Origin: Methanolobus vulcani | GTDB lineage: Archaea; Halobacteriota; Methanosarcinia; Methanosarcinales; Methanosarcinaceae | DNA length: 40,000 nucleotides | Reading direction: 5' to 3' | Assembly: GCF_900100715.1 (NCBI RefSeq) | Contig: NZ_FNCA01000006.1 | Coordinates: forward strand, 152,058-192,057 | Part shown: positions 1 to 40,000 of the stretch, one piece after another | Layout of the letters: each line of letters starts with the position of its first letter | How positions within the stretch are numbered: the stretch's first letter is position 1 | Made by a program: the position numbers and the translations under genes | Notes under the pieces: generated by a model | The model's input: the letters and a program-made list of their open reading frames with translations, nothing else | The model's database searches: none | Told to the model about the DNA's origin: nothing

Positions 1-786
1 CTCAGAATCAGTTCCGAAATCAGAAGAAATGTTGATCCATTCTTCTTGGTTGGCTTTCAGGTACTCGGTTGACCTGGCATGGGCTGTCACGAGTCTCTGT
101 ATACCTTCTCTGTTATTCTCGATCTCATCCCTTGTTGTAAGCATGCCTGCATTGATTGTGCCAACTCCTTCCCCATAATACGGATAGCTGAGCACGCGTC
201 CGTAACCATCTGCTATGGCAAGGGAGGGATAAGGTTCACCGCTGCAGAAAGCATCAACGGTGCCCTGCCAAAGCGCCTGTCCCATATCGAAGAAGTCTAT
301 CCTCTGTAGTGTTACCTCCTTTTCAGGATCAAGGCCTGCCTGTTTCAGTGTTTCCAGAAGCAGAACATGATGCATGGTTCCGGGTACATAGGCTATTGTC
401 TTGCCTTTCAGGTCTGATGCTGTCATGATATCCGAGTCATTCCTGACAACGATTGCTGAACATTTATTGCACAGGCTGCTCACAACAACAACAGGCTCGC
501 CTCTTGAGGCAGCGGTTATCGCAAGGGCGATTGTTGTACCTGTCATATCAAGATCGCCAGCAAGCAGAGCAGCTTTCTGATCGCCAGGATTGGTGAAGGG
601 GAGTACATCTATAATGTAATCTTCTTCAACGAAGTCCTGGTAGAGGAAGGGCTGTATGGTCTGTGCTGTTTTCCAGGTACCTACAGTTGCAACTTTGCTG
701 TCCTGATTGGCACTGCCGGTGCATCCCGACATGGACAGAGCAATAAGGACAATGATTATCACCAGAAACGGGAGAAATTTTTTCAT
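1..786 (-). CDS. Substrate-binding lipoprotein of the NitT/TauT (NMT1/SsuA/TauA-like) ABC-transporter family; the C-terminus lies beyond the window start
   Basis: Absent from the ORF track because there is no stop inside the window. My translation from the ATG at 786-784 is open for all 262 codons. It starts MKKFLPFLVIIIVLIALSMSGC (signal peptide plus lipobox Cys) and continues ...GKTIAYVPGTMHHVLLLETLKQAGLDPEKEVTLQRIDFFDMGQALWQGTVDAF... The ATG abuts the stop (787-789) of the upstream gene. Confidence 0.65.
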   Translation of the reverse strand, partial: MKKFLPFLVIIIVLIALSMSGCTGSANQDSKVATVGTWKTAQTIQPFLYQDFVEEDYIIDVLPFTNPGDQKAALLAGDLDMTGTTIALAITAASRGEPVVVVSSLCNKCSAIVVRNDSDIMTASDLKGKTIAYVPGTMHHVLLLETLKQAGLDPEKEVTLQRIDFFDMGQALWQGTVDAFCSGEPYPSLAIADGYGRVLSYPYYGEGVGTINAGMLTTRDEIENNREGIQRLVTAHARSTEYLKANQEEWINISSDFGTDSE

Positions 787-1830
787 TTAATCCACATCTC
801 CAGAATAGAAGACATAGCCTGCGTTCTCAAAGTAGTCCCTTGCAGTGACCATATCAAAACCATGCCATTCACAATCGCAGTTCCCGGTATCCCGAGGAAC
901 AGCGCCTGTTTCAACAACCACCACATTGGCCCCCCATTCCATTGCAATGCGGGAAGGGGGATGTACGCAGATGTCAGGTGTATGATGACCGGCTGCCAGC
1001 CGTGTGACAGCTACTATCTGTGCATGTCTTCTCTCGGATAACTGGTCACTGCCGGCAAAAGGAGTGCCTGGAAGTGGTACTCTTGCCATTGCTCCTGAAA
1101 GGATGGCACCATACTCCATACCTTTCAGGAAGATATCAGCAATCTCCTCATTGCTGTGTTCGATACCTACGGGTTCCACAAGATAAGCAAGGTTGAGCGG
1201 TGAATCTCTGACGGACCTAAGGGTGTCAATTCTGTCCTCGGGTCTGAACCTTGTATCCTTACCTTCACGCAGGCGGAGAGTGTGATAAACCACCTGTGCT
1301 CCGGCCTCTGCAAGTTTTCTTGCTTTTTCTTCATCGAACTCTCCGGTGTTCACAACTATTTCATAATTGCCGGTAACCGCCAGGCGGATGTCTTTTATGA
1401 GTTGAATGAGCCTGTCGAAGCCATAGAACTGGGTCGTGCGTAAGGTGACCCACCTTGCACCCTGGGATACGAACCTGTCTGTCAGTTCGATGATTTCTTC
1501 AGCGCTTCTTTCACTTTCCTGTGCTATAAGCCCCCATTTCTGGCCGAACGAACAGAAATCGCAATTCATGGCACATTTTTTGTAGTCCACTCCAATGGAT
1601 GCCCAGACGCTTGCCCGGTTTCCGGTGACCTCTTCAGCAACTTCCCTTGCGGCCATCCCGAGCATATCAGCATCAATGGAATCCGGGTCGATCTCAAGCA
1701 AGGCTATGATACTCTCCCTATCAAGTTTTTCACCATTCAGTGCCTTTTCCTTTGCAGTAAGAATAAGATTTGTATATGAGAATTCACTCATTAATCCCTC
1801 TTCTCTGCCATCAACGGATACATCACTCAT
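787..1830 (-). CDS. Radical SAM protein (TIM-barrel class, BioB/CofH/MqnE-like; exact family not recognised)
   Basis: The ORF track gives 787..1893. It has the CxxxCxxC motif CAMNCDFC. I prefer the ATG at 1830 (MSDVSV...), 2 nt after the stop of the upstream ligase gene. The track start at 1893 would overlap that gene by 61 nt. Confidence 0.75.
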   Translation of the reverse strand: MSDVSVDGREEGLMSEFSYTNLILTAKEKALNGEKLDRESIIALLEIDPDSIDADMLGMAAREVAEEVTGNRASVWASIGVDYKKCAMNCDFCSFGQKWGLIAQESERSAEEIIELTDRFVSQGARWVTLRTTQFYGFDRLIQLIKDIRLAVTGNYEIVVNTGEFDEEKARKLAEAGAQVVYHTLRLREGKDTRFRPEDRIDTLRSVRDSPLNLAYLVEPVGIEHSNEEIADIFLKGMEYGAILSGAMARVPLPGTPFAGSDQLSERRHAQIVAVTRLAAGHHTPDICVHPPSRIAMEWGANVVVVETGAVPRDTGNCDCEWHGFDMVTARDYFENAGYVFYSGDVD

Positions 1831-1832
1831 GC

Positions 1833-2969
1833 TTATTTCGCCATCCTTTCTATATCGCTGATCCTCTGGTCCAGACAGGCACCACACATACATGGTTCAT
1901 CGATAATTGAAGTGATATCTCGAGTCCTGTATCGGATAAGTGGCATGCACTTTCTTCTCAGAGTGGTGACCACAAGCTCACCTTTCTCACCTGCCGGCAG
2001 AACCTTCCCTGTCTTCGGATCGATGACCTCAACAAGGAAATCCGGATTGTTCAGGTGAAAGCCATTCTGATGTTCACACTCGATAGCATTTGCCAGACCA
2101 AGTTCTGTCATTCCCCACTGGCGCAGGGTTTTACAACCCCACACGCTCTCGATCACTTCCCGCATGGCCTCAGTCAGTGGTTCTGACGAACAGATGATTT
2201 TCTTAATTCCTAGTTCTCCCGGGCTAATAAGGCTGTGTGCCTGTAATGAAAGCTTATAGAGGAAAGATGATGTTCCGATTATGAAGGTTGTACCGGATTC
2301 TTTCATAGTCCTAATTTGCTCTCTGGCATCTAGTGAATCCTCAATAACGGAATTAAAACCTCCAAGAGTACATGCCTTACTCAGCACGAGTCCCGGGTCC
2401 CATGTTGCTGTGATGGTGGGATACATTATCTGCAAAATATCATCCTTTGAATCCATACCTGCCATCTTCAGACCGGATATGACAGAATCAACAATTTCCA
2501 GTAACTCATCCTGGGTATACGCCATCCTTTTCAGCATATTTGTCGTACCGGAGCTTGTAAATTCACGGATTATGTCTTTTCTTGGGACACAAAGGAAGTG
2601 ATAGGGTTTATTTGCAAGTTCCTCCTGCTCCGTAAGCGGCAGTCTTTCCAGATCTTCATAACTTCTAAACGCTGAAACATCGATGCCTGCATTTGCATAA
2701 AGATCCTGGTAATAGGGACTATTCTCCAGCACGTAGCCAAGAACCTCCCTGAACTTGATAAGCTTGTACTCTTTGATGGCTTCCCTATCAAGTTCAACGC
2801 CGCTGAAGTGATTGCTCAGTACCTTGTTATTTTTGATGTCATTCCTTATTTTTGTGAGACCCCACTGCTCAAGCGGGTTTCCGTGCTGAGCCTTTATTTT
2901 TCTGGAATCAAGCTTCCTTTTAGCCACGTTCATGCGAACAGATGTCTTAATCTTTGCCTGAATACTCAT
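1833..2969 (-). CDS. Adenylate-forming ligase, phenylacetate-CoA ligase / coenzyme F390 synthetase-like (PaaK family)
   Basis: The track ORF 1833..2987 starts at a TTG. The ATG at 2969 (MSIQAK...) has AGGAGG 6 nt upstream. It carries the adenylation motif TSSGTTNMLK and is ~380 aa, a size typical of the family. Confidence 0.75.
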   Translation of the reverse strand: MSIQAKIKTSVRMNVAKRKLDSRKIKAQHGNPLEQWGLTKIRNDIKNNKVLSNHFSGVELDREAIKEYKLIKFREVLGYVLENSPYYQDLYANAGIDVSAFRSYEDLERLPLTEQEELANKPYHFLCVPRKDIIREFTSSGTTNMLKRMAYTQDELLEIVDSVISGLKMAGMDSKDDILQIMYPTITATWDPGLVLSKACTLGGFNSVIEDSLDAREQIRTMKESGTTFIIGTSSFLYKLSLQAHSLISPGELGIKKIICSSEPLTEAMREVIESVWGCKTLRQWGMTELGLANAIECEHQNGFHLNNPDFLVEVIDPKTGKVLPAGEKGELVVTTLRRKCMPLIRYRTRDITSIIDEPCMCGACLDQRISDIERMAK

Positions 2970-3058
2970 CTTCTTCCTCCTGTACAATTTCAGACCATGC
3001 GGTCATTTGCCCGAACTAAAATAACTGGATAAAATGAAAATTTGAAAATAGAATTTAA

Positions 3059-4516
3059 TTATGTTGCATTCCTGTAAAGAGAATTCCCGTTGCAGTCAGT
3101 CATATTGTAATTACAGAACGGAATAAAACGTCCGTCACGTGTGACAACATGTATGCAACAATTCTCCACACGGTCCTGTTCATATGACCAGGCGTCCTGG
3201 AATGCCATTGTTGAAATGGTAAGATAATTGTTCTTGCTCATTTCGATGAAATCAGCCCAGCCTCCACTCTTATCCTTACCTGATCCAGAGTTCTTCGGAA
3301 GGATATCGATTAGCGGCTTCTCGCAGCATGAACCCTTCACGGTTAGGCTGCTGAGAGGTTTTTCACAGCAAGAGCTCTTTATCAGCAGGTCACCACAGGA
3401 TGATCCTGAATTTGAATCCTTTTCAAGACCCTTCCACCTGCCCATAATAGACTTCTTGGTCTTGCTTGCCACATCCGATGCCGATTTAACAGCACCCAAG
3501 GATACGTTTGTAAGTGGCAGATATCCACCGTTGTCTATCAATGTGAGACATGTGGCACCGCAATGTGCATGCGGCATAAGAGCCGGTGTAAAATTGCTGA
3601 CCTTGAGCTGTCTGTTGGTCTGCTTTTCTATCTCCTGCAAAAGTTCCAGTATGGTGACTTTATCCTTCATATCGGAAGGTGATCTTCCTGAGTGGAAAAC
3701 TGGCTGGAAATGCACACCTCTAACAGCCGGAACCCTTTTTGCAGCAAAATCTATGATACTGCCAACCTCGTGCAGATTGTAACCCTTTGCAACCAGAGGC
3801 ACTAACACAACACCGATACCGGCTTTCTCACACCGGTTTATAACCTCGGTCTTTACGTCGAGCATCTTCCTTCCTGTTCTCTGCATGTATACATCATCCG
3901 ACACACCATCAAATCCCAGATAGATGGCATCCACTCCTGCGGCTGCAATTCTATCAAAATAATTCTGGTCGCTGGCTATTCTGATACCGTTGGTGTTCAG
4001 TTCGATGTGGTTTATACCAATCTCCTTACCCATTCTGATTATTTCCGGAAGGTCGTTCCTTATGGTAGGTTCACCTCCGGATATCTGTATACATGTGGGT
4101 TCGTTCTGGCATTTCTTAACCGTCTCGAACATCAGCCTGATGGTATCCATATCAGGATCAAGACTTTCGTCCATTGATGAATTGGCAAAACAATATGTAC
4201 ACTTCATATTGCACCTGTCAGTAACCTCAACAACTGCCAGGCACGTATCCTGTTTATGAGAGGGACACAGGCCACAATCAAAAGGACAGCCACGCTGTGT
4301 TTCTGTCAGAGGTGACCTGGCTTTTGCCCTATCCACATCAAAACATTCCTCCATCTGAAGATAATGGTTCACATCTTCAGAGACAAGGTTAATGAAATTG
4401 CCATGGTCGGCACAGTTCTTCATTATGTAGACTTTGCCGTCCTCTACATATTTGACGCCTTCAATTTTGGCAAGGCACTGCGGACACAAACTCCGGACCG
4501 TTCCTATTTGTTCCAT
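3059..4516 (-). CDS. Radical SAM protein with N-terminal zinc ribbon, COG1964 / MJ0619 (tetraether-synthase family)-like architecture
   Basis: Motifs present: CPQC...C.DHG zinc ribbon, GCPFDCGLCPSHKQDTC, radical SAM CNMKCTYC, and C-terminal ENCCIHVVTRDGRFIPFCNYN. I remember this combination for COG1964 radical SAM proteins. A GGAGAGGG RBS-like sequence lies upstream of the ATG at 4516. Confidence 0.7.
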   Translation of the reverse strand: MEQIGTVRSLCPQCLAKIEGVKYVEDGKVYIMKNCADHGNFINLVSEDVNHYLQMEECFDVDRAKARSPLTETQRGCPFDCGLCPSHKQDTCLAVVEVTDRCNMKCTYCFANSSMDESLDPDMDTIRLMFETVKKCQNEPTCIQISGGEPTIRNDLPEIIRMGKEIGINHIELNTNGIRIASDQNYFDRIAAAGVDAIYLGFDGVSDDVYMQRTGRKMLDVKTEVINRCEKAGIGVVLVPLVAKGYNLHEVGSIIDFAAKRVPAVRGVHFQPVFHSGRSPSDMKDKVTILELLQEIEKQTNRQLKVSNFTPALMPHAHCGATCLTLIDNGGYLPLTNVSLGAVKSASDVASKTKKSIMGRWKGLEKDSNSGSSCGDLLIKSSCCEKPLSSLTVKGSCCEKPLIDILPKNSGSGKDKSGGWADFIEMSKNNYLTISTMAFQDAWSYEQDRVENCCIHVVTRDGRFIPFCNYNMTDCNGNSLYRNAT

Positions 4517-4568
4517 GATATCCCTCTCCAGGTGGTATATTTTAGATCTCAGGGATTCTGAGATTTGC

Positions 4569-5027
4569 TTAAGCTCTCTTCTCTTCCAGAATTGCTTCTG
4601 CTGTCTTCAGGGTCCTTGCAACACCATCAGAAACATAGAATTCATTGCATTTGGGACATACAAGCCCTGGTCCGGGTCTTGTAACACCCATATATGTCAT
4701 ATCCACGTTCCTTTCAAGTGCTATCTCACCGCATTTTGCACATGCCCATTCACTTGCATCATCATAGTCGATCTCGTTGAGTTCGCCTCCTGTGAGACCA
4801 AGAATGTTCATCTTGTGAGCATACACGTCTAAAAGCTCGGAAGGTGAATATACGGCATAGACGGTCAGGTTGTCTGATCCTCCCTTTGCAATGGATATAT
4901 CTCCCTCTCTGGCTTTGAGCTTCTGACCACTGGATTCTGCGTTGGCTATCAGTTCCTTGATCTCTTCCGTTTTGAAGCCGTTGTCCTTCAGTGTGTTGTT
5001 AAGTTCTTCAGTTATTTTGATATCCAT
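4569..5027 (-). CDS. Zinc-ribbon protein of unknown function (153 aa)
   Basis: The track ORF is 4569..5087. The ATG at 5027 (MDIKITEEL) is preceded by AAGGAG. Two CxxC pairs are present (CAKCG ... CPKCN). No family recognised. Confidence 0.5.
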   Translation of the reverse strand: MDIKITEELNNTLKDNGFKTEEIKELIANAESSGQKLKAREGDISIAKGGSDNLTVYAVYSPSELLDVYAHKMNILGLTGGELNEIDYDDASEWACAKCGEIALERNVDMTYMGVTRPGPGLVCPKCNEFYVSDGVARTLKTAEAILEEKRA

Positions 5028-5073
5028 GTGAAACACTCCTTGAATTTTATTTATGTTGTTGTCTCTCCTTTCC

Positions 5074-6186
5074 TTAGAACTTCTCATACTTTCCGTGGTC
5101 TTTTGCAGCCTTTACAAGTGCGTGGACATTCACAGGTGGTGCGTTTGTCGGACATTCACAGGCAGTTCCCAGGATGAATCCTCTCGGACTGTCCTTTCCG
5201 GCAATAACCTGCTCTTTTGCCTGTTCATAGACCTGTGCAGGTGTTCCACGGTCTACAAGTTTTGTGTCAACGGTACCGAAACAGGTACATCTGTCACCGA
5301 AGTGTTCCACAAGCTTGGATGTCGGGAAGATGTTCTGCCCGTCGTATCCTATCTGTACAATGGTGAAAGGACTCATTGGAGCGTTCTTCCACATCTGGAA
5401 GTCATCAGTATGGTTTCCACAAAGGTGGTAATAGATACCTGGTCCAGCTCCTGCATTCAGAACCTTTCTGACAGCACGGGAAACAGGCTGGAAACTGAAC
5501 CTCTTGATCTGTTCAGTGTCCATGAGATCACCGCTGGCGATAACTGAACCGGTAATCATTACGTTTGCACCGTATCTCTCAGCAGTTGCTTTACATGCAC
5601 TCACCATGTGGTCTCCTGCTTTCTGACAGAGTTTGTCGACGACCTCTGGTTCTGTTATCATCCACATGAATACATCTTCAATAGCAGCCCAGTTGGTTGC
5701 AACTTCCATTGTACCTCCCAGCTGAGTGATAGGTGCGAACATGTTGGGGAATTCCTCTTTACATGTGTCCAGTGCCTTGTAGTGTGTTGTAAGGGTTGGG
5801 CCTTTAGCAAGTTCATCACTGTCCAGTACTTCGAAGTTGTCAACATCCTCAGCGGTCTTTATCGGACGCTTGGTAATACCTGGCGGGGAATTTGTCTGTA
5901 TCTTTATCTCTGCTCCATAATCCTGTCCCCAATAATCGGCATACAGGTAGTGTCCTACCGGAGTGACGTCATAGAGTTCACAGGCATGGCACACCATCCT
6001 TATCGCTTCATCTGGGTTCTGGTAAAAATATCCTGCATTTTTCCTAAACAGACTTGCAGCATGGGACAAAATAATAGGGTCAACAATAACTCTTTCAGAT
6101 GGCTTGTCAACCCAAGGTGTTGTCCATAAACTTCCTGCATTTTCTAGCCAATTTTCATCTATTGGTGCATAGTCTTTTGCTGGCAT
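5074..6186 (-). CDS. Uroporphyrinogen-decarboxylase-fold methyltransferase, MtaA/CmuA (methylcobamide:CoM methyltransferase) family
   Basis: 370 aa. It shows an H-x-C zinc-ligand pattern (YHLCGNH) and a later Cys (GTACECP), as in MtaA/MtbA-type enzymes. It is the first gene of the minus-strand operon. Confidence 0.8.
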
Positions 6187-6620
6187 GATTTGATCACCTA
6201 TGTTCTTATTTTATCTAGCAGAAATGGAGTAAGTTATATTCTCCAGTTCTTGCTATCTATGTGGTAAGTAATTGTTTCAGGCCGGGATGACTGATTTCAG
6301 TCGTAATTCCCGACCATAAACAAATAGCAGTCTGGAAATATTTATAATAACTCAAGGTAATTAATCAACACCAATATTATTATCAATGCAGCATCAAATG
6401 TTCAAAGAATGGTTATAACAGAAGATGTAATCCTGAATGATACCATGCAGGAAAACTGTAATGAAGAAAAAAAGAAGGCCTTTGATAATATCAAGACCAT
6501 GAATTAAATCATCTGCCAGGAAGAGTTGAATTTATCAGAAAATAGATAATAAAAAGACTTTTCCGTATTATTGGAATTATTAAGAATACGGGATCATAAA
6601 AAAGTTATGCTTCTTCGATA

Positions 6621-7403
6621 TTATTTTACTTTTTCCGATTTTTCCCTGTAATATTGGAAGAGATCTACTCCCCATCTGCGTGCGCTTTCTTCAAAACTGA
6701 GAACTTTTTTATGGTCAAAGATCCCATCCTTATTGAAAAAAGCGATGAGCATAATATCATCTGTAACGGAAAGTGCTCCCAGTTTCAGAGAATTGTCATC
6801 GCAAATATACATGTGAGAGTTCTTTGAGTTCATCATTGCATCATGCTGTTCTTTATATTCATCTCTAAGTCTTTCATAAACAGGCCTGGTGAGAATAAGA
6901 TTGTAGTTCACTTCTTTTTTTGCCAGTTCTGCATAATTGTCGGGACAGGTCGGACAGAAATATGAATAAAATGTACAGACATTCTCTGTCTGCTTGAGAC
7001 TTGTGAGCAATGCTTTTGGTGGCTCAAAAAGATGATTAAGGTCCGGCTCGTGTATCATTACTTCTCCGAGGTCCCCTATTCTGTCAAGTAGGAATTCTGG
7101 TATGGCGCTCATATTTCTGCTGTCCCAGTAATCCTTATTATCCTCCAGCACATTCAGGGTTTCTATAAGAGGTTTTATTTTTTTCATTACTATTTTTCCA
7201 ATAGAGGTCAACCTGTATTTATCCTCATTTTGCTCAATAAGCCCCTGTTCATAAAGGATCTTTACCTGAGCCATGATCGCACTGGTTGTTCCTGTAAGAG
7301 AATCTTTTATCTCATCGACGGTAGCTGGTTTGTCCATTAACATCAGGAGGGTTTTTTTTCTCTTTTCGGATAGGAACACAGTACTTATCAATTCGGCTTT
7401 CAT
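6621..7403 (-). CDS. Msr-type transcriptional regulator (ArsR-like wHTH + DUF1724-like C-terminal domain)
   Basis: N-terminal wHTH (FLSEKRKKTLLMLMDKPATVDEIKDSL...LYEQGLIE) followed by a ~190-aa C-terminal domain. This layout matches the Methanosarcina MsrA-G regulators. The ATG at 7403 (MKAELIST...) is preferred; the track start at 7481 remains possible. Confidence 0.7.
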   Translation of the reverse strand: MKAELISTVFLSEKRKKTLLMLMDKPATVDEIKDSLTGTTSAIMAQVKILYEQGLIEQNEDKYRLTSIGKIVMKKIKPLIETLNVLEDNKDYWDSRNMSAIPEFLLDRIGDLGEVMIHEPDLNHLFEPPKALLTSLKQTENVCTFYSYFCPTCPDNYAELAKKEVNYNLILTRPVYERLRDEYKEQHDAMMNSKNSHMYICDDNSLKLGALSVTDDIMLIAFFNKDGIFDHKKVLSFEESARRWGVDLFQYYREKSEKVK

Positions 7404-7866
7404 TGTAATTTCCCTTTTATTGTTTTGCTCTGCTAGTATAAAATTTTGGTCCATATTTGGTCTTGTGGTGGACGTTTTCATTATCTTATCTTTTACACTC
7501 TGCTAGTAAATTATTATATAATGTTAACGGCGTTAACATTGCATTGCTAAGTACCACTATCAAGATAAGAATCTTTAATCTATTTTAAATGGAATATTTG
7601 GTTGCTTATAAGGCTTATTATATGAAAAATAACACATATTGAACTTCTTAATCAGGTATTCTACTTTTGTCATAAATGAATAATTCATTTTAAAAATCTA
7701 AATGGTATACAGATAGTTATAAATAGCATTATGTTTCGACACATTTAACATTTAATTTAAAAGAATGGGTTCCTTTAGTGATGTTTCCAGCAAGAATACA
7801 AAGAGAAAGATAATGTTTGTTTAATTTTGGAGATCTGGAACTCCAACTTATTTTTGATTTAATGGG

Positions 7867-7903
<37 letters not shown>

Positions 7904-8107
7904 AGAGATAAATCAGGTTCATATTCTACTTTCCTTTATAGATTCGTTGATATTTATAAAATATTGATAATATGTCATAGGAACAATCTTTTATATTTAA
8001 AGATTTCATATGGAAAAGTCAGTCAAAAATCTGGCACGATTACATAATATTAAGATGAGAATCATCTGATATATTCCTGAAATTCTAAATGAAAGAGAGG
8101 ATTAATT

Positions 8108-8332
8108 TTGTTCCCAAGTAAGAAAGTCCAGAAATTAGTTGGATCCAAGGTCCAGGTAGAGATGAAAGGTGACCTTCACCTTCTCGAAGGAACTCTGAAA
8201 AGTGCAGACGATTATATGAATCTCCATATGGTCGACACTATAGAGGTTGCAAACGGTGAGCGTCTGCGTTCCCTTGGTTCAGTCGTATTGCGTGGAAACA
8301 ATATCATTCTTGTTGTTCCAATGGAAGAATAA
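8108..8332 (+). CDS. Archaeal Sm-like (LSm) protein
   Basis: 74 aa. Sm1/Sm2-like pattern: VQVEMKGDLHLLEGTLKSADDYMNLHMVD...RSLGSVVLRGNNIILV. It has a TTG start with AGAGAGGA 6 nt upstream, and an in-frame TGA at 8090 limits any extension. Confidence 0.85.
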   Translation: MFPSKKVQKLVGSKVQVEMKGDLHLLEGTLKSADDYMNLHMVDTIEVANGERLRSLGSVVLRGNNIILVVPMEE

Positions 8333-8351
8333 ATTCTCAGTGGAAACTAGC

Positions 8352-8702
8352 ATGAGTATCGAAGAGACTGCGTACAATCTAATTCGTGACAGCAAGGAAG
8401 GTATTTTCCAGAATGAGCTCTGGAAGATGCTGGAAATTGATAGCCGTAAATGTTCCAGAGTTGTTTCTAAGCTTCTCGATGAGGATCTTATCACCCGTGA
8501 GCAGGCTGTCTCGAATGGAGCCAGGACTTACCTTCTGAAAGTTAAGGAAGAGGAGAAGCCCTGCTTCGATCTCCTGTTATCAGGAGAAATGTTCTCACCT
8601 TGTGCAGGATGCAGGGATGCATGCCAGCCTGAGATATGTGGAAAGCTTACTGCATGGGTCGAAAACCTCAATGATAACGAGGAAACAGGTGAAATGTGCT
8701 GA
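8352..8702 (+). CDS. Winged-helix DNA-binding protein with C-terminal Cys cluster
   Basis: The track ORF 8247..8702 overlaps the Sm gene. The ATG at 8352 (MSIEETAYNLIRDSKEGIFQNELWKMLEIDSRKCSRVVSKLLDEDLI) gives a typical wHTH. The C-terminus carries CAGCRDACQPEIC. Confidence 0.6.
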   Translation: MSIEETAYNLIRDSKEGIFQNELWKMLEIDSRKCSRVVSKLLDEDLITREQAVSNGARTYLLKVKEEEKPCFDLLLSGEMFSPCAGCRDACQPEICGKLTAWVENLNDNEETGEMC

Positions 8703-8710
8703 CCTCGGCG

Positions 8711-8723
8711 AAAGGTTTATATA
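8711..8723 (+). promoter_or_regulatory. Candidate archaeal BRE/TATA promoter for tRNA-Glu
   Basis: AAAGGTTTATATA lies ~47-59 nt upstream of tRNA position 1. That would give a short 5' leader. Confidence 0.45.
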
Positions 8724-8769
8724 GAATATCTGCTATGTTGGAGTCGCTTCACTAAAGCGAAATCAACGT

Positions 8770-8847
8770 GCTCCGGTAGTGTAGTCCGGCCAATCATTCC
8801 GGCCTTTCGAGCCGAAGACTCGGGTTCGAATCCCGGCCGGAGCACCA
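8770..8847 (+). tRNA. tRNA-Glu (anticodon UUC), CCA encoded
   Basis: Hand-folded cloverleaf. The acceptor GCTCCGG pairs with CCGGAGC. The T-arm is TCGGG-TTCGAAT-CCCGG. The anticodon arm is CCGGC-CTTTCGA-GCCGA, with TTC at positions 34-36. The 27:43 pair is a C-A mismatch. The 3' end is ACCA. Confidence 0.9.
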
Positions 8848-9403
8848 TACAATTTTTCTTGGAGTCCTTAACTAAAATCAAATAAATTTCTTTTCTAAAG
8901 GTAAATTCAATCTATTTTTGTGTTACGAAATAGAGTTTCCTATCATTTTATCTAAATAGAGATGCATAAAACTCTACGATAAAGAAATCTTCTTAAAGAG
9001 GTATTAAGTGGGGAGATATGTCTTATGGGGCAAATTTTTCCAATAATTCTTCAAAGTTTGCCCCATAAGTTCATGGTTCGATGAACCAATATTTGTCTTA
9101 TTCTGGTTTTTCATGCTTTATTTAATCTAAAATAATGCAAAAAAGAATAATAAGTCCAATTTCTGTCAATGTGCCTTTCATGGTTTGTTATCATTATTTA
9201 TCCATTCTGATACTTTGCATATAATGCAAAATATAAGATATTCTGGACAATCTTAAAGCACATGATCATGATCTCCAATTGTTATGTAGTTCTCTATTAT
9301 TTTTTTGGTATCTGTATAATGTTGGTAACATAGTGTATCACCAAGGTGATGATATCATAATTAGTTTTAAGAAGAGTGCTAAAAAAATTAATAAGAGAAT
9401 TGT

Positions 9404-9913
9404 TTATTCTCTTCTGGTAAATATGAATGCTAAACCAAGTATTGCAGCAATTGGTAGTGCGATTGTTGGAAATTCAGGTACTGCGCAGACATCCCTTGAT
9501 GCAGAAGCATAACAGGTTGCTGAACTTGTTCCTGTATAGATCTTCACTTCATAGACAGCTCCAACAGGAGCATTTGAATCAAGCTTTAGTGTGATAACGC
9601 CGACATCATCATATTCTGGATATGTTGTTGGTGTAAAATTGTGAGTAAAAGTGATGTTGATATCGTTCACTGATCCTCCACCTGTTACGTCCAGTATATC
9701 ATATCCATATGGAGTTGTTAACCCCATTGCAGAACTTGTCAGTTTTTCTGCATGATAACTCAAAATAACAGAACTTCCTGGCAACAGGTTAATGGGATTT
9801 GGTGCAAGTCCACTTGCTGTTTCATCATATATTCTTCCTGTATGGGTCAAGCTCGCATCAGCCAGTCCGGTGCAAATTGCTAAAGCTAACGCTAAAATTA
9901 TTAGTTTTTTCAT
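9404..9913 (-). CDS. Secreted protein with PEF-CTERM archaeosortase sorting signal
   Basis: N-terminal signal peptide MKKLIILALALAICTGLADA. The C-terminus PEFPTIALPIAAILGLAFIFTRRE is a PEF motif plus TM helix plus basic tail. Confidence 0.7.
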   Translation of the reverse strand: MKKLIILALALAICTGLADASLTHTGRIYDETASGLAPNPINLLPGSSVILSYHAEKLTSSAMGLTTPYGYDILDVTGGGSVNDINITFTHNFTPTTYPEYDDVGVITLKLDSNAPVGAVYEVKIYTGTSSATCYASASRDVCAVPEFPTIALPIAAILGLAFIFTRRE

Positions 9914-10256
9914 TGTTTACCCCCTGATATCTAATTTTTATTTGGTTTTTTCCCAAATGACTAAACATATGTTTCAAAGATATTTATCTTTTTTCACTTG
10001 CAAATTATTTATTCATAGAAAACTAAATATACATATAAATATCAGATATTTTCAGTGGCAATGGAGAATTAATACATTTTCACGAACGATAACTGTTTAT
10101 ATAATGATGCTATCATTCGAGCAATTATAAATACAGAATTTACGGTTTTACTTGTGGAATAAATGTCACAATTCGACTTACAAGACAATTTGTTTTCTTT
10201 GTAATTTTGTTCTGATATCATATTCACCGGGTTTTACATAGTAACTCGAGGTTCAC

Positions 10257-11765
10257 ATGTCATTCGATGATCTTAATCTGATTTACCCGCTACAGCGCGC
10301 ATTAAAAGAGGAAGGGTACACAACCCCTACACCCATACAGCAGCAGTCCATACCACATCTTCTTGGTGGAAAGGACATGATAGGTATTGCCCAGACAGGT
10401 ACTGGCAAAACCGCTTCTTTCATATTACCAATCCTGCACAACATGTCAGGTGCTCACAAAAAGACACGACGGGGAAGTCCACGTGTACTGGTGCTGGCAC
10501 CAACAAGAGAACTTGCAGCCCAGATAGGGGACAGTTTCTCAACATACGGAAAATACACTCAGTTCAAACACACGGTCATTTTTGGTGGTGTAGGTCAGAG
10601 CCCCCAGGTCAGAGCGATCTCAAAGGGTGTAGATTCGCTTATAGCAACACCTGGCCGCTTACTTGATCTGGTGGATCAGGGACATATAGATCTCTCTGGA
10701 GTCGAGTATTTCGTGCTTGATGAAGCAGACAGGATGCTTGATATGGGATTTGTCAAAGATGTCTATAAAATAGTTGAAATGCTGCCATACAAGAGACAGT
10801 CACTTTTCTTCTCAGCAACTATGTCTCATGATGTTTCAAAGCTTGCAAAGAAAATGCTGACAAATCCAGTAACTGTTGAAGTCACTCCTCAGGCAACGAC
10901 TGTAGAACTAATAGACCAGTTCATATTCTTTGTAGACTCGGAGAACAAGAACGAGTTGATACTTCAGCTTCTCAGAAGCAAACATCTGGAATGTGTCCTG
11001 ATCTTCGCCAGAACAAAACACAGGGCTAACAAAGTCGCTCAAATGCTTAACAAGAACAAGATCCCTGCTGATGCTATTCATGGAAACAAGTCCCAGACAC
11101 ACAGGACAAAAGCCCTCCAGGACTTCAGGTCAGGACAGCTTCGTGTACTGGTGGCAACAGATATAGCAGCCCGTGGAATTGATATTGATGACATTTCCCA
11201 CGTTATCAACTACGACCTGCCAAACATTCCTGAAAGCTATGTCCACCGCATTGGCCGTACAGCAAGAGCAGGGGCCGATGGAACAGCATTCTCATTTTGT
11301 GCTGCTGATGAGCGTGATTTCCTCCGTGAGATAGAGAAACTCATCAGAATGGAAATAGAAGTTGCAGAACATGACTATCATTCTGAGAAGGCAAAGAACG
11401 CCACCGGTGCCGATGCCAAACCTGCACCAAGGCAGCAGGGCAGGCCAAGAGGAAGTTCAGGTCATAAGAGAGGCCAGGGCAGAGGCAAAAAAGGAGAAGA
11501 CAAGGGCAGGAAAAGCGGCAGGAATAGCAGTAGTAGTGCCCGAAGTAATGGGAACAGCGGAAATAAGGGGACCAGTTCAGGTAATGATTCCGGTGCAAAG
11601 AGATCTACTAAGACCGGTGCAGGTAGTAGCAAGCCAAAAAGGAACATGAAAGCAAAGTCAATCCAATCCCACAATTCAAGGAGCAAGAGTTCTTCCACCC
11701 GAAATGATTCAGGTCCGGGAAAGAAAAAGAGCGGTGCACCTTCCAAATTTGGAAACAGAAGATAA
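10257..11765 (+). CDS. DEAD-box ATP-dependent RNA helicase with long basic low-complexity C-terminal tail
   Basis: Q motif GYTTPTPIQ, then AQTGTGKT, PTRELA, VLDEAD, SAT and HRIGRTARAG. Residues ~375-502 are rich in K/R/S/G/N. Confidence 0.9.
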   Translation: MSFDDLNLIYPLQRALKEEGYTTPTPIQQQSIPHLLGGKDMIGIAQTGTGKTASFILPILHNMSGAHKKTRRGSPRVLVLAPTRELAAQIGDSFSTYGKYTQFKHTVIFGGVGQSPQVRAISKGVDSLIATPGRLLDLVDQGHIDLSGVEYFVLDEADRMLDMGFVKDVYKIVEMLPYKRQSLFFSATMSHDVSKLAKKMLTNPVTVEVTPQATTVELIDQFIFFVDSENKNELILQLLRSKHLECVLIFARTKHRANKVAQMLNKNKIPADAIHGNKSQTHRTKALQDFRSGQLRVLVATDIAARGIDIDDISHVINYDLPNIPESYVHRIGRTARAGADGTAFSFCAADERDFLREIEKLIRMEIEVAEHDYHSEKAKNATGADAKPAPRQQGRPRGSSGHKRGQGRGKKGEDKGRKSGRNSSSSARSNGNSGNKGTSSGNDSGAKRSTKTGAGSSKPKRNMKAKSIQSHNSRSKSSSTRNDSGPGKKKSGAPSKFGNRR

Positions 11766-11769
11766 CCTT

Positions 11770-11797
11770 AGAACAGATTACATCCCTGTTCTTTTTT
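11770..11797 (+). terminator. Hairpin plus T-run downstream of the helicase gene
   Basis: AGAACAG-N9-CTGTTCT followed by TTTTTT, starting 5 nt after the stop codon. Confidence 0.55.
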
Positions 11798-11927
11798 AGT
11801 GGTAAGAAGTTCATAATGATCTCTGTGAACCGAAAACGCTAATATCTGCTACTGACTTTATACTGTCTCATCAGACTGTGATAAATGCAGTCCTGCAATG
11901 AATACTAAAAAACGCAAGTGACCTTAA

Positions 11928-12284
11928 ATGAAATATATTCTCCAGTTTGCCATCATCCTTGCAATCTGCTATCTTGGCGACCTGATCCACAGTTTCTTTC
12001 ACATCCCAGTTCCCGGAAATGTTCTGGGAATGGTCTTGCTTCTGGTACTTTTGCTTTCAGGTGTTGTCAAGCTCTCAATGATAGAGGATGTGAGCAATTT
12101 TCTGCTGAAACATCTGTCATTTTTCTTCATCCCGGCAGCAGTGGGGCTTATTACCTGCTTCACGGTGCTTGAAGGAAAGTGGACTGCGCTTTTTATAATT
12201 TCCGTTGTCTCAACATTTATCATTGCAGTTGTTACAGGTGCAACGGTACAGCTACTTATCAAAAGGAGGCAGTCCGTTGAGTGA
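11928..12284 (+). CDS. lrgA: CidA/LrgA family holin-like membrane protein
   Basis: 118 aa with 4 predicted TM segments. The sequence is typical of LrgA (HIPVPGNVLGMVLLLVLL...FFFIPAAVG). Confidence 0.8.
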   Translation: MKYILQFAIILAICYLGDLIHSFFHIPVPGNVLGMVLLLVLLLSGVVKLSMIEDVSNFLLKHLSFFFIPAAVGLITCFTVLEGKWTALFIISVVSTFIIAVVTGATVQLLIKRRQSVE

Positions 12285-12981
12285 GTTTATATCACAGATT
12301 GTGCAGTCTCCTGTATTTGGCATCGGAATTTCTCTGGTGACATTCTACGCAGGTGCCCAGCTCTACAAAAAGACAGGCTCACCCCTGATGAACCCGCTGG
12401 TTCTCAGCATGTTTATGATAATAGCTCTGCTTCTGAGTTTTCACATCAGTTTTGATGACTATAATAATGGCGGACAGTTCATATCATTCTTCCTTGGGCC
12501 TGCAACTGTTATTCTTGCTGTTCCATTGTACCGGAAGATAAGCCTGCTGAAGGAGAATGTGGTTCCGATAATTGCCGGAATAAGCATTGGTTCTGCAGCA
12601 GGTATTGCCAGCATCATCGTTATGTGCAAGATGTTCGGACTTGATGAGATACTCAGTGTTTCCATGATCCCAAAATCTGTTACAACACCGATTGGAATTG
12701 AAATATCCAACCAGCTTGGTGGGTTGCCTTCCGTAACAGTAGCTGCAATAGTTTTCACAGGTATTGCAGGTGTGTTGCTCGGACCAATGGTATGTAAATT
12801 GTTCAAAATTGAAGATAAAGTGGCTCTTGGTGTGGCTATCGGTACTTCGTCCCATGCTCTTGGAACCACAAAGGCTGTTGAGATTGGTGAGACCGAAGGT
12901 GCAATGAGTGGGCTTGCGATCGGAATTGCAGGATTGGTAACTGTGTTCCTGGCTCCTCTGCTGGCAAAACTACTGTTGTAG
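12277..12981 (+). CDS. lrgB: LrgB/CidB family membrane protein
   Basis: The track ORF is 12205..12981. A TTG at 12277 overlaps the lrgA stop and has AAAGGAGG ~9 nt upstream. LrgB-like motifs are present: PKSVTTPIG and GTSSHALGTTKA. Confidence 0.8.
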   Translation: MSEFISQIVQSPVFGIGISLVTFYAGAQLYKKTGSPLMNPLVLSMFMIIALLLSFHISFDDYNNGGQFISFFLGPATVILAVPLYRKISLLKENVVPIIAGISIGSAAGIASIIVMCKMFGLDEILSVSMIPKSVTTPIGIEISNQLGGLPSVTVAAIVFTGIAGVLLGPMVCKLFKIEDKVALGVAIGTSSHALGTTKAVEIGETEGAMSGLAIGIAGLVTVFLAPLLAKLLL

Positions 12982-13107
12982 TGGTCGTTATTGTTATTAT
13001 TGTTGCTATAATTTCTGCCATAATTGTCACCATATTAGCCGCCATATTTGCAGTAGATGGAAACGATTATCTTTTGAGCAATGCTATATTTAAACCGGGT
13101 AATTCCT

Positions 13108-13335
13108 ATGATTCTTATTCAAAGAAGATATCAGGATGATGTTGAGCAGATAAGTGAGGCAGATGTTGATCGTGTTAAGCTGAATCTTGGCATAACGAGG
13201 AAAGTCTGCTGCGGTGGCAGGGAGAAGAAAGATTATGACCTTGGCTGGATCGAGAATCCAAAGGACATGAAAATAACCACTGTTAAGGATTATGAGATCA
13301 GGGACAGGGTGCTTGAGGTGTGGATCGAACCTTGA
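13108..13335 (+). CDS. Hypothetical small protein (75 aa)
   Basis: The track ORF is 13081..13335. An internal ATG at 13108 sits ~20 nt downstream of the TATA-like CTATATTTAAA, so it could be leaderless. Coding-like GC; no family recognised. Confidence 0.3.
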   Translation: MILIQRRYQDDVEQISEADVDRVKLNLGITRKVCCGGREKKDYDLGWIENPKDMKITTVKDYEIRDRVLEVWIEP

Positions 13336-13450
13336 GGCAGTTAAGTTTCCCTTATTAAATCTTTATCTTATCTCTGGATCATTTTAACTTTCAAAAAGTG
13401 AATGACCAGAATAATGCTGGTCACAAACATCTTAAAATCAAAAGGAATCG

Positions 13451-13735
13451 TCAATCTTTGTTAAAACTTATTTTGTTCTCTGTCATGAATTTCATGCAGG
13501 CTTCTGATTCCATAACAGGGAAGCTGTCAAAGTAACAAATATCTCTCCAGGGAAATGTTCCTGCTGCAAAAGCTTCGGCATTTTCTGCATCATAGATCAA
13601 GATGTGACGGCAGGAAGTCAGATCTTCCCATTCACTGATAACTTTCAGTCCTTTCGGATATTCCCATTTTGCAAATCTGTCCAGCATTTCAGCTGTGTCT
13701 TTAGGTTCCCATGTAATTATATCCATGAAAAGCAT
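13451..13735 (-). CDS. Small cytoplasmic protein, DUF3303-like
   Basis: 94 aa starting MLFMDIITWEPKD...FAKWEYPKGLKVISEW. This resembles DUF3303 family members from memory. Confidence 0.45.
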   Translation of the reverse strand: MLFMDIITWEPKDTAEMLDRFAKWEYPKGLKVISEWEDLTSCRHILIYDAENAEAFAAGTFPWRDICYFDSFPVMESEACMKFMTENKISFNKD

Positions 13736-13782
13736 TTCTTTTCCACTCCTCCTTTATTCAATTTCATTTTCCGGCTATTCAA

Positions 13783-13814
13783 AAATAAATAAATAAATAA
13801 ATAAATAAATAAAT
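13783..13814. repeat. (AAAT)8 tetranucleotide microsatellite
   Basis: Eight perfect units read directly, 48-79 nt upstream of the minus-strand start at 13735. Confidence 0.95.
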
Positions 13815-13978
13815 TACAGGCCGGAATATTACTTTCATTATAGAATTGATTTTAAAAAATCATATTTTTTTTGAATCAAAGATACTTAACATAATTCCTG
13901 ATTTTAAAAGCAATATCAGGTTGAAAAAGTATGAATCAAATCGAACATAAAAAAAGAAAAATGAAATTTTAGTACTTC

Positions 13979-14272
13979 TCACTCAATTTCTACTTCAAGT
14001 CCACCGACAATTCCGGTGATGACATTGAAGATAAGAGCTACGATAATACCACCAATGAATCCGATGATACCATAGAATATTGGCATTGTTATTATTGAGC
14101 CCATGCCGAACAATACGCCTCCGGCAAAGCCAATTTTTCCGAACATGGAACCCATTATGATATATGAAAGGCTCATCAATGCTCCTATTATAAGTCCCAG
14201 TATTGCATATACAGCACCAAGGATCTTCCCAAGAGAGATTACCCCAACTTTGTTGATATATTGTGTTGTCAT
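13979..14272 (-). CDS. Small Gly-rich integral membrane protein
   Basis: 97 aa with three hydrophobic G/I-rich segments (ILGAVYAILGLIIGALM, GVLFGMGSIITMPIFYGIIGFIGGIIVALIF). Confidence 0.5.
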   Translation of the reverse strand: MTTQYINKVGVISLGKILGAVYAILGLIIGALMSLSYIIMGSMFGKIGFAGGVLFGMGSIITMPIFYGIIGFIGGIIVALIFNVITGIVGGLEVEIE

Positions 14273-14418
14273 AGAACAATCATCACCATGTTATTTTAGA
14301 ATTAATTGAGTTTATATGAAATACGCTTGCAATGATTTTCGTATTTTTGTAAGAACAGAGCTCAAATGAGATAAAAAATGAGATATATTACTCATTTTCT
14401 ATCATTCGATCAATTTTA

Positions 14419-14559
14419 TTAAATTGTATGATTGTACAGAAGATCCGCACTTGTCATGCATCCGCAGTTGGAACAATAATAAACGATGTTCATTCCAAGC
14501 TTCTGCCTCTTTAGCATGTTATTACACTTCTTACAGGATTTTCCCGGTTGGTTGTCCAT
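14419..14559 (-). CDS. Zinc-ribbon mini-protein (46 aa), below the ORF-track size cutoff
   Basis: My translation: MDNQPGKSCKKCNNMLKRQKLGMNIVYYCSNCGCMTSADLLYNHTI. It has two CxxC pairs and GAAGGAGGA 7 nt upstream. Its ATG directly follows the TGA of the upstream mini-ORF. Confidence 0.5.
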   Translation of the reverse strand: MDNQPGKSCKKCNNMLKRQKLGMNIVYYCSNCGCMTSADLLYNHTI

Positions 14560-14718
14560 TCAGAGTCCTCCTTCACTTAGTGCTTCGTATAACATCATTG
14601 AGTCCATTCTTGCGGTGTTCTCCCTTGTCCAGTAACCACATGTTTTACAAACCTGTAATCCACTTGACAATTTATGAAAATCTCCATGGCATTCAGGACA
14701 CATTTTTAAAGATCCCAT
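14560..14718 (-). CDS. Zinc-ribbon mini-protein (52 aa; alternative start at 14703 gives 47 aa), below the ORF-track size cutoff
   Basis: My translation: MGSLKMCPECHGDFHKLSSGLQVCKTCGYWTRENTARMDSMMLYEALSEGGL. CPEC...CKTC forms the zinc ribbon. GGGAG lies upstream and a TATA-like TATATAGTA lies ~30 nt upstream. Confidence 0.5.
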   Translation of the reverse strand: MGSLKMCPECHGDFHKLSSGLQVCKTCGYWTRENTARMDSMMLYEALSEGGL

Positions 14719-15093
14719 TTTTATAACTCCCTTATCTTCCTATTACTATATATTTTACAATTTGAGCCACATCGCTCTCAGTTAGTGTAACTTCTATTAC
14801 AGGCCGAGCCATTCCCTTTTACTCGCCTGATTTCAAATTTGAGCCATATGGCACATCCCACTTCCTTATATATTTGTGTTAATGGTATTTAAGGTATTTT
14901 AAATATTATTTTTTTTATATTTGGGAGTTAAGAACTCTTCCCATATCTCTCTTATTAAATACAATTTAATTATATATGCTATATAATTATTTTGATGGAA
15001 AAAAAGATTGGCTTGTAGAAAGGCGATTGAAGACTTTATATTATCAACTATTTCTACATGACCTAAAAATATTTTAATTATTTTGATTGTTTA

Positions 15094-16350
15094 TTATGCG
15101 TTGCATGATTCGTAATTGCCACTGCATACGATGTAGTATTTGCCATCGTTTCCTGTGGCTAACTGATAGTAAGTTATCTTGTAGTACAAATTAGCATGTG
15201 CGGGATTGGTATATACGTACTCTACCCATCCATTGCCATTTTGCAGTGCTCCGGCAACGATCTCATCACGGAAGGCTTTTCCGGTAACATCTGTCTTGCC
15301 TTTGAAGTTTGTTCCTACAAGCTGAATGTTGTCAGCATGAGCAACCATTGTTACATTTGTATCATATACGAATGTGTAGAGTTCAGGATATTCCTGGTCT
15401 TTGTAAGGTGCTTCACCTGAGTTGATGCGCTGGATCGTATCGGAGGCGTTGTTTTCAATTGCAGAAACAGTTTTATTCACAAGTTCGACTACTTTTTCAT
15501 CGGAAAAGGTCTGCTGAGTACAACTGACTCCAAGATCCTTGTAGGCAATTCGTTCATATTCGCTGATCCCCTGCTTGTTTTTCCGGTCCTTAACCATATC
15601 CAGTGCCTGCTGGAAAGACTGGACTACCGGATCAGGTACATCTTTACTGAATGCATAGTAAGTTTCCTGACTCTGTAGTTCATAAACGACTATATAACTG
15701 TTGGAGTCGCCGGTTACTTTTTCGGTAAAGTATCTACCTGAAGCTTCAGGATATGCCCAGAGGTCGATGTCGCCATTATTCAACTTATCGATAAGTATCT
15801 CCACATCATTTTCTGTCACTATCTGACTCTGGTCCACACCAAGGTCAAGCAGGTACTGAATTGCAATATCGTCAGTGATGACTCCTATTCTATAGTTATT
15901 CAGATCTTCAGGATTATTGATCGTAATCCCGCTTTCAGTTCTTGCGAACAGGACTTTCCTGTTTGTATAGATAGGCCCGGCCCACTTGAACAGATTCTCA
16001 CGTTCAGGAGTCCTTGCCATGCTGAATAGAACGGTGTTATTTCCGTTAAGAACTGCCTGATAACCTTCCGTCCAGGTCACGAGTTGTACATCTTCCCGTG
16101 AAACCTTAGTTCCCATTTCTTCTGTCACTGCTTCCAGAAGGTCCACAGACATTCCCTGAACAGTTCCATTTTCCTGATAATTGTAGGGTGGAAGCTCTTC
16201 AGTGTAAAATGTCAGATCTGTTATTCCTATTGAATCACTTTGATCAGCAGACCCGCCTCCGTTATCCGAAAGACAACCAGCGCTCATGATCAGAGCACCG
16301 GCCAATGCTATGCTAAGAAAAAGATATGTATATCGTAATGAAAATGCCAT
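15094..16350 (-). CDS. Lipoprotein: family-3 solute-binding (PBPb-like) domain fused to a C-terminal Cache-like sensor domain
   Basis: Signal peptide plus lipobox (LIMSAGC). The middle region matches a family-3 SBP (LPPYNYQENGTVQGMSVDLLEAV...). The C-terminus is Cache-like (YTFVYDTNVTMVAHADNIQLVGTNFKGKTDVTGKAFRDEIV...GWVEYVY). Confidence 0.65.
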   Translation of the reverse strand: MAFSLRYTYLFLSIALAGALIMSAGCLSDNGGGSADQSDSIGITDLTFYTEELPPYNYQENGTVQGMSVDLLEAVTEEMGTKVSREDVQLVTWTEGYQAVLNGNNTVLFSMARTPERENLFKWAGPIYTNRKVLFARTESGITINNPEDLNNYRIGVITDDIAIQYLLDLGVDQSQIVTENDVEILIDKLNNGDIDLWAYPEASGRYFTEKVTGDSNSYIVVYELQSQETYYAFSKDVPDPVVQSFQQALDMVKDRKNKQGISEYERIAYKDLGVSCTQQTFSDEKVVELVNKTVSAIENNASDTIQRINSGEAPYKDQEYPELYTFVYDTNVTMVAHADNIQLVGTNFKGKTDVTGKAFRDEIVAGALQNGNGWVEYVYTNPAHANLYYKITYYQLATGNDGKYYIVCSGNYESCNA

Positions 16351-16491
16351 GTTTATTATAAACTTTCCCGATATATAAATAAATATTTGTTATGATGGAT
16401 ATTGATTTAGAGTAATTTATCATATCAGAAAAAAGATTCAAGAAAAACAGAGAAAACAGGTAATGTTGGTCACAAGGTGTTGAAGGTTATT

Positions 16492-16647
16492 ACGGGATCG
16501 GGTTTTATCCCGTCCTGAATTTCGCTTCATTTCAGCTATGCGTTGGTGAAACCGATTTAGGAATCTGGTTTTGCCACCTCCCGACTTTTGTTTCAACCAA
16601 ATCACGCGTAAATGAAGTTTTGTTACTGAACGGTTATTATTCCGTTC
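16492..16647. ncRNA. Candidate structured RNA / nested-helix element (strand and identity undetermined)
   Basis: Hairpin 16492-16513 has a 7-bp stem. Helix 16524-16532 pairs with 16610-16618 (8 WC pairs plus one G-T). It encloses helix 16540-16552/16590-16607 (13 bp with bulges), which in turn encloses a small hairpin at 16553-16568. Hairpin 16628-16647 has a 6-bp stem. GC is locally higher than in the flanks. Confidence 0.3.
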
Positions 16648-17126
16648 TAAACGCTGCCCCATTTTACAGCTTACTCCCTTATGACCAATTCTTATTATGT
16701 ACTTAATGGTATAAGCAACTGGCGGTCATATAACTGTGAATTATTTTATGAGAATAATTCAAAACTCAATGTCATCCCTCTTAATTTTAATTATGATTGG
16801 GAGGAGATGGGATTTTCTAAAAGTGATTTGCATTATATCATTTCAGAATGGTGATTCTGATAATCATTTGATATGAATACTTATGTAAAGGGTAGGCTGA
16901 AGATATAGAAATTTCAAGGAGCAGGTTTCAGGGAATCAAATAAAAAATTAGAGTAATGGAAATCTCAATTTTAATACTCCGATGGTGAGGAGGTTAAGAT
17001 GATAATTTTAAAATTCATAGAATTAGCTAAATACAAATAAAAAACTTAAAATGTAATAAGTTTATAAATAGTACTATTATTTTTACCACATAAGTAAAAG
17101 GAATCAAAATTAACGATTGGGTGCAT

Positions 17127-18197
17127 ATGATGGATTTTATTGATGAAGTAAAAGCCTTGGCTGCAAGGATACCAAACCTTAAAGACAGCATCATGACAGA
17201 GGAAGCAACAAAAAATGCATTGGTTATGCCGATGATTAACATACTTGGGTACAATGTCTTTGATCCAACCGAAGTTGTTCCAGAGTTCACAGCAGATCAC
17301 GGCACAAAGAAGGGCGAAAAAGTAGATTATGCCATTATTAAAGCCGGAGAACCTATTATGTTAATAGAATGCAAAACACTTGGTTCTGATTTGAATACCA
17401 ATCATGCATCGCAGTTGTTCAGATACTTCAATGTTACAAGTGCCAAGGTAGGAATTCTCACAAACGGTACGACATATCGCTTTTTTTCAGATTTAGAAGA
17501 TGCAAATAAGATGGATGACAAACCATTCTTAGAGATAGACCTCCTTAATCTGAAAGATGAACAAGTAGAAGAATTAAAACGATTTAAAAAGGAACGTTTT
17601 GATGTGTGTGAACTTGAATCTGTGGCAAATGAATTGAAGTACACTAAAGAAATCAAGCAGATTCTTTTGTCTGAGATGAACAAACCATCTGAGGATTTTG
17701 TTAAGTTTTTTGCTAATTTGGTGTATAATGGCAGGATAACTCCTAACAAGCGAGACCAATTTACTGCAATTACAAAAAAGGCTTTCAATCAGTTTATTAA
17801 TGATAGAATAAATGAAAGACTCAAAATAGCAATGTCAAATAAGAATCACAGTGATGAGGTTGATGTTGAAGAAGATATTGTTGAACCTGTTGATGATGGA
17901 ATTGTCACTACAGAAGAGGAAATTGAAGGCTATCACATTGTAAAAGCAATCCTTCGTGAAACAATTGCCCCAGACAGAATAGTTATGAGGGATACAAAAA
18001 GTTATTGTGGCATTCTCTTGGATGACAATAACAGAAAGCCAATATGCAGGCTTCGATTTAACAGTGCTCAAAAATATGTTGGCATACTTGACGACGATCG
18101 TAAAGAAATAAAAACTCCGATTAACAATTTAAATGATATTTATGAGTTGACAGCAAAAATTAAATTAGTTGTTGAAAAAATGGAATCTGATAGTTAA
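17127..18197 (+). CDS. PD-(D/E)xK nuclease-fold protein, type I restriction enzyme HsdR N-terminal-domain-like (HSDR_N_2-type), stand-alone
   Basis: Core GEKVDYAIIKAGEPIMLIECK (D-x13-E-C-K) followed by ASQLFRY (QxxxY). The C-terminal region YHIVKAILRE...SYCGILLDDNNRKPICRLRFN recurs, from memory, in stand-alone HsdR_N-domain proteins. The track start at 17121 is a GTG, with ATGs at 17127 and 17130. Confidence 0.6.
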   Translation: MMDFIDEVKALAARIPNLKDSIMTEEATKNALVMPMINILGYNVFDPTEVVPEFTADHGTKKGEKVDYAIIKAGEPIMLIECKTLGSDLNTNHASQLFRYFNVTSAKVGILTNGTTYRFFSDLEDANKMDDKPFLEIDLLNLKDEQVEELKRFKKERFDVCELESVANELKYTKEIKQILLSEMNKPSEDFVKFFANLVYNGRITPNKRDQFTAITKKAFNQFINDRINERLKIAMSNKNHSDEVDVEEDIVEPVDDGIVTTEEEIEGYHIVKAILRETIAPDRIVMRDTKSYCGILLDDNNRKPICRLRFNSAQKYVGILDDDRKEIKTPINNLNDIYELTAKIKLVVEKMESDS

Positions 18198-18378
18198 TAC
18201 AATAAGTAATATGGCATGGATAAATTATTTGCTATATCATGTTTTCCACAGGAAGTTAAAGGACATTTTGAATTGCTAGAAGACAGTTTTTAATTAAGAA
18301 TCATACTCATTTTTTTCATTTTTATTTAAAAGCAAATTTTGAATGGTTATATTTATACTTTCCATAATTTAAACTTAA

Positions 18379-18409
18379 AAGTTCCGTTTTTTGACGTTAC
18401 CTATTACCC
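18379..18409 (+). repeat. 31-nt repeat, copy 1: AAGTTCCGTTTTTTGACGTTACCTATTACCC
   Basis: Matches 27101-27131 at 30/31 positions in the same orientation. The leading TAAAAGTTCCGTTTTT (18376-18391) also recurs exactly at 27048-27063. Confidence 0.9.
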
Positions 18410-18450
18410 CCAGAAACGGTGAGATTGAATCAATTTGAATTATTAATCTT

Positions 18451-18477
18451 AAGAAAAAATAGAAGGTTTTTACCTTC
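18451..18477 (-). terminator. Hairpin plus T-run at the ppsA 3' end
   Basis: On the minus strand: GAAGGT-AAAA-ACCTTC followed by TATTTTTTCTT. The hairpin includes the stop codon. Confidence 0.5.
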
Positions 18478-20878
18478 CAATCTTCTTTTCAACCTCAAGC
18501 ACCTTCAGCGCGATCTTCATCACAGAATCCGGGTTCAGCGAGATAGAATCAATCCCTTCCCTCACCAGAAACTCTGCGAACTCCGGGAAATCGCTGGGAG
18601 CCTGGCCGCAGAGGCCACTGTGCTTATTGTTTCGTTTTGCGCCCTGAACAGCCATTGACACTATCTTCTTTACAGCCTCGTCGCGTTCATCGAAAGTGGA
18701 CGCAAGGATCTCGGAATCACGGTCAACGCCAAGGGTCAGTTGTGTGAGGTCATTGGAACCAATGGAAAAACCATCGAAGTACTGGCTGAACTCGTCTATG
18801 AGCAGGACATTGCTTGGGATCTCGGTCATCATGTATACCTGAAGACCGTTCTCTCCCCTGACAAGATCGTTCTTTTTCATCTCCTCCAGCACCTTTTCAG
18901 CTTCCTCAATGCGACGACAGAACGGGATCATAAGTATCAGGTTTGTAAGTCCCATCTCATCTCTCACTTTTTTCATGGCCTTACACTCAAGAGCAAAGCC
19001 CTCACGGTAGCGTTCATCGTAATAACGTGAAGCACCTCTGAATCCCAGCATTGGGTTGTTCTCTTCAAGCTCAAAGTACTCTCCACCGATCAGGGTTTCA
19101 TATTCATTGGACTTGAAATCGCTCATACGCACAACCACAGGCTTCGGGTGGAATGATGCTGTGATTGTTGCAACTCCCTGAGCAAGCTTCTCCACGAAGA
19201 AATCTGCTTTATTCTCATACCTGCCGGTCAGTTTGTCTATCTCCTCAAGTACTTCTTCATCCTCAATCTTCTCAGGATGGATAAGTGCCATAGGATGCAC
19301 CTTGATGTAGCTTGTGATGATGAATTCCAGCCTTGCCAGTCCGATACCGTCATTCGGTATCATGGACAGCGCAAAAGCTTCCTCGGGGTTTCCAAGGTTC
19401 ATCATGATCTCGGTCTTTGTTTTCTCAATTCCTTCCAGTTCAACGGTTTCGATATGGAAAGGCAGTATTCCTTCATACACTCTGCCTGCATCCCCTTCTG
19501 CACAACTCACCGTAACATCCATGTCATTTTTCAGTATTTCTGTGGCATCCTCAGCACCAACGACCGCAGGAATTCCAAGTTCACGGCTCACAATAGCAGC
19601 ATGACATGTCCTACCGCCCTTGTTTGTAATAATGGCAGCCGCCTTCTTCATAACAGGTTCCCAGTCAGGAGTTGTGGTGTCCGCTACAAGTATCTCCCCG
19701 GCATTAAATTCATTTAATTGTGAAACATCAGGAATAACATGTACTTTTCCGGTTGCAATCTTTGCACCGACACTCCTTCCTGTAACAATGACATCTGAGC
19801 TATCATCAAGATAATAGGTCTCTAAAACATCCTTTCTCTTCAACGACTGTACCGTCTCTGGTCTCGCCTGGACTATGAACAGCTCACCAGTCTCACCATC
19901 CTTTGCCCACTCAATGTCCATCGGGACATGTTTTCCTCTCTTCTGTGAGTAATGGTCTTCAATAGTCATTGCAAACTTTGCCAGTTGCAGCACCTCTTCA
20001 TCATTAATACAGTACTGTTTCCTTTCAGCTTCAGGAACATCAACATTACGTGTAAGCACACGGGAATCTCCGCGACCGTAGATCATCTTGATCTCTTTGC
20101 TTCCCTTCTGCTTTTTGATGATAGGTTTGAAGTTATCCTTTAGTGTTGGTTTGAAAACATAAAACTCGTCAGGATTTACAAGTCCCTGAACCACATTTTC
20201 CCCAAGTCCGTAGGCTCCGGTGATAAACACAACATTCTCAAAACCGCTTTCAGTATCAATTGTGAATATAACACCACTTGAAGCAAGGTCTGAGCGAACC
20301 ATTTTCATAACACCAATGGAAAGACCCACTTTGAAGTGATCAAAACCGTTATTCTCTCTGTATGAAATGGCCCTGTCAGTGAAAAGTGATGCAAAACACC
20401 GGCTGCATGCATCTTTTAGTGAATGGTAGCCATGAATATTCAGGTATGTTTCCTGCTGCCCTGCAAATGATGCATTGGGCAGATCCTCGGCAGTTGCAGA
20501 ACTACGAACCGCCACATCAGTATCTTCCCCGTACTGCTCACAAAGCTTATCATAAGCTGTTTTTATCTCATCCCACAAGTCATCAGGGATTCCGGCATCA
20601 AGTATAAGATTCCTTGCTTTCTTTCCTCTTTTTGCAAGGTCTGTAACATCATCTATATCAAGACCTTCAAGTGTCTTCTTAAGTTCCTCAAGCACACCTG
20701 CAGATTTTAAAACATGCCAGTATGCGTCCGCAGTAATGGCAAAACCATTTGGGATTTTAATATCCTTATCTGTCAGTTCCCTGTACATCTCTCCAAGGGA
20801 TGCATTTTTGCCTCCCACTAAAGGTACGTCATCTATACTAATTTCCTTAAACCAGCTAACATATTTGTTGCCTGTCAT
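18470..20878 (-). CDS. ppsA: Phosphoenolpyruvate synthase (pyruvate, water dikinase)
   Basis: 802 aa. The N-terminus VSWFKEISIDDVPLVGGKNASLGEM is typical. It has the phosphohistidine motif GGRTCHAAIVSRELGIPAVVG and a C-terminal PEP-utilising TIM-barrel domain. Confidence 0.95.
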   Translation of the reverse strand: MTGNKYVSWFKEISIDDVPLVGGKNASLGEMYRELTDKDIKIPNGFAITADAYWHVLKSAGVLEELKKTLEGLDIDDVTDLAKRGKKARNLILDAGIPDDLWDEIKTAYDKLCEQYGEDTDVAVRSSATAEDLPNASFAGQQETYLNIHGYHSLKDACSRCFASLFTDRAISYRENNGFDHFKVGLSIGVMKMVRSDLASSGVIFTIDTESGFENVVFITGAYGLGENVVQGLVNPDEFYVFKPTLKDNFKPIIKKQKGSKEIKMIYGRGDSRVLTRNVDVPEAERKQYCINDEEVLQLAKFAMTIEDHYSQKRGKHVPMDIEWAKDGETGELFIVQARPETVQSLKRKDVLETYYLDDSSDVIVTGRSVGAKIATGKVHVIPDVSQLNEFNAGEILVADTTTPDWEPVMKKAAAIITNKGGRTCHAAIVSRELGIPAVVGAEDATEILKNDMDVTVSCAEGDAGRVYEGILPFHIETVELEGIEKTKTEIMMNLGNPEEAFALSMIPNDGIGLARLEFIITSYIKVHPMALIHPEKIEDEEVLEEIDKLTGRYENKADFFVEKLAQGVATITASFHPKPVVVRMSDFKSNEYETLIGGEYFELEENNPMLGFRGASRYYDERYREGFALECKAMKKVRDEMGLTNLILMIPFCRRIEEAEKVLEEMKKNDLVRGENGLQVYMMTEIPSNVLLIDEFSQYFDGFSIGSNDLTQLTLGVDRDSEILASTFDERDEAVKKIVSMAVQGAKRNNKHSGLCGQAPSDFPEFAEFLVREGIDSISLNPDSVMKIALKVLEVEKKIGR

Positions 20879-21054
20879 TATATTCCCACACTACACCTAA
20901 TTTTCTTTAAGTGTAAGTAGTATTGTCTTTGAAGGCTATTATTATTTATGGAAGATAAAGAGTAAAATCGGATGTTTGTACAACAATACTATAAACCAGA
21001 GTGTCAATTGAACGGCAGGTCACCATCAATTAAAAACAAGTTCAGGAGAAAAAC

Positions 21055-22080
21055 ATGGGCACACAAATAGGCACACTACTCACCAAAAACCCGATAACCT
21101 ACGAGGAACTTTCTGGAAAAATAATAGCAATCGACGCATACAACACTATCTATCAGTTCCTGAGTGCCATTCGTCAGCGTGACGGTTCAATGCTCACAGA
21201 TTCCTCAGGTAATCCTGTATCACATATCACAGGATTATTTTCAAGAACCAGCAGACTCAGAGAAGCGAATATCAAACCTGTTTTCATCTTTGACGGCAAA
21301 CCACCGGAGATGAAAAAAGATACCCTTGAAAAACGCAAGGTATGCAAGGAAAATGCAGCCATCAACTATGAGATTGCAAAGGATGAAGGCAACCTTGAGG
21401 ATATGAAAAAATATGCCCAGGCAACGTCCAGAATAACTCCTCAGATTCTTGATGATTCTAAAAGGTTGCTTGAACTCATGGGAATCCCTTGGATGCAGGC
21501 AGAATCTGAAGCAGAGGCACAGGCATCTTATATGGTTTCATGTGGAGATGTGGATTATGTAGGTTCACAGGATTATGATGTTTTCCTGTTCGGAGCCGAG
21601 AATGTCATTCGCAATCTTGGAAGCACGGGAAAGCGAAAGTTACCAGGACAGAAGAAGTACATTACAAAAACACCCGAACACATCTCACTTGCGTCTTGTC
21701 TTGAAGAATTGGAACTAAGCCGTGAACAGTTGATAGACCTTGCAATCTGCATCGGTACTGATTTTAACGAAGGAATGCACCGCGTGGGTGCAAAGACAGC
21801 TCTGAAACTTATCAAAAAACACGGTGATATCGAGACACTTATCAAAGGAGAGGACAGGGATATCCGTGCATGTGCTCCGCTTGAAGAAATAAGGGAATTC
21901 TTCATGAATCCTCCCGTTACAAAGGATTACAGTTTCAAGTGGAAAAAACCTGATTCAGATTCATTGTTCGATTATCTTGTAAGTGACAGGGATTTCTCTG
22001 AAAAGCAGGTGTTGAAGAATATTCAGGTGCTGGAGGAGAGGGCTGCTTCTGAGTGCCAGTCTTGTTTGGGTGACTGGTAA
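21055..22080 (+). CDS. fen: Flap endonuclease 1 (FEN-1)
   Basis: The N-terminus reads LSGKIIAIDAYNTIYQFLSAIRQRDGSMLTDSSGNPVSHITGLFSRT. The XPG-N/XPG-I layout and the 341-aa length also fit. Confidence 0.92.
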   Translation: MGTQIGTLLTKNPITYEELSGKIIAIDAYNTIYQFLSAIRQRDGSMLTDSSGNPVSHITGLFSRTSRLREANIKPVFIFDGKPPEMKKDTLEKRKVCKENAAINYEIAKDEGNLEDMKKYAQATSRITPQILDDSKRLLELMGIPWMQAESEAEAQASYMVSCGDVDYVGSQDYDVFLFGAENVIRNLGSTGKRKLPGQKKYITKTPEHISLASCLEELELSREQLIDLAICIGTDFNEGMHRVGAKTALKLIKKHGDIETLIKGEDRDIRACAPLEEIREFFMNPPVTKDYSFKWKKPDSDSLFDYLVSDRDFSEKQVLKNIQVLEERAASECQSCLGDW

Positions 22081-22159
22081 AATTGAGATACTCTAACAAC
22101 ATGAATCACGTAGCTTGAAATATCATGCCAAACATAAATTTAAAGTGTGGGGAATTACC

Positions 22160-22390
22160 ATGGCAATGAAAGAAAATAAGTTCGATGAGAATATTGACGG
22201 TGCTTATTATGTTGATGCTGATTGTATAGGTTGCAACCTTTGCGTGAGCAATTCACCTCAAAACTTCAAGATGAAGGATGATGATTCCACAGCTTACGTA
22301 TTCAAGCAACCGGAAAATGAAAAGGAGAAGCAAGCTTGTGAGAATGCTCTGGCTGAGTGTCCTGTAGATGCCATTGGAAACGATGGTTGA
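22160..22390 (+). CDS. Small 4Fe-4S ferredoxin
   Basis: CIGCNLC ... CP cluster motif (YYVDADCIGCNLCVSNSP...ALAECPVDAI). The ATG at 22160 (MAMKEN) is preferred over the upstream track start. Confidence 0.75.
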   Translation: MAMKENKFDENIDGAYYVDADCIGCNLCVSNSPQNFKMKDDDSTAYVFKQPENEKEKQACENALAECPVDAIGNDG

Positions 22391-22476
22391 GACTGGAAAA
22401 TCGGCTCTTTCACAGTTCTGTTAACTGACTTGAAGAACTACATTGGTCTAAAAACTCTGGTGTAGTTCACCTATTA

Positions 22477-22656
22477 TCATTTCAATATTTTTAGTGCATC
22501 TCTGCAGGCTGCAACGGCAGGAGCACCAGATGTAATGAATATGATATCCATGGTTTCCATGATTTCTTCCTTGGTTGCACTGCTCTTGAGCACACTCTGC
22601 ATTTGCATAACAGCACACCTTTCATATTGTTTAGGTGCAACTACAGCAAGAGCCAT
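22477..22656 (-). pseudogene. Short AhpD/carboxymuconolactone-decarboxylase-like ORF (59 aa), possibly a gene remnant
   Basis: My translation: [59 protein letters not shown]. It resembles the C-terminal half of CMD-domain proteins (..ATKEEI.E.......GGPA...A..AL), but the CxxC motif is degenerate. Confidence 0.3.
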
Positions 22657-22785
22657 TAGTATTTTTGTATGAGTAGACCAACAGAATTGATAAACCTAAG
22701 ACATTCAGATTCTCATTAATTCCAAAAATCTCTGCAAGCGAAGTATATAGATATACTGCAAAACATACATACTAAGGGTGACAAA

Positions 22786-24405
22786 ATGTTCTGCTATCAG
22801 TGTGAAGAAACAATGAACGGGGAAGGCTGTACAAAGAACGGCATGTGCGGTAAGAAAGGTGATGTTGCAGATCTTCAGGATAATCTAATCTATGTACTTA
22901 AGAGCATTGCATTCTACAATCAGAAAGCAAGAAAGGCAAACATTTCTGAGAACAGCACTGATAATTTTATGCTTGATGCATTGTTCTCAACCATAACTAA
23001 TACCGATTTCAGAGCCAGTGGAATTCAGGAGCGTATCGACAGAGGATTTCATATACAGAATGAGATCAGGCAAAAACTTCTGGAAAACAATGCACTTGAT
23101 GAGAACGATCTGCCCGAAATCGCAACTTTGACCCCTGAGAACCTCAGTGACAGGAATACAGGTATACTTGCAACCGAGGATGAAGATATACGGTCATTGA
23201 GGGAACTGTTGATCTTTGGCATCAAAGGAATTGCAGCATATGGGCATCATGCCATGATGCTTGGTAATTACAATAAGAAGATTAATTCATTTGTAGAAGA
23301 AGGACTTGTAGCAACTACGGATGACAGCCTGAATGATAAGGACCTCATCTCATTGGTCTTGAAATGCGGAGAAAAAGGTTTTGATGTAATGGCAGACCTG
23401 GACAGGGTAAATACAGTAGCCTTTGGAAACCCTGAACCCACACAGGTCAATATCGGAACAAGAGATAATCCGGGAATCCTTGTAAGCGGTCATGACCTGA
23501 AGGACCTGAAACAACTATTGGACCAGACCGAAGGAACAGGCGTGGATGTCTATACTCATGGTGAAATGTTGCCTGCAAACTCATATCCTGAATTTAAGAA
23601 ATATGAACATCTGGTAGGCAACTATGGCGGCTCATGGTGGCACCAGAAGCAGGAATTCGAGAGTTTTAACGGACCGATATTACTTACAAGCAACTGCATA
23701 GTTCCTCCAAGGGAGAGCTACATTGACAGGTTATACACAACAGGCTCTGTAGGCTATGATGGTGCCAAACATATAATAGCTAAAGACGGCCAGAAAGATT
23801 TCTCTGCACTTATCAAGCAGGCGAAGACCTGCGAAGCTCCGGTACAACTGGAAGAAGGTACCATCATGGGCGGTTTTGCTTACAACTCCGTGTTATCCAA
23901 TGCAGACAAAATTGTTGATGCTGTCAAAACCGGAAAGATAAAGAAATTCATTGTCATGGCAGGCTGTGACGGACGTCACAAGGACAGGCAGTACTACACG
24001 GATTTCGCTGAGGCATTGCCTGAAGATACAGTTATTCTTACTGCCGGATGTGCAAAATATCGCTACAACAAACTCAATCTTGGTGACATTGATGGAATTC
24101 CAAGGGTATTGGATGCAGGACAGTGTAATGATTCATTCTCACTTATCGTTATTGCACAGGGTCTTATGGCAAGACTTGGATTTACAGATGTTAACGAGGC
24201 ACCGATTTCATACAATATCGCGTGGTACGAACAAAAGGCGGTCCTTGTATTGCTTACCCTTCTGAGACTTGAAATACAGAATATTACACTTGGCCCGACA
24301 CTTCCAGCCTTCGTCTCACCAAATGTCCTTAAGGTACTTGTGGAAAAGTTCAATATCACACCGAACACGACCGTGGAAGAAGATATGGAAAGACTTTTAA
24401 AATGA
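22786..24405 (+). CDS. hcp: Hybrid cluster protein (hydroxylamine reductase)
   Basis: N-terminus [24 protein letters not shown], 539 aa, with a family-typical C-terminus. Confidence 0.92.
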
Positions 24406-24459
24406 AACTCCTCCATTCTCAATGAACACGGAATAGGCACACGTGTAAATGGGTCTGAA

Positions 24460-25605
24460 TTGCATATTCGGGAGGGTAGACATACCACAGATATAGAACC
24501 GAAAAGGTATGTATTTTCCCCCCAGAAAACAGACATAGACCACATCATTGTTTATGGCAGAAATGGAAATCTTATTCTTGATGCTGTTAGATGGTTGATT
24601 AAACATAATGTTCAGATCACTTTCCTTGATTGGAACGGTAAAATTCTAAGCACCTTACAACCTCCTGAAACTACCAATGTAAAGACTAAGTTTGCTCAGT
24701 ATCATGCTTTTGAGGATGATGAAAGCAGAATAACGATAGCAAGGAAGTTCATTGAAGCCAAGTTTGATAAATCCATTGTAGTTATGGACTATCTTAAACA
24801 ACGGTATCCTGAAATTGATTTTGATTTCTCAGAGGATATTGAAAAATTGAAATCTGCTAATTCTATCAAGGAAATTATGGGTATTGAAGGCGGAGTTGCT
24901 TGGAAATACTGGAACGAGTTCAACAAAGCTATTCCAGGTGAATATGATTTTTGTTCAAGGATAGACCAATACAGGAGAGCAACAGGAGCAGGAGATAAAG
25001 TTAATGTCATGCTTAACTATGGTTATGCTCTTCTTGAAGCTGAATGCCTGAGAGCCATTAATACAGCAGGTCTTGATGCTCATGTAGGTTTTTTACATGA
25101 GATGAATCCAAGCAAGAACAGTCTTGCTTATGATCTCCAAGAGCCTTTCAGATTCCTTGTTGATATGGCTGTAATCAACCTTATTGAGTCCAATAAGATG
25201 GATAATAACGACTTTATCAGGACTGAGAGCTATTCACTCAGGCTCAAACCTTCAGGAGCTAAGAAGGTTACTGAGGAGTTTAATAATTTGATGAACAAGA
25301 AAGTACCCTACAAAAAACAATCTGTTATGTGGAGCTATGCCTTATTATTGAAAACTAGGGAGCTTGCTCAGTATCTTGTTGGTAAAAGGAAGACTATTGA
25401 TTTCATTAAGCCTGCTTATAATGTTGAAAGGCAGGATTCAGATGATATTCGGCAGAAAATACTGAATATTTCTTACTCTGATTGGAAGAAGATGGGATTC
25501 TCAAAAGGTACACTCCATTACATGAAAAAGAATGCTGAAGCTGATAAGCCATTTACAATGAACGCTCATGTAAGGGAAAGGTTGGAGATGTGGGAAGAGT
25601 GTTAA
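24460..25605 (+). CDS. cas1: Stand-alone Cas1-family integrase (casposase-like, with C-terminal HTH-like extension)
   Basis: Canonical Cas1 core: MGIEGG (E143), NVMLNYGYALLEAE, GLDAHVGFLHE (H213), SLAYDLQEPFRFLVD (D225/E228). An extra ~55-aa C-terminal tail reads ISYSDWKKMGFSKGTLHYMKKN. The only in-frame start is the TTG at 24460. The frame stays open upstream to the hcp TGA. Confidence 0.85.
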   Translation: MHIREGRHTTDIEPKRYVFSPQKTDIDHIIVYGRNGNLILDAVRWLIKHNVQITFLDWNGKILSTLQPPETTNVKTKFAQYHAFEDDESRITIARKFIEAKFDKSIVVMDYLKQRYPEIDFDFSEDIEKLKSANSIKEIMGIEGGVAWKYWNEFNKAIPGEYDFCSRIDQYRRATGAGDKVNVMLNYGYALLEAECLRAINTAGLDAHVGFLHEMNPSKNSLAYDLQEPFRFLVDMAVINLIESNKMDNNDFIRTESYSLRLKPSGAKKVTEEFNNLMNKKVPYKKQSVMWSYALLLKTRELAQYLVGKRKTIDFIKPAYNVERQDSDDIRQKILNISYSDWKKMGFSKGTLHYMKKNAEADKPFTMNAHVRERLEMWEEC

Positions 25606-25634
25606 TTTTTATCTTGAGAGTCAAATTATGAAGG

Positions 25635-26867
25635 TTATTTTGGAATATCAAAAGCTAGTAACGTTAAATACAGTTTTCTATTTTTATCATTAGGATGATT
25701 AAATATGAACCTAAATCCAGTTTCAGTGTCATAAGCAATTTCTTTTTCAAAGTTGGGATGTTCCTTTACTATATTAGGTATCTGGGTAAGAACATTTGTG
25801 AAATTTTTGTTCCGGTTGAATATAAAAATAGCTGTTTTTGTATCCCTCCAACTTAAGTAATTAAGAATCTGGTCAATTGTATCCTTTAATATTGCAGCAC
25901 CTCCCCAAAATTTACATTCTGCAATGAATATATTTTTTCCCCCTTCTCTAATTAATATATCCGTTTTTCCCTCATAATTAAACGTCTCACCCGTTGCAGC
26001 ACCTTCATAATGTCCGTTTAATTGAACAAGAAAATGTTGCCTTATAGCTTCTTCACCTAAATTCTTAAATTCGCTTGGACTTCGTTCCATGACCATTGTC
26101 ATATTTTGAACCACATTTAGTATATATTCATAATTTTCCATGCTTAATACTGGTTCTGGCTTAAACGGTTGAGTAGAAGCTGAAGGTTTAGAGATAATTG
26201 TTTTTCTTTTTGAAGGAACGCTATAAGTCTTAGGTGTTCCAGGTATTTCTCTTAAAGGAAAACCAAGTTCATAAGCAAGATTACTATCCTTAAGCAGCTT
26301 TTCTCTTCTAGTATTTATTTGGGATTCTATTTCTCTATCTAACCTTTGATTGAAATTTTTAATATCTGTTTCCACCCAAGTTAACCATTTTTCGATATCA
26401 GACAATATTTTATCAAATTCTACCCTAATATTACCTATTTCTAAATCGACTCCTTCTAAAGTTACTAATAATTCTTGATTTCGAACTTCACCTTTTGGAG
26501 GATTATAATTTAAAATAGAAGGCTGATATTTAAATAAACTTGAATCTCCTGTAAAAGGAATATAAAATGTAAACTTTGTTCCAGTCAGATAATATGATTT
26601 ACTCCCATCTAAGAAAACTCTTTTTGAATCCTGACTTACATCTATCTCAACTTCTTCGTGTTGAATATGTATATTTTCTTTATCTATAACAGGCAACTCA
26701 AATGAGTAACTATCAACTAAATGTTCAGTATAGTCTTGCATGTTTACATTTAAAATGTAATTCTTATCTTCACTCTTAATTTTATTTATTGCATAACTAA
26801 GTCTGTCATTAAGAAAAGATCGTAATTCTCCATCGTTAAATAAATAATCATATATGAACTCGTACAT
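25635..26867 (-). CDS. Hypothetical protein with C-terminal PD-(D/E)xK nuclease-like core
   Basis: 410 aa. C-terminal core ETFNYEGKTDILIREGGKNIFIAECKFWGG (D303-x13-E317-C-K319), then IDQILNY (QxxxY). The N-terminal ~230 aa are unrecognised and include a helical or coiled stretch (aa ~150-200). Very AT-rich. Confidence 0.6.
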   Translation of the reverse strand: MYEFIYDYLFNDGELRSFLNDRLSYAINKIKSEDKNYILNVNMQDYTEHLVDSYSFELPVIDKENIHIQHEEVEIDVSQDSKRVFLDGSKSYYLTGTKFTFYIPFTGDSSLFKYQPSILNYNPPKGEVRNQELLVTLEGVDLEIGNIRVEFDKILSDIEKWLTWVETDIKNFNQRLDREIESQINTRREKLLKDSNLAYELGFPLREIPGTPKTYSVPSKRKTIISKPSASTQPFKPEPVLSMENYEYILNVVQNMTMVMERSPSEFKNLGEEAIRQHFLVQLNGHYEGAATGETFNYEGKTDILIREGGKNIFIAECKFWGGAAILKDTIDQILNYLSWRDTKTAIFIFNRNKNFTNVLTQIPNIVKEHPNFEKEIAYDTETGFRFIFNHPNDKNRKLYLTLLAFDIPK

Positions 26868-27047
26868 AAAATTGCCTCGTATTTAATAACTTTAGTAAAG
26901 ATAAATTAGTTCATTAATTTACTTTTAACTGTAAACATGGATTCATTCTTAATAAACTTATATTTAGAGATTTTAGTAAAATAGAAACATTCAAAATATC
27001 AATTCTATTTTTTATTGTTCATGATAAATGAACAGTATTGTTTTTAG

Positions 27048-27063
27048 TAAAAGTTCCGTTTTT
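27048..27063 (+). repeat. Partial extra copy of the 31-nt repeat's 5' part (TAAAAGTTCCGTTTTT)
   Basis: Identical to 18376-18391; lies 38 nt upstream of full copy 2. Confidence 0.8.
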
Positions 27064-27100
27064 CTTCTCAAATTTGCATAATAGTTAAAATTTGTAATAG

Positions 27101-27131
27101 AAGTTCGGTTTTTTGACGTTACCTATTACCC
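27101..27131 (+). repeat. 31-nt repeat, copy 2: AAGTTCGGTTTTTTGACGTTACCTATTACCC
   Basis: Matches 18379-18409 at 30/31 positions in the same orientation. Confidence 0.9.
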
Positions 27132-27267
27132 AAAATTAATTTGCTATAGGTATAATTCGAACCAAAGAGCTACGTTGATTTTATTTCATAATCTGCAAAG
27201 GCATTGTGAGAAACAGCATAATCATGTAGAAATTGCATTTTCATCTATCTTACTCTTCAAAAAAATC

Positions 27268-28266
27268 TCACCGGTACACCATATTCAAAAGCTTCAGCGG
27301 ATCCTTGCTTCTGTTGAACAAATGATATGCCAGTGGATATGCCAGAGGGCCCAGTATCTCAAAGAGTTTCCGGTTTCTTTGTGAGTGCTTCAATTTCTGG
27401 TGGAGATTCTCTCTTATCAGATTATCATAGGACTCTCCGGTCATGATACTTCTTGCAGCGAAGTTTGCACTCTGGAAAGCATATCTCATTCCAAATCCCC
27501 AGAGGTAATCCTGAAGGCCGCCTGCCTCGCCTATGAGCATTGCACCGTTGTCATCGTGGAGAGTTTTTCTGATCTCAAAGTATCCATAGCCTCCGAACTT
27601 CCTGCCGGAGTTTACTTCATCAGGGTCGTAATAGTCTGAAAAATAGTCAATGGTGTTACTTAGAAAACTCTCAGAATCCCGCAGGTTCTTATTGTCAAAA
27701 ACCGTTGCAATGGTAGCTTCTCCATTCTTGATGAGCAGATATGAGTAGAAACCTTTTGCGATATCATTACCAAAAGCCATGTGGTAATTATCAGGACTGT
27801 TAGTTTGGAATTTGATTCCTTTTGCAAACATGTTCCCTTTTTCCGGGCCAGTTGCAATCACATGAATTGGTGTATTCTCGTCAGGTTTAATTCCATAGTG
27901 AATATTTACACCGAGATCCTTTGCCTGCTCAAACAGACATGTATCAAGGCAATCATCAGCCGTGCCACGTTTTACTAAATAACAGGCATTATCGCCTGTG
28001 AGAGTGCGTATCTTATCAGAATAATGAAGGTCAAGTTCAGACACGGGGACATAATCAAATGACAGGTCAATTCCGAACGATTTTAGTTCATCAAGCACAT
28101 CAGTTTCTTCGGACCAGTTCTCTATTCCCTGCCAGTCACTGTTAAACCTTTTACCAGTGACTTGCTTTTTCTCATATATATTGACATTATAACCATTCTT
28201 GCTAAGGATGATGGCACATGTAAGACCGCTTATTCCACCACCAAGAATGTTTATTTCCTTATTCAT
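27268..28266 (-). CDS. FAD/NAD(P)-binding oxidoreductase (geranylgeranyl-reductase-like flavoprotein)
   Basis: N-terminal Rossmann motif INILGGGISGLTCAIILSKNGYNVNIYEK; 332 aa. Confidence 0.65.
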   Translation of the reverse strand: MNKEINILGGGISGLTCAIILSKNGYNVNIYEKKQVTGKRFNSDWQGIENWSEETDVLDELKSFGIDLSFDYVPVSELDLHYSDKIRTLTGDNACYLVKRGTADDCLDTCLFEQAKDLGVNIHYGIKPDENTPIHVIATGPEKGNMFAKGIKFQTNSPDNYHMAFGNDIAKGFYSYLLIKNGEATIATVFDNKNLRDSESFLSNTIDYFSDYYDPDEVNSGRKFGGYGYFEIRKTLHDDNGAMLIGEAGGLQDYLWGFGMRYAFQSANFAARSIMTGESYDNLIRENLHQKLKHSQRNRKLFEILGPLAYPLAYHLFNRSKDPLKLLNMVYR

Positions 28267-28712
28267 TTTAGCACCTGATCAACATGTCTAAGTACACTTC
28301 ATGGAAGATTCTGTGCATATAATAACATAGGTATTTAAAAGGATTTTGTGTTTGTTTGAATTGTTCGTTTTAGTCTCTTTTTTCTGTTCCATTAGGACGA
28401 TAAGTATACATACAATAATTAATAGAACTTTTAGTAATAACTGTGAATTATAACGTTTCAATATTGAAATTGTCAGGAAAGAATTTGATAATCCTGTATA
28501 TCAGGAAATCAGATGCTATTGTATAGGAGCTTTCTTTTTGCACTAAAAGGTCTTCCTGCACGAATTAAAAAATGTAAAAACAGTAAGGATGAGAAATCCA
28601 TAAAAACGCTCTAAATCATCGAGCAACATTCTCAGCAAATATTTGAATTGGATAATATCTTCGAAAATCTTATTGAATTTACAGAGAAGGTTCAAAGGGA
28701 GTTGAACAAAGT

Positions 28713-29942
28713 ATGAAACTAAATTCCAGGTCCATATGTTCTTTTTTGTTAACGCTGTTAATTATCTCTGCAGGAGTTCCCACCGTTCAGGCAGAGTCTT
28801 CAGGTGATGAATGTCTGAGGGCGGTGGTGGAAGATATAAGTCCGAGTTCGGTAGGCAGGGATGAGGAATTCACGGTAGGAATAAGCCTTGAGAACTGTGG
28901 TACCCAGGTTCCTGAGAATATTACGTTTGAAATCATCAGCGTCCCATCGGATATCATAGTAATTGAGGACCTTGTAGCCTATATTCCTCAATTCGTATAC
29001 CAGAATAGTGAAAGGCAGTTGAGATACCACATGAGAACAACTCCTGATGCCACACCTGGTCCTCACATCATTAAAATGAAGCTGACATACGGAACTGATA
29101 GTGTAAAAAGGACAGAATATTATGAAGTTGAAGTAGTGATAACAGGTGAGCATGCAGAGCCACGGATATCATCCATCAGCACAGATCCTGAATATATCTA
29201 TGAGGGAGATACGGTTGACCTGGATCTTGAGATCGAGAATTTTGGTGAATCCATAGCAAAATCAGTAGTGGTTAACTTGAACCATGGCTTTAAAGGCATC
29301 ACAAGTTCTACAATTGGTGCCATTGCACCTGAGGACAAGCAAACCGCACTTTTCAAGTTCAAGGCAAATAACTCAGGAACCTTTGATATCCCTGTTATCA
29401 TAGAATATGAAGATGATTACGGCATTCAGAAAGATGAATATGATATTAAGATAACCGTGCTTGACAGGAAAGGCAGCCTGAACCTTGCGTCTGTAAAGGT
29501 CAATCCGGTCCTTCCCCAAAAGGATGATACCGTGGAACTTACCATGAGGATCGAGAACTCTGGTGACAGGACCATCAACTCGATACGGGTCTATGCAGAT
29601 CATCCATTCCAGGGACTAAAAGAATCATTTATCGGAACTCTTGATCCTGACGAGGACGGACCTGCTGTGTTCACTTTTGTGGCAGATCAGTCAGGAGAGT
29701 TCGAGATTCCGGTGACCATCACGTATATCGATGATTTTGGCGAGGAACAGGTCAAGACGAAGGTCAATGTCATAATCATGAAACAGGATGATGGTGCAGG
29801 AACAATTATTATTGTATTGCTACTTCTGGCTGTAATTGGTGGACTGGCTTACAATAATTACAGAACGAAAAAGTCAAAGGATGAGATTATCAAGCAGCTA
29901 ATGAAAGGCGGCAGCAGCCCCGCTGAAGATACAGAAGAATAG
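28713..29942 (+). CDS. Secreted, C-terminally anchored surface protein with three CARDB/COG1361-like repeats
   Basis: Signal peptide (LLIISAGVPTVQA). Three ~100-aa repeats are visible (e.g. DTVDLDLEIENFGESIAKSVVVNL... versus DTVELTMRIENSGDRTINSIRVYA...). A C-terminal TM helix is followed by a basic stretch. Confidence 0.65.
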   Translation: MKLNSRSICSFLLTLLIISAGVPTVQAESSGDECLRAVVEDISPSSVGRDEEFTVGISLENCGTQVPENITFEIISVPSDIIVIEDLVAYIPQFVYQNSERQLRYHMRTTPDATPGPHIIKMKLTYGTDSVKRTEYYEVEVVITGEHAEPRISSISTDPEYIYEGDTVDLDLEIENFGESIAKSVVVNLNHGFKGITSSTIGAIAPEDKQTALFKFKANNSGTFDIPVIIEYEDDYGIQKDEYDIKITVLDRKGSLNLASVKVNPVLPQKDDTVELTMRIENSGDRTINSIRVYADHPFQGLKESFIGTLDPDEDGPAVFTFVADQSGEFEIPVTITYIDDFGEEQVKTKVNVIIMKQDDGAGTIIIVLLLLAVIGGLAYNNYRTKKSKDEIIKQLMKGGSSPAEDTEE

Positions 29943-29953
29943 AGGTATCCGGG

Positions 29954-31165
29954 ATGATAGATGATATCAGAGTTGGAGTCCTCATTGCAAGCAGCAGCAT
30001 AAAGCGAGGAAATAAAAAGACACTTTTATTCATTGTCTTTGTTCTTTCCCTCATTTTTATGAACCTTGTATTCCTCCCATCAATGATAGGAGGAATGACT
30101 GTCCTCTTTACCGGCATCATGCAGGACTACCCTTACGGGGATATTGTGATCGAACCGACGGGTGATAACACTTACATCAACAATGCCGATAATGTCTTGC
30201 AGAAGGTTCGGGCTGTTGAAGGAGTAAGGGCTGCAACCAAAAGACTGGATGTGGGAGCATCTATCGAACACAAACAGAATGTTGTGGGAGTGACTATAAC
30301 AGGTGTAATTCCCACAGAAGAATATGAGATCTCACAATATCCGTACATTATCAAAGAAGGGGATTTTCTGGGAGAACTTTCCCGGGATGAGATCATCATC
30401 GGCTCTATTATCTCAGGTACAAGTACAACATTTGGTGAAATTTATGATGATCTTGGTGAAACCAGAGTGGGATCACTTGTTGATGTAACATATAGCAATG
30501 GTGTGAAAAGGACCTATAAGGTCAAAGGTATCATGGAAGGTAATTTCGAACTTGTAGACCTGAATGCTATGGTTCATTACAAGGAGATAGAAGATGTATA
30601 TGGTCTGGATAAGGGCAAAGCTACCAGTGTGGTTGTAAGGATCGATGAGCCGGGCACTGAAGATGAAATGAAGGCCAAGATAAGGGAAGCGGGAGTGAAC
30701 GAGCAGGTATTCACATGGGCTGATAAATCGGAGACACTTATCAGGCAAGCACTGCAAAGTCTGGGTGCCATTGATGTCATGTCAAAGTTCGTAGGGCTTA
30801 TAGTGGGTGCAGCATTGATACTTATTATAATCTACATCAATATACTGAACAGAAAAAAAGAGATAGGAATACTGAAGGCTGTGGGTATAACCCCAAGATC
30901 GATAGTGCTGTCCTATGCGTTCCTCAGTATGTTCTATGTTTCCCTGGGAATCTTTGCCGGGCTGATACTGTACCTGTCACTGATGTTTTACTTCCAGGCA
31001 AATCCTGTAGTATTCTACGAGACTATGGAAATAAGACCACAGATAGATGTAATGCTGGTCATCCAGAGTATTGTTACCATGCTTACTCTGTCAGTGATAG
31101 CCGGAACGTTGCCTGCATGGAGTGTGTCAAAGGAGAGCATACTGAAAGCCATATGGGGACGCTGA
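29954..31165 (+). CDS. ABC transporter permease, FtsX/MacB-like
   Basis: N-terminal TM helix, then a ~220-aa extracytoplasmic domain, then three C-terminal TM helices containing the KEIGILKAVGITPRSIV motif. Confidence 0.8.
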   Translation: MIDDIRVGVLIASSSIKRGNKKTLLFIVFVLSLIFMNLVFLPSMIGGMTVLFTGIMQDYPYGDIVIEPTGDNTYINNADNVLQKVRAVEGVRAATKRLDVGASIEHKQNVVGVTITGVIPTEEYEISQYPYIIKEGDFLGELSRDEIIIGSIISGTSTTFGEIYDDLGETRVGSLVDVTYSNGVKRTYKVKGIMEGNFELVDLNAMVHYKEIEDVYGLDKGKATSVVVRIDEPGTEDEMKAKIREAGVNEQVFTWADKSETLIRQALQSLGAIDVMSKFVGLIVGAALILIIIYINILNRKKEIGILKAVGITPRSIVLSYAFLSMFYVSLGIFAGLILYLSLMFYFQANPVVFYETMEIRPQIDVMLVIQSIVTMLTLSVIAGTLPAWSVSKESILKAIWGR

Positions 31166-31167
31166 AA

Positions 31168-31854
31168 ATGATCAAGGTGAAGAACCTCAAAAGGTATTAT
31201 GGTTCAGGCAGCACGACTGTAAAGGCTCTAAATGGCGTTTCTTTCGAGATCAATAAAGGGGAATTTGTTGCTATCATGGGTGCTTCGGGAAGCGGTAAAA
31301 CCACCATACTGAGAATCCTTGCGCTGCTTGATGATGCAACAAGTGGTGAATATACTATCCGGGGCCTGAAAGTCTCCAGCCTACCTGAAGCGGAAAGAAG
31401 CTATTACCGGCTGACACAGGTTGGTTATGTGTTCCAGGACTACGCCCTTATCAATGAGATGACCGCCGCCGAGAATGTGTACATTCTTTCCATGATGGAA
31501 GGTAAATCTAAGAAGGAATCCTATAAGGTTGCCCTTGAAGCACTGGAAAAGGTTGGTCTTAAGGACAAACATGACAGGATTCCAGATGAGCTATCAGGCG
31601 GAGAAAAGCAAAGGGTGGCCATTGCAAGGGCAATAGCCAAAAAACCTGACATAATGTTTGCCGATGAGCCCTGTGCAAACCTGGACACCAGGAACTCGGA
31701 ACAGGTGCTGGATGTGTTCAAGGACCTGAACGATAATTACGGCCAGACCATTGTGATGGTGACGCATGAGCCGTGGCATGTGAAGTATGTTGACAGGGTG
31801 ATAACCTTCAAGGATGGGGTTATGGTCGGCGATGAGTGGGTGGAAGATAGATAA
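31168..31854 (+). CDS. ABC transporter ATP-binding protein (MacB/LolD-like)
   Basis: Walker A GASGSGKTT, signature LSGGEKQRVAIARA, Walker B IMFADEP. The ATG at 31168 (MIKVKNL) follows the permease stop. Confidence 0.9.
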   Translation: MIKVKNLKRYYGSGSTTVKALNGVSFEINKGEFVAIMGASGSGKTTILRILALLDDATSGEYTIRGLKVSSLPEAERSYYRLTQVGYVFQDYALINEMTAAENVYILSMMEGKSKKESYKVALEALEKVGLKDKHDRIPDELSGGEKQRVAIARAIAKKPDIMFADEPCANLDTRNSEQVLDVFKDLNDNYGQTIVMVTHEPWHVKYVDRVITFKDGVMVGDEWVEDR

Positions 31855-31911
31855 TATCCAAACCAATCAAACTTTTAATGGTTAGGAAAAATCTATCAAA
31901 CCTGGAAGAAG

Positions 31912-33165
31912 TTAATCAGTTTCCACTTCCACGGGATGTTCAGAAATCATAGGCGTTTTCTCAATGATTCCCATCACATTGACAATTCCAAATACAATTC
32001 CAAGACATATTCCTGTAATTCCAAGGAAAGCATAGGCATCATAGAGTGTTCCTGTTTTCAGAATTGGCTGGATCACTAGTGGACTTGCCAGTTGTCCGAG
32101 GAAAAGCACAGTGGTAAATCCGGAAAATATCTTTCCGCGTGAATCCTCGGGTGCAATCCTTCCAAGCCAGCTAAGGTTTGTGGTGTTTATGATACCAAAA
32201 GCAATTCCTGTTATTATCAGTCCGGCTATAAGCGTAAGCATATCAGGTGCTATCGAGAGAATGAATACGCCTGCACCCATTATTATGAAGAAGAAAAGAT
32301 TCATCTTCATTTCTGTGAGGAATCCTGATACTTTTACCTGTCCAAGCGCTCCAACAGTTCCGAAAAGTCCTGGAATTGATATCAAGGCACCAATTAGAAG
32401 TGCTGATGTTATTCCTTTTTCGTCCAGTACGAATGGAAGTTTTGTTGGTACTGAGAAGAACAGCACCATTAGTGTGAATGTAGCAACATAGATAAGAGCA
32501 ATACTTTTGAGTGGCAGTTCCTTTTCTTTAAAGTCTTTTTGAACATTTTCGTTTCTATTATGTGAAGCATGTTGCTCATTTTTCTTCTTGCCGCTAAGGG
32601 AGAGCATAGCTCCCGGAATTATCAGTAGTGCGATAAGGTAGATATAAAAAGGTGCATGCCAGCTGATATCTGCAAGAGCACCGCCTGCTACTTCAAGAAC
32701 CACGGCTCCAAAACCCATACATGCAGATTGCAGTCCTATCTTTTTCTTAAGCTCGGCACCGGAATAGTTGTCTGCTAAAAGGGCGGTGGCACATATTGTC
32801 ATTCCTGCGATACCGATTCCAAGTAATATCCTGAAGGCAAGTATGAGGTAGAGTGAAGTAATAAAAGCACCTGTGGCTCCTACAAGCGCAAAGATAGCAA
32901 GTGCTATCATGAGCATGTTCTTCCTGCTGTATTTGTCAGCAAGTATTCCTACGAAAGGTGAACTGATGATAATTCCAAGTGCAGGAAGTGTGACTACCAT
33001 GGAAACCAGAAGACCTGCATCAGGCACGTCAGCAAAAAAATTCAGCATCTCCGGCAGTGCCGGTGCAACAGCAGCTGAACCCATGATGGTAAGCATGGAT
33101 ACACTTAGGATGACTATGAGCTTTAAAGTCTCATTTTTTTGTTTTATGTCGGACTGATCATTCAT
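31912..33165 (-). CDS. MFS transporter
   Basis: About 12 hydrophobic segments. The ATG at 33165 overlaps the marR stop in an ATGA arrangement, which suggests translational coupling. Confidence 0.8.
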   Translation of the reverse strand: MNDQSDIKQKNETLKLIVILSVSMLTIMGSAAVAPALPEMLNFFADVPDAGLLVSMVVTLPALGIIISSPFVGILADKYSRKNMLMIALAIFALVGATGAFITSLYLILAFRILLGIGIAGMTICATALLADNYSGAELKKKIGLQSACMGFGAVVLEVAGGALADISWHAPFYIYLIALLIIPGAMLSLSGKKKNEQHASHNRNENVQKDFKEKELPLKSIALIYVATFTLMVLFFSVPTKLPFVLDEKGITSALLIGALISIPGLFGTVGALGQVKVSGFLTEMKMNLFFFIIMGAGVFILSIAPDMLTLIAGLIITGIAFGIINTTNLSWLGRIAPEDSRGKIFSGFTTVLFLGQLASPLVIQPILKTGTLYDAYAFLGITGICLGIVFGIVNVMGIIEKTPMISEHPVEVETD

Positions 33166-33638
33166 TGCTGATCCTTTCCGGGAAATCCTTTCCATTTTTT
33201 ATCACCGTTTTCATATGCAGCTTTGTAACTGTTTTCCGATATTCTGTAAAGTAATAATTTTGCCTGTTTTCTCTCTTCATCAGAGAGTCCTGAGAATGCA
33301 GCTTCTTCCCATTCTCTGTCTATTTTCACGACATCAGGAATGAGTTTATTACCTGTTTCCGTCAGGTAAAGCTTTACAGCCCTGCGGTTGTTTTCATCCG
33401 TGATACGCTTGACAATGCCCTTCTCTTCAAGTACATTGACCGCCCGTGCAATACTTCCTTTGTCAATGAGCAGTATTCCGGCAAGATGATCCTGCGTGAT
33501 ACCCTGCTTATCAGCGAGCACCATGAGTACGAAGAACTGACCTGCTGAGAGACCTAGTTCTTTCATTTTGCGGTTTATTCTCACAAAATGACTGCGATAG
33601 GTCATTGAGATAAATGCTCCGAGAGGGATATCGTCCAT
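33162..33638 (-). CDS. MarR family transcriptional regulator
   Basis: wHTH LSAGQFFVLMVLADKQGITQDHLAGILLIDKGSIARAVNVLEEKGIVKR. The ATG at 33638 (MDDIPLG) has GAGGAG upstream; the track start at 33683 is less likely. Confidence 0.8.
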   Translation of the reverse strand: MDDIPLGAFISMTYRSHFVRINRKMKELGLSAGQFFVLMVLADKQGITQDHLAGILLIDKGSIARAVNVLEEKGIVKRITDENNRRAVKLYLTETGNKLIPDVVKIDREWEEAAFSGLSDEERKQAKLLLYRISENSYKAAYENGDKKWKGFPGKDQQ

Positions 33639-33653
33639 ATTTTTCTCCTCATA

Positions 33654-33690
33654 ATTGACAGTTGCCAATACAACTGTTGTCATGACAACA
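33654..33690. promoter_or_regulatory. Candidate MarR operator: inverted repeat plus perfect 16-bp palindrome
   Basis: ACAGTTG (33658-33664) and CAACTGT (33671-33677) form an inverted repeat. TGTTGTCATGACAACA (33675-33690) is a perfect palindrome. ATTGACAG recurs at 33654-33661 and 33718-33725. Confidence 0.45.
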
Positions 33691-33780
33691 ATAATGATAG
33701 GTTGAGTATTTAAGCATATTGACAGACTCTCAAATAAAAATCAAAACTTACAAGGGCTTTAATAATCATACAATAAATTC

Positions 33781-34302
33781 ATGAAAATAGCCATTCTCCT
33801 TTTTGATAATTTCACTGCACTTGATATAATAGGTCCATATGAAGTTCTGGCCAAAATGCCGGGAGCTGAAATCTCTTTTGTCGGACACGAAAAGAGAGAA
33901 TATGCAGATTCCTATGGACTTAAGCTTTCAGCCGGATATTCAATAGATGAACTGACGCAGGCCGATGTATTATTAATTCCGGGAGGATTTGGTATAGACA
34001 AACTACTGGATAATAGCGAAATACTTGACTGGATACGCAAGGTTGACAGTACCACAAAATGGATCACATCGGTGTGCTCTGGTTCCCTGCTGCTGGCGCA
34101 GGCAGTATTACTGGACGGAAAAAAATGCACTACACACTGGAGACGCAAGGAACAATTGCGTCAGTACAATGTTAATGTTGTTGATGAGAGATATATTAAA
34201 GATGGCAAGTACATTACATCAGCCGGTGTTTCTGCAGGAATTGATATGGCATTGTATCTTGTGAGTAAGATTGCAGGAGAAATGGCTGCTAAGATGATAT
34301 AG
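33781..34302 (+). CDS. DJ-1/PfpI family protein (class I glutamine-amidotransferase-like); ends at an in-frame TAG with a conserved-looking continuation to 34389
   Basis: Nucleophile-elbow Cys in WITSVCSGSLLLA. After the TAG at 34300-34302 the same frame reads LGIEYDPQPPYDCASPEKVSAEMLERLK, then TAA at 34387-34389. Confidence 0.8.
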   Translation: MKIAILLFDNFTALDIIGPYEVLAKMPGAEISFVGHEKREYADSYGLKLSAGYSIDELTQADVLLIPGGFGIDKLLDNSEILDWIRKVDSTTKWITSVCSGSLLLAQAVLLDGKKCTTHWRRKEQLRQYNVNVVDERYIKDGKYITSAGVSAGIDMALYLVSKIAGEMAAKMI

Positions 34303-34420
34303 CTTGGAATTGAGTATGATCCTCAGCCGCCATATGATTGTGCTTCACCGGAGAAGGTATCAGCAGAGATGCTGGAAAGGTTGAAGTAATTTCATTGAAT
34401 ATTGTCAGGAAGAAAAAATT

Positions 34421-35137
34421 TTAGTTACTTTTCCGTTTCTCAAAGCATTTCCTGAACTTCTCAAGTGAAAAAGGCTTTCCATGTCCCGGATAAAAAATGC
34501 TGCAGCCAGTTGAAAGAAGTTTCTCCCAGCTTTTGATAAGATCCTCTTCATCATTAGCAAAAGGCGGATAAACAGTTCCAGGAATCAGATTAAAAAGCGT
34601 ATCACCAACAATTGCGGACTCATTATTGATTATCACGCAAATGGAACCGGAAGTATGGCCCGGTGTGTGAATTATACTGACAGATAGTTCAGGTTTAGAA
34701 AGGTCATATTCTTCTTCAATTATAATGTCCGGTTCAACAGGAGTAAATCTGCCGCTCCTGGAAAATAATTTATTTCCGGCTTTACTGAGGATCTTAAAAG
34801 GCAGCATTGTACCTTCAGGAAAAAGTGTATATCCTTTTCTCAGGTAAACTACTTCATCTCGGTGACTTAAAACCTTTGCACCGCTTTTTTCTTTTATCTC
34901 AGCAAGATGTCCTACATGATCGTAATGGGCATGGGTAACGATAATGTAATCTATATCAGTAATTTGAAGATTGTTTTGTTTTAGAGCTTGTTCTAAATTG
35001 TGAATGTTTTTGGAAGAACCGGTATCGATAAGAAAAACTAAATCAGGATTTGATACAAGATAAGCATTGGATTTTCCCATGTGAATGGGAGTTATGTTGT
35101 AAGTTTTGCTTTGTTCTGTCATTAAATCCCACTTCAA
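34421..35137 (-). CDS. MBL-fold metallo-hydrolase
   Basis: Contains the HxHxDH motif (THAHYDHVGH) and a later HTPGHT. 238 aa, with an alternative start at 35122. Confidence 0.85.
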   Translation of the reverse strand: MKWDLMTEQSKTYNITPIHMGKSNAYLVSNPDLVFLIDTGSSKNIHNLEQALKQNNLQITDIDYIIVTHAHYDHVGHLAEIKEKSGAKVLSHRDEVVYLRKGYTLFPEGTMLPFKILSKAGNKLFSRSGRFTPVEPDIIIEEEYDLSKPELSVSIIHTPGHTSGSICVIINNESAIVGDTLFNLIPGTVYPPFANDEEDLIKSWEKLLSTGCSIFYPGHGKPFSLEKFRKCFEKRKSN

Positions 35138-35262
35138 TATGAGATTGTTTTGATATTACAAAAAATATTGTGGTTGATCATTAATTGTTAAAAAATTTAA
35201 AAATCTGGAATATAGATGCTTAAGAGCATCTATTATTCTTTATATTCTCTTAGACGTAATTG

Positions 35263-36825
35263 TCAGTAGTTAACAGCCTTTTTCACCGTTGATATCACCT
35301 TCTCAAATTCATCCTCATCCGGCACATGCTTTGCAAATTCAATAAGACTGCAAAGTTCCAGACATTCTTCAACTTCTTTCCAGTCCTTACCTGTCATTTT
35401 CAGGTGGTGGATCAATTCTGCATTTGTCACTTCTTTTCTGAGTCCATAGAAATGACTCAGGTATAGCCTCAGAGCCCGGGCAGCAGTTCCATATGCATCT
35501 TCTGTTTGTCCATCTTCATAGAGGCTAGCTGATTTATCTACAAGTTCCCTTGCTTCTTTCCTGAAATCGAAGATCTCTTTCACAGGTGCAACATCAACTG
35601 CAACGGGAGTTTCCTCTGCTTTCTTTGGTTTGTATTTGTTGTAGGCCAGATAAGCAAGAGCAAGAATAAGCAAAGCTCCGATAGCATACAGTGGATAATT
35701 ATTTCGTTCCCTGTCCCTGACAAGTTCCACGCTATCCACACTATTGTTTACGAATCTGGCATTGATCTGGGCTGTTTCGTTCGCTGAATTCTCATATTGT
35801 ATCTGAAGGTCAGTTGCGTTGCCACTTCGTGAGAAGGTTGAATCTGTTTCTGTGAAACCGTAATTCTGCAGTTCCTTCAGGTACTTCTGATAATCCTTGT
35901 TCTGAGCAAGTATATCTCTTAAGTTCTGCCGTTCCTCAGCAGTATCTTTCTGAAGATTTGTTATTGTTCCATTATCCATTTCTCCCTGGAGAGTCGCAGT
36001 GTCACCATTTTGTTTTTCATAATTTGCCGTGAAGGTTCCGGTGTTATTTGTCGATGGATTAACACTGACATCAGTCAAGTTGTAACCCATATCTGTCAAT
36101 TCCTGGTTTGCCTTCTGGAAATCCTCATTTGAGGCAAGATTCTGCTGGAACTCCTGCTTCATTTGTTGTTGTTGCTGTATCTGCTGCTCCATTTGTGATT
36201 TCAGGGCAGAAGTGTCCTGATCCATCTGGTTATTCTGTGCAGCCTGCTGAGAGGTTTGTGTAGAAGACTGCGTGGAGGATTGCTGGTTGGCTAACTGCTG
36301 CATTGCCTGTTGCATTTGCTGTTCCTGTTGTGCAAAAGGGTCAGTTGACTGCGATGAGGACGCATCCTGAGATGAACTCTGGATTGGGTTTGAATTGTTC
36401 TGGATCTCTGATTCATTATCTACAAAATGTATCAGTATGTTCAGAGTCACAGCTTTAGTTCCATTTTCATCGTAATTGAAAGTCAGCGACACCTTCAAGG
36501 TCTCAGGATCATTGCTGGTCCCAAAACCGAGATTTGTTGCCGAGTCTCCGGCAGGCACTTGGAAACTTGTTGATTTTGAATTGGAACTGGAAACGTGTAC
36601 GGAACCTGTGTTCATCTCCTGGGTGAAAGTGGCCTGTAATATTCCATTTATGTCTGTTCCGTAGGAATTGTTCATATAGAGAGGAACGTATGCTTGCTCT
36701 CCTGTAAGGAAATAGTATTCATCCTGCGGTAGCGTGAATGTGATATCTTTTGCAGATACCACCGGTACCAGCATAAGGAAAGATACCATAACGAAGAGAG
36801 ATAATGCTATATTTTTCCTGTTCAT
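35263..36825 (-). CDS. BatD-like membrane protein with Gln-rich low-complexity region and cytoplasmic helical tail
   Basis: N-terminal signal/TM helix, a beta-rich ectodomain, a Q-rich stretch (aa ~140-230), two ~60-aa internal repeats, a TM helix (LYAIGALLILALAYLAY) and a C-terminal helical domain. Its start overlaps the vWA gene stop (ATGA). Confidence 0.55.
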   Translation of the reverse strand: MNRKNIALSLFVMVSFLMLVPVVSAKDITFTLPQDEYYFLTGEQAYVPLYMNNSYGTDINGILQATFTQEMNTGSVHVSSSNSKSTSFQVPAGDSATNLGFGTSNDPETLKVSLTFNYDENGTKAVTLNILIHFVDNESEIQNNSNPIQSSSQDASSSQSTDPFAQQEQQMQQAMQQLANQQSSTQSSTQTSQQAAQNNQMDQDTSALKSQMEQQIQQQQQMKQEFQQNLASNEDFQKANQELTDMGYNLTDVSVNPSTNNTGTFTANYEKQNGDTATLQGEMDNGTITNLQKDTAEERQNLRDILAQNKDYQKYLKELQNYGFTETDSTFSRSGNATDLQIQYENSANETAQINARFVNNSVDSVELVRDRERNNYPLYAIGALLILALAYLAYNKYKPKKAEETPVAVDVAPVKEIFDFRKEARELVDKSASLYEDGQTEDAYGTAARALRLYLSHFYGLRKEVTNAELIHHLKMTGKDWKEVEECLELCSLIEFAKHVPDEDEFEKVISTVKKAVNY

Positions 36826-37772
36826 TGGAGTATCCTCCCCTTTCCGTATCTGTAATAGAGCTGGACAAGTAAGGTCATAAATGCTGCAAAGAAGAACCAG
36901 TCCTTGATGTTTGTTTCTTCAGTTTCTCTTTTTATGTTCTCACCAATGTTCTTGTATATTTCATTCAGAGTACTGTCGTCTACGGATTTGAAATACTTTC
37001 CACCGGTTTCCTGTGCTATCTTCTGAAGTGTAGCCTCATCGAGTTCCGCATATTGTGGGTTCCCGTACCAGTCATAGCCCAGCAAAACCTTACCTGTAGA
37101 TCCCATTCCTATTGTATAGACCTGAATATCGTTGGCTTTTGCGAACTGGATAGCTTCATCAGGGCTGATGTATCCCGCATTGTTAACTCCATCACTGAGT
37201 AAAATTACAACTTTTTTCTTGTTAGGGATGGATGATGCCATGTCAATTCCAAGACTGAGACCGTCTCCTATGGCGGTAGCTCCGTCTTTTGCTGCGATGT
37301 TCTGTAATTTCTCTATTACTTTGTCCTTATCAGGACTAAGATAAGCAGCGGTGGTGGCTCCTGATTCAAAGACGACCACTCCTGCATAGTCCTGGCTTTT
37401 AAGTGATTTGATCAGGATTTCAGCAGATGATTTTGCAGCCTCCAGTCTTGATGGCTGGTAGTCCTGTGCCTGCATACTTCCTGAATTATCCATCACAAGC
37501 ACCACGTTCACTCCTTCTTTTGTTTGCTCAAGGGGAATGTGTGGATTTGCAAAACCTATTACCATAAGACCGATAGTAAGCAGTGAGAGATAAAAGAGAT
37601 GCATATCCCTTTTTGATTTCTTACTATCGCCCATTGCGGATTTGATAAATGCAAGATTGCTGAATTTTATAGCTTCATTCTTTTTCTGTATCCTTGCTTT
37701 TTTCTGAAGATAATAAATAAGGGGAATTATCAGCAAGAATAGCAGAATATAAGGAGAATCAAAACCTGCCAT
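36822..37772 (-). CDS. vWA-domain membrane protein (BatA-like)
   Basis: Two N-terminal TM helices, MIDAS motif VMDNSGSM, a vWA fold and a C-terminal TM helix. Confidence 0.85.
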   Translation of the reverse strand: MAGFDSPYILLFLLIIPLIYYLQKKARIQKKNEAIKFSNLAFIKSAMGDSKKSKRDMHLFYLSLLTIGLMVIGFANPHIPLEQTKEGVNVVLVMDNSGSMQAQDYQPSRLEAAKSSAEILIKSLKSQDYAGVVVFESGATTAAYLSPDKDKVIEKLQNIAAKDGATAIGDGLSLGIDMASSIPNKKKVVILLSDGVNNAGYISPDEAIQFAKANDIQVYTIGMGSTGKVLLGYDWYGNPQYAELDEATLQKIAQETGGKYFKSVDDSTLNEIYKNIGENIKRETEETNIKDWFFFAAFMTLLVQLYYRYGKGRILQ

Positions 37773-37785
37773 TATCGTATCTCCT

Positions 37786-38652
37786 TTATTTTCTGATTTT
37801 AAAGAATTTATTTAGTGCAACTTCATAAGGCTCGTCTGTGACTAGATCGACCATGTCTATCTTCATTTTCCTGAAAAGTTTCTGAAGTGTTTCGTTATGT
37901 TCCCTGACAAGTTCTGCGTAGTGCATTCTTATTTCCTCGTCAGAGGTGTCCACAAGTAGTTGCTCACCGGTCTCTTCGTCTTCAAGTTCTATTAGACCGA
38001 CATCGGGAAGTTCCTGTTCACGTGCATCCATGACCCTTAATGCCACGATGTCATGTCTGCTTTTCATAATGTTCAGAGGTTTGGAGAAGTCGTCGGAAAT
38101 GAAGTCTGAGATTACAAAAACAATGCTCCTTCTTTTGAGCATTTTTGCTATGGACTCCATGCTTTCCATGATGTCAGTCCGTTTTTCAAGAGGCTCGTAT
38201 GAGACCATTGTACCGAGCAGTTTCAGGACATGTTTCCTGCCTTTTCTGGCAGGAATGTATTTCTCGACGTCTTCGGTAAAGAGGAACAGGCCGACGTTAT
38301 CGTTGTTCTTCATGGCCGAGAACATCAGGCTTGCAGCGATCTCTGTTGCTTTCTGCATCTTGCTAATGTTGCTTCCGAAGCTTCCTGAAGCTGAAACGTC
38401 GATGGCAAAATAGACACGCAGGTCCCTTTCCTCTACGAACTCTTTAATGAACGGACGATTGAACCTTGCAGTTACTTTCCAGTCTATGGCACGGACATCG
38501 TCTCCTGCCCGATATTCACGTATTTCAGAAAAATCGATTCCCTGGCCTTTGAATACTGAATGGTAGTTTCCGGCTATCAGTCCGTCAACCTGCTGTTTAG
38601 TACTGATCTCGATCTTTCTGACCTGTCTGATGATCTCTTTTGTATGGTGCAT
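37786..38652 (-). CDS. DUF58 domain protein
   Basis: Signature YHSVFKGQGIDFSEIREYRAGDDVRAIDWKVTAR. It occupies the standard position downstream of MoxR. Confidence 0.85.
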   Translation of the reverse strand: MHHTKEIIRQVRKIEISTKQQVDGLIAGNYHSVFKGQGIDFSEIREYRAGDDVRAIDWKVTARFNRPFIKEFVEERDLRVYFAIDVSASGSFGSNISKMQKATEIAASLMFSAMKNNDNVGLFLFTEDVEKYIPARKGRKHVLKLLGTMVSYEPLEKRTDIMESMESIAKMLKRRSIVFVISDFISDDFSKPLNIMKSRHDIVALRVMDAREQELPDVGLIELEDEETGEQLLVDTSDEEIRMHYAELVREHNETLQKLFRKMKIDMVDLVTDEPYEVALNKFFKIRK

Positions 38653-38697
38653 GGCACATATCTCCGGTTATTATCGTCTTCGGATGAAACCGGAGGC

Positions 38698-39684
38698 TTA
38701 GGGGACTTTTACTTTTTCAAGTATCTCAGTTATCACATGGTCGCTGCTTATCTCTTCGACCTCAGCTTCATAGTTGAGAAGTACACGGTGGCGGAGTACG
38801 TGGTATGCTACTGATTTTACATCCTCGGGAATTACATATCCTCTGCCATTCAGAACTGCATGTGACTTTGCAGCGAGTATGAGCCACAGGGATGCACGGG
38901 GCGAGGCTCCGTATTCTATGTGGTCTTCCACGTCCACAGAATAACTCTGCGGATGGCGTGTTGCATCTACTATCCGGGCTACATAGTCCATGATTTTCCT
39001 GTCGGCGTAGACCTGAGGGATAAAGTCCTGTATCTCGATGATCTCATTTGATGAAAGTATCTTTGATACGCTGGTCTTGACTCCCTGGGTGAACCTTTCG
39101 ATTATCTCTATCTCTTCGTCCTTTGTGGGATAATCAATAAGCAGTTTTGACATGAACCTGTCAACCTGCGCTTCAGGCAGTTTATAGGTTCCTTCGGATT
39201 CTATTGGGTTCTGTGTTGCCATTACAAGAAAAGGTCGCTCAAGATGGAAAGTGTCACCCTGGATACTTACCTGTCTTTCCTGCATTGCTTCAAGGAGTGC
39301 AGATTGTACTTTCGGAGGAGCACGGTTTATTTCATCAGCAAGAATGAAGTTAGAAAAGATCGGGCCTTTAAGTGTTGAAAATGAGCCTTCGTTGTGATTA
39401 TAGATCTTGGTGCCTGTGATATCCGCAGGCAGGAGGTCCGGTGTGAATTGCAGTCGCACAAAATCGCATTCAAGACATTCTGAGATTGTCCTGACCATGA
39501 GGGTCTTTGCAAGACCTGGCACTCCTTCAAGCAGCACATGTCCCTGCGACATAAGCGCTATAAGAAGGTTGTCAATTATCTCGTCTTGTCCGATTATTGT
39601 GTTCTTTATCTCTTTCCGTAGTTTCTGTATCTGTTCTGAATAATGGGTTGCTGTTTCGTTCAGTTTTTGAATATTCTCGTCCAT
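38698..39684 (-). CDS. MoxR-family AAA+ ATPase
   Basis: Walker A GVPGLAKT, Walker B/sensor region ILADEINRAPPKVQSALLEAMQERQV; 328 aa. Confidence 0.92.
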   Translation of the reverse strand: MDENIQKLNETATHYSEQIQKLRKEIKNTIIGQDEIIDNLLIALMSQGHVLLEGVPGLAKTLMVRTISECLECDFVRLQFTPDLLPADITGTKIYNHNEGSFSTLKGPIFSNFILADEINRAPPKVQSALLEAMQERQVSIQGDTFHLERPFLVMATQNPIESEGTYKLPEAQVDRFMSKLLIDYPTKDEEIEIIERFTQGVKTSVSKILSSNEIIEIQDFIPQVYADRKIMDYVARIVDATRHPQSYSVDVEDHIEYGASPRASLWLILAAKSHAVLNGRGYVIPEDVKSVAYHVLRHRVLLNYEAEVEEISSDHVITEILEKVKVP

Positions 39685-40000
39685 TTGCTCACCTGCTTTA
39701 ATGCATGTGATTCTTAAATTCCAGATTATTCATTCCATGCAAGCCCCAATCGCATGAATTTTTTAGAGCCACTTATATTGTACCAAACGAATGAAAAATA
39801 ATAATGTGTTTTTATCTTATATGTTTTATGTTTATACTTATATCTGGTCGGAACTGCTAGATGAAATATTAGAGGTAAATAAAGACTTTTTCTGTCTATT
39901 TTAGTGTCCCGATGATCAAAAAAGAATATTAAAGAAAATAAAGCTTTACAAAAGCTTCATTCTTTCATTTAGAGTTATTATGGATTCTTTTTTGTTAAGT

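Follow-up and report, generated by a model that had tools for sequence, protein, structure and literature searches.

The window analysed here is a 40,000-nucleotide stretch of the Methanolobus vulcani genome. Its left end is occupied by six minus-strand ORFs separated by gaps of 0–89 nt, with a regulator gene upstream of them and two further genes of the same unit beyond the window edge:

6621..7403, minus strand: Msr/FilR1-type transcription regulator, 260 aa from the ATG at 7403 (ORF open to 7481)
5074..6186, minus strand: URO-D', a putative zinc methyltransferase of URO-D fold and a divergent member of the MtaA family, 370 aa (PF01208)
4569..5027, minus strand: DUF7479 protein, 152 aa (PF24292)
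3059..4516, minus strand: TrsS-type radical SAM enzyme, 485 aa (NF045646)
1833..2969, minus strand: PaaK-like adenylating enzyme of the DVU_1553 family (the ligase), 378 aa (NF045666)
787..1830, minus strand: second radical SAM enzyme, BioB/PylB/HydE-like, 347 aa (CX3CX2C, PF04055)
1..786, minus strand: SsuA/NMT1-type substrate-binding lipoprotein, first 262 of 326 aa in the window (PF09084)
13806–14786 of the left-flank piece L001: complete binding-protein gene, 326 aa
13019–13828 of L001: ABC permease gene, left of the window
12258–13022 of L001: ABC ATPase gene, left of the window

The coordinates and junctions, read directly, agree with the tight packing described in the initial annotation, and every gene family that it had named was borne out by Pfam and NCBIfam profile searches. 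The URO-D' gene (6186–5074) has GGTGAT 7 nt upstream of its ATG. It is followed after 46 nt by the DUF7479 gene, whose true start is at 5027 (an AAGGAG ribosome-binding site precedes it, and the resulting 152 aa equal the length of the orthologues), and then, after 52 nt, by the TrsS gene (4516–3059). The true start of the ligase gene is the ATG at 2969, preceded by AGGAGG, which leaves a gap of 89 nt. The second radical SAM gene starts at 1830, 2 nt past the ligase stop (another possible ATG is at 1791), and the ATG of the binding-protein gene at 786 adjoins the stop at 787. As this last gene continues left of the window and is followed there by a permease gene that overlaps it by 23 nt and an ATPase gene that overlaps the permease gene by 4 nt, the whole is an eight-gene unit. 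The dense packing is not due to chance, since all 15 Methanolobus loci, and four further archaeal lineages, share the synteny of the first four genes (the core).

This eight-gene unit is a composite of two modules: module A, the TrsS cassette (URO-D', DUF7479, TrsS and the ligase), and module B, the second radical SAM enzyme with its ABC importer. The view that the six genes form a single unit thus had to be given up, as the modules are inherited independently. When the conservation of the six-gene block was checked, the core proved widely syntenic, but the second radical SAM and importer genes were found in just five of the 15 Methanolobus loci and also occur as a standalone unit in Firmicutes. 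In nine other loci, a MIP (aquaporin-type) channel gene replaces module B after the ligase gene; no locus has both (channel in 9, ABC module in 5, 1 remaining locus).

Module B is a separate and transferable four-gene unit, whose proteins are 52–66% identical to their counterparts in Firmicutes operons. The second radical SAM enzyme is 53–60% identical to Pelotomaculum, Dehalobacter and Acetobacterium proteins encoded next to the same ABC genes. For the binding protein, permease and ATPase, the identity to the Firmicutes module is 52–66% (60–66% for the binding protein). The radical SAM enzyme carries a CX3CX2C motif and matches PF04055 (38 bits), with weak matches to PylB, BioB and HydE; assignment to BioB, PylB or HydE was rejected, as the scores of 49, 55 and 21 bits lie below the respective cut-offs of 225, 348 and 255. 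The binding protein has a predicted NMT1 fold (PF09084, 83 bits); it matches SsuA_fam (TIGR01728) at 120.6 bits, below the cut-off of 163.5, and was not retained as an aliphatic sulfonate binder.

Module A is probably the archaeal form of the TrsS cassette. Besides Methanolobus, the core was found in Methanococcoides, Methanohalophilus, Methanosalsum, Methanonatronarchaeum, Methanomethylicia, Methanomassiliicoccales and Hadarchaeum. The cassette is carried by Hadarchaeum and by Bathyarchaeia, which are not established methanogens. It is patchy within the genus (20/34 species), and 33 of 151 genomes of the family are TrsS-positive. The ligase gene follows the TrsS gene in most of 80 loci, and the DUF7479 and TrsS genes adjoin that of URO-D' in every archaeal locus with enough flanking sequence. 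The cassette is already catalogued (NCBIfam NF045646, NF045666 and NF045645), which corrects the impression that this core was a new one. It is known from bioinformatics alone, and the statement that no characterised pathway has this gene set stands. TrsS is listed as a selenoprotein family, credited to Haft & Tolstoy 2025 (mSystems), in PMC13188914.

The TrsS-type protein matches NF045646 at 476.5 bits (cut-off 490), its best score among 60 families; the small shortfall is probably due to a lineage-specific Cys-rich insert (at about 3308–3409). A Methanolobus orthologue with 83% identity carries the TrsS name at NCBI. The best matches of the adjoining genes are NF045666 and NF045645, both below their cut-offs. 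Across 16 aligned sequences, all motifs are invariant: the N-terminal CxxC...CxxH ribbon (C11/C14/C35/H38), CPxDCGLC...C (C77/C81/C84/C92), CX3CX2C (C102/C106/C109) and the C-terminal C...CC...C (C319/C453/C454/C468). With an architecture like that of Tes/GDGT-MAS, the protein is predicted to be a three-cluster Tes-like radical SAM enzyme. It also matches PF23545, a model named after the pterin-modifying enzyme HMPTM. One could imagine that TrsS acts on isoprenoid lipid tails as Tes (GDGT-MAS) does, its neighbours being accessory, given the 294 bits to GDGT-MAS 7TOL, the cluster-binding cysteines in common and the location of the Methanomassiliicoccales cassette near GGGP and DGGGP synthase genes. 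However, this adjacency to lipid genes is confined to one order, and the constant partners of TrsS are a soluble methyltransferase, a ligase and zinc-ribbon proteins. The Tes model (NF045702) gives 375.5 bits, below both its own cut-off of 450 and the TrsS score. In the tree, TrsS falls inside a starred archaeal clade of 13 rows (100/97), which unites the TrsS proteins of the core-bearing archaeal lineages and outside of which the three Tes-like paralogues of the order branch. A role in membrane-lipid modification thus seems very improbable, and TrsS should not count as a lipid-synthase marker.

The description of the first core protein as MtaA-like holds for its zinc site but not for its closeness to known enzymes. 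The triad H254, C256 and C343 is invariant in 13 sequences including true MtbA, and the protein can be aligned to MtaA 4AY7, the His-x-Cys...Cys zinc site matching those of MtbA and 4AY7. URO-D' matches PF01208 at 127 bits; it scores 76, 51 and 43 bits against the MtaA-family models TIGR01463, NF040654 and NF041608, missing all three cut-offs (235, 400 and 600). It is 20% identical to the true MtbA of the genome, and tblastn at E<=1e-5 gave no match between it and the genome's own MtbA copies.

The DUF7479 protein (PF24292, 58 bits; NF045645, 33.7 bits) has an N-terminal domain homologous to the C-terminal tail of the bacterial dicluster oxidoreductase (NF045663 match, positions 676–758), and its C-terminal part is a four-Cys ribbon of the DVU_1557 type with nearly invariant cysteines. 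Its AlphaFold model (pLDDT 85, pTM 0.80) gave no fold match in the PDB at E<=0.001. The ligase scores 265 bits against NF045666 (cut-off 300). Its alignment to PaaK 4R1L spans residues 14–319 of 436 and then ends, covering the N-terminal domain alone; homologues elsewhere are longer by about 110–120 residues, and a search across the genome for a separate C-terminal domain found none. Assignment as PaaK phenylacetate-CoA ligase (TIGR02155) was rejected, as the protein reaches 156.8 bits where 646 are required and has no C-terminal lysine domain.

About 70 bacterial loci combine TrsS and the ligase with the DVU_1556 methyltransferase (57 loci), DVU_1557 and the dicluster oxidoreductase; URO-D' is absent from all of them. 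In archaea, URO-D' appears to fill the slot held in bacteria by the SAM-dependent ArsM-like methyltransferase DVU_1556. The bacterial cassette sits between an aldehyde oxidoreductase gene (NF045668, 38 loci) and XdhC and MocA-like maturation genes. Such a neighbourhood, with a molybdenum aldehyde oxidoreductase and the genes for its maturation, is explained no less well by a maturation role than by the pathway proposed below. In that role, the methyltransferase, the ligase and TrsS, together with the small Cys-rich proteins, would build or tailor a sulfur- or selenium-containing group, as a cofactor or prosthetic group for a partner metalloenzyme. In bacteria, this partner would be the MOP-type molybdenum aldehyde oxidoreductase; archaea would use this chemistry for a different enzyme. 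The pterin-modifying member of the TrsS family and the selenoprotein forms of several cassette families point in the same direction. However, tblastn found no match to the aldehyde oxidoreductase, XdhC or MocA-like transferase in the 2.95-Mb genome (99.98% complete), nor was a homologue of the C_GCAxxG_C_C protein found there. Patchiness of the kind seen in the genus is unusual for a cofactor pathway, and the cassette is accompanied by transporters, by regulators and by a full set of methyl-transfer genes. Such a maturation role is considered possible but rather unlikely.

Both modules are part of an accessory island, about 30 kb long, that is patchy in Methanosarcinaceae. The initial annotation had noted that no corrinoid partner was in view, which is true within the window; when the sequence to its left was inspected, the ABC permease and ATPase genes were found, and the same contig encodes, 17–27 kb to the left, a dedicated corrinoid protein together with a true MtbA and a RamA-type activase. 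This island MtbA reaches 646 bits (cut-off 600); identity to any paralogue does not exceed 42% for the corrinoid protein and 45% (41% over full length) for the RamA. The island further encodes an OYE/FadH-type flavoenzyme, an aldehyde dehydrogenase, an SDR, an MbdU-like metal-binding protein, an 8-Cys mini-protein, a conserved membrane protein and two Msr/FilR1 regulators; none of its genes is a classical MT1 gene. The 8-Cys mini-protein gene adjoins that of TrsS in 11 archaeal loci and sits in the distal block in Methanolobus vulcani, and DUF5714/MbdU-like genes adjoin that of TrsS in five bacterial loci as well. In sister genomes, the corrinoid block adjoins the core in convergent orientation. 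In the loci read outside Methanosarcinaceae, the cassette has no adjoining corrinoid/MtbA block, so that the methyl link to methanogenesis may not be general. The gene at 6621–7403 is of the Msr type, as had been proposed: it matches PF08350 (FilR1_middle) at 120.7 bits (cut-off 27), as well as the HVO_A0261_N winged helix and HTH_5, and 10 of the 14 other Methanolobus loci have an orthologue (72–92% identity) upstream of the core. The genome encodes about 17 paralogues of it, the closest of which (73%) heads the distal corrinoid block.

That these genes have no common function, being chance neighbours or the product of a recent insertion that each belong to a separate pathway, might be argued from the demonstrable independence and mobility of module B and from the ~11 kb of unrelated genes that split the operon from the rest of the island in Methanolobus vulcani. 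Against this, the four-gene core is conserved across archaeal phyla, junctions are overlaps or gaps of 0–2 nt, and the island marker (the membrane protein) co-occurs with TrsS in 33/33 positive genomes, on the same contig within 25 kb in 30 of them. This explanation is given hardly any weight.

Alternatively, the island might act on species of arsenic, antimony, selenium or tellurium, methylating or otherwise transforming them either to detoxify them or to synthesise organo-element compounds. URO-D' would then be a counterpart of ArsM that depends on methylcobamide, and the carbon–element bond would be made by TrsS. DVU_1556 and the partner in Methanonatronarchaeum are both ArsM-like (the latter with 166 bits to an arsenite methyltransferase model), some Methanolobus cassettes include an MduS/TehB-like methyltransferase and an AhpD-like gene, and the island DUF5714 protein matches the MbdU 'metal-binding' model at 156 bits. 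The frequent MIP channel would also fit, although such channels are general water and solute pores too. In methanogens, a side reaction of MtaA with methylcobalamin methylates arsenic (Thomas et al. 2011, as cited in PMC13262295). Nevertheless, all the supporting matches lie below family cut-offs, the loci read contain no ars-type regulator, efflux pump or reductase, the regulators are of the Msr/FilR1 type linked to methyl-substrate operons, and the aldehyde dehydrogenase, SDR and OYE genes would have no obvious role. A function in metal(loid) or chalcogen handling is therefore regarded as distinctly unlikely.

The reading that we favour, with about an even chance of being right, is that the island encodes a conditional small-molecule pathway with corrinoid-linked methyl transfer and not a housekeeping function. 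It is seen as accessory because of its patchiness in the genus, its dedicated regulators and transporters and the mutual exclusion of MIP channel and ABC module. Against this reading, the co-inheritance of the island within one family could reflect inherited synteny instead of shared function. The pathway can be drawn as follows. The compound would be imported by the ABC importer, or through the MIP channel in sister genomes, and the ligase would handle its carboxylate; as this ligase lacks the domain of the usual catalytic lysine, the activation step may not occur as written. TrsS would then act on an unactivated carbon by radical chemistry, and the DUF7479 protein and the 8-Cys mini-protein would serve as its redox or metal partners. 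URO-D' would shift a methyl group between a thiol-like atom (sulfur, selenium or a metalloid) of the compound and the island corrinoid protein, in the manner of the MT2-family methyl-thioether:corrinoid methyltransferases MtsA and MtpA, and MtbA would hand the methyl group to coenzyme M. Uptake plus processing and cofactor tailoring, the two options first put forward for this locus, remain the two live readings, and the operon may mark an undiscovered methyl-group pathway.

Several known systems share part of this gene set. The mtpCAP operon of Methanosarcina also includes a transporter gene and is controlled by an Msr-family regulator. In its MtsA/MtsB and MtpA/MtpC systems, an MT2-family (MtaA-like) protein and a small corrinoid protein act on a thioether, the MT2-family protein serving as MT1 on methyl-thioethers (Fu, Goettge & Metcalf, bioRxiv 10.1101/548461). 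In contrast, URO-D' is about 20% identical to MtbA, the corrinoid gene does not adjoin its own and its activity is a prediction; the Mts and Mtp systems have no radical SAM enzymes, ligase or DUF7479. Tes/GDGT-MAS (7TOL) and TrsS agree in domain order and in all four cysteine/histidine metal sites; TrsS belongs to a separate clade and has different gene partners. The ArsS and SaoX systems (see also the table in PMC13188914) either couple an ArsM-type methyltransferase to a radical SAM (seleno)protein or link an SsuA-like SBP and ABC importer to organo-element chemistry; TrsS is unrelated to ArsS, the likeness being one of logic only, and membership in SaoX was rejected (54 bits, cut-off 300). 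The PadR–rSAM–SBP–permease–ATPase operons of Dehalobacter sp. DCM, Acetobacterium bakii and Pelotomaculum propionicicum contain the same four genes as module B, which stand alone under a PadR regulator in Firmicutes, whereas in Methanolobus vulcani they are joined to the end of the TrsS cassette with a 2-nt gap. The bacterial counterpart of module A is the TrsS neighbourhood of Desulfovibrio vulgaris, DVU_1551–DVU_1557 (NF045646, NF045666, NF045667, NF045669, NF045645, NF045663, NF045664, NF045665 and NF045668). Both forms have TrsS, a DVU_1553-type ligase, the DUF7479/DVU_1557 domain, the dicluster oxidoreductase tail domain and, always, a methyltransferase partner. In Methanolobus vulcani, the large flavoprotein is missing, every member is a Cys form, the ligase is truncated and a zinc MtaA-family protein stands in for the SAM-dependent methyltransferase; the 8-Cys mini-protein and the corrinoid/MtbA block are added.

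The genome is 2.95 Mb in size and 99.98% complete, and the window corresponds to positions 152058-192057 of its contig C15. The best-matching proteins belong to Methanolobus species. The ORF check and the direct reading of every junction confirmed the six minus-strand genes that the initial annotation had described as one tightly coupled operon with no corrinoid partner in view:

6186-5074, minus strand: URO-D-like (MtaA-like) gene, here termed URO-D', with GGTGAT 7 nt before the ATG
5027 (most likely start), minus strand: DUF7479 gene, preceded by AAGGAG, 152-aa product, 46-nt gap after the URO-D' gene
4516-3059, minus strand: gene of the radical SAM protein TrsS, 52-nt gap to the DUF7479 gene
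2969-1833 (ATG most likely at 2969), minus strand: PaaK-like ligase gene, preceded by AGGAGG, 378-aa product, 89-nt gap after the TrsS gene
1830 (start), minus strand: second radical SAM gene, 2 nt past the ligase stop
786 (ATG), minus strand: binding-protein gene, abutting the stop of the second radical SAM gene

The start of the DUF7479 gene was placed at 5027 because of the upstream AAGGAG and because the resulting product has the same length as its orthologues. The binding-protein gene is complete left of the window (326 aa) and is directly followed there by ABC permease and ATPase genes. The BPD_transp_1 permease gene overlaps it by 23 nt and is itself overlapped by the ATPase gene by 4 nt, so that, with the six window genes, an eight-gene unit can be delineated. 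An alpha/beta hydrolase gene lies 145 nt beyond the ATPase gene; it was rejected as an operon member, as it is conserved in no other locus. The sequence upstream of 6186 is AT-rich (GC 0.35), and the gene upstream of the operon encodes a FilR1/Msr-type regulator. The operon and gene identities first proposed therefore stand. The single six-gene unit does not, as the genes fall into two modules: a core or module A (URO-D', DUF7479, TrsS and ligase; GC 0.43-0.47) and a module B (second radical SAM protein and ABC importer), whose GC content (0.48-0.50) is slightly higher. The absence of a corrinoid partner holds for the window alone, as a corrinoid block lies further left on the contig.

All family assignments come from Pfam and NCBIfam. 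The URO-D' protein matches PF01208 with 127 bits and the MtaA/CmuA model with just 76 bits (cut-off 235), and shares only 20% identity with the true MtbA of its own genome. It can be aligned with MtaA (4AY7), and its zinc triad His-x-Cys...Cys (H254, C256, C343) is kept in all 13 aligned sequences. The DUF7479 protein carries PF24292 at its C-terminus (DVU_1557 type) and an N-terminal domain corresponding to positions 676-758 of the 759-position 'dicluster' oxidoreductase model NF045663; its confidently predicted structure (pLDDT 85) has no fold match in the PDB at E<=0.001. The second radical SAM protein has weak PylB, BioB and HydE matches and the binding protein is of the NMT1/SsuA type (120.6 bits, cut-off 163.5).

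The ligase matches the DVU_1553-family model NF045666 (265 bits, cut-off 300). Its alignment to PaaK spans residues 14-319 of 436, after which the protein ends; homologues from most other lineages have 110-120 extra residues. The entire C-terminal domain, which bears a conserved KxKxxxDKR-type lysine motif in relatives, is missing from the ligases of Methanosarcinaceae and also of Hadarchaeum, and no separate copy of it was found in this genome. Its supply by the N-terminal domain of the DUF7479 protein or by a separate ORF was rejected, since lineages with a full-length ligase keep the same DUF7479 protein and the genome holds no stray domain.

TrsS matches its own model NF045646 with 476.5 bits (cut-off 490) versus 375.5 bits for the Tes model, and the solved tetraether synthase GDGT-MAS (7TOL) with 294 bits. 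Its four metal-binding residue sets are invariant across 16 relatives. In a maximum-likelihood tree, from which rows L085 and L092 (wrong ORF picks with very long branches) were disregarded, the archaeal TrsS form one starred clade, with Methanonatronarchaeum sister to Methanosarcinaceae. A lipid role is unlikely, given that the TrsS model outscores the Tes model and that the Tes-like paralogues of the order branch outside the archaeal TrsS clade. Surveys of lipid biomarkers should leave these Tes look-alikes out of their counts of tetraether-lipid synthase genes. A Cys-rich SCCEKPL tandem insert (window 3308-3409, minus strand; alignment A1, columns ~395-440) is found in the TrsS of the Methanosarcinaceae clade only and differs in length and sequence from genus to genus; the TrsS match is split at this insert in two Methanolobus genomes. 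One Methanolobus TrsS orthologue (G002:C43:21679-23118) has an in-frame TAA and may be a pseudogene.

Hundreds of strict anaerobes carry a TrsS cassette, and we know of no cassette member whose function has been established by test. Literature searches on the DVU locus tags, on DUF5714/DUF7479 and on Methanolobus or Methanococcoides with this gene set returned nothing useful. A table in a 2026 review (PMC13188914) includes TrsS in the selenoprotein families that it takes from Haft & Tolstoy 2025. The genes neighbouring TrsS relatives were clustered over 80 loci. In bacterial loci, the ligase gene nearly always comes next after TrsS. The other bacterial neighbours encode a MOP-type molybdenum aldehyde oxidoreductase, a DVU_1557 protein, a 760-aa flavin/FeS/CCG oxidoreductase, an ArsM-like DVU_1556 methyltransferase (57 loci), a C_GCAxxG_C_C protein, an XdhC-type factor and a MocA-like transferase. 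C111 and C160 are conserved in DVU_1556; equivalence to the ArsM type was given no weight, this family having been aligned without ArsM itself. URO-D' was found in none of the ~70 bacterial loci. This bacterial context speaks for the main rival reading, according to which the cassette would serve the maturation of a cofactor. This reading is weakened by the absence of the molybdenum enzyme and its maturation genes from this genome: neither the aldehyde oxidoreductase nor XdhC, the MocA-like transferase or the C_GCAxxG_C_C protein has a homologue in it. A cassette dedicated to that oxidoreductase can therefore be excluded here.

In archaea, the order URO-D' - DUF7479 - TrsS - ligase is found in 15 of the 15 Methanolobus loci. 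As for the conservation in related genomes on which the initial annotation had made its operon depend, the same order is present in Methanococcoides, Methanohalophilus and Methanosalsum, and likewise in Methanomassiliicoccales and Hadarchaeum. Methanomethylicia have this order without an adjacent ligase, Methanonatronarchaeum has an ArsM-like methyltransferase gene, not a ligase gene, after TrsS, and a Bathyarchaeia contig carries DUF7479, a DVU_1556-like methyltransferase, TrsS and a weak URO-D. Chance adjacency is thereby excluded for the core. The Methanonatronarchaeum cassette (URO-D', DUF7479, TrsS and ArsM-like methyltransferase; L108:8129-12098) sits amid an A-type ATP synthase gene cluster. 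Methanomassiliicoccales have a DUF169 (COG2043) gene on the opposite strand between TrsS and ligase (L016:11766-12590, L017:7385-8179, L019:1702-2487, L020:11813-12586), and beyond the ligase come GGGP and DGGGP synthase genes in three of these four loci (L016, L017, L019).

Chance adjacency is partly true for module B, as only 5 of the 15 Methanolobus loci have the second radical SAM gene together with the three ABC genes. A gene encoding a MIP-family channel follows the ligase gene in nine others; one locus lacks both, and the two never occur side by side. The nine MIP loci and Methanococcoides, which also has the channel gene after the ligase, are together L094, L096-L099, L101, L104, L105, L107 and L111 (12840-13535). 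Two of the five module B loci carry an MduS/TehB-like methyltransferase gene between the ligase and radical SAM genes, and module B adjoins the core in divergent orientation in Methanohalophilus. The nearest non-archaeal relatives of the second radical SAM protein belong to Firmicutes (53-60% identity). In Dehalobacter, Pelotomaculum and Acetobacterium bakii, it is encoded with the same binding protein, permease and ATPase; TrsS was found near none of these three loci and a PadR gene precedes the unit in two of them. These uncharacterised four-gene units (L115:8452-12585, L116:6324-9978, L117:7580-11543) encode a BioB/HydE-like radical SAM protein and an NMT1-type binding protein, and ArsA-type ATPase genes lie near two of the three. 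All four proteins share 52-66% identity between archaea and Firmicutes, which indicates that module B was transferred as a whole between the two. It is a clear case of inter-domain sharing of a four-gene importer and radical SAM unit.

The corrinoid block missed in the window extends over C15:128-141 kb. In Methanococcoides, Methanosalsum and most Methanolobus loci, the core adjoins this second, mostly convergent block; here, ~11 kb of unrelated genes (sensor kinase, HD protein, CDGSH protein and multihaem cytochrome) part it from the operon. The cytochrome is of the c type and carries a PGF-CTERM sorting signal (L001:9599-10897, i.e. C15:147656-148954). Together with both modules, the block makes up an accessory island of ~30 kb. 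The block encodes:

RamA-type corrinoid activase
second FilR1 regulator, 73% identical to the FilR1 of the window
C15:131302-131670 (L114:7294-7671), minus strand: 8-Cys mini-protein
OYE/FadH-type flavoenzyme, 722 aa
corrinoid protein
true MtbA, 646.6 bits (cut-off 600)
C15:136578-137588 (L114:12579-13589): conserved polytopic membrane protein, 336 aa, no Pfam family
aldehyde dehydrogenase
SDR
DUF5714 protein, 156 bits to the 'metal-binding double selenoprotein MbdU' model

Besides the island MtbA, at least five other copies are encoded in the genome. No paralogue exceeds 42% identity to the island corrinoid protein, or 45% to the island RamA (41% over the full length). No classical gene for a substrate-specific methyltransferase (MT1) was found within the island. 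The 336-aa protein was rejected as a candidate MT1, since it has the sequence of a polytopic membrane protein; its predicted model (pLDDT 39) was too poor for a fold search.

The 8-Cys mini-protein (~100 aa, eight conserved cysteines, no Pfam or NCBIfam family) has its gene next to TrsS in 11 archaeal loci, which represent five lineages (e.g. L015:3709-4026, L019:1323-1628, L109:2481-2795, L112:7572-7883) and in none of ~70 bacterial loci; the sole copy of this genome lies in the distal block, 24 kb from the core operon. DUF5714 genes stand beside TrsS in five bacterial loci. These two families thus link the two halves of the island. A sample of 151 genomes of the family contained 33 with a TrsS orthologue, from six of the 16 genera (20 of 34 species of this genus, none of 34 in the largest other genus). 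Methanosarcina acetivorans does not have the island. The island membrane protein, which has two or three copies in some genomes, occurs in 36, including all 33 with TrsS, and the two are on one contig and at most 25 kb apart in 30 of these 33. As the sampled genomes are related and not independent, these counts show co-inheritance and do not prove a shared function.

A conditional small-molecule pathway accounts better than a housekeeping cofactor for this patchy distribution, for the dedicated regulators and transporters and for the presence of a corrinoid protein, MtbA and RamA within the island. Substrate methyltransferases that act on thioethers are known from the MT2 family, namely the bifunctional MtsA and the specific methylmercaptopropionate:cob(I)alamin enzyme MtpA (bioRxiv 10.1101/548461). 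Given this precedent, the kept zinc site and the lack of any other MT1 in the island, URO-D' may shuttle a methyl group between the corrinoid protein of the island and a thiol-like atom on the substrate, and MtbA would connect this step to coenzyme M. The carbon skeleton would be the target of radical chemistry by TrsS and a carboxylate that of the ligase, and the DUF7479 and 8-Cys proteins could be redox or metal partners. A carboxylic intermediate fits the recurrence of an aldehyde-oxidising enzyme beside the cassette (a molybdenum enzyme in bacteria, an NAD-type one here). ArsM-, MduS/TehB-, AhpD- and MbdU-like partners, all matched below family cut-offs, the MIP channel and the methylation of arsenic by MtaA with methylcobalamin, described in a passage of PMC13262295, hint at a substrate bearing sulfur, selenium or a metalloid. 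In its fullest form, the proposal is that the island is an unrecognised route of methylotrophic methanogenesis, in which URO-D' serves as the MT1 of an otherwise MT1-less corrinoid/MtbA/RamA set, and the methyl donor is an imported carboxylic compound, S-, Se- or As-methylated (or methoxylated), that has first undergone radical processing by TrsS and the ligase. We consider this rather unlikely; if true, TrsS would be the first radical SAM enzyme to feed into a methanogenic methyl-transfer chain.

Among halophilic methylotrophic methanogens, the cassette goes with a corrinoid protein, MtbA and RamA that are dedicated to it and have no known substrate methyltransferase. If this link is functional, it would point to a new class of methanogenic substrates in marine and hypersaline sediments. 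The operon offers a tractable entry to TrsS function and possibly to a new methyl-substrate route in methanogens.

Compared with known systems, the operon is a variant of the TrsS system, which is catalogued from bioinformatics. The archaeal cassette drops the molybdenum enzyme that dominates the bacterial context, and a zinc corrinoid-type methyltransferase replaces the SAM-dependent one. The chemistry shared by both forms is thereby reduced to a radical SAM step, acyl activation and methyl transfer on a soft atom. Such a replacement fits the lineages that bear URO-D', most of which are known for methyl-based methanogenesis, Hadarchaeum and Bathyarchaeia being exceptions. URO-D' itself resembles the MT2-family thioether enzymes MtsA and MtpA in keeping the zinc site of the family.

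Follow-up and report, generated by a model that had tools for sequence, protein, structure and literature searches.

A 31-nucleotide repeat at the edges of two AT-rich islands in Methanolobus vulcani is, with high confidence, the terminal inverted repeat (TIR) of Methanolobus family-2 casposons. Its two copies in the window, the 40,000-nt stretch of DNA analysed here, would then be the Cas1-proximal right ends of two decayed casposons. Casposons are self-synthesizing transposons moved by a Cas1-type integrase (casposase). Each remnant is built from a Cas1 gene or fragment, a cargo gene, the TIR and a flank resembling the 3' end of tRNA-Leu; the left TIR, PolB and most other genes have been lost. 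Elements and remnants of these kinds are already known, and this one known mechanism explains the repeat, both AT-rich islands, an orphan Cas1 beside hcp and a 44-nt similarity between the flanks.

The 31-mer is matched exactly twice in the window, at 18379-18409 and 27101-27131, each time on the plus strand. The two copies are 30/31 identical, with a single C/G difference, and 100 dinucleotide-preserving shuffles gave no match. The first-pass annotation had reported this same-orientation pair as well as an exact 16-nt partial copy at 27048-27063, and both are confirmed; the partial copy (TAAAAGTTCCGTTTTT) is identical to 18376-18391. It had also placed the repeat at the edge of an AT-rich island beside the 3' end of a minus-strand core gene, in agreement with the base composition. 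At 18.5 kb, beside ppsA (18470-20878), the GC content increases from 0.28 to 0.50, and at about 27.3 kb, beside a FAD/NAD oxidoreductase gene (27268-28266), the increase is from 0.25 to 0.42. Each 31-mer adjoins the stop codon of a minus-strand gene.

Only four copies with up to 6 mismatches are present in the whole 2.95-Mb genome (G000), all on contig C15. About four more, degenerate and located on C9 and C12, emerge from a profile search, giving a total of about eight. The 31-mer is therefore low-copy and not a generic intergenic repeat, the case in which the first-pass reading would have fallen. A Cas1 gene or fragment lies 1.2-2.8 kb inward of each of the four strong copies, in the same orientation. 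At least five Cas1 relics are located in a 48-kb stretch of C15. A Cas1 gene is only 1.5 kb away, but the first-pass annotation made no link between it and the repeat and hence did not name casposons.

Intact elements and tRNA-Leu targets in Methanolobus

A search for inverted partners, proposed in the first-pass annotation, was successful in relatives: inverted 31-mer pairs 5-10 kb apart are found in five genomes of the same genus. Four inverted pairs bracket a Cas1 that is 82-91% identical to the window Cas1. The L023 element, the only one annotated with Pfam, encodes a protein-primed PolB (8802-11483; DNA_pol_B_2, 4e-11), Cas1 and a small nuclease-like ORF. An ORF upstream of its Cas1 gives a weak HEAT_2 match below the cut-off (E = 0.0015); the window remnants lack a gene of this kind. 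Three elements in relatives are flanked by target duplications of 14–15 bp (CGCATCATTTACCT, CTATGTAGCTTTTG(G) and GACGCGTAGGTGCG), which directly follow the TIR end ...CCTATTACCC. Two inverted-pair elements are located at tRNA-Leu 3' ends, and a genuine tRNA-Leu(UAA) adjoins the TIRs in L024 and L026.

Biochemical work on the Methanosarcina mazei casposase showed that it binds the 31-nt end and joins the 3'-OH of that end to the target. The target comprises a 14-bp site beginning with CGCA and about 30 bp of the tRNA-Leu 3' end, and integration yields a 14-bp target duplication (TSD). The 31-mer TIR and the TSD plus 30-bp tRNA-Leu target are sufficient in vitro (PMC6977970). Casposase activity is predicted for Methanolobus.

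A sequence similar to the 3' end of tRNA-Leu directly follows each copy and is shared by them in register, which explains why their similarity runs about 44 nt past the terminus. The first-pass annotation had favoured an element terminus or an insertion target common to both islands. Its terminus reading is right, the 31-mer being the casposon TIR, and the following ~44 nt are the target-like sequence. The four flanks in the genome match tRNA-Leu sites at 17–26 of 44 positions in register, compared to 11.3 ± 3.0 for random pairs. A T-loop-like ATTYGAA is found 20–27 nt past the terminus at 22 of 41 distinct ends, but in only 2 of 123 controls. In G000, the tRNA-Leu(UAG) on C11 represents the empty site for an M. 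bombayensis element, and a tRNA-Leu(UAA) on C12 is followed by CGCA and ten further nucleotides and then by a degenerate TIR. The 14 nt past the window termini end in TGAG and TGCT, where CGCA (TGCG on this strand) is expected.

PolB was not detected in the genome (99.98% complete) by tblastn with casposon ORFs or by PF03175, nor with the L023 PolB protein as query in a search run without a positive control. The window holds remnants and not complete casposons, because PolB is absent from the genome. No left ends were found in the genome either. Only one end of each window element survives and no target duplication can be demonstrated, since the second duplicate cannot exist for copies whose left ends are lost. 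With no PolB in the genome and no left end on either, both remnants are very probably immobile now. Because the window copies have neither a left TIR nor a target duplication, the label "casposon" rests on homology to the intact elements elsewhere.

Two remnants with different cargo

Remnant 1 begins at 16726 or further left, ends at 18409 and consists of a Cas1 C-terminal pseudogene, an HsdR_N nuclease gene and the TIR. The decayed casposase fragment, its inner relic (16726..16905, plus strand), matches residues 338-396 of the intact L023 Cas1 in tblastn (30% identity, E = 8e-5, with stop codons) and blastn aligns it at 75% identity with C-terminal pieces of Cas1 in L051 and L059. Between this fragment and the TIR lies the cargo gene (17121..18197, plus strand), encoding a 358-aa protein with an HsdR_N-type PD-(D/E)xK nuclease domain (Pfam HSDR_N, E = 3.4e-15). 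The orthologous remnant in the related genome G004 does not carry this gene. Since a homologue in L075 (87% aa identity) is located outside any casposon remnant, the gene may have entered the slot by another route.

The TIR of remnant 1 (18379..18409, plus strand, terminus at 18409) was assigned by mismatch and profile searches and by comparison to MetMaz-C1, a casposon of M. mazei. Its reverse complement matches the 31-nt MetMaz-C1 TIR at 23/31 positions (sequence from PMC10359463). The orthologous TIR in G004 also adjoins ppsA, and G043 lacks the entire stretch of about 14.93–18.45 kb. We used G043 as an empty site to look for a target duplication at this island, but none is definable, as the intergenic DNA is too diverged. 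The target-side flank (18410..18453) was delimited by in-register comparison. It contains 14 TSD-like nucleotides and about 30 nt resembling the tRNA-Leu 3' end, with a T-loop-like ATTTGAA at 18433-18439. At 17–20/44 positions in register with genuine tRNA-Leu target sites, it is the weakest of the four flanks.

Remnant 2 (24401-27131), between hcp and the oxidoreductase gene, contains a near-full Cas1 with a broken 5' end, a PDC-S54 gene, a subterminal repeat and the TIR. Its Cas1-solo (casposase) gene (24401..25605, plus strand; Pfam Cas_Cas1 2.8e-67, TIGR00287 5.3e-65) is 89% identical at the amino acid level to the Cas1 of the intact L023 casposon. Its neighbours are hcp, whose stop codon overlaps its ATG, and the PDC-S54 gene. 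Compared to four relatives, the first ~7 codons contain a +1 frameshift, and the ORF is open only from a TTG at 24460. There is no Cas2 or CRISPR near this Cas1; the only Cas2 of the genome is on C11, beside a CRISPR-type Cas1. Between FEN1 and hcp (22082-22786), no left TIR was found by mismatch or profile search.

The cargo of remnant 2 (25635..26867, minus strand) is a 410-aa protein that aligns along its entire length with PDC-S54, a defence candidate of PADLOC (PDLC05036; E = 1.9e-158, residues 6-409 on profile positions 4-407 of 410), and scans with Pfam and NCBIfam gave no match. G004 has 3.7 kb of unrelated sequence at this position. The first-pass annotation described two nuclease-gene islands with "strikingly similar" nuclease cores. 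The similarity is only weak (BLASTP, 27% identity over 60 aa, E = 0.017) and fits a common PD-(D/E)xK motif but nothing beyond it. We therefore rejected the idea that the two cargo genes are copies of one nuclease gene. The islands are right-end remnants with different cargo, not copies of one nuclease-bearing element.

The TIR of remnant 2 (27101..27131, plus strand, terminus at 27131) was defined by mismatch and profile searches and by comparison to G004. About 50 nt inside it, an exact direct repeat of the TIR inner half (AGTTCCGTTTTT) is found at 27048..27063 on the plus strand. Such an inner-half copy lies 35–70 nt inward at 8 of 41 distinct casposon ends, while equally wide control windows gave 0–1. 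G000 and G004 are ~95% identical in the flank, ~70% in the TIR and unrelated in the interior, with the homology break exactly at ...ACCC|. The island boundary, for which the first-pass annotation had called on comparative genomics, thus coincides exactly with the 3' end of the 31-mer. The target-side flank (27132..27175), again from in-register comparison, starts with the TSD-like AAAATTAATTTGCT. The next 30 nt are similar to a tRNA-Leu 3' end, with a T-loop-like ATTCGAA at 27155-27161. The whole flank matches those of the C15 copies at 140858 and 145761 at 28/44 and 26/44 positions, respectively, and genuine tRNA-Leu sites at 19–25/44 in register. The flank is conserved in G004 and in part in G043.

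Proposed cargo turnover and alternative readings

The same layout, with the 3' end of Cas1 0.6–3.7 kb from the TIR and variable ORFs between them, is observed at 27 distinct ends, and many loci retain only Cas1 residues from about 270–350 to 381. We infer that this stretch behaves as a variable cargo slot, often with nuclease or defence-type genes. The cargo types seen in it are PDC-S54, HsdR_N, NERD+UvrD and PIN.

Both the recurrent layout and the Cas1 truncations could also be expected if units of Cas1 C-terminal fragment, cargo, single TIR and tRNA-Leu-like sequence were not decay products but distinct non-autonomous, one-ended modules, installed or exchanged by outside casposases as cargo-delivery cassettes. 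The different cargo at orthologous sites of G000 and G004 agrees with such modules, as does the single-ended integration seen in vitro (PMC6977970). However, the starts of the Cas1 fragments vary widely, from residue 268 to 349, which fits random deletion end-points better than a fixed inner boundary. In intact elements, the same slot is found beside a full Cas1, and the solo-TIR remnants of M. mazei are documented products of casposon decay (PMC4779613). We consider independent modules very improbable and read the units as decayed right ends of casposons.

In the Cas1 of remnant 2, positions 24401-24550 are 89% identical to G004, yet only 61–68% identical to the active casposon Cas1 genes, while positions 24551-25363 are 82–93% identical to the latter (87–93% to L023, L025 and L024). 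These identities mark the window Cas1, whose 5' end is broken, as a mosaic; its breakpoint lies near 24550. In the scenario we propose, a newer casposon would have inserted at the same target as remnant 2 once the lineage had separated from that of the closest species, and would have recombined near 24550 with the old Cas1 already in place. This would have deleted everything between the two Cas1 copies, installing a new cargo gene and a near-consensus TIR. We infer the renewal after the split solely from segment identities, and gene conversion without tandem insertion would give the same pattern.

It is possible, though on balance doubtful, that the right ends of Methanolobus casposons in general act as docking platforms that can be renewed and take up single cargo genes of the defence or nuclease type. 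Casposons would land repeatedly at the same tRNA-Leu-like target beside an old remnant, and recombination between the Cas1 copies would delete the replication module, leaving a fresh cargo gene and TIR. If so, small casposon-derived defence islets would build up over time, scattered along the chromosome.

Casposon decay has also to be weighed against readings of the repeat that involve no transposon end. Both window copies are located in intergenic DNA between convergent genes, and the repeat contains CGTTTTTTG, a run of six T that could act as an archaeal T-run terminator, as might be expected of a generic intergenic repeat, a MITE or a regulatory element. Such an origin is highly improbable in view of the copy number in this genome, the homology to a biochemically validated TIR, and the inverted pairs with target duplications around Cas1 in relatives, with PolB confirmed in one annotated element. 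These readings are further weakened by the absence of an Rfam match to the repeat and by folding that is not consistently better than that of shuffles (z = -2.5, -0.2, +0.5 and -1.5). The argument of the first-pass annotation against a UTR element holds.

A structured RNA was likewise rejected: we folded one 74-nt segment per copy for all four copies, and only one outperforms its shuffles (z = -2.5). What looks like a compensatory change in a pair of copies is more readily accounted for by their common tRNA-like target, and an Rfam scan found only tRNA-Glu. A tyrosine-integrase attachment site (attL/attR) arising from a duplicated tRNA 3' end would fit the tRNA-Leu-like flanks and the direct orientation of the window copies, but can be practically dismissed, as the tRNA-like part lies outside the repeat, core genes between the copies (ppsA, FEN1) are syntenic in relatives, no integrase is present among the window ORFs scanned against Pfam, and intact relatives have inverted repeats with 14-bp duplications. 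We also rejected a 25–38-kb composite element with the inverted copies upstream of the window, at C15:140858 and C15:145761, as partner ends, since syntenic core genes occupy the interval and a separate Cas1 fragment lies inward of each copy. These two inverted copies belong to other remnants.

Comparison to known casposons and CRISPR integration

The closest known system is MetMaz-C1, a family-2 casposon of Methanosarcina mazei (Krupovic et al. 2014, 2016; Hickman et al. 2020; PMC10359463). The reverse complement of the 31-mer matches its TIR of equal length (GGGATATAGGTAACTCAAAAAAACGCAACGC) at 22–23/31 positions, and both have GGG at the terminus, an AGGTAAC core and an A/T run. The intact elements in relatives share the 14-bp target duplication beginning with CGCA with MetMaz-C1 and related family-2 casposons. 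As in M. mazei, tRNA-Leu 3' ends or tRNA-Leu-like intergenic sites are used as targets in both orientations and with tandem arrays, and the annotated intact Methanolobus element combines Cas1-solo with a protein-primed PolB. The elements described here differ from MetMaz-C1 in their host genus and at 8–9 TIR positions. In addition, G000 has no complete element, PolB or left end, and its window Cas1 is recombinant with a frameshifted 5' end.

Solo TIRs, tandem arrays and the CGCA target motif have already been published for M. mazei, and our results extend the picture of solo TIRs and tRNA-Leu-like targets to Methanolobus. The M. mazei solo TIRs are likewise isolated at former casposon sites beside a CGCA-type motif, possibly in genomes without a full-length casposon (PMC4779613). 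The window remnants are larger, comprising TIR, cargo gene and either a 3' piece or nearly the whole of Cas1. The end retained is always the Cas1-proximal one, and one remnant has evidence suggesting renewal by recombination with a newer casposon. The regular arrangement of Cas1 3' end, nuclease or defence-type cargo and TIR, together with the mosaic Cas1, goes slightly beyond the published picture.

While there is no array, Cas2 or spacer here and integration involves a multi-kb element that carries TIRs, the sites resemble the CRISPR leader-repeat junction. In both, a Cas1-family enzyme integrates beside a recognised upstream sequence and a short target is duplicated, with the TSD corresponding to the repeat and the 30 bp of tRNA-Leu to the leader (PMC6977970). 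The natural in-register variants of the casposase target (TSD plus 30 bp) could inform studies of target recognition.

The 31-nt repeat in the window and the genome

The window contains two matches to AAGTTCSGTTTTTTGACGTTACCTATTACCC, at 18379-18409 (copy 1) and 27101-27131 (copy 2), both on the + strand and differing at a single base. The pattern is absent from 100 of 100 dinucleotide-preserving shuffles of the window, which bears out the sharing described in the first-pass annotation. The 16-nt partial copy that it reported, TAAAAGTTCCGTTTTT at 27048-27063, is also real and corresponds exactly to 18376-18391. At each full copy, AT-rich sequence indeed ends and the 3' end of a minus-strand gene follows, ppsA (18470-20878) at copy 1 and a FAD/NAD oxidoreductase (27268-28266) at copy 2. 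Runs of an (AAAT)n microsatellite occupy AT-rich intergenic spots of the window at 7861-7913 and 13775-13827, 5.9 kb apart.

The window corresponds to C15:152058-192057. A search of the genome (2.95 Mb, 40% G+C, 20 contigs) allowing up to 6 mismatches yielded four copies, all on contig C15: the two in the window and two on the minus strand, at C15:140858 (3 mismatches) and C15:145761 (6 mismatches). Four degenerate copies were detected with a profile built from 37 ends of related genomes, at C9:139002, C9:136916 (inner part only), C9:210266 and C12:66301. The 31-mer is thus a low-copy sequence, and not the high-copy generic intergenic repeat that the annotation had considered as a counter-reading.

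Probable casposon termini and target sites

A 91-nt query around copy 2 finds a few matches per genome in nearly all Methanolobus genomes, often in opposite-orientation pairs spaced 5-10 kb apart. Four of the five inverted pairs that were fetched flank a gene whose protein is 82-91% identical to window ORF 24460-25605, which is a Cas1 (Pfam 2.8e-67; TIGR00287 5.3e-65). In addition to the casposase gene (L023 5533-6735), the pair in the Methanolobus bombayensis DSM 7082 locus L023 encloses four ORFs: one encodes an 893-aa protein-primed family-B polymerase (PolB; DNA_pol_B_2, 4e-11), one is small and nuclease-like, one of 290 aa has a weak HEAT match, and one encodes a 436-aa wHTH protein (L023 11496-12806). 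An alignment of the two ends within each element places the limit of the inverted repeat at ...CCTATTACCC. Outside it lie direct duplications of 14-15 bp: CGCATCATTTACCT in L023, CTATGTAGCTTTTG(G) in L025 and GACGCGTAGGTGCG in L026. In loci L024 and L026 one element end adjoins tRNA-Leu(UAA), and the duplication begins within the last 4 nt of the tRNA gene. These elements show the defining features of family-2 casposons.

The family-2 casposon MetMaz-C1 of Methanosarcina mazei has a terminal inverted repeat (TIR) of 31 nt, GGGATATAGGTAACTCAAAAAAACGCAACGC, and a target site duplication (TSD) of 14 nt (PMC10359463); Hickman et al. took a 31-mer TIR as substrate. The window repeat (reverse complement GGGTAATAGGTAACGTCAAAAAAC[G/C]GAACTT) equals the MetMaz-C1 TIR in length, shares its terminus and is identical to it at 22-23 of 31 positions. 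The window repeats are very probably casposon TIRs on decayed elements, and the earlier suggestion of a shared element terminus is therefore supported.

A second TIR type, GGGATATATACAAGGCGAAAAAAGTGTACG, immediately follows the TSD of several casposons (TIR flanks in L019, L031, L032, L034 and L035). In L031 it accompanies a second Cas1, the gene for which shares 72% DNA identity with that of the window. In these flanks, two casposon lineages form tandem arrays.

The similarity between the genomic copies continues for ~44 nt past ...ACCC. Of the 44 flank positions of copy 2, 28 agree with the C15:140858 copy and 26 with the C15:145761 copy, compared to 11.3 +/- 3.0 for random genome 44-mers. 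In the same register, the four flanks match the target sites of the genome's five tRNA-Leu genes (10 nt, TGCG, and the acceptor and T-arm) at 17-26 of 44 positions. A T-loop-like ATTYGAA is present 20-27 nt past the terminus in 22 of 41 distinct ends from this genome and its relatives, versus 2 of 123 control offsets. The M. mazei casposase, a Cas1-type integrase, requires TSD+30 bp, the same span as the flank similarity. Given this span, the in-register matches and the motif, the flanks are best read as tRNA-Leu-like target sites, a resemblance already described at intergenic locations in M. mazei (PMC4779613, PMC10359463).

Both occupied and empty tRNA-Leu sites can be observed in the genome. 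The tRNA-Leu(UAA) at C12:66206-66322 is followed by CGCA+10 nt (CGCATGTCTTTTTA) and then by a degenerate TIR, with Cas1 fragments 8-10 kb away. The tRNA-Leu(UAG) at C11:20194-20281 is the empty counterpart of the M. bombayensis casposon site, its downstream sequence matching the right flank in L023.

Architecture and boundaries of the remnants

The genome retains a single near-full casposase gene, which lies in the window, together with C-terminal Cas1 fragments. The latter are located at window 16726-16905 (60 aa aligned at 30% identity and interrupted by stop codons, E = 8e-5), at 11629-11833, 14970-15038 and 16994-17077 of L001, the 20 kb directly upstream of the window, and on contigs C12, C14 and C9. 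A Cas1 gene or fragment lies 1.2-2.8 kb inward of all four strong TIR copies, in constant orientation relative to the TIR; each of the four therefore represents the Cas1-proximal ('right') end of a casposon that no longer has its left TIR or its replication genes. No casposon PolB was found in the genome by tblastn with all ORFs of five elements or with PF03175, nor with the L023 PolB protein as query, a search run without positive control. The single Cas2 is located on C11, adjoining a distant CRISPR-type Cas1.

Remnant 1 consists of the Cas1 relic (16726-16905), an HsdR_N-type PD-(D/E)xK ORF (17121-18197; Pfam 3.4e-15) and the TIR (18379-18409). Remnant 2 comprises Cas1 (24401-25605), a minus-strand 410-aa ORF (25635-26867) whose entire length aligns with the PADLOC defence candidate PDC-S54 (E = 1.9e-158), the subterminal repeat (27048-27063) and the TIR (27101-27131). 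The 'strikingly similar nuclease cores' attributed to the two cargo proteins did not hold, as their PD-(D/E)xK-type similarity is weak (E = 0.017). An 87% aa homologue of the HsdR_N gene in Methanolobus sp. Soudan_27 (L075 9255-10506) is not part of a casposon remnant but is located beyond the tRNA-Leu-like flank, and the gene is therefore tied to casposon ends in two configurations.

The arrangement recurs in 27 distinct ends, in which the 3' end of Cas1, full gene or fragment, is 0.6-3.7 kb from the TIR, with 1-3 variable ORFs between. Sampled ORFs from this slot include NERD+UvrD (PADLOC 4.6e-82), PIN_12, HEPN and DpnII-like (both weak matches), a FilR1-like regulator and DUF2971, while several gave no match. 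The first residue of the Cas1 fragments falls anywhere from 268 to 349, a spread that suits deletion end-points better than a fixed element boundary. Of 41 ends, 8 carry a subterminal AGTTCCGTTTTT located 35-70 nt inward of the TIR, versus 0-1 in control windows. The partial copy at 27048-27063 is therefore of a kind seen repeatedly at such ends and may serve as a second protein-binding site.

Casposon-related sequence was also seen in other contexts. At C15:141163-143651 (L001 9106-11594), a 5TM-LYT/PAS histidine kinase broken into 140-aa and 670-aa ORFs sits in the cargo slot, flanked by a Cas1 fragment and by the TIR at C15:140858. A 151-aa ORF at window 8247-8702, adjoining tRNA-Glu (8770-8847), is 92-94% conserved at the nucleotide level in several Methanolobus genomes, and 50 aa of it (match at 8391-8540) share 68% identity with the 436-aa wHTH protein encoded by the intact L023 casposon. 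This tRNA-adjacent ORF may be a casposon gene that was domesticated or survives as a relic.

Comparison with G004, the closest species, places the end of the second island at the TIR terminus, in line with the proposed check of element ends in relatives. From this terminus outward to the oxidoreductase the two genomes are ~95% identical, the TIR itself is ~70% identical, and inside it 3.7 kb of unrelated DNA in G004 replaces 1.5 kb; homology breaks exactly at 27131|27132. The related genome G043 has a more decayed TIR at the same place. At the first island, an orthologous TIR adjoins ppsA in G004, which is without the HsdR_N gene. In G043 only ~100 bp separate the equivalent of window ~14911 from the ppsA stop, so that the whole ~14.93-18.45 kb stretch is absent. 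Window 16424-16816 is 74-86% conserved at the nucleotide level beside ppsA in G004, G006, G003 and G013, including genomes where no TIR was found. The hcp gene is inverted in G006 (L091 5630-7294) and missing from the FEN1-oxidoreductase interval in G043 (L088 4165-8763); the interval holding remnant 2 is rearranged between species.

The window Cas1 gene and published casposons

In relatives, Cas1 starts with ATGAAAATGCTTCTTCTCAATGG (MKMLLLNGHG). The window ATG at 24401 overlaps the TGA stop of hcp (prismane), and one extra base before CTCAATG, compared with four relatives, shifts the frame. The Cas1 frame, open from the hcp stop onward, consequently lacks an ATG and has its first start at TTG 24460 (region 24380-24470). 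The hcp|Cas1 junction is common to G004, where Cas1 has an internal 660-bp loss. Segment 24401-24550 is 89% identical to G004 versus 61-68% to Cas1 of intact casposons. Segment 24551-25363 is 82-93% identical to intact casposon Cas1 genes (87-93% for L023, L025 and L024), and 24551-24703, the part where G004 still aligns, is 86% identical to G004.

At the level of sequence identity, these values show a mosaic Cas1, for which gene conversion may be an alternative source. Near 24550, we infer, the resident old Cas1 underwent recombination with a newer casposon. Tandem insertion of the newer casposon at the tRNA-like target of remnant 2, followed by Cas1-Cas1 recombination, would explain why PolB and the left TIR are missing, why the cargo is new, why the TIR is close to consensus and why the 5' end is old and frameshifted.

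Three observations, drawn from ~40 ends and only partly tested, do not appear to be stated in PMC4779613, PMC6977970 and PMC10359463: the Cas1-proximal end is regularly kept along with its cargo, Cas1 is mosaic, and the cargo is of defence type. The same papers describe, in Methanosarcina, the 31-nt TIR, a 14-bp TSD with a CGCA motif, insertion at tRNA-Leu in both orientations, tandem arrays of casposons, and solo-TIRs as casposon remnants. With these features already published, the present result amounts to recognizing such casposon ends in a genome of Methanolobus.

Follow-up and report, generated by a model that had tools for sequence, protein, structure and literature searches.

A cas1 gene of Methanolobus vulcani is very probably a leftover of a decayed family 2 casposon

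Casposons of family 2 have been described, and degraded casposons are known as well (Krupovic et al., 2014, PMC4046053). An experimentally studied representative of this family is MetMaz-C1 from Methanosarcina mazei (PMC10359463; structure 6opm), and the Cas1 proteins of family 2 possess a C-terminal HTH domain that is given as family-2-specific (PMC4046053). Reported casposon remnants include solo TIRs, inactivated casposons and casposons in tandem, and insertion in tandem as well as targeting of tRNA-Leu or CGCA sites is likewise documented (Krupovic et al., 2016, PMC4779613); MetBur-C3 and a second element of M. psychrophilus are further inactivated examples (PMC4046053). Within a 40,000-nt stretch of the M. 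vulcani contig NZ_FNCA01000006.1, hereafter the window, we analyzed an island at positions 24402-27131 which very probably represents the cas1-proximal arm of a decayed family 2 casposon, in which a casposase gene is retained together with a single cargo gene and a single TIR (Table 1). A first-pass annotation of the window had left three readings side by side, namely a decayed casposon that lost PolB, a minimal mobile casposase element, and a novel module of Cas1 plus nuclease. The first of them is supported by the family 2 casposase, by PolB-bearing relatives with the same terminal sequence and by a genuine TIR ending at position 27131; the locus is an ordinary transposon relic, and a new Cas1 system is not supported.

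The cas1 ORF and the convergent gene for a 410-aa protein were recovered as annotated, with 29 nt between their stops, and the island is indeed AT-rich, having a GC content of 0.25-0.37 against 0.42-0.45 in the flanks. The reported lack of a CRISPR array, of other cas genes and of PolB in the 40-kb window was also confirmed, since the repeat, Rfam, Pfam, PADLOC and tblastn scans were all empty in this respect. In particular, the window yielded no CRISPR array in the search for tandem and CRISPR repeats and no Rfam CRISPR-DR match, no cas2 or other cas gene in the Pfam and PADLOC scans, and no family B DNA polymerase, either by tblastn with casposon PolB or by Pfam scans of the window ORFs. The HNH endonuclease and two HTH proteins, all core genes of family 2, were not found between 24402 and 27131. 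An ORF at 8247-8702 shows similarity to the C-terminal part of a casposon HTH protein; it is located 16 kb off and adjoins an Sm-like gene. Scanning for sigma-70 promoters and terminators performed no better than on shuffled sequences, this model being not informative for an archaeon. At the left junction, the C-terminus of the host hcp product (...EEDMERLLK) is native, as the same end is found in two other loci, L036 and the syntenic Methanolobus MAG L068, where the stop codon is TAA; here, the TGA stop comes from the ATGA of the cas1 start. Towards the right end, the subterminal region contains an incomplete internal repeat of the inner half of the TIR, TAAAAGTTCCGTTTTT, at 27048-27063.

Table 1. 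Features of the island and of the second relic in the window, with coordinates and supporting observations.
Feature	Position	Strand	Observation
Second relic: decayed casposase 3' fragment (HTH region) with in-frame stops	16726..16914	+	tblastn, HMM match; reads ...NYDWEEMGFSKSDLHYIISEW, stop, F, stop, stop, SFDMNTYVKGRLKI, stop
Second relic: cargo gene, 358-aa protein, HSDR_N (type I restriction R-subunit N-terminal, PD-(D/E)xK-type)	17121..18197	+	Pfam
Second relic: TIR	18376..18409	+	same orientation as 27098-27131
hcp (hybrid-cluster protein), host gene, left junction	22786..24405	+	Pfam Prismane 1.7e-163
Casposase gene, 5' end disrupted	24402..25605	+	ancestral ATG 24402-24404 overlapping hcp stop
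Translatable casposase ORF, 381 aa, TTG start, minus first 19 casposase residues	24460..25605	+	Pfam Cas_Cas1
Cargo gene, 410-aa protein, PADLOC candidate defence family PDC-S54	25635..26867	-	PADLOC PDC-S54 1.9e-158
AT-rich subterminal region, upstream of cargo gene	26868..27097	.	GC ~0.25
Casposon TIR, cas1-proximal end, TAGAAGTTCGGTTTTTTGACGTTACCTATTACCC	27098..27131	+	match to either TIR of the complete L005 casposon
Target-site remnant outside TIR	27132..27181	-	resembles the tRNA(-like) T-arm, acceptor end and target preceding the TIR in L005 and L027

The 381-aa protein deduced from the translatable ORF matched Pfam Cas_Cas1 (2.8e-67) and, over residues 1-379, positions 37-415 of the solved M. 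mazei casposase 6opm (E 4e-180), compared with only 2.4e-38 for the best CRISPR Cas1. The CRISPR-subtype Cas1 models gave 40-165 bits against cutoffs of 120-560, and none of them passed. The four catalytic residues, E143 in GIEGG, H213 in GFLHE, and D225 and E228 in YDLQEPFR, are located where the annotation had placed them and are invariant across 14 aligned relatives; the C-terminal HTH-like extension that it described is present too, with residues ~326-381 aligning over their full extent both with the HTH-bearing C-terminal part of 6opm and with all relatives. Judged by its sequence, this Cas1 is a family 2 casposase. It shares the superfamily (Pfam Cas_Cas1, TIGR00287) and the catalytic residues with the Cas1 of CRISPR adaptation, which, in contrast, has no C-terminal HTH (PMC4046053), and neither Cas2 nor a CRISPR array nor effector genes accompany it in the window. 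Whereas the catalytic residue set is incomplete in the non-casposon Cas1-solo group 1 (PMC4046053), all four residues are present here, which places the protein in group 2, that of the casposases. The database label "CRISPR-associated endonuclease Cas1" attached to the 381-aa ORF is misleading and calls for caution in annotation.

The nearest Cas1 relatives (85-91% identity) are all found in canonical casposons with PolB, and share the layout PolB(-), 110 aa(-), 212 aa(-), 290 aa(+), Cas1(+) and cargo. The casposase survey comprised 73 loci from species-representative genomes; PolB, p212 and p290 accompanied almost every full-length cas1 copy that had sufficient sequence upstream. Two elements served as references for the ends of the island: a complete casposon at a tRNA-Leu gene (L005), with the target site duplication (TSD) CGCATATTTTTATGG, and a PolB-less TIR-cas1-cargo-TIR element of ~3.2 kb in Methanococcoides vulcani (L027), with the perfect TSD CGCACAATACTTCGG. 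The TIRs of L005, at 9669-9699 (forward) and 116-147 (inverted), match the window TIR, the reverse complement of which resembles the published TIR of MetMaz-C1, GGGATATAGGTAACTCAAAAAAACGCAACGC (PMC10359463); furthermore, its terminal 13-mer TTACCTATTACCC was found at both casposon ends in L014 and L015. The element ends at 27131, the end coordinate already given by the annotation. Outside this end, local alignment of the flank with the targets of L005 and L027 gave scores reached by 1-2 of 2000 shuffles; for the flank of L087, which contains the CGCA motif, none of 2000 shuffles reached the score, and an Rfam search of both TIR flanks in the window retrieved no tRNA or relevant fragment. Only this one junction survives, its flank resembling the tRNA-like target of L005 and L027. 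Upstream of cas1 lies the hcp coding region, without room for an element end, and no second, inverted TIR was detected in the window when 3 mismatches in 23 nt or 2 mismatches in 13 nt were allowed. The weak inverted match between the island ends noted earlier (24430-24445 against 27115-27131) was rejected as a TIR, because 24430-24445 falls within conserved cas1 codons (HGIGTRV).

An orthologous relic, sharing the TIR, the flank and the gene adjacency, is present on a metagenome contig (L087), with an 85% match to window positions 27102-27166. Its PDC-S54 gene is intact, showing a dN/dS of 0.18 against the window orthologue, and of its cas1 only ~80 codons are left, with a stop. In the syntenic locus L068, the cas1 fragment and hcp are both full of frame breaks, of which assembly quality is the probable cause, and dN/dS values against L068 are consequently unusable.

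The 381-aa ORF had been taken for an intact stand-alone cas1, but it opens at TTG because the real 5' end of the gene is broken. After codon 4, the reading frame is lost through an additional base in CTCCTCC (about 24411-24414), resulting in the peptide MKLLHSQ and a stop at 24423-24425; the rest of the coding sequence continues in the +1 frame. In the DNA alignment, all five relatives have a 1-nt gap at the extra base, the protein alignment agrees, and deleting one C restores an ORF of 400 aa. Inspection of the sequence before the TTG revealed no obvious ribosome-binding site, and any casposase product would at best be N-terminally truncated, starting from this codon. Among the first 30 cas1 codons 12-14 differ, compared with ~8-13% elsewhere in the gene (Fisher p 3e-4 to 3e-7). 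The dN/dS of cas1 against intact casposon cas1 genes is 0.08-0.12, and the gene body, with all its catalytic residues, shows no visible relaxation of selection, which counts against decay; accordingly, either cas1 was inactivated recently, or the cell still uses a truncated protein, or the one-base frameshift stems from an error in the assembly. Fragments of cas1 truncated at the 5' end were found in ~40 other genomes, with in-frame stops in all three that were checked.

The match of the 410-aa protein to PDC-S54 is full-length (526 bits; residues 6-409 against profile positions 4-407 of 410), and neither Pfam nor NCBIfam nor a phmmer search of PDB sequences returned a match. In the predicted structure, a disordered linker (about residues 205-240) separates an alpha/beta domain with a long helix at the N-terminus from a C-terminal domain, which probably carries a PD-(D/E)xK motif formed by D303 and E317-C-K319. 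Such proteins are recognized by an alpha-beta-beta-beta-alpha-beta core with D...(D/E)xK on strands 2 and 3; the earlier designation as a PD-(D/E)xK protein agrees with the D...ExK motif conserved among homologues and with the topology of the model, whereas the search for a nuclease fold gave a weak signal. Homologues number more than 6,890, and most of them are encoded far away from any Cas1; some are situated inside type I R-M loci without Cas1. No casposon genes are found near the homologues in L010-L013, L089 and L091, while in L088 the homologue adjoins PolB, in the other casposon arm. Co-occurrence with Cas1, which the annotation had proposed to check, was not observed within 10 kb at any of the 73 casposase loci of other genomes; the adjacency of the two genes recurs at the orthologous relic L087. 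By this distribution, the 410-aa gene is independent cargo, which is maintained by purifying selection for its own function and would not work with Cas1. PDC-S54 is a candidate anti-virus protein with a putative defence function; none of the papers in the library searched mentions it.

The "second nuclease island" of the annotation (16726-18409) is a second, older casposon relic with the same layout. Its casposase fragment shares 32-43% identity with Cas1 residues about 341-406 (E 1.5e-4 to 7e-4, tblastn, 40-kb database), and its cargo protein matched Pfam HSDR_N (3.4e-15) and HSDR_N_2 (5.1e-10), with no match in PADLOC. The repeat said to be common to both islands proved to be the TIR, the two copies being 94% identical over 34 nt and fully identical in the last 23 nt, where chance alone would give 0 matches of this kind. 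The flank of the second relic showed no likeness to a tRNA end beyond chance, its scores being reached by 259-454 of 2000 shuffles. An inversion between the two TIR copies, considered for the like-oriented ends flanking ppsA-hcp, was rejected, since direct repeats yield deletions and not inversions. The second relic is absent from L068.

We infer the following order of events and mechanism of deletion. A casposon, complete or already a PolB-less derivative, would have been integrated by its own casposase at a tRNA-like target now just outside 27131. A later deletion would have taken the other arm (PolB, small conserved genes and the second TIR) together with everything between that arm and hcp, fusing the last hcp codon straight to the cas1 ATG; afterwards, cas1 may have acquired its +1-nt frameshift behind codon 4, and its N-terminal codons may have drifted. 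As far as the sequence tells, the element is no longer mobile, having one end, no polymerase and a casposase that is truncated at best. It is therefore very unlikely that the island is a minimal PolB-less casposon still mobile via its own or a trans-supplied casposase. Elements of this kind exist, as L027 demonstrates with its two TIRs, cas1, single cargo gene and perfect TSDs, and the island matches L027 in gene content and arm length; this option nevertheless fails at the window locus, where a single TIR is accompanied by a frameshifted cas1, where hcp leaves no space for another end, and where a lineage differing by 18% at the DNA level has preserved the right junction, implying no recent movement. 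That the two genes form a functional module, the Cas1 integrase and the 410-aa nuclease acting jointly in, for example, defence or DNA capture, is hardly credible. The genes are adjacent and convergent, and their adjacency is repeated in L087, but L087 is an orthologous locus and not an independent pairing, and there cas1 is a short pseudogene fragment beside an intact 410-aa gene. Together with the absence of co-occurrence at the 73 loci, the large family without Cas1, the homologues beside PolB or without casposon genes, the treatment of PDC-S54 by PADLOC as a single-gene candidate and the frameshift at the window locus, this largely refutes the novel module.

Domestication of the casposase, kept for a transposition-independent host function either as a truncated protein from the TTG or, if the frameshift is an assembly error, as a full-length protein whose translation is coupled to that of hcp via the ATGA overlap, is an unlikely explanation as well. 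The low dN/dS of the gene body, the intact catalytic residues and HTH, and a 381-aa sequence that is identical in both NCBI and Logan sources are in its favor; however, such a low value is to be expected should the gene have diverged mainly during its time in an active casposon, the first 30 codons are significantly over-diverged, nearly invariant positions included, the TTG has no obvious ribosome-binding site ahead of it, the orthologous cas1 of L087 has been reduced to a remnant, and erosion is the rule for the 5'-truncated copies in other genomes. Within the preferred reading, that of a decayed casposon arm, it is possible, though rather doubtful, that the ancestor was a PolB-less two-gene casposon (TIR, casposase, cargo, TIR) like L027 rather than a full self-synthesizing one; mini-casposons of this type would in that case be distinct, site-specific shuttles of single defence genes, with hosts keeping the cargo arm while the machinery erodes from the far side. 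If so, their cargo in Methanosarcinales would include PDC-S54, HSDR_N nucleases and type IIG R-M enzymes. A literature search on non-autonomous casposons found nothing relevant.

The decayed casposon arm removes an apparent novelty, as a methanogen Cas1 without CRISPR, Cas2 and PolB is here a casposon leftover, and it makes the exact TIR and junction available for a casposon lineage in Methanolobus. Candidate defence genes are documented as cargo of casposon arms: PDC-S54 occurs in either arm, and other casposon copies carry an NsnB-like ATPase as well as type IIG and BanI R-M systems. Under purifying selection, such cargo is able to persist after the transposon has decayed. PDC-S54, listed in PADLOC-DB v2 as a single-gene phage defence candidate, is matched here along its full length, and homologues elsewhere lie within type I R-M loci, a location typical of defence islands, whereas in the window, in L087 and in L088 the gene is carried on a casposon.

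Like family 2 casposons, the island has a casposase with a C-terminal HTH and the four catalytic residues, a host from the Methanosarcinales, a TIR of about 31-34 nt that ends in TTACCTATTACCC and is similar to that of MetMaz-C1, a target resembling the 3' end of tRNA-Leu with a CGCA motif, and a variable nuclease or R-M cargo beside cas1. Unlike them, it is a non-functional relic without PolB, the HNH gene, the HTH proteins and the second TIR, and with a frameshifted cas1; family 2 casposons are flanked by a target site duplication of 14-15 bp, of which the window retains one junction. In common with the published remnants, the island is an immobile leftover at a former integration site, with one TIR kept and genes disrupted, and the 40-kb window holds two casposon relics. 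Those remnants, however, are bare solo TIRs or whole mutated elements, whereas the relic described here keeps a near-full-length casposase gene and an intact, selected cargo.

The island at window positions 24402-27131 is very probably the immobile arm of a family-2 casposon, with a cargo gene that would have been kept for its own function. The catalytic residues that the first-pass annotation assigned to its 381-aa Cas1, namely E143, H213, D225 and E228, were indeed located in the motifs GIEGG, GFLHE and YDLQEPFR, and are unchanged across the 14 relatives aligned with it. The 381-aa ORF is 100% identical to a Methanolobus vulcani protein at NCBI. The closest solved structure is 6opm (E 4e-180), the casposase of Methanosarcina mazei, labelled Cas1 in its entry; the match runs end to end and covers the C-terminal extension previously described as typical of casposases. 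The top match to a CRISPR Cas1 among solved structures had an E-value of 2.4e-38, and none of the CRISPR-subtype Cas1 models came near its cutoff. Family-2 casposon Cas1 proteins all carry a C-terminal HTH fusion that no other Cas1 has, and in 'Cas1-solo group 1' the catalytic set is incomplete (Krupovic et al., 2014; PMC4046053). Because this set is complete here, unlike in that group, the ORF was grouped with the casposases, and by sequence comparison it classifies as a family-2 casposase, neither a CRISPR Cas1 nor an orphan. Searches of the 40-kb window found no CRISPR array, no other cas gene and no PolB, as first reported. Public records label the ORF 'CRISPR-associated protein/endonuclease Cas1', and the same CRISPR label is carried by the whole clade of ~400-aa proteins from Methanolobus, Methanococcoides, Methanosarcina and Methanoregula, the members of which with contexts read are casposases.

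Features of the island and of the second relic (window numbering)
Feature	Position	Strand	Evidence or remark
Cas1-family ORF, 381 aa	24460-25605	+	Pfam Cas_Cas1 2.8e-67; TIGR00287 5.3e-65
410-aa ORF, convergent with cas1	25635-26867	-	29 nt separate the two stops
Island TIR	27098-27131		
Decayed cas1 3' fragment with stops, second relic	16726-16914		tblastn E 1.5e-4; ...WEEMGFSKSDLHY...
Second-relic cargo gene, HSDR_N nuclease domain	17121-18197		
Second-relic TIR, same as island TIR	18376-18409		

Homology searches recovered 382 Cas1 homologues at E <= 1e-10, the best 120 of which are ~400 aa long and belong, where the organism is named by the source, to Methanosarcinales and Methanomicrobiales. 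All close relatives with contigs read (L003-L009; Cas1 identity 85-91%) share the layout PolB(-), 110 aa(-), 212 aa(-), 290 aa(+), Cas1(+) and variable genes, and the same core minus the 110-aa gene occurs in L001 and L002 from M. psychrophilus R15, a published casposon host. Contig L005 (Cas1 91% identical) harbors a complete casposon at the 3' end of a tRNA-Leu gene, with a 15-bp target duplication (CGCATATTTTTATGG) and TIRs GGGTAATAGGTAACGCCAAAAAACCGAAC... and ...GTTCGGTTTTTTGACGTTATCTATTACCC. The island TIR is identical to the L005 TIR at 30 of 31 nt and, in reverse complement, resembles the published TIR of MetMaz-C1 (GGGATATAGGTAACTCAAAAAAACGCAACGC; PMC10359463); position 27131, originally given as the island end, thus marks a genuine end of a casposon. 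The repeat already noticed as common to the two islands is a direct repeat of 34 nt, with the final 23 nt identical and a chance expectation of 0 such matches. On the minus strand, the 50 nt adjoining the TIR externally (27132-27181) are similar to the tRNA-type T-arm, acceptor end and target found ahead of the TIR in L005 and in the L027 element of Methanococcoides vulcani, with a score matched by only 1-2 of 2000 shuffles. Sites of this type are known targets of family-2 casposons, which use tRNA-Leu 3' ends and look-alike sites beginning with CGCA (PMC4779613). An Rfam search called no tRNA at 27132-27181, so the likeness of this flank to a tRNA is graded as a resemblance. In the subterminal region, the inner TIR half (TAAAAGTTCCGTTTTT / TAGAAGTTCGGTTTTT) occurs twice, 50 nt apart (27048-27063 and 27098-27113), and may be either a local duplication or a subterminal repeat bound by the casposase.

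At its left junction, the 18 in-frame codons 5' of the TTG start of the 381-aa ORF are still alignable with the N-termini of relatives, and by DNA alignment the ancestral start codon of cas1 is the ATG of 24402-24404, which shares bases with the TGA stop of hcp at 24403-24405. In the same alignment, a CTCCTCC run near the cas1 start holds one extra base, absent from every relative, so that the ATG frame gives MKLLHSQ* and then terminates; with one C taken out, a 400-aa casposase is regained. Close relatives differ from it at 12-14 amino acids within the first 30 codons, compared with ~8-13% in the remaining protein (Fisher p 3e-4 to 3e-7). For hcp, the C-terminal LLK is native, being identical in L036 (Methanococcoides alaskense) and L068 (a Methanolobus MAG), where the stop is TAA, and a search of the window found no second TIR for the island. 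Because the hcp end is native, the ancestral ATG overlaps its stop and a second TIR was not found, a deletion probably fused the final hcp codon to the cas1 start, with loss of the second TIR along with the arm that held PolB; a short A/T-rich similarity at this joint may reflect microhomology. The weak inverted match at 24430-24445, noted earlier between the island ends, falls within the conserved HGIGTRV codons of cas1 and does not form an element end. The cas1 body shows dN/dS values of 0.08-0.12 against intact copies; thus, the inactivation would be recent, or the truncated protein is in use, or an assembly error produced the frameshift.

The island is AT-rich as first noted (GC 0.25-0.37 against 0.42-0.45 in the flanks), and the 'second nuclease island' has the same anatomy, with no recognisable target-like sequence in its outside flank. 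Two further AT-rich stretches, 13000-15090 and 7500-8000 (GC 0.23-0.36), hold no ORFs other than short ones, along with (ATAA)n/(AAAT)n microsatellites (7867-7902 and 13783-13814); tblastn and HMM searches detected no casposon-related sequence in either. Region 8108-8847 comprises an Sm-like ORF (~8108-8333), a small wHTH/Cys-rich ORF (8247/8354-8702) and tRNA-Glu (8770-8847). In the L005 casposon the first gene encodes 644 aa, and the wHTH ORF shares 48% identity with the C-terminal 104 of these and 68% with the M. bombayensis counterpart across 50 aa, with no TIR nearby; it could be a host gene with a domain captured by casposons, or a third casposon fragment.

The convergent 410-aa gene lies where the initial reading placed it. 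Its product matched nothing in Pfam, NCBIfam or PDB sequences, and is a full-length member of the PADLOC candidate family PDC-S54 (E 1.9e-158), a very large family with at least 6,890 matches among 8,000 candidates scored, the few named ones being bacterial and archaeal. PDC-S54 homologues lie within or beside type I R-M loci in three comparison contigs (L012, L013 and L089), and no casposon genes were found near those in L010 and L091. AlphaFold models (pLDDT 80.9 for the whole protein; 85.9 with pTM 0.85 for the C-terminal domain) display an alpha-beta-beta-beta-alpha-beta core with invariant D303 and E317 on consecutive strands and a D...ExK motif in which K319 is the consensus residue. Since the Foldseek nuclease matches are weak (OkrAI, prob 0.85, TM 0.43; McrC, prob 0.80), the nuclease-like C-terminus is graded as a probable PD-(D/E)xK domain.

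In a survey of GTDB species representatives covering 73 casposase loci (L014-L086), PolB is missing and cas1 is fragmentary at about 40. Several of these still show a TIR on the downstream side, at a distance of 0.75-3.2 kb, with none on the upstream side, and the three fragments checked contain 1-3 in-frame stops each. In most fragments the retained part is the gene's 3' end, a bias that is partly methodological, as the scan patterns sit in the C-terminal half of the protein; the survey points to recurrent one-sided erosion sparing the cas1-proximal arm. Cargo of this arm elsewhere includes a type IIG R-M enzyme (L023), an NsnB-like ATPase (L063), a BanI R-M system (L003), a TPR protein and unknowns. 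Methanococcoides vulcani SLH33 (NZ_FOHQ01000003.1; L027:9640-12935) harbors a PolB-less mini-casposon of ~3.2 kb, ordered as tRNA-like 3' end, TSD CGCACAATACTTCGG, TIR, ~270 bp, full-length cas1, a 524-aa ORF (no match in Pfam or PADLOC), TIR and TSD, the duplication being perfect. The ancestor of the island relic may have been of this PolB-less, two-TIR type, of which no description was found in the open-access papers searched. The TIR of another casposon directly follows the L027 element, and L026 and L036 contain full-length cas1 with a TIR-like motif 300-400 bp upstream and no PolB. In several genera of Methanosarcinaceae, casposons or their relics adjoin hcp or ppsA: TIR and cas1 lie 4.2 kb beyond hcp in L036; in L068, ppsA and fen1 are followed by inverted hcp and a cas1 fragment; and in L026, L038 and L041, ppsA is 2-7 kb from cas1. 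The pattern suggests that an insertion here is old or that the vicinity of these genes is a preferred target, with local rearrangements in addition.

The closest PDC-S54 homologue (80% aa) is encoded on a 2.3-kb metagenome contig, L087, in the same arrangement as in the island (82% DNA identity with window 25384-26965). The contig carries the TIR and the same outer flank, CGCA motif included (85% over 27102-27166), hence the insertion is older than the split of these lineages. Its cas1 is reduced to the last ~80 codons, with an in-frame stop, and adjoins a different upstream gene, and its PDC-S54 gene is intact, with dN/dS 0.18 at dS 0.62 against the window copy; the far side therefore eroded independently in each lineage, and it is on the cargo gene that selection acts. 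In L088:800-2743 (Logan SRR24415079), a 64% aa homologue was observed in the opposite casposon arm, flanked by TIR-like sequence (~814-826) on one side and a casposon PolB 3' end on the other, so PDC-S54 has been casposon cargo more than once, with no fixed link to cas1. Judging from these arrangements, it is a putative defence gene captured at both casposon cargo positions. A Cas1-plus-nuclease module with a function of its own, as once envisaged, is hardly credible: none of the 73 loci carries a PDC-S54 homologue within 10 kb, the partner is intact where cas1 is nearly gone (L087), and the window cas1 is itself frameshifted.

Domestication of the truncated casposase would agree with the low dN/dS of the cas1 body, by which the protein is possibly still used, and is nevertheless unlikely. 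A mini-casposon mobile to this day has a precedent in L027 and is very unlikely for the island, in which a single TIR was found. The decayed casposon without PolB, one of the readings initially offered, agrees with the family-2 casposase, the casposon TIR, and the missing second TIR and PolB. Defence cargo in casposon arms, one-sided erosion and PolB-less two-gene casposons are points possibly worth more work. Casposon decay, solo TIRs and tandem insertions have already been described (PMC4046053, PMC4779613), and the island adds an instance to this known kind of casposon remnant.

Follow-up and report, generated by a model that had tools for sequence, protein, structure and literature searches.

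An in-frame amber codon at an invariant glutamine position of an isocyanide-hydratase-like DJ-1/PfpI gene in Methanolobus vulcani

Introduction

What does a gene produce when an amber codon interrupts its conserved frame in an archaeon that can decode UAG as pyrrolysine (Pyl)? The question is raised by a DJ-1/PfpI family gene in a 40,000-nucleotide stretch of the Methanolobus vulcani genome (contig NZ_FNCA01000006.1), hereinafter the window, to which all coordinates without a prefix refer. The open reading frame at 33781-34302 has 173 codons and stops at TAG; with read-through of this codon, the full frame would encode 202 amino acids (aa). The product resembles isocyanide hydratase (ICH), an enzyme that hydrates isocyanides to N-formamides. 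A truncated protein, a Pyl-containing protein, both of these, or no useful product at all could be the outcome, and we address these possibilities through the homology of the encoded protein, the decoding capacity of the genome, the history of the TAG allele and the selection that has acted on the gene.

The locus

The features of the locus are as follows.

31912-33195: MFS transporter gene, located after the MarR gene (ORF listing, Pfam labels on syntenic contigs)
33162..33683, minus strand: MarR-family regulator gene, divergent (Pfam labels on syntenic contigs, ORF listing)
33781..34299, plus strand: DJ-1/PfpI gene, codons 1-173, containing the complete DJ-1_PfpI core of Pfam as well as Asp15 and Cys99, the nucleophile
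34300..34302, plus strand: in-frame TAG, codon 174, at the site of an invariant Gln halfway along the predicted helix 167-179; candidate for ambiguous decoding as stop or pyrrolysine
34303..34386, plus strand: 28-codon tail, the conserved C-terminus of the family, comprising the last part of helix I, Tyr179, the EYDP.PP linker and the final helix
34387..34389, plus strand: TAA, terminal stop of the full-length frame; the CAG-bearing orthologue ends at the same position
34421..35137, minus strand: MBL-fold hydrolase gene, convergent, a synteny anchor shared with the CAG-bearing sister locus

As stated in a first-pass annotation of the window, the ORF ends at the TAG (34300-34302) and the frame then remains open for 28 codons up to a TAA. 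Open 28-codon extensions past the stop are found in 17-21% of the long ORFs in this genome, whichever stop codon is considered, so that the open frame after the TAG, taken alone, is no evidence. The 20 longest cases of a TAG followed by an open extension are mostly adjacent genes that share a frame, the exceptions being two mtbB genes and one possible PAS kinase. The convergent MBL-fold hydrolase gene is to be regarded as a native Methanolobus gene; its product is 75-81% identical to its closest named homologues, all of which come from Methanolobus species.

Homology on both sides of the amber codon

The Pfam domain PF01965 (DJ-1_PfpI) is recognized over residues 1-162 of the product with a score of 118.1 bits (cut-off 26.6). 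The 202-aa read-through product aligns with the structures of ICH from Pseudomonas fluorescens over residues 2-200 (E 3.9e-42). In this alignment, C99, which is invariant among 17 aligned sequences, corresponds to Cys101 of ICH and D15 corresponds to Asp17, whereas the other active-site positions are occupied by S100 (Thr102 in ICH), A148 (Gly150) and V150 (Ile152). In the ICH motif QLqlEYaPaPPF, it is the Gln that lies opposite the TAG; this motif and Y179, the equivalent of Tyr181, are encoded only if the TAG is read through.

The tail belongs to the family at large. A search of ~5.8 billion protein clusters yielded more than 100 homologues (202-222 aa, one of 245 aa) that are 67-86% identical to the read-through protein and cover 97-100% of its length. 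Apart from the 173-aa cluster of the window itself, all 120 matches listed contain the tail, as does ICH, and among the matches listed from these ~5.8 billion clusters there is no homologue that naturally ends near position 173. Residues Q174, L175, E178, Y179, D180, P181, P183 and P184 are invariant in the 17-sequence alignment. The tail alone is identical to the C-terminus of a Bacteroidales homologue in 19 of 28 positions (68%; pairwise E 4e-13). Thus, it is the homology of the tail, not the openness of the frame, that exceeds the chance expectation. The first-pass annotation had taken the continuation for the genuine C-terminus of the protein and had placed the TAG at a conserved Gln. Both proposals hold, given that the QL.IEYDP.PPF/Y motif is found in ICH and in all close homologues and that the 17-sequence alignment has an invariant Gln at this position. 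As judged by its sequence, the locus is one 202-codon gene for an ICH-like DJ-1/PfpI protein, a bacterial-type detoxification enzyme.

Pyrrolysine decoding capacity

The first-pass annotation had pointed to the pyl genes as a check on its reading of the codon, and all of them are found in the genome: pylS, pylB, pylC and pylD score above the curated cut-offs, tRNA-Pyl(CUA) is present, and one in-frame TAG is contained in each of three mtmB genes, two mtbB genes and one mttB gene. The TAG codon also ends 10.5% of the long ORFs (a crude set, n=2,343), which implies that the release factor still acts on UAG. Because UAG stands for Pyl in the methylamine methyltransferases, yet TAG ends about one tenth of the genes, codon 174 is ambiguous.

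No PYLIS-like fold was detected in the 104 nt from the TAG onward: the minimum free energy of -24.3 kcal/mol is no better than that of shuffled sequences (z = -0.53), so that no PYLIS-like element follows the TAG. In Methanosarcina acetivorans, UAG is read both as a stop and as Pyl with no signal required, the RdmS protein of this organism is made in a long and a short form, and read-through of UAG in Pyl-decoding relatives is independent of context (PMC12626013). Ribosome profiling indicates that the outcome at UAG depends on the supply of Pyl-tRNA (PMC13663744).

Several other features of the decoding system and of amber-containing genes were observed in this genome. The same C-terminal domain of pylS starts two contigs (G000:C4:6-713 and G000:C16:6-713), and contig ends (those of C9 and C2) also divide pylB, pylC and pylD; the pyl cluster thus lies in or beside repeats that broke the assembly. 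In addition to a 72-nt tRNA-Pyl on contig C19, ARAGORN reports a second 'tRNA-Pyl' with the anticodon CUA (86 nt, G000:C8:77982-78067), which may be a false call. An MtmB paralogue of 485 aa (G000:C19:22968-24305, minus strand; PF05369, 490 bits) lacks an in-frame TAG, has Met at the pyrrolysine position of MtmB and is ~33% identical to the product of the neighbouring mtmB gene. Finally, the frame at G000:C20:259-2640 (minus strand, L107) is open for 303 aa, followed by a TAG and then by 490 aa; PAS, PAS_4 and HisKA domains lie after the TAG, and this frame may be that of a sensor kinase similar to RdmS, interrupted by an amber codon.

Origin of the gene

The gene appears to be an accessory one. 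It is absent from 34 of the 34 other sampled species of the genus (E <= 1e-20), and elsewhere in the family only paralogues of ~36% identity are found, in 15 of the 34 genomes of one genus and in 1 of 11 of another. Among species-representative genomes, it is Bacteroidales metagenome-assembled genomes (MAGs) that contain the nearest relatives, at most 74% identical; a protein-seeded scan of metagenomes likewise retrieved only bacterial homologues of at most 74% identity. The closest full-length relative, P0003, which is represented in five Logan assemblies (loci L014-L018), is 86% identical. The sister locus has the same convergent MBL-fold hydrolase neighbour (seen in L014-L017), with an MBL protein 75% identical to that of the window, and we infer that P0003 belongs to another species of the Methanolobus group. 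In the maximum-likelihood tree, the window protein pairs with P0003 (support 100/98), and this pair is nested within a clade (94/91) that otherwise consists of bacterial sequences, mostly from Bacteroidota, and that stands apart from the paralogues of the family. The simplest reading of this pattern is that the gene was acquired horizontally from bacteria by an ancestor of two Methanolobus-like lineages. The GC content of the DJ-1 gene (0.42) is already host-like.

Origin and spread of the amber codon

In the sister gene, codon 174 is CAG, so that the TAG must have come by a single C-to-T transition in the lineage of the window. The first-pass annotation had suggested exactly this one-step change from CAG, and the nearest orthologue indeed reads CAG. 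The codon before the TAG is ATA (34297-34299), and ATA likewise stands ahead of the Pyl codon of one mtbB gene and three mtmB genes (C9, C16, C19). The sister reads ATA CAG, so that ATA is ancestral and the match is probably a coincidence.

The TAG is common to all strains of the species that could be sampled. The 173-aa cluster of the window consists of four protein variants annotated at 171-173 aa, which means that the true 202-codon gene is missed by annotation pipelines. The genome and contigs from 10 metagenome samples comprise five nucleotide haplotypes, with TAG at codon 174 in each. In five of the five, the tail is open and encodes the same protein sequence, the single tail substitution, in codon 182, being synonymous. 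No full-length allele with more than 86% identity was found among the ~5.8 billion protein clusters. The TAG is therefore the only allele seen in the species and is fixed across its species-level diversity. A sequencing or assembly artefact, or a mutation private to one isolate, was also considered and can be practically dismissed, since four protein variants and independently assembled contigs from 10 samples all show the same TAG. The most distant haplotype, L013, has flanking DNA 95.8% identical to that of the window. The mutation was described as possibly 'fresh' in the first-pass annotation, and this part does not stand, because strains that are up to ~4% apart in their flanking DNA have the TAG in common.

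The MFS-MarR-DJ-1-MBL region (31912-36825 in the window, loci L004-L013) is a recombination mosaic among strains: in a given strain pair, some genes are identical and their neighbours differ with pS of up to 0.07-0.26. The DJ-1 segment is always the least diverse part of this mosaic (pS 0.007-0.045). Between the window and L013, the DJ-1 gene has diverged by 1.8% and the flanks by ~4%.

Selection before and after the appearance of the amber codon

Compared with the CAG sister, omega is 0.094 for the part upstream of the TAG (dS 0.74) and 0.067 for the tail (dS 0.96). The low value for the tail clearly implies that the tail remained protein-coding during most of the period since the lineages split.

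The evolution after the appearance of the TAG was followed among the TAG haplotypes, which differ by 8 non-synonymous and 7 synonymous changes over the whole gene (8 and 6 in the upstream part). The pN/pS of the upstream part, 0.39, is the highest in the neighbourhood, the four flanking genes having values of 0.09-0.26 (Fisher p = 0.075), and between the window and L013 the omega of the DJ-1 gene is 0.25. The non-synonymous fraction, 8 of 14-15 changes, is weakly below the neutral expectation of ~0.77 (p = 0.076). These post-TAG statistics rest on 15 substitutions, and their p values of about 0.06-0.08 are significant neither way. No frameshift and no second stop codon was found in the five TAG haplotypes. 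One haplotype has G153E at an invariant Gly, and L013 has an in-frame deletion of 2 codons.

When the changes are polarised by 15 bacterial sequences, 7 derived amino-acid changes are assigned to the TAG lineage and 15 to the sister, and the terminal branches in the tree are 0.073 and 0.11, respectively. Three of the 7 changes in the TAG lineage (F185Y, G188A and P194S) fall in the 28-aa tail, at positions that are invariant in the outgroup, and the sister has one derived change in the tail (Fisher p = 0.058 for the contrast between tail and upstream part). Taken together, these comparisons, all of them underpowered, suggest that constraint has been partly relaxed since the TAG arose (pN/pS of 0.25-0.4 against 0.09 in the long term), without being abolished.

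Consequences for the protein

In the AlphaFold2 model (mean pLDDT 86.9), Q174 is located in the middle of helix 167-179 and the tail has low confidence in the monomer, as would fit a segment packed on the partner subunit. ICH is an obligate homodimer (CASP15 account), in which the end of helix I, Tyr181 and the IJ linker touch the other protomer beside its active-site helix (bioRxiv 10.1101/524751). A stop at codon 174 would remove half of helix I along with these elements of the dimer interface, and the 173-aa form would thus probably lack ICH-type activity. Residues A170, Q174, L175, E178 and Y179, all of them invariant, share one helical face; Pyl at position 174 would place a bulky side chain on this conserved face and may be disruptive, in which case the read-through product, too, may be inactive.

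Interpretation of the amber allele

The explanation that we favour, with modest confidence, is that codon 174 is a leaky nonsense allele that was fixed by drift and is decoded ambiguously, as a stop or as Pyl, with reduced function as the result. Under this explanation, the CAG of the invariant Gln would have changed to TAG by one transition and then become the sole allele in the species. Some ribosomes would terminate at UAG174, giving a 173-aa product with half of helix I and the interface tail missing, and others would insert Pyl at this position and complete the 202-aa protein, so that the gene probably makes both a truncated and a full-length Pyl-containing protein. In the apparent absence of a dedicated recoding signal, the ratio of the two would follow the supply of Pyl-tRNA relative to the release factor. 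The net effect would be Pyl by neutral evolution, namely, a lowered output of the enzyme and a partly relaxed constraint at a site that was not designed for Pyl. The anatomy of the locus, the homology, the direction of the change from CAG to TAG, its fixation and the pyl system are shown by the data, whereas we infer that UAG174 is read through and how far each product is functional.

In a first competing explanation, the full-length form would be the functional product, with Pyl174 tolerated or useful and the gene kept by selection. Fixation of the TAG in all sampled strains with an open tail of unchanged protein sequence, a post-TAG omega of 0.25-0.4, which is below 1, the smaller number of amino-acid changes than in the CAG sister (7 vs 15) along with the shorter branch, and the confirmation, in related genera, of Pyl peptides from many proteins other than methyltransferases (bioRxiv 10.1101/2024.09.30.615893) all point in this direction. 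However, the helix concerned belongs to the dimer interface and the site, an invariant Gln, lies on its conserved face, the constraint is three to four times weaker than its long-term value, conserved positions are affected by G153E in one haplotype and by the in-frame deletion in another, and 3 of the 7 lineage-specific changes hit outgroup-invariant positions of the tail; moreover, the 84 nt of the tail have undergone 1 change, too few for post-TAG selection on the tail to be demonstrated. We consider a selected Pyl protein rather unlikely, if still to be taken seriously. Also unlikely, and ranked behind it, is an early pseudogene, in which the TAG would in effect be a knockout, the read-through product useless and decay just starting. 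This would be compatible with a nonsense codon at an invariant residue, with the loss upon truncation of Tyr179 and the linker, which in the obligate ICH dimer contact the partner protomer, and with the pN/pS of 0.39, the maximum in the neighbourhood; G153E, the 2-codon deletion and the three tail substitutions at invariant positions fit decay as well, and an acquired accessory gene that is missing in 34 sampled congeners is dispensable. Nevertheless, none of the five haplotypes carries a second disabling lesion and the sole indel is in frame, the non-synonymous fraction lies below the neutral one (p about 0.08), the gene has diverged less than its flanks between the window and L013 (1.8% against ~4%), and relatives read UAG through regardless of context (PMC12626013).

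The TAG could also be a switch tied to the supply of Pyl-tRNA, or the imine of Pyl could add chemistry to the interface, the allele having been fixed by a sweep; we regard this as improbable. Were there such a switch, only read-through would give active enzyme, given that the codon lies in the helix that forms the obligate dimer interface, and the level of this enzyme would follow the supply of Pyl-tRNA relative to demand (growth on methanol vs methylamine). Under the interface version, the reactive imine side chain would be new chemistry beside the active site of the partner, and in either case the sweep would account both for the fixed allele and for a gene that is unusually low in diversity compared with its flanks. 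Under a further reading, the TAG would by now be a true stop, the 173-aa protein functional and the tail 3' untranslated sequence. The Pfam core (residues 1-162) is indeed complete before the TAG, PfpI-type members of the superfamily can be as short as 166 aa, and TAG does serve as a terminator in this genome. Against this reading, the tail is retained in ICH and in all 120 listed homologues outside the cluster of the window, the cut falls in the middle of a helix in a region used by the obligate ICH dimer, and no homologue ends near position 173, all of which makes a true stop very improbable.

Comparison with known systems

The term 'Category 1' has been applied to internal TAG genes in which homology flanks the TAG on either side and the extension is longer than 15 aa (Kivenson et al., bioRxiv 10.1101/2024.09.30.615893). 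The present gene fits this definition: the pyl set is present, identity is at least 30% both before and after the TAG (67-86% over the full length, 68% for the tail) and the extension has 28 aa. Outside the methyltransferases, Pyl proteins are mostly singletons restricted to one lineage, probably the result of neutral mutation, such as the tRNA-His guanylyltransferase of M. acetivorans (bioRxiv 10.1101/2024.09.30.615893). The main text of that study mentions no DJ-1/PfpI or ICH-like protein (bioRxiv 10.1101/2024.09.30.615893). The gene in the window, a candidate Pyl gene, shares with Category 1 genes a Pyl-encoding host, an extension above 15 aa and a TAG that is confined to one lineage, with an ordinary codon in the relatives; unlike in the Category 1 description, the TAG here replaces an invariant residue in a dimer-interface helix. 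Singleton cases of internal TAG are already known in such archaea, and no new mechanism is revealed: the gene is one more example from a Pyl-decoding archaeon of an amber codon that has replaced an ordinary but conserved residue. The case is nonetheless a convenient one, with the CAG sister as a natural control, an allele that is fixed across strains, and very high-resolution structures and kinetic assays available for ICH, and it could be used to gauge the tolerance to random Pyl substitution and the partition of UAG read-through in Methanolobus.

A close parallel on the side of decoding is the sensor kinase RdmS of Methanosarcina acetivorans (PMC12626013), likewise a non-essential gene with an internal UAG in Methanosarcinaceae. 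For RdmS, the truncated and the Pyl-containing full-length forms were demonstrated experimentally, with no dedicated signal, whereas dual products are predicted for the DJ-1 gene; furthermore, the Pyl position of RdmS is conserved across genera and the DJ-1 TAG is confined to one species-level lineage, and the protein families differ. The proposal of the first-pass annotation that the product is truncated, Pyl-containing or both agrees with the behaviour of RdmS (PMC12626013) and is supported to that extent. MtmB, MtbB and MttB, in which UAG is decoded as Pyl in the same genome as the DJ-1 gene, are canonical Pyl proteins: their Pyl is catalytic and occupies a fixed, conserved position, with a downstream PYLIS in mtmB, whereas the DJ-1 TAG replaces a Gln and is followed by no such structure.

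On the side of the protein, ICH/InhA (Pseudomonas fluorescens, Ralstonia solanacearum; PDB 3NON, 6NI5 and others) matches the window protein from end to end, and the two have in common the Cys nucleophile, the Asp and the C-terminal QL..EY.P.PP motif including the Tyr181 equivalent. In contrast to ICH, the window protein is ~26 residues shorter at the C-terminus and has Ala in place of Gly150, Ser in place of Thr102 and the TAG in place of the Gln.
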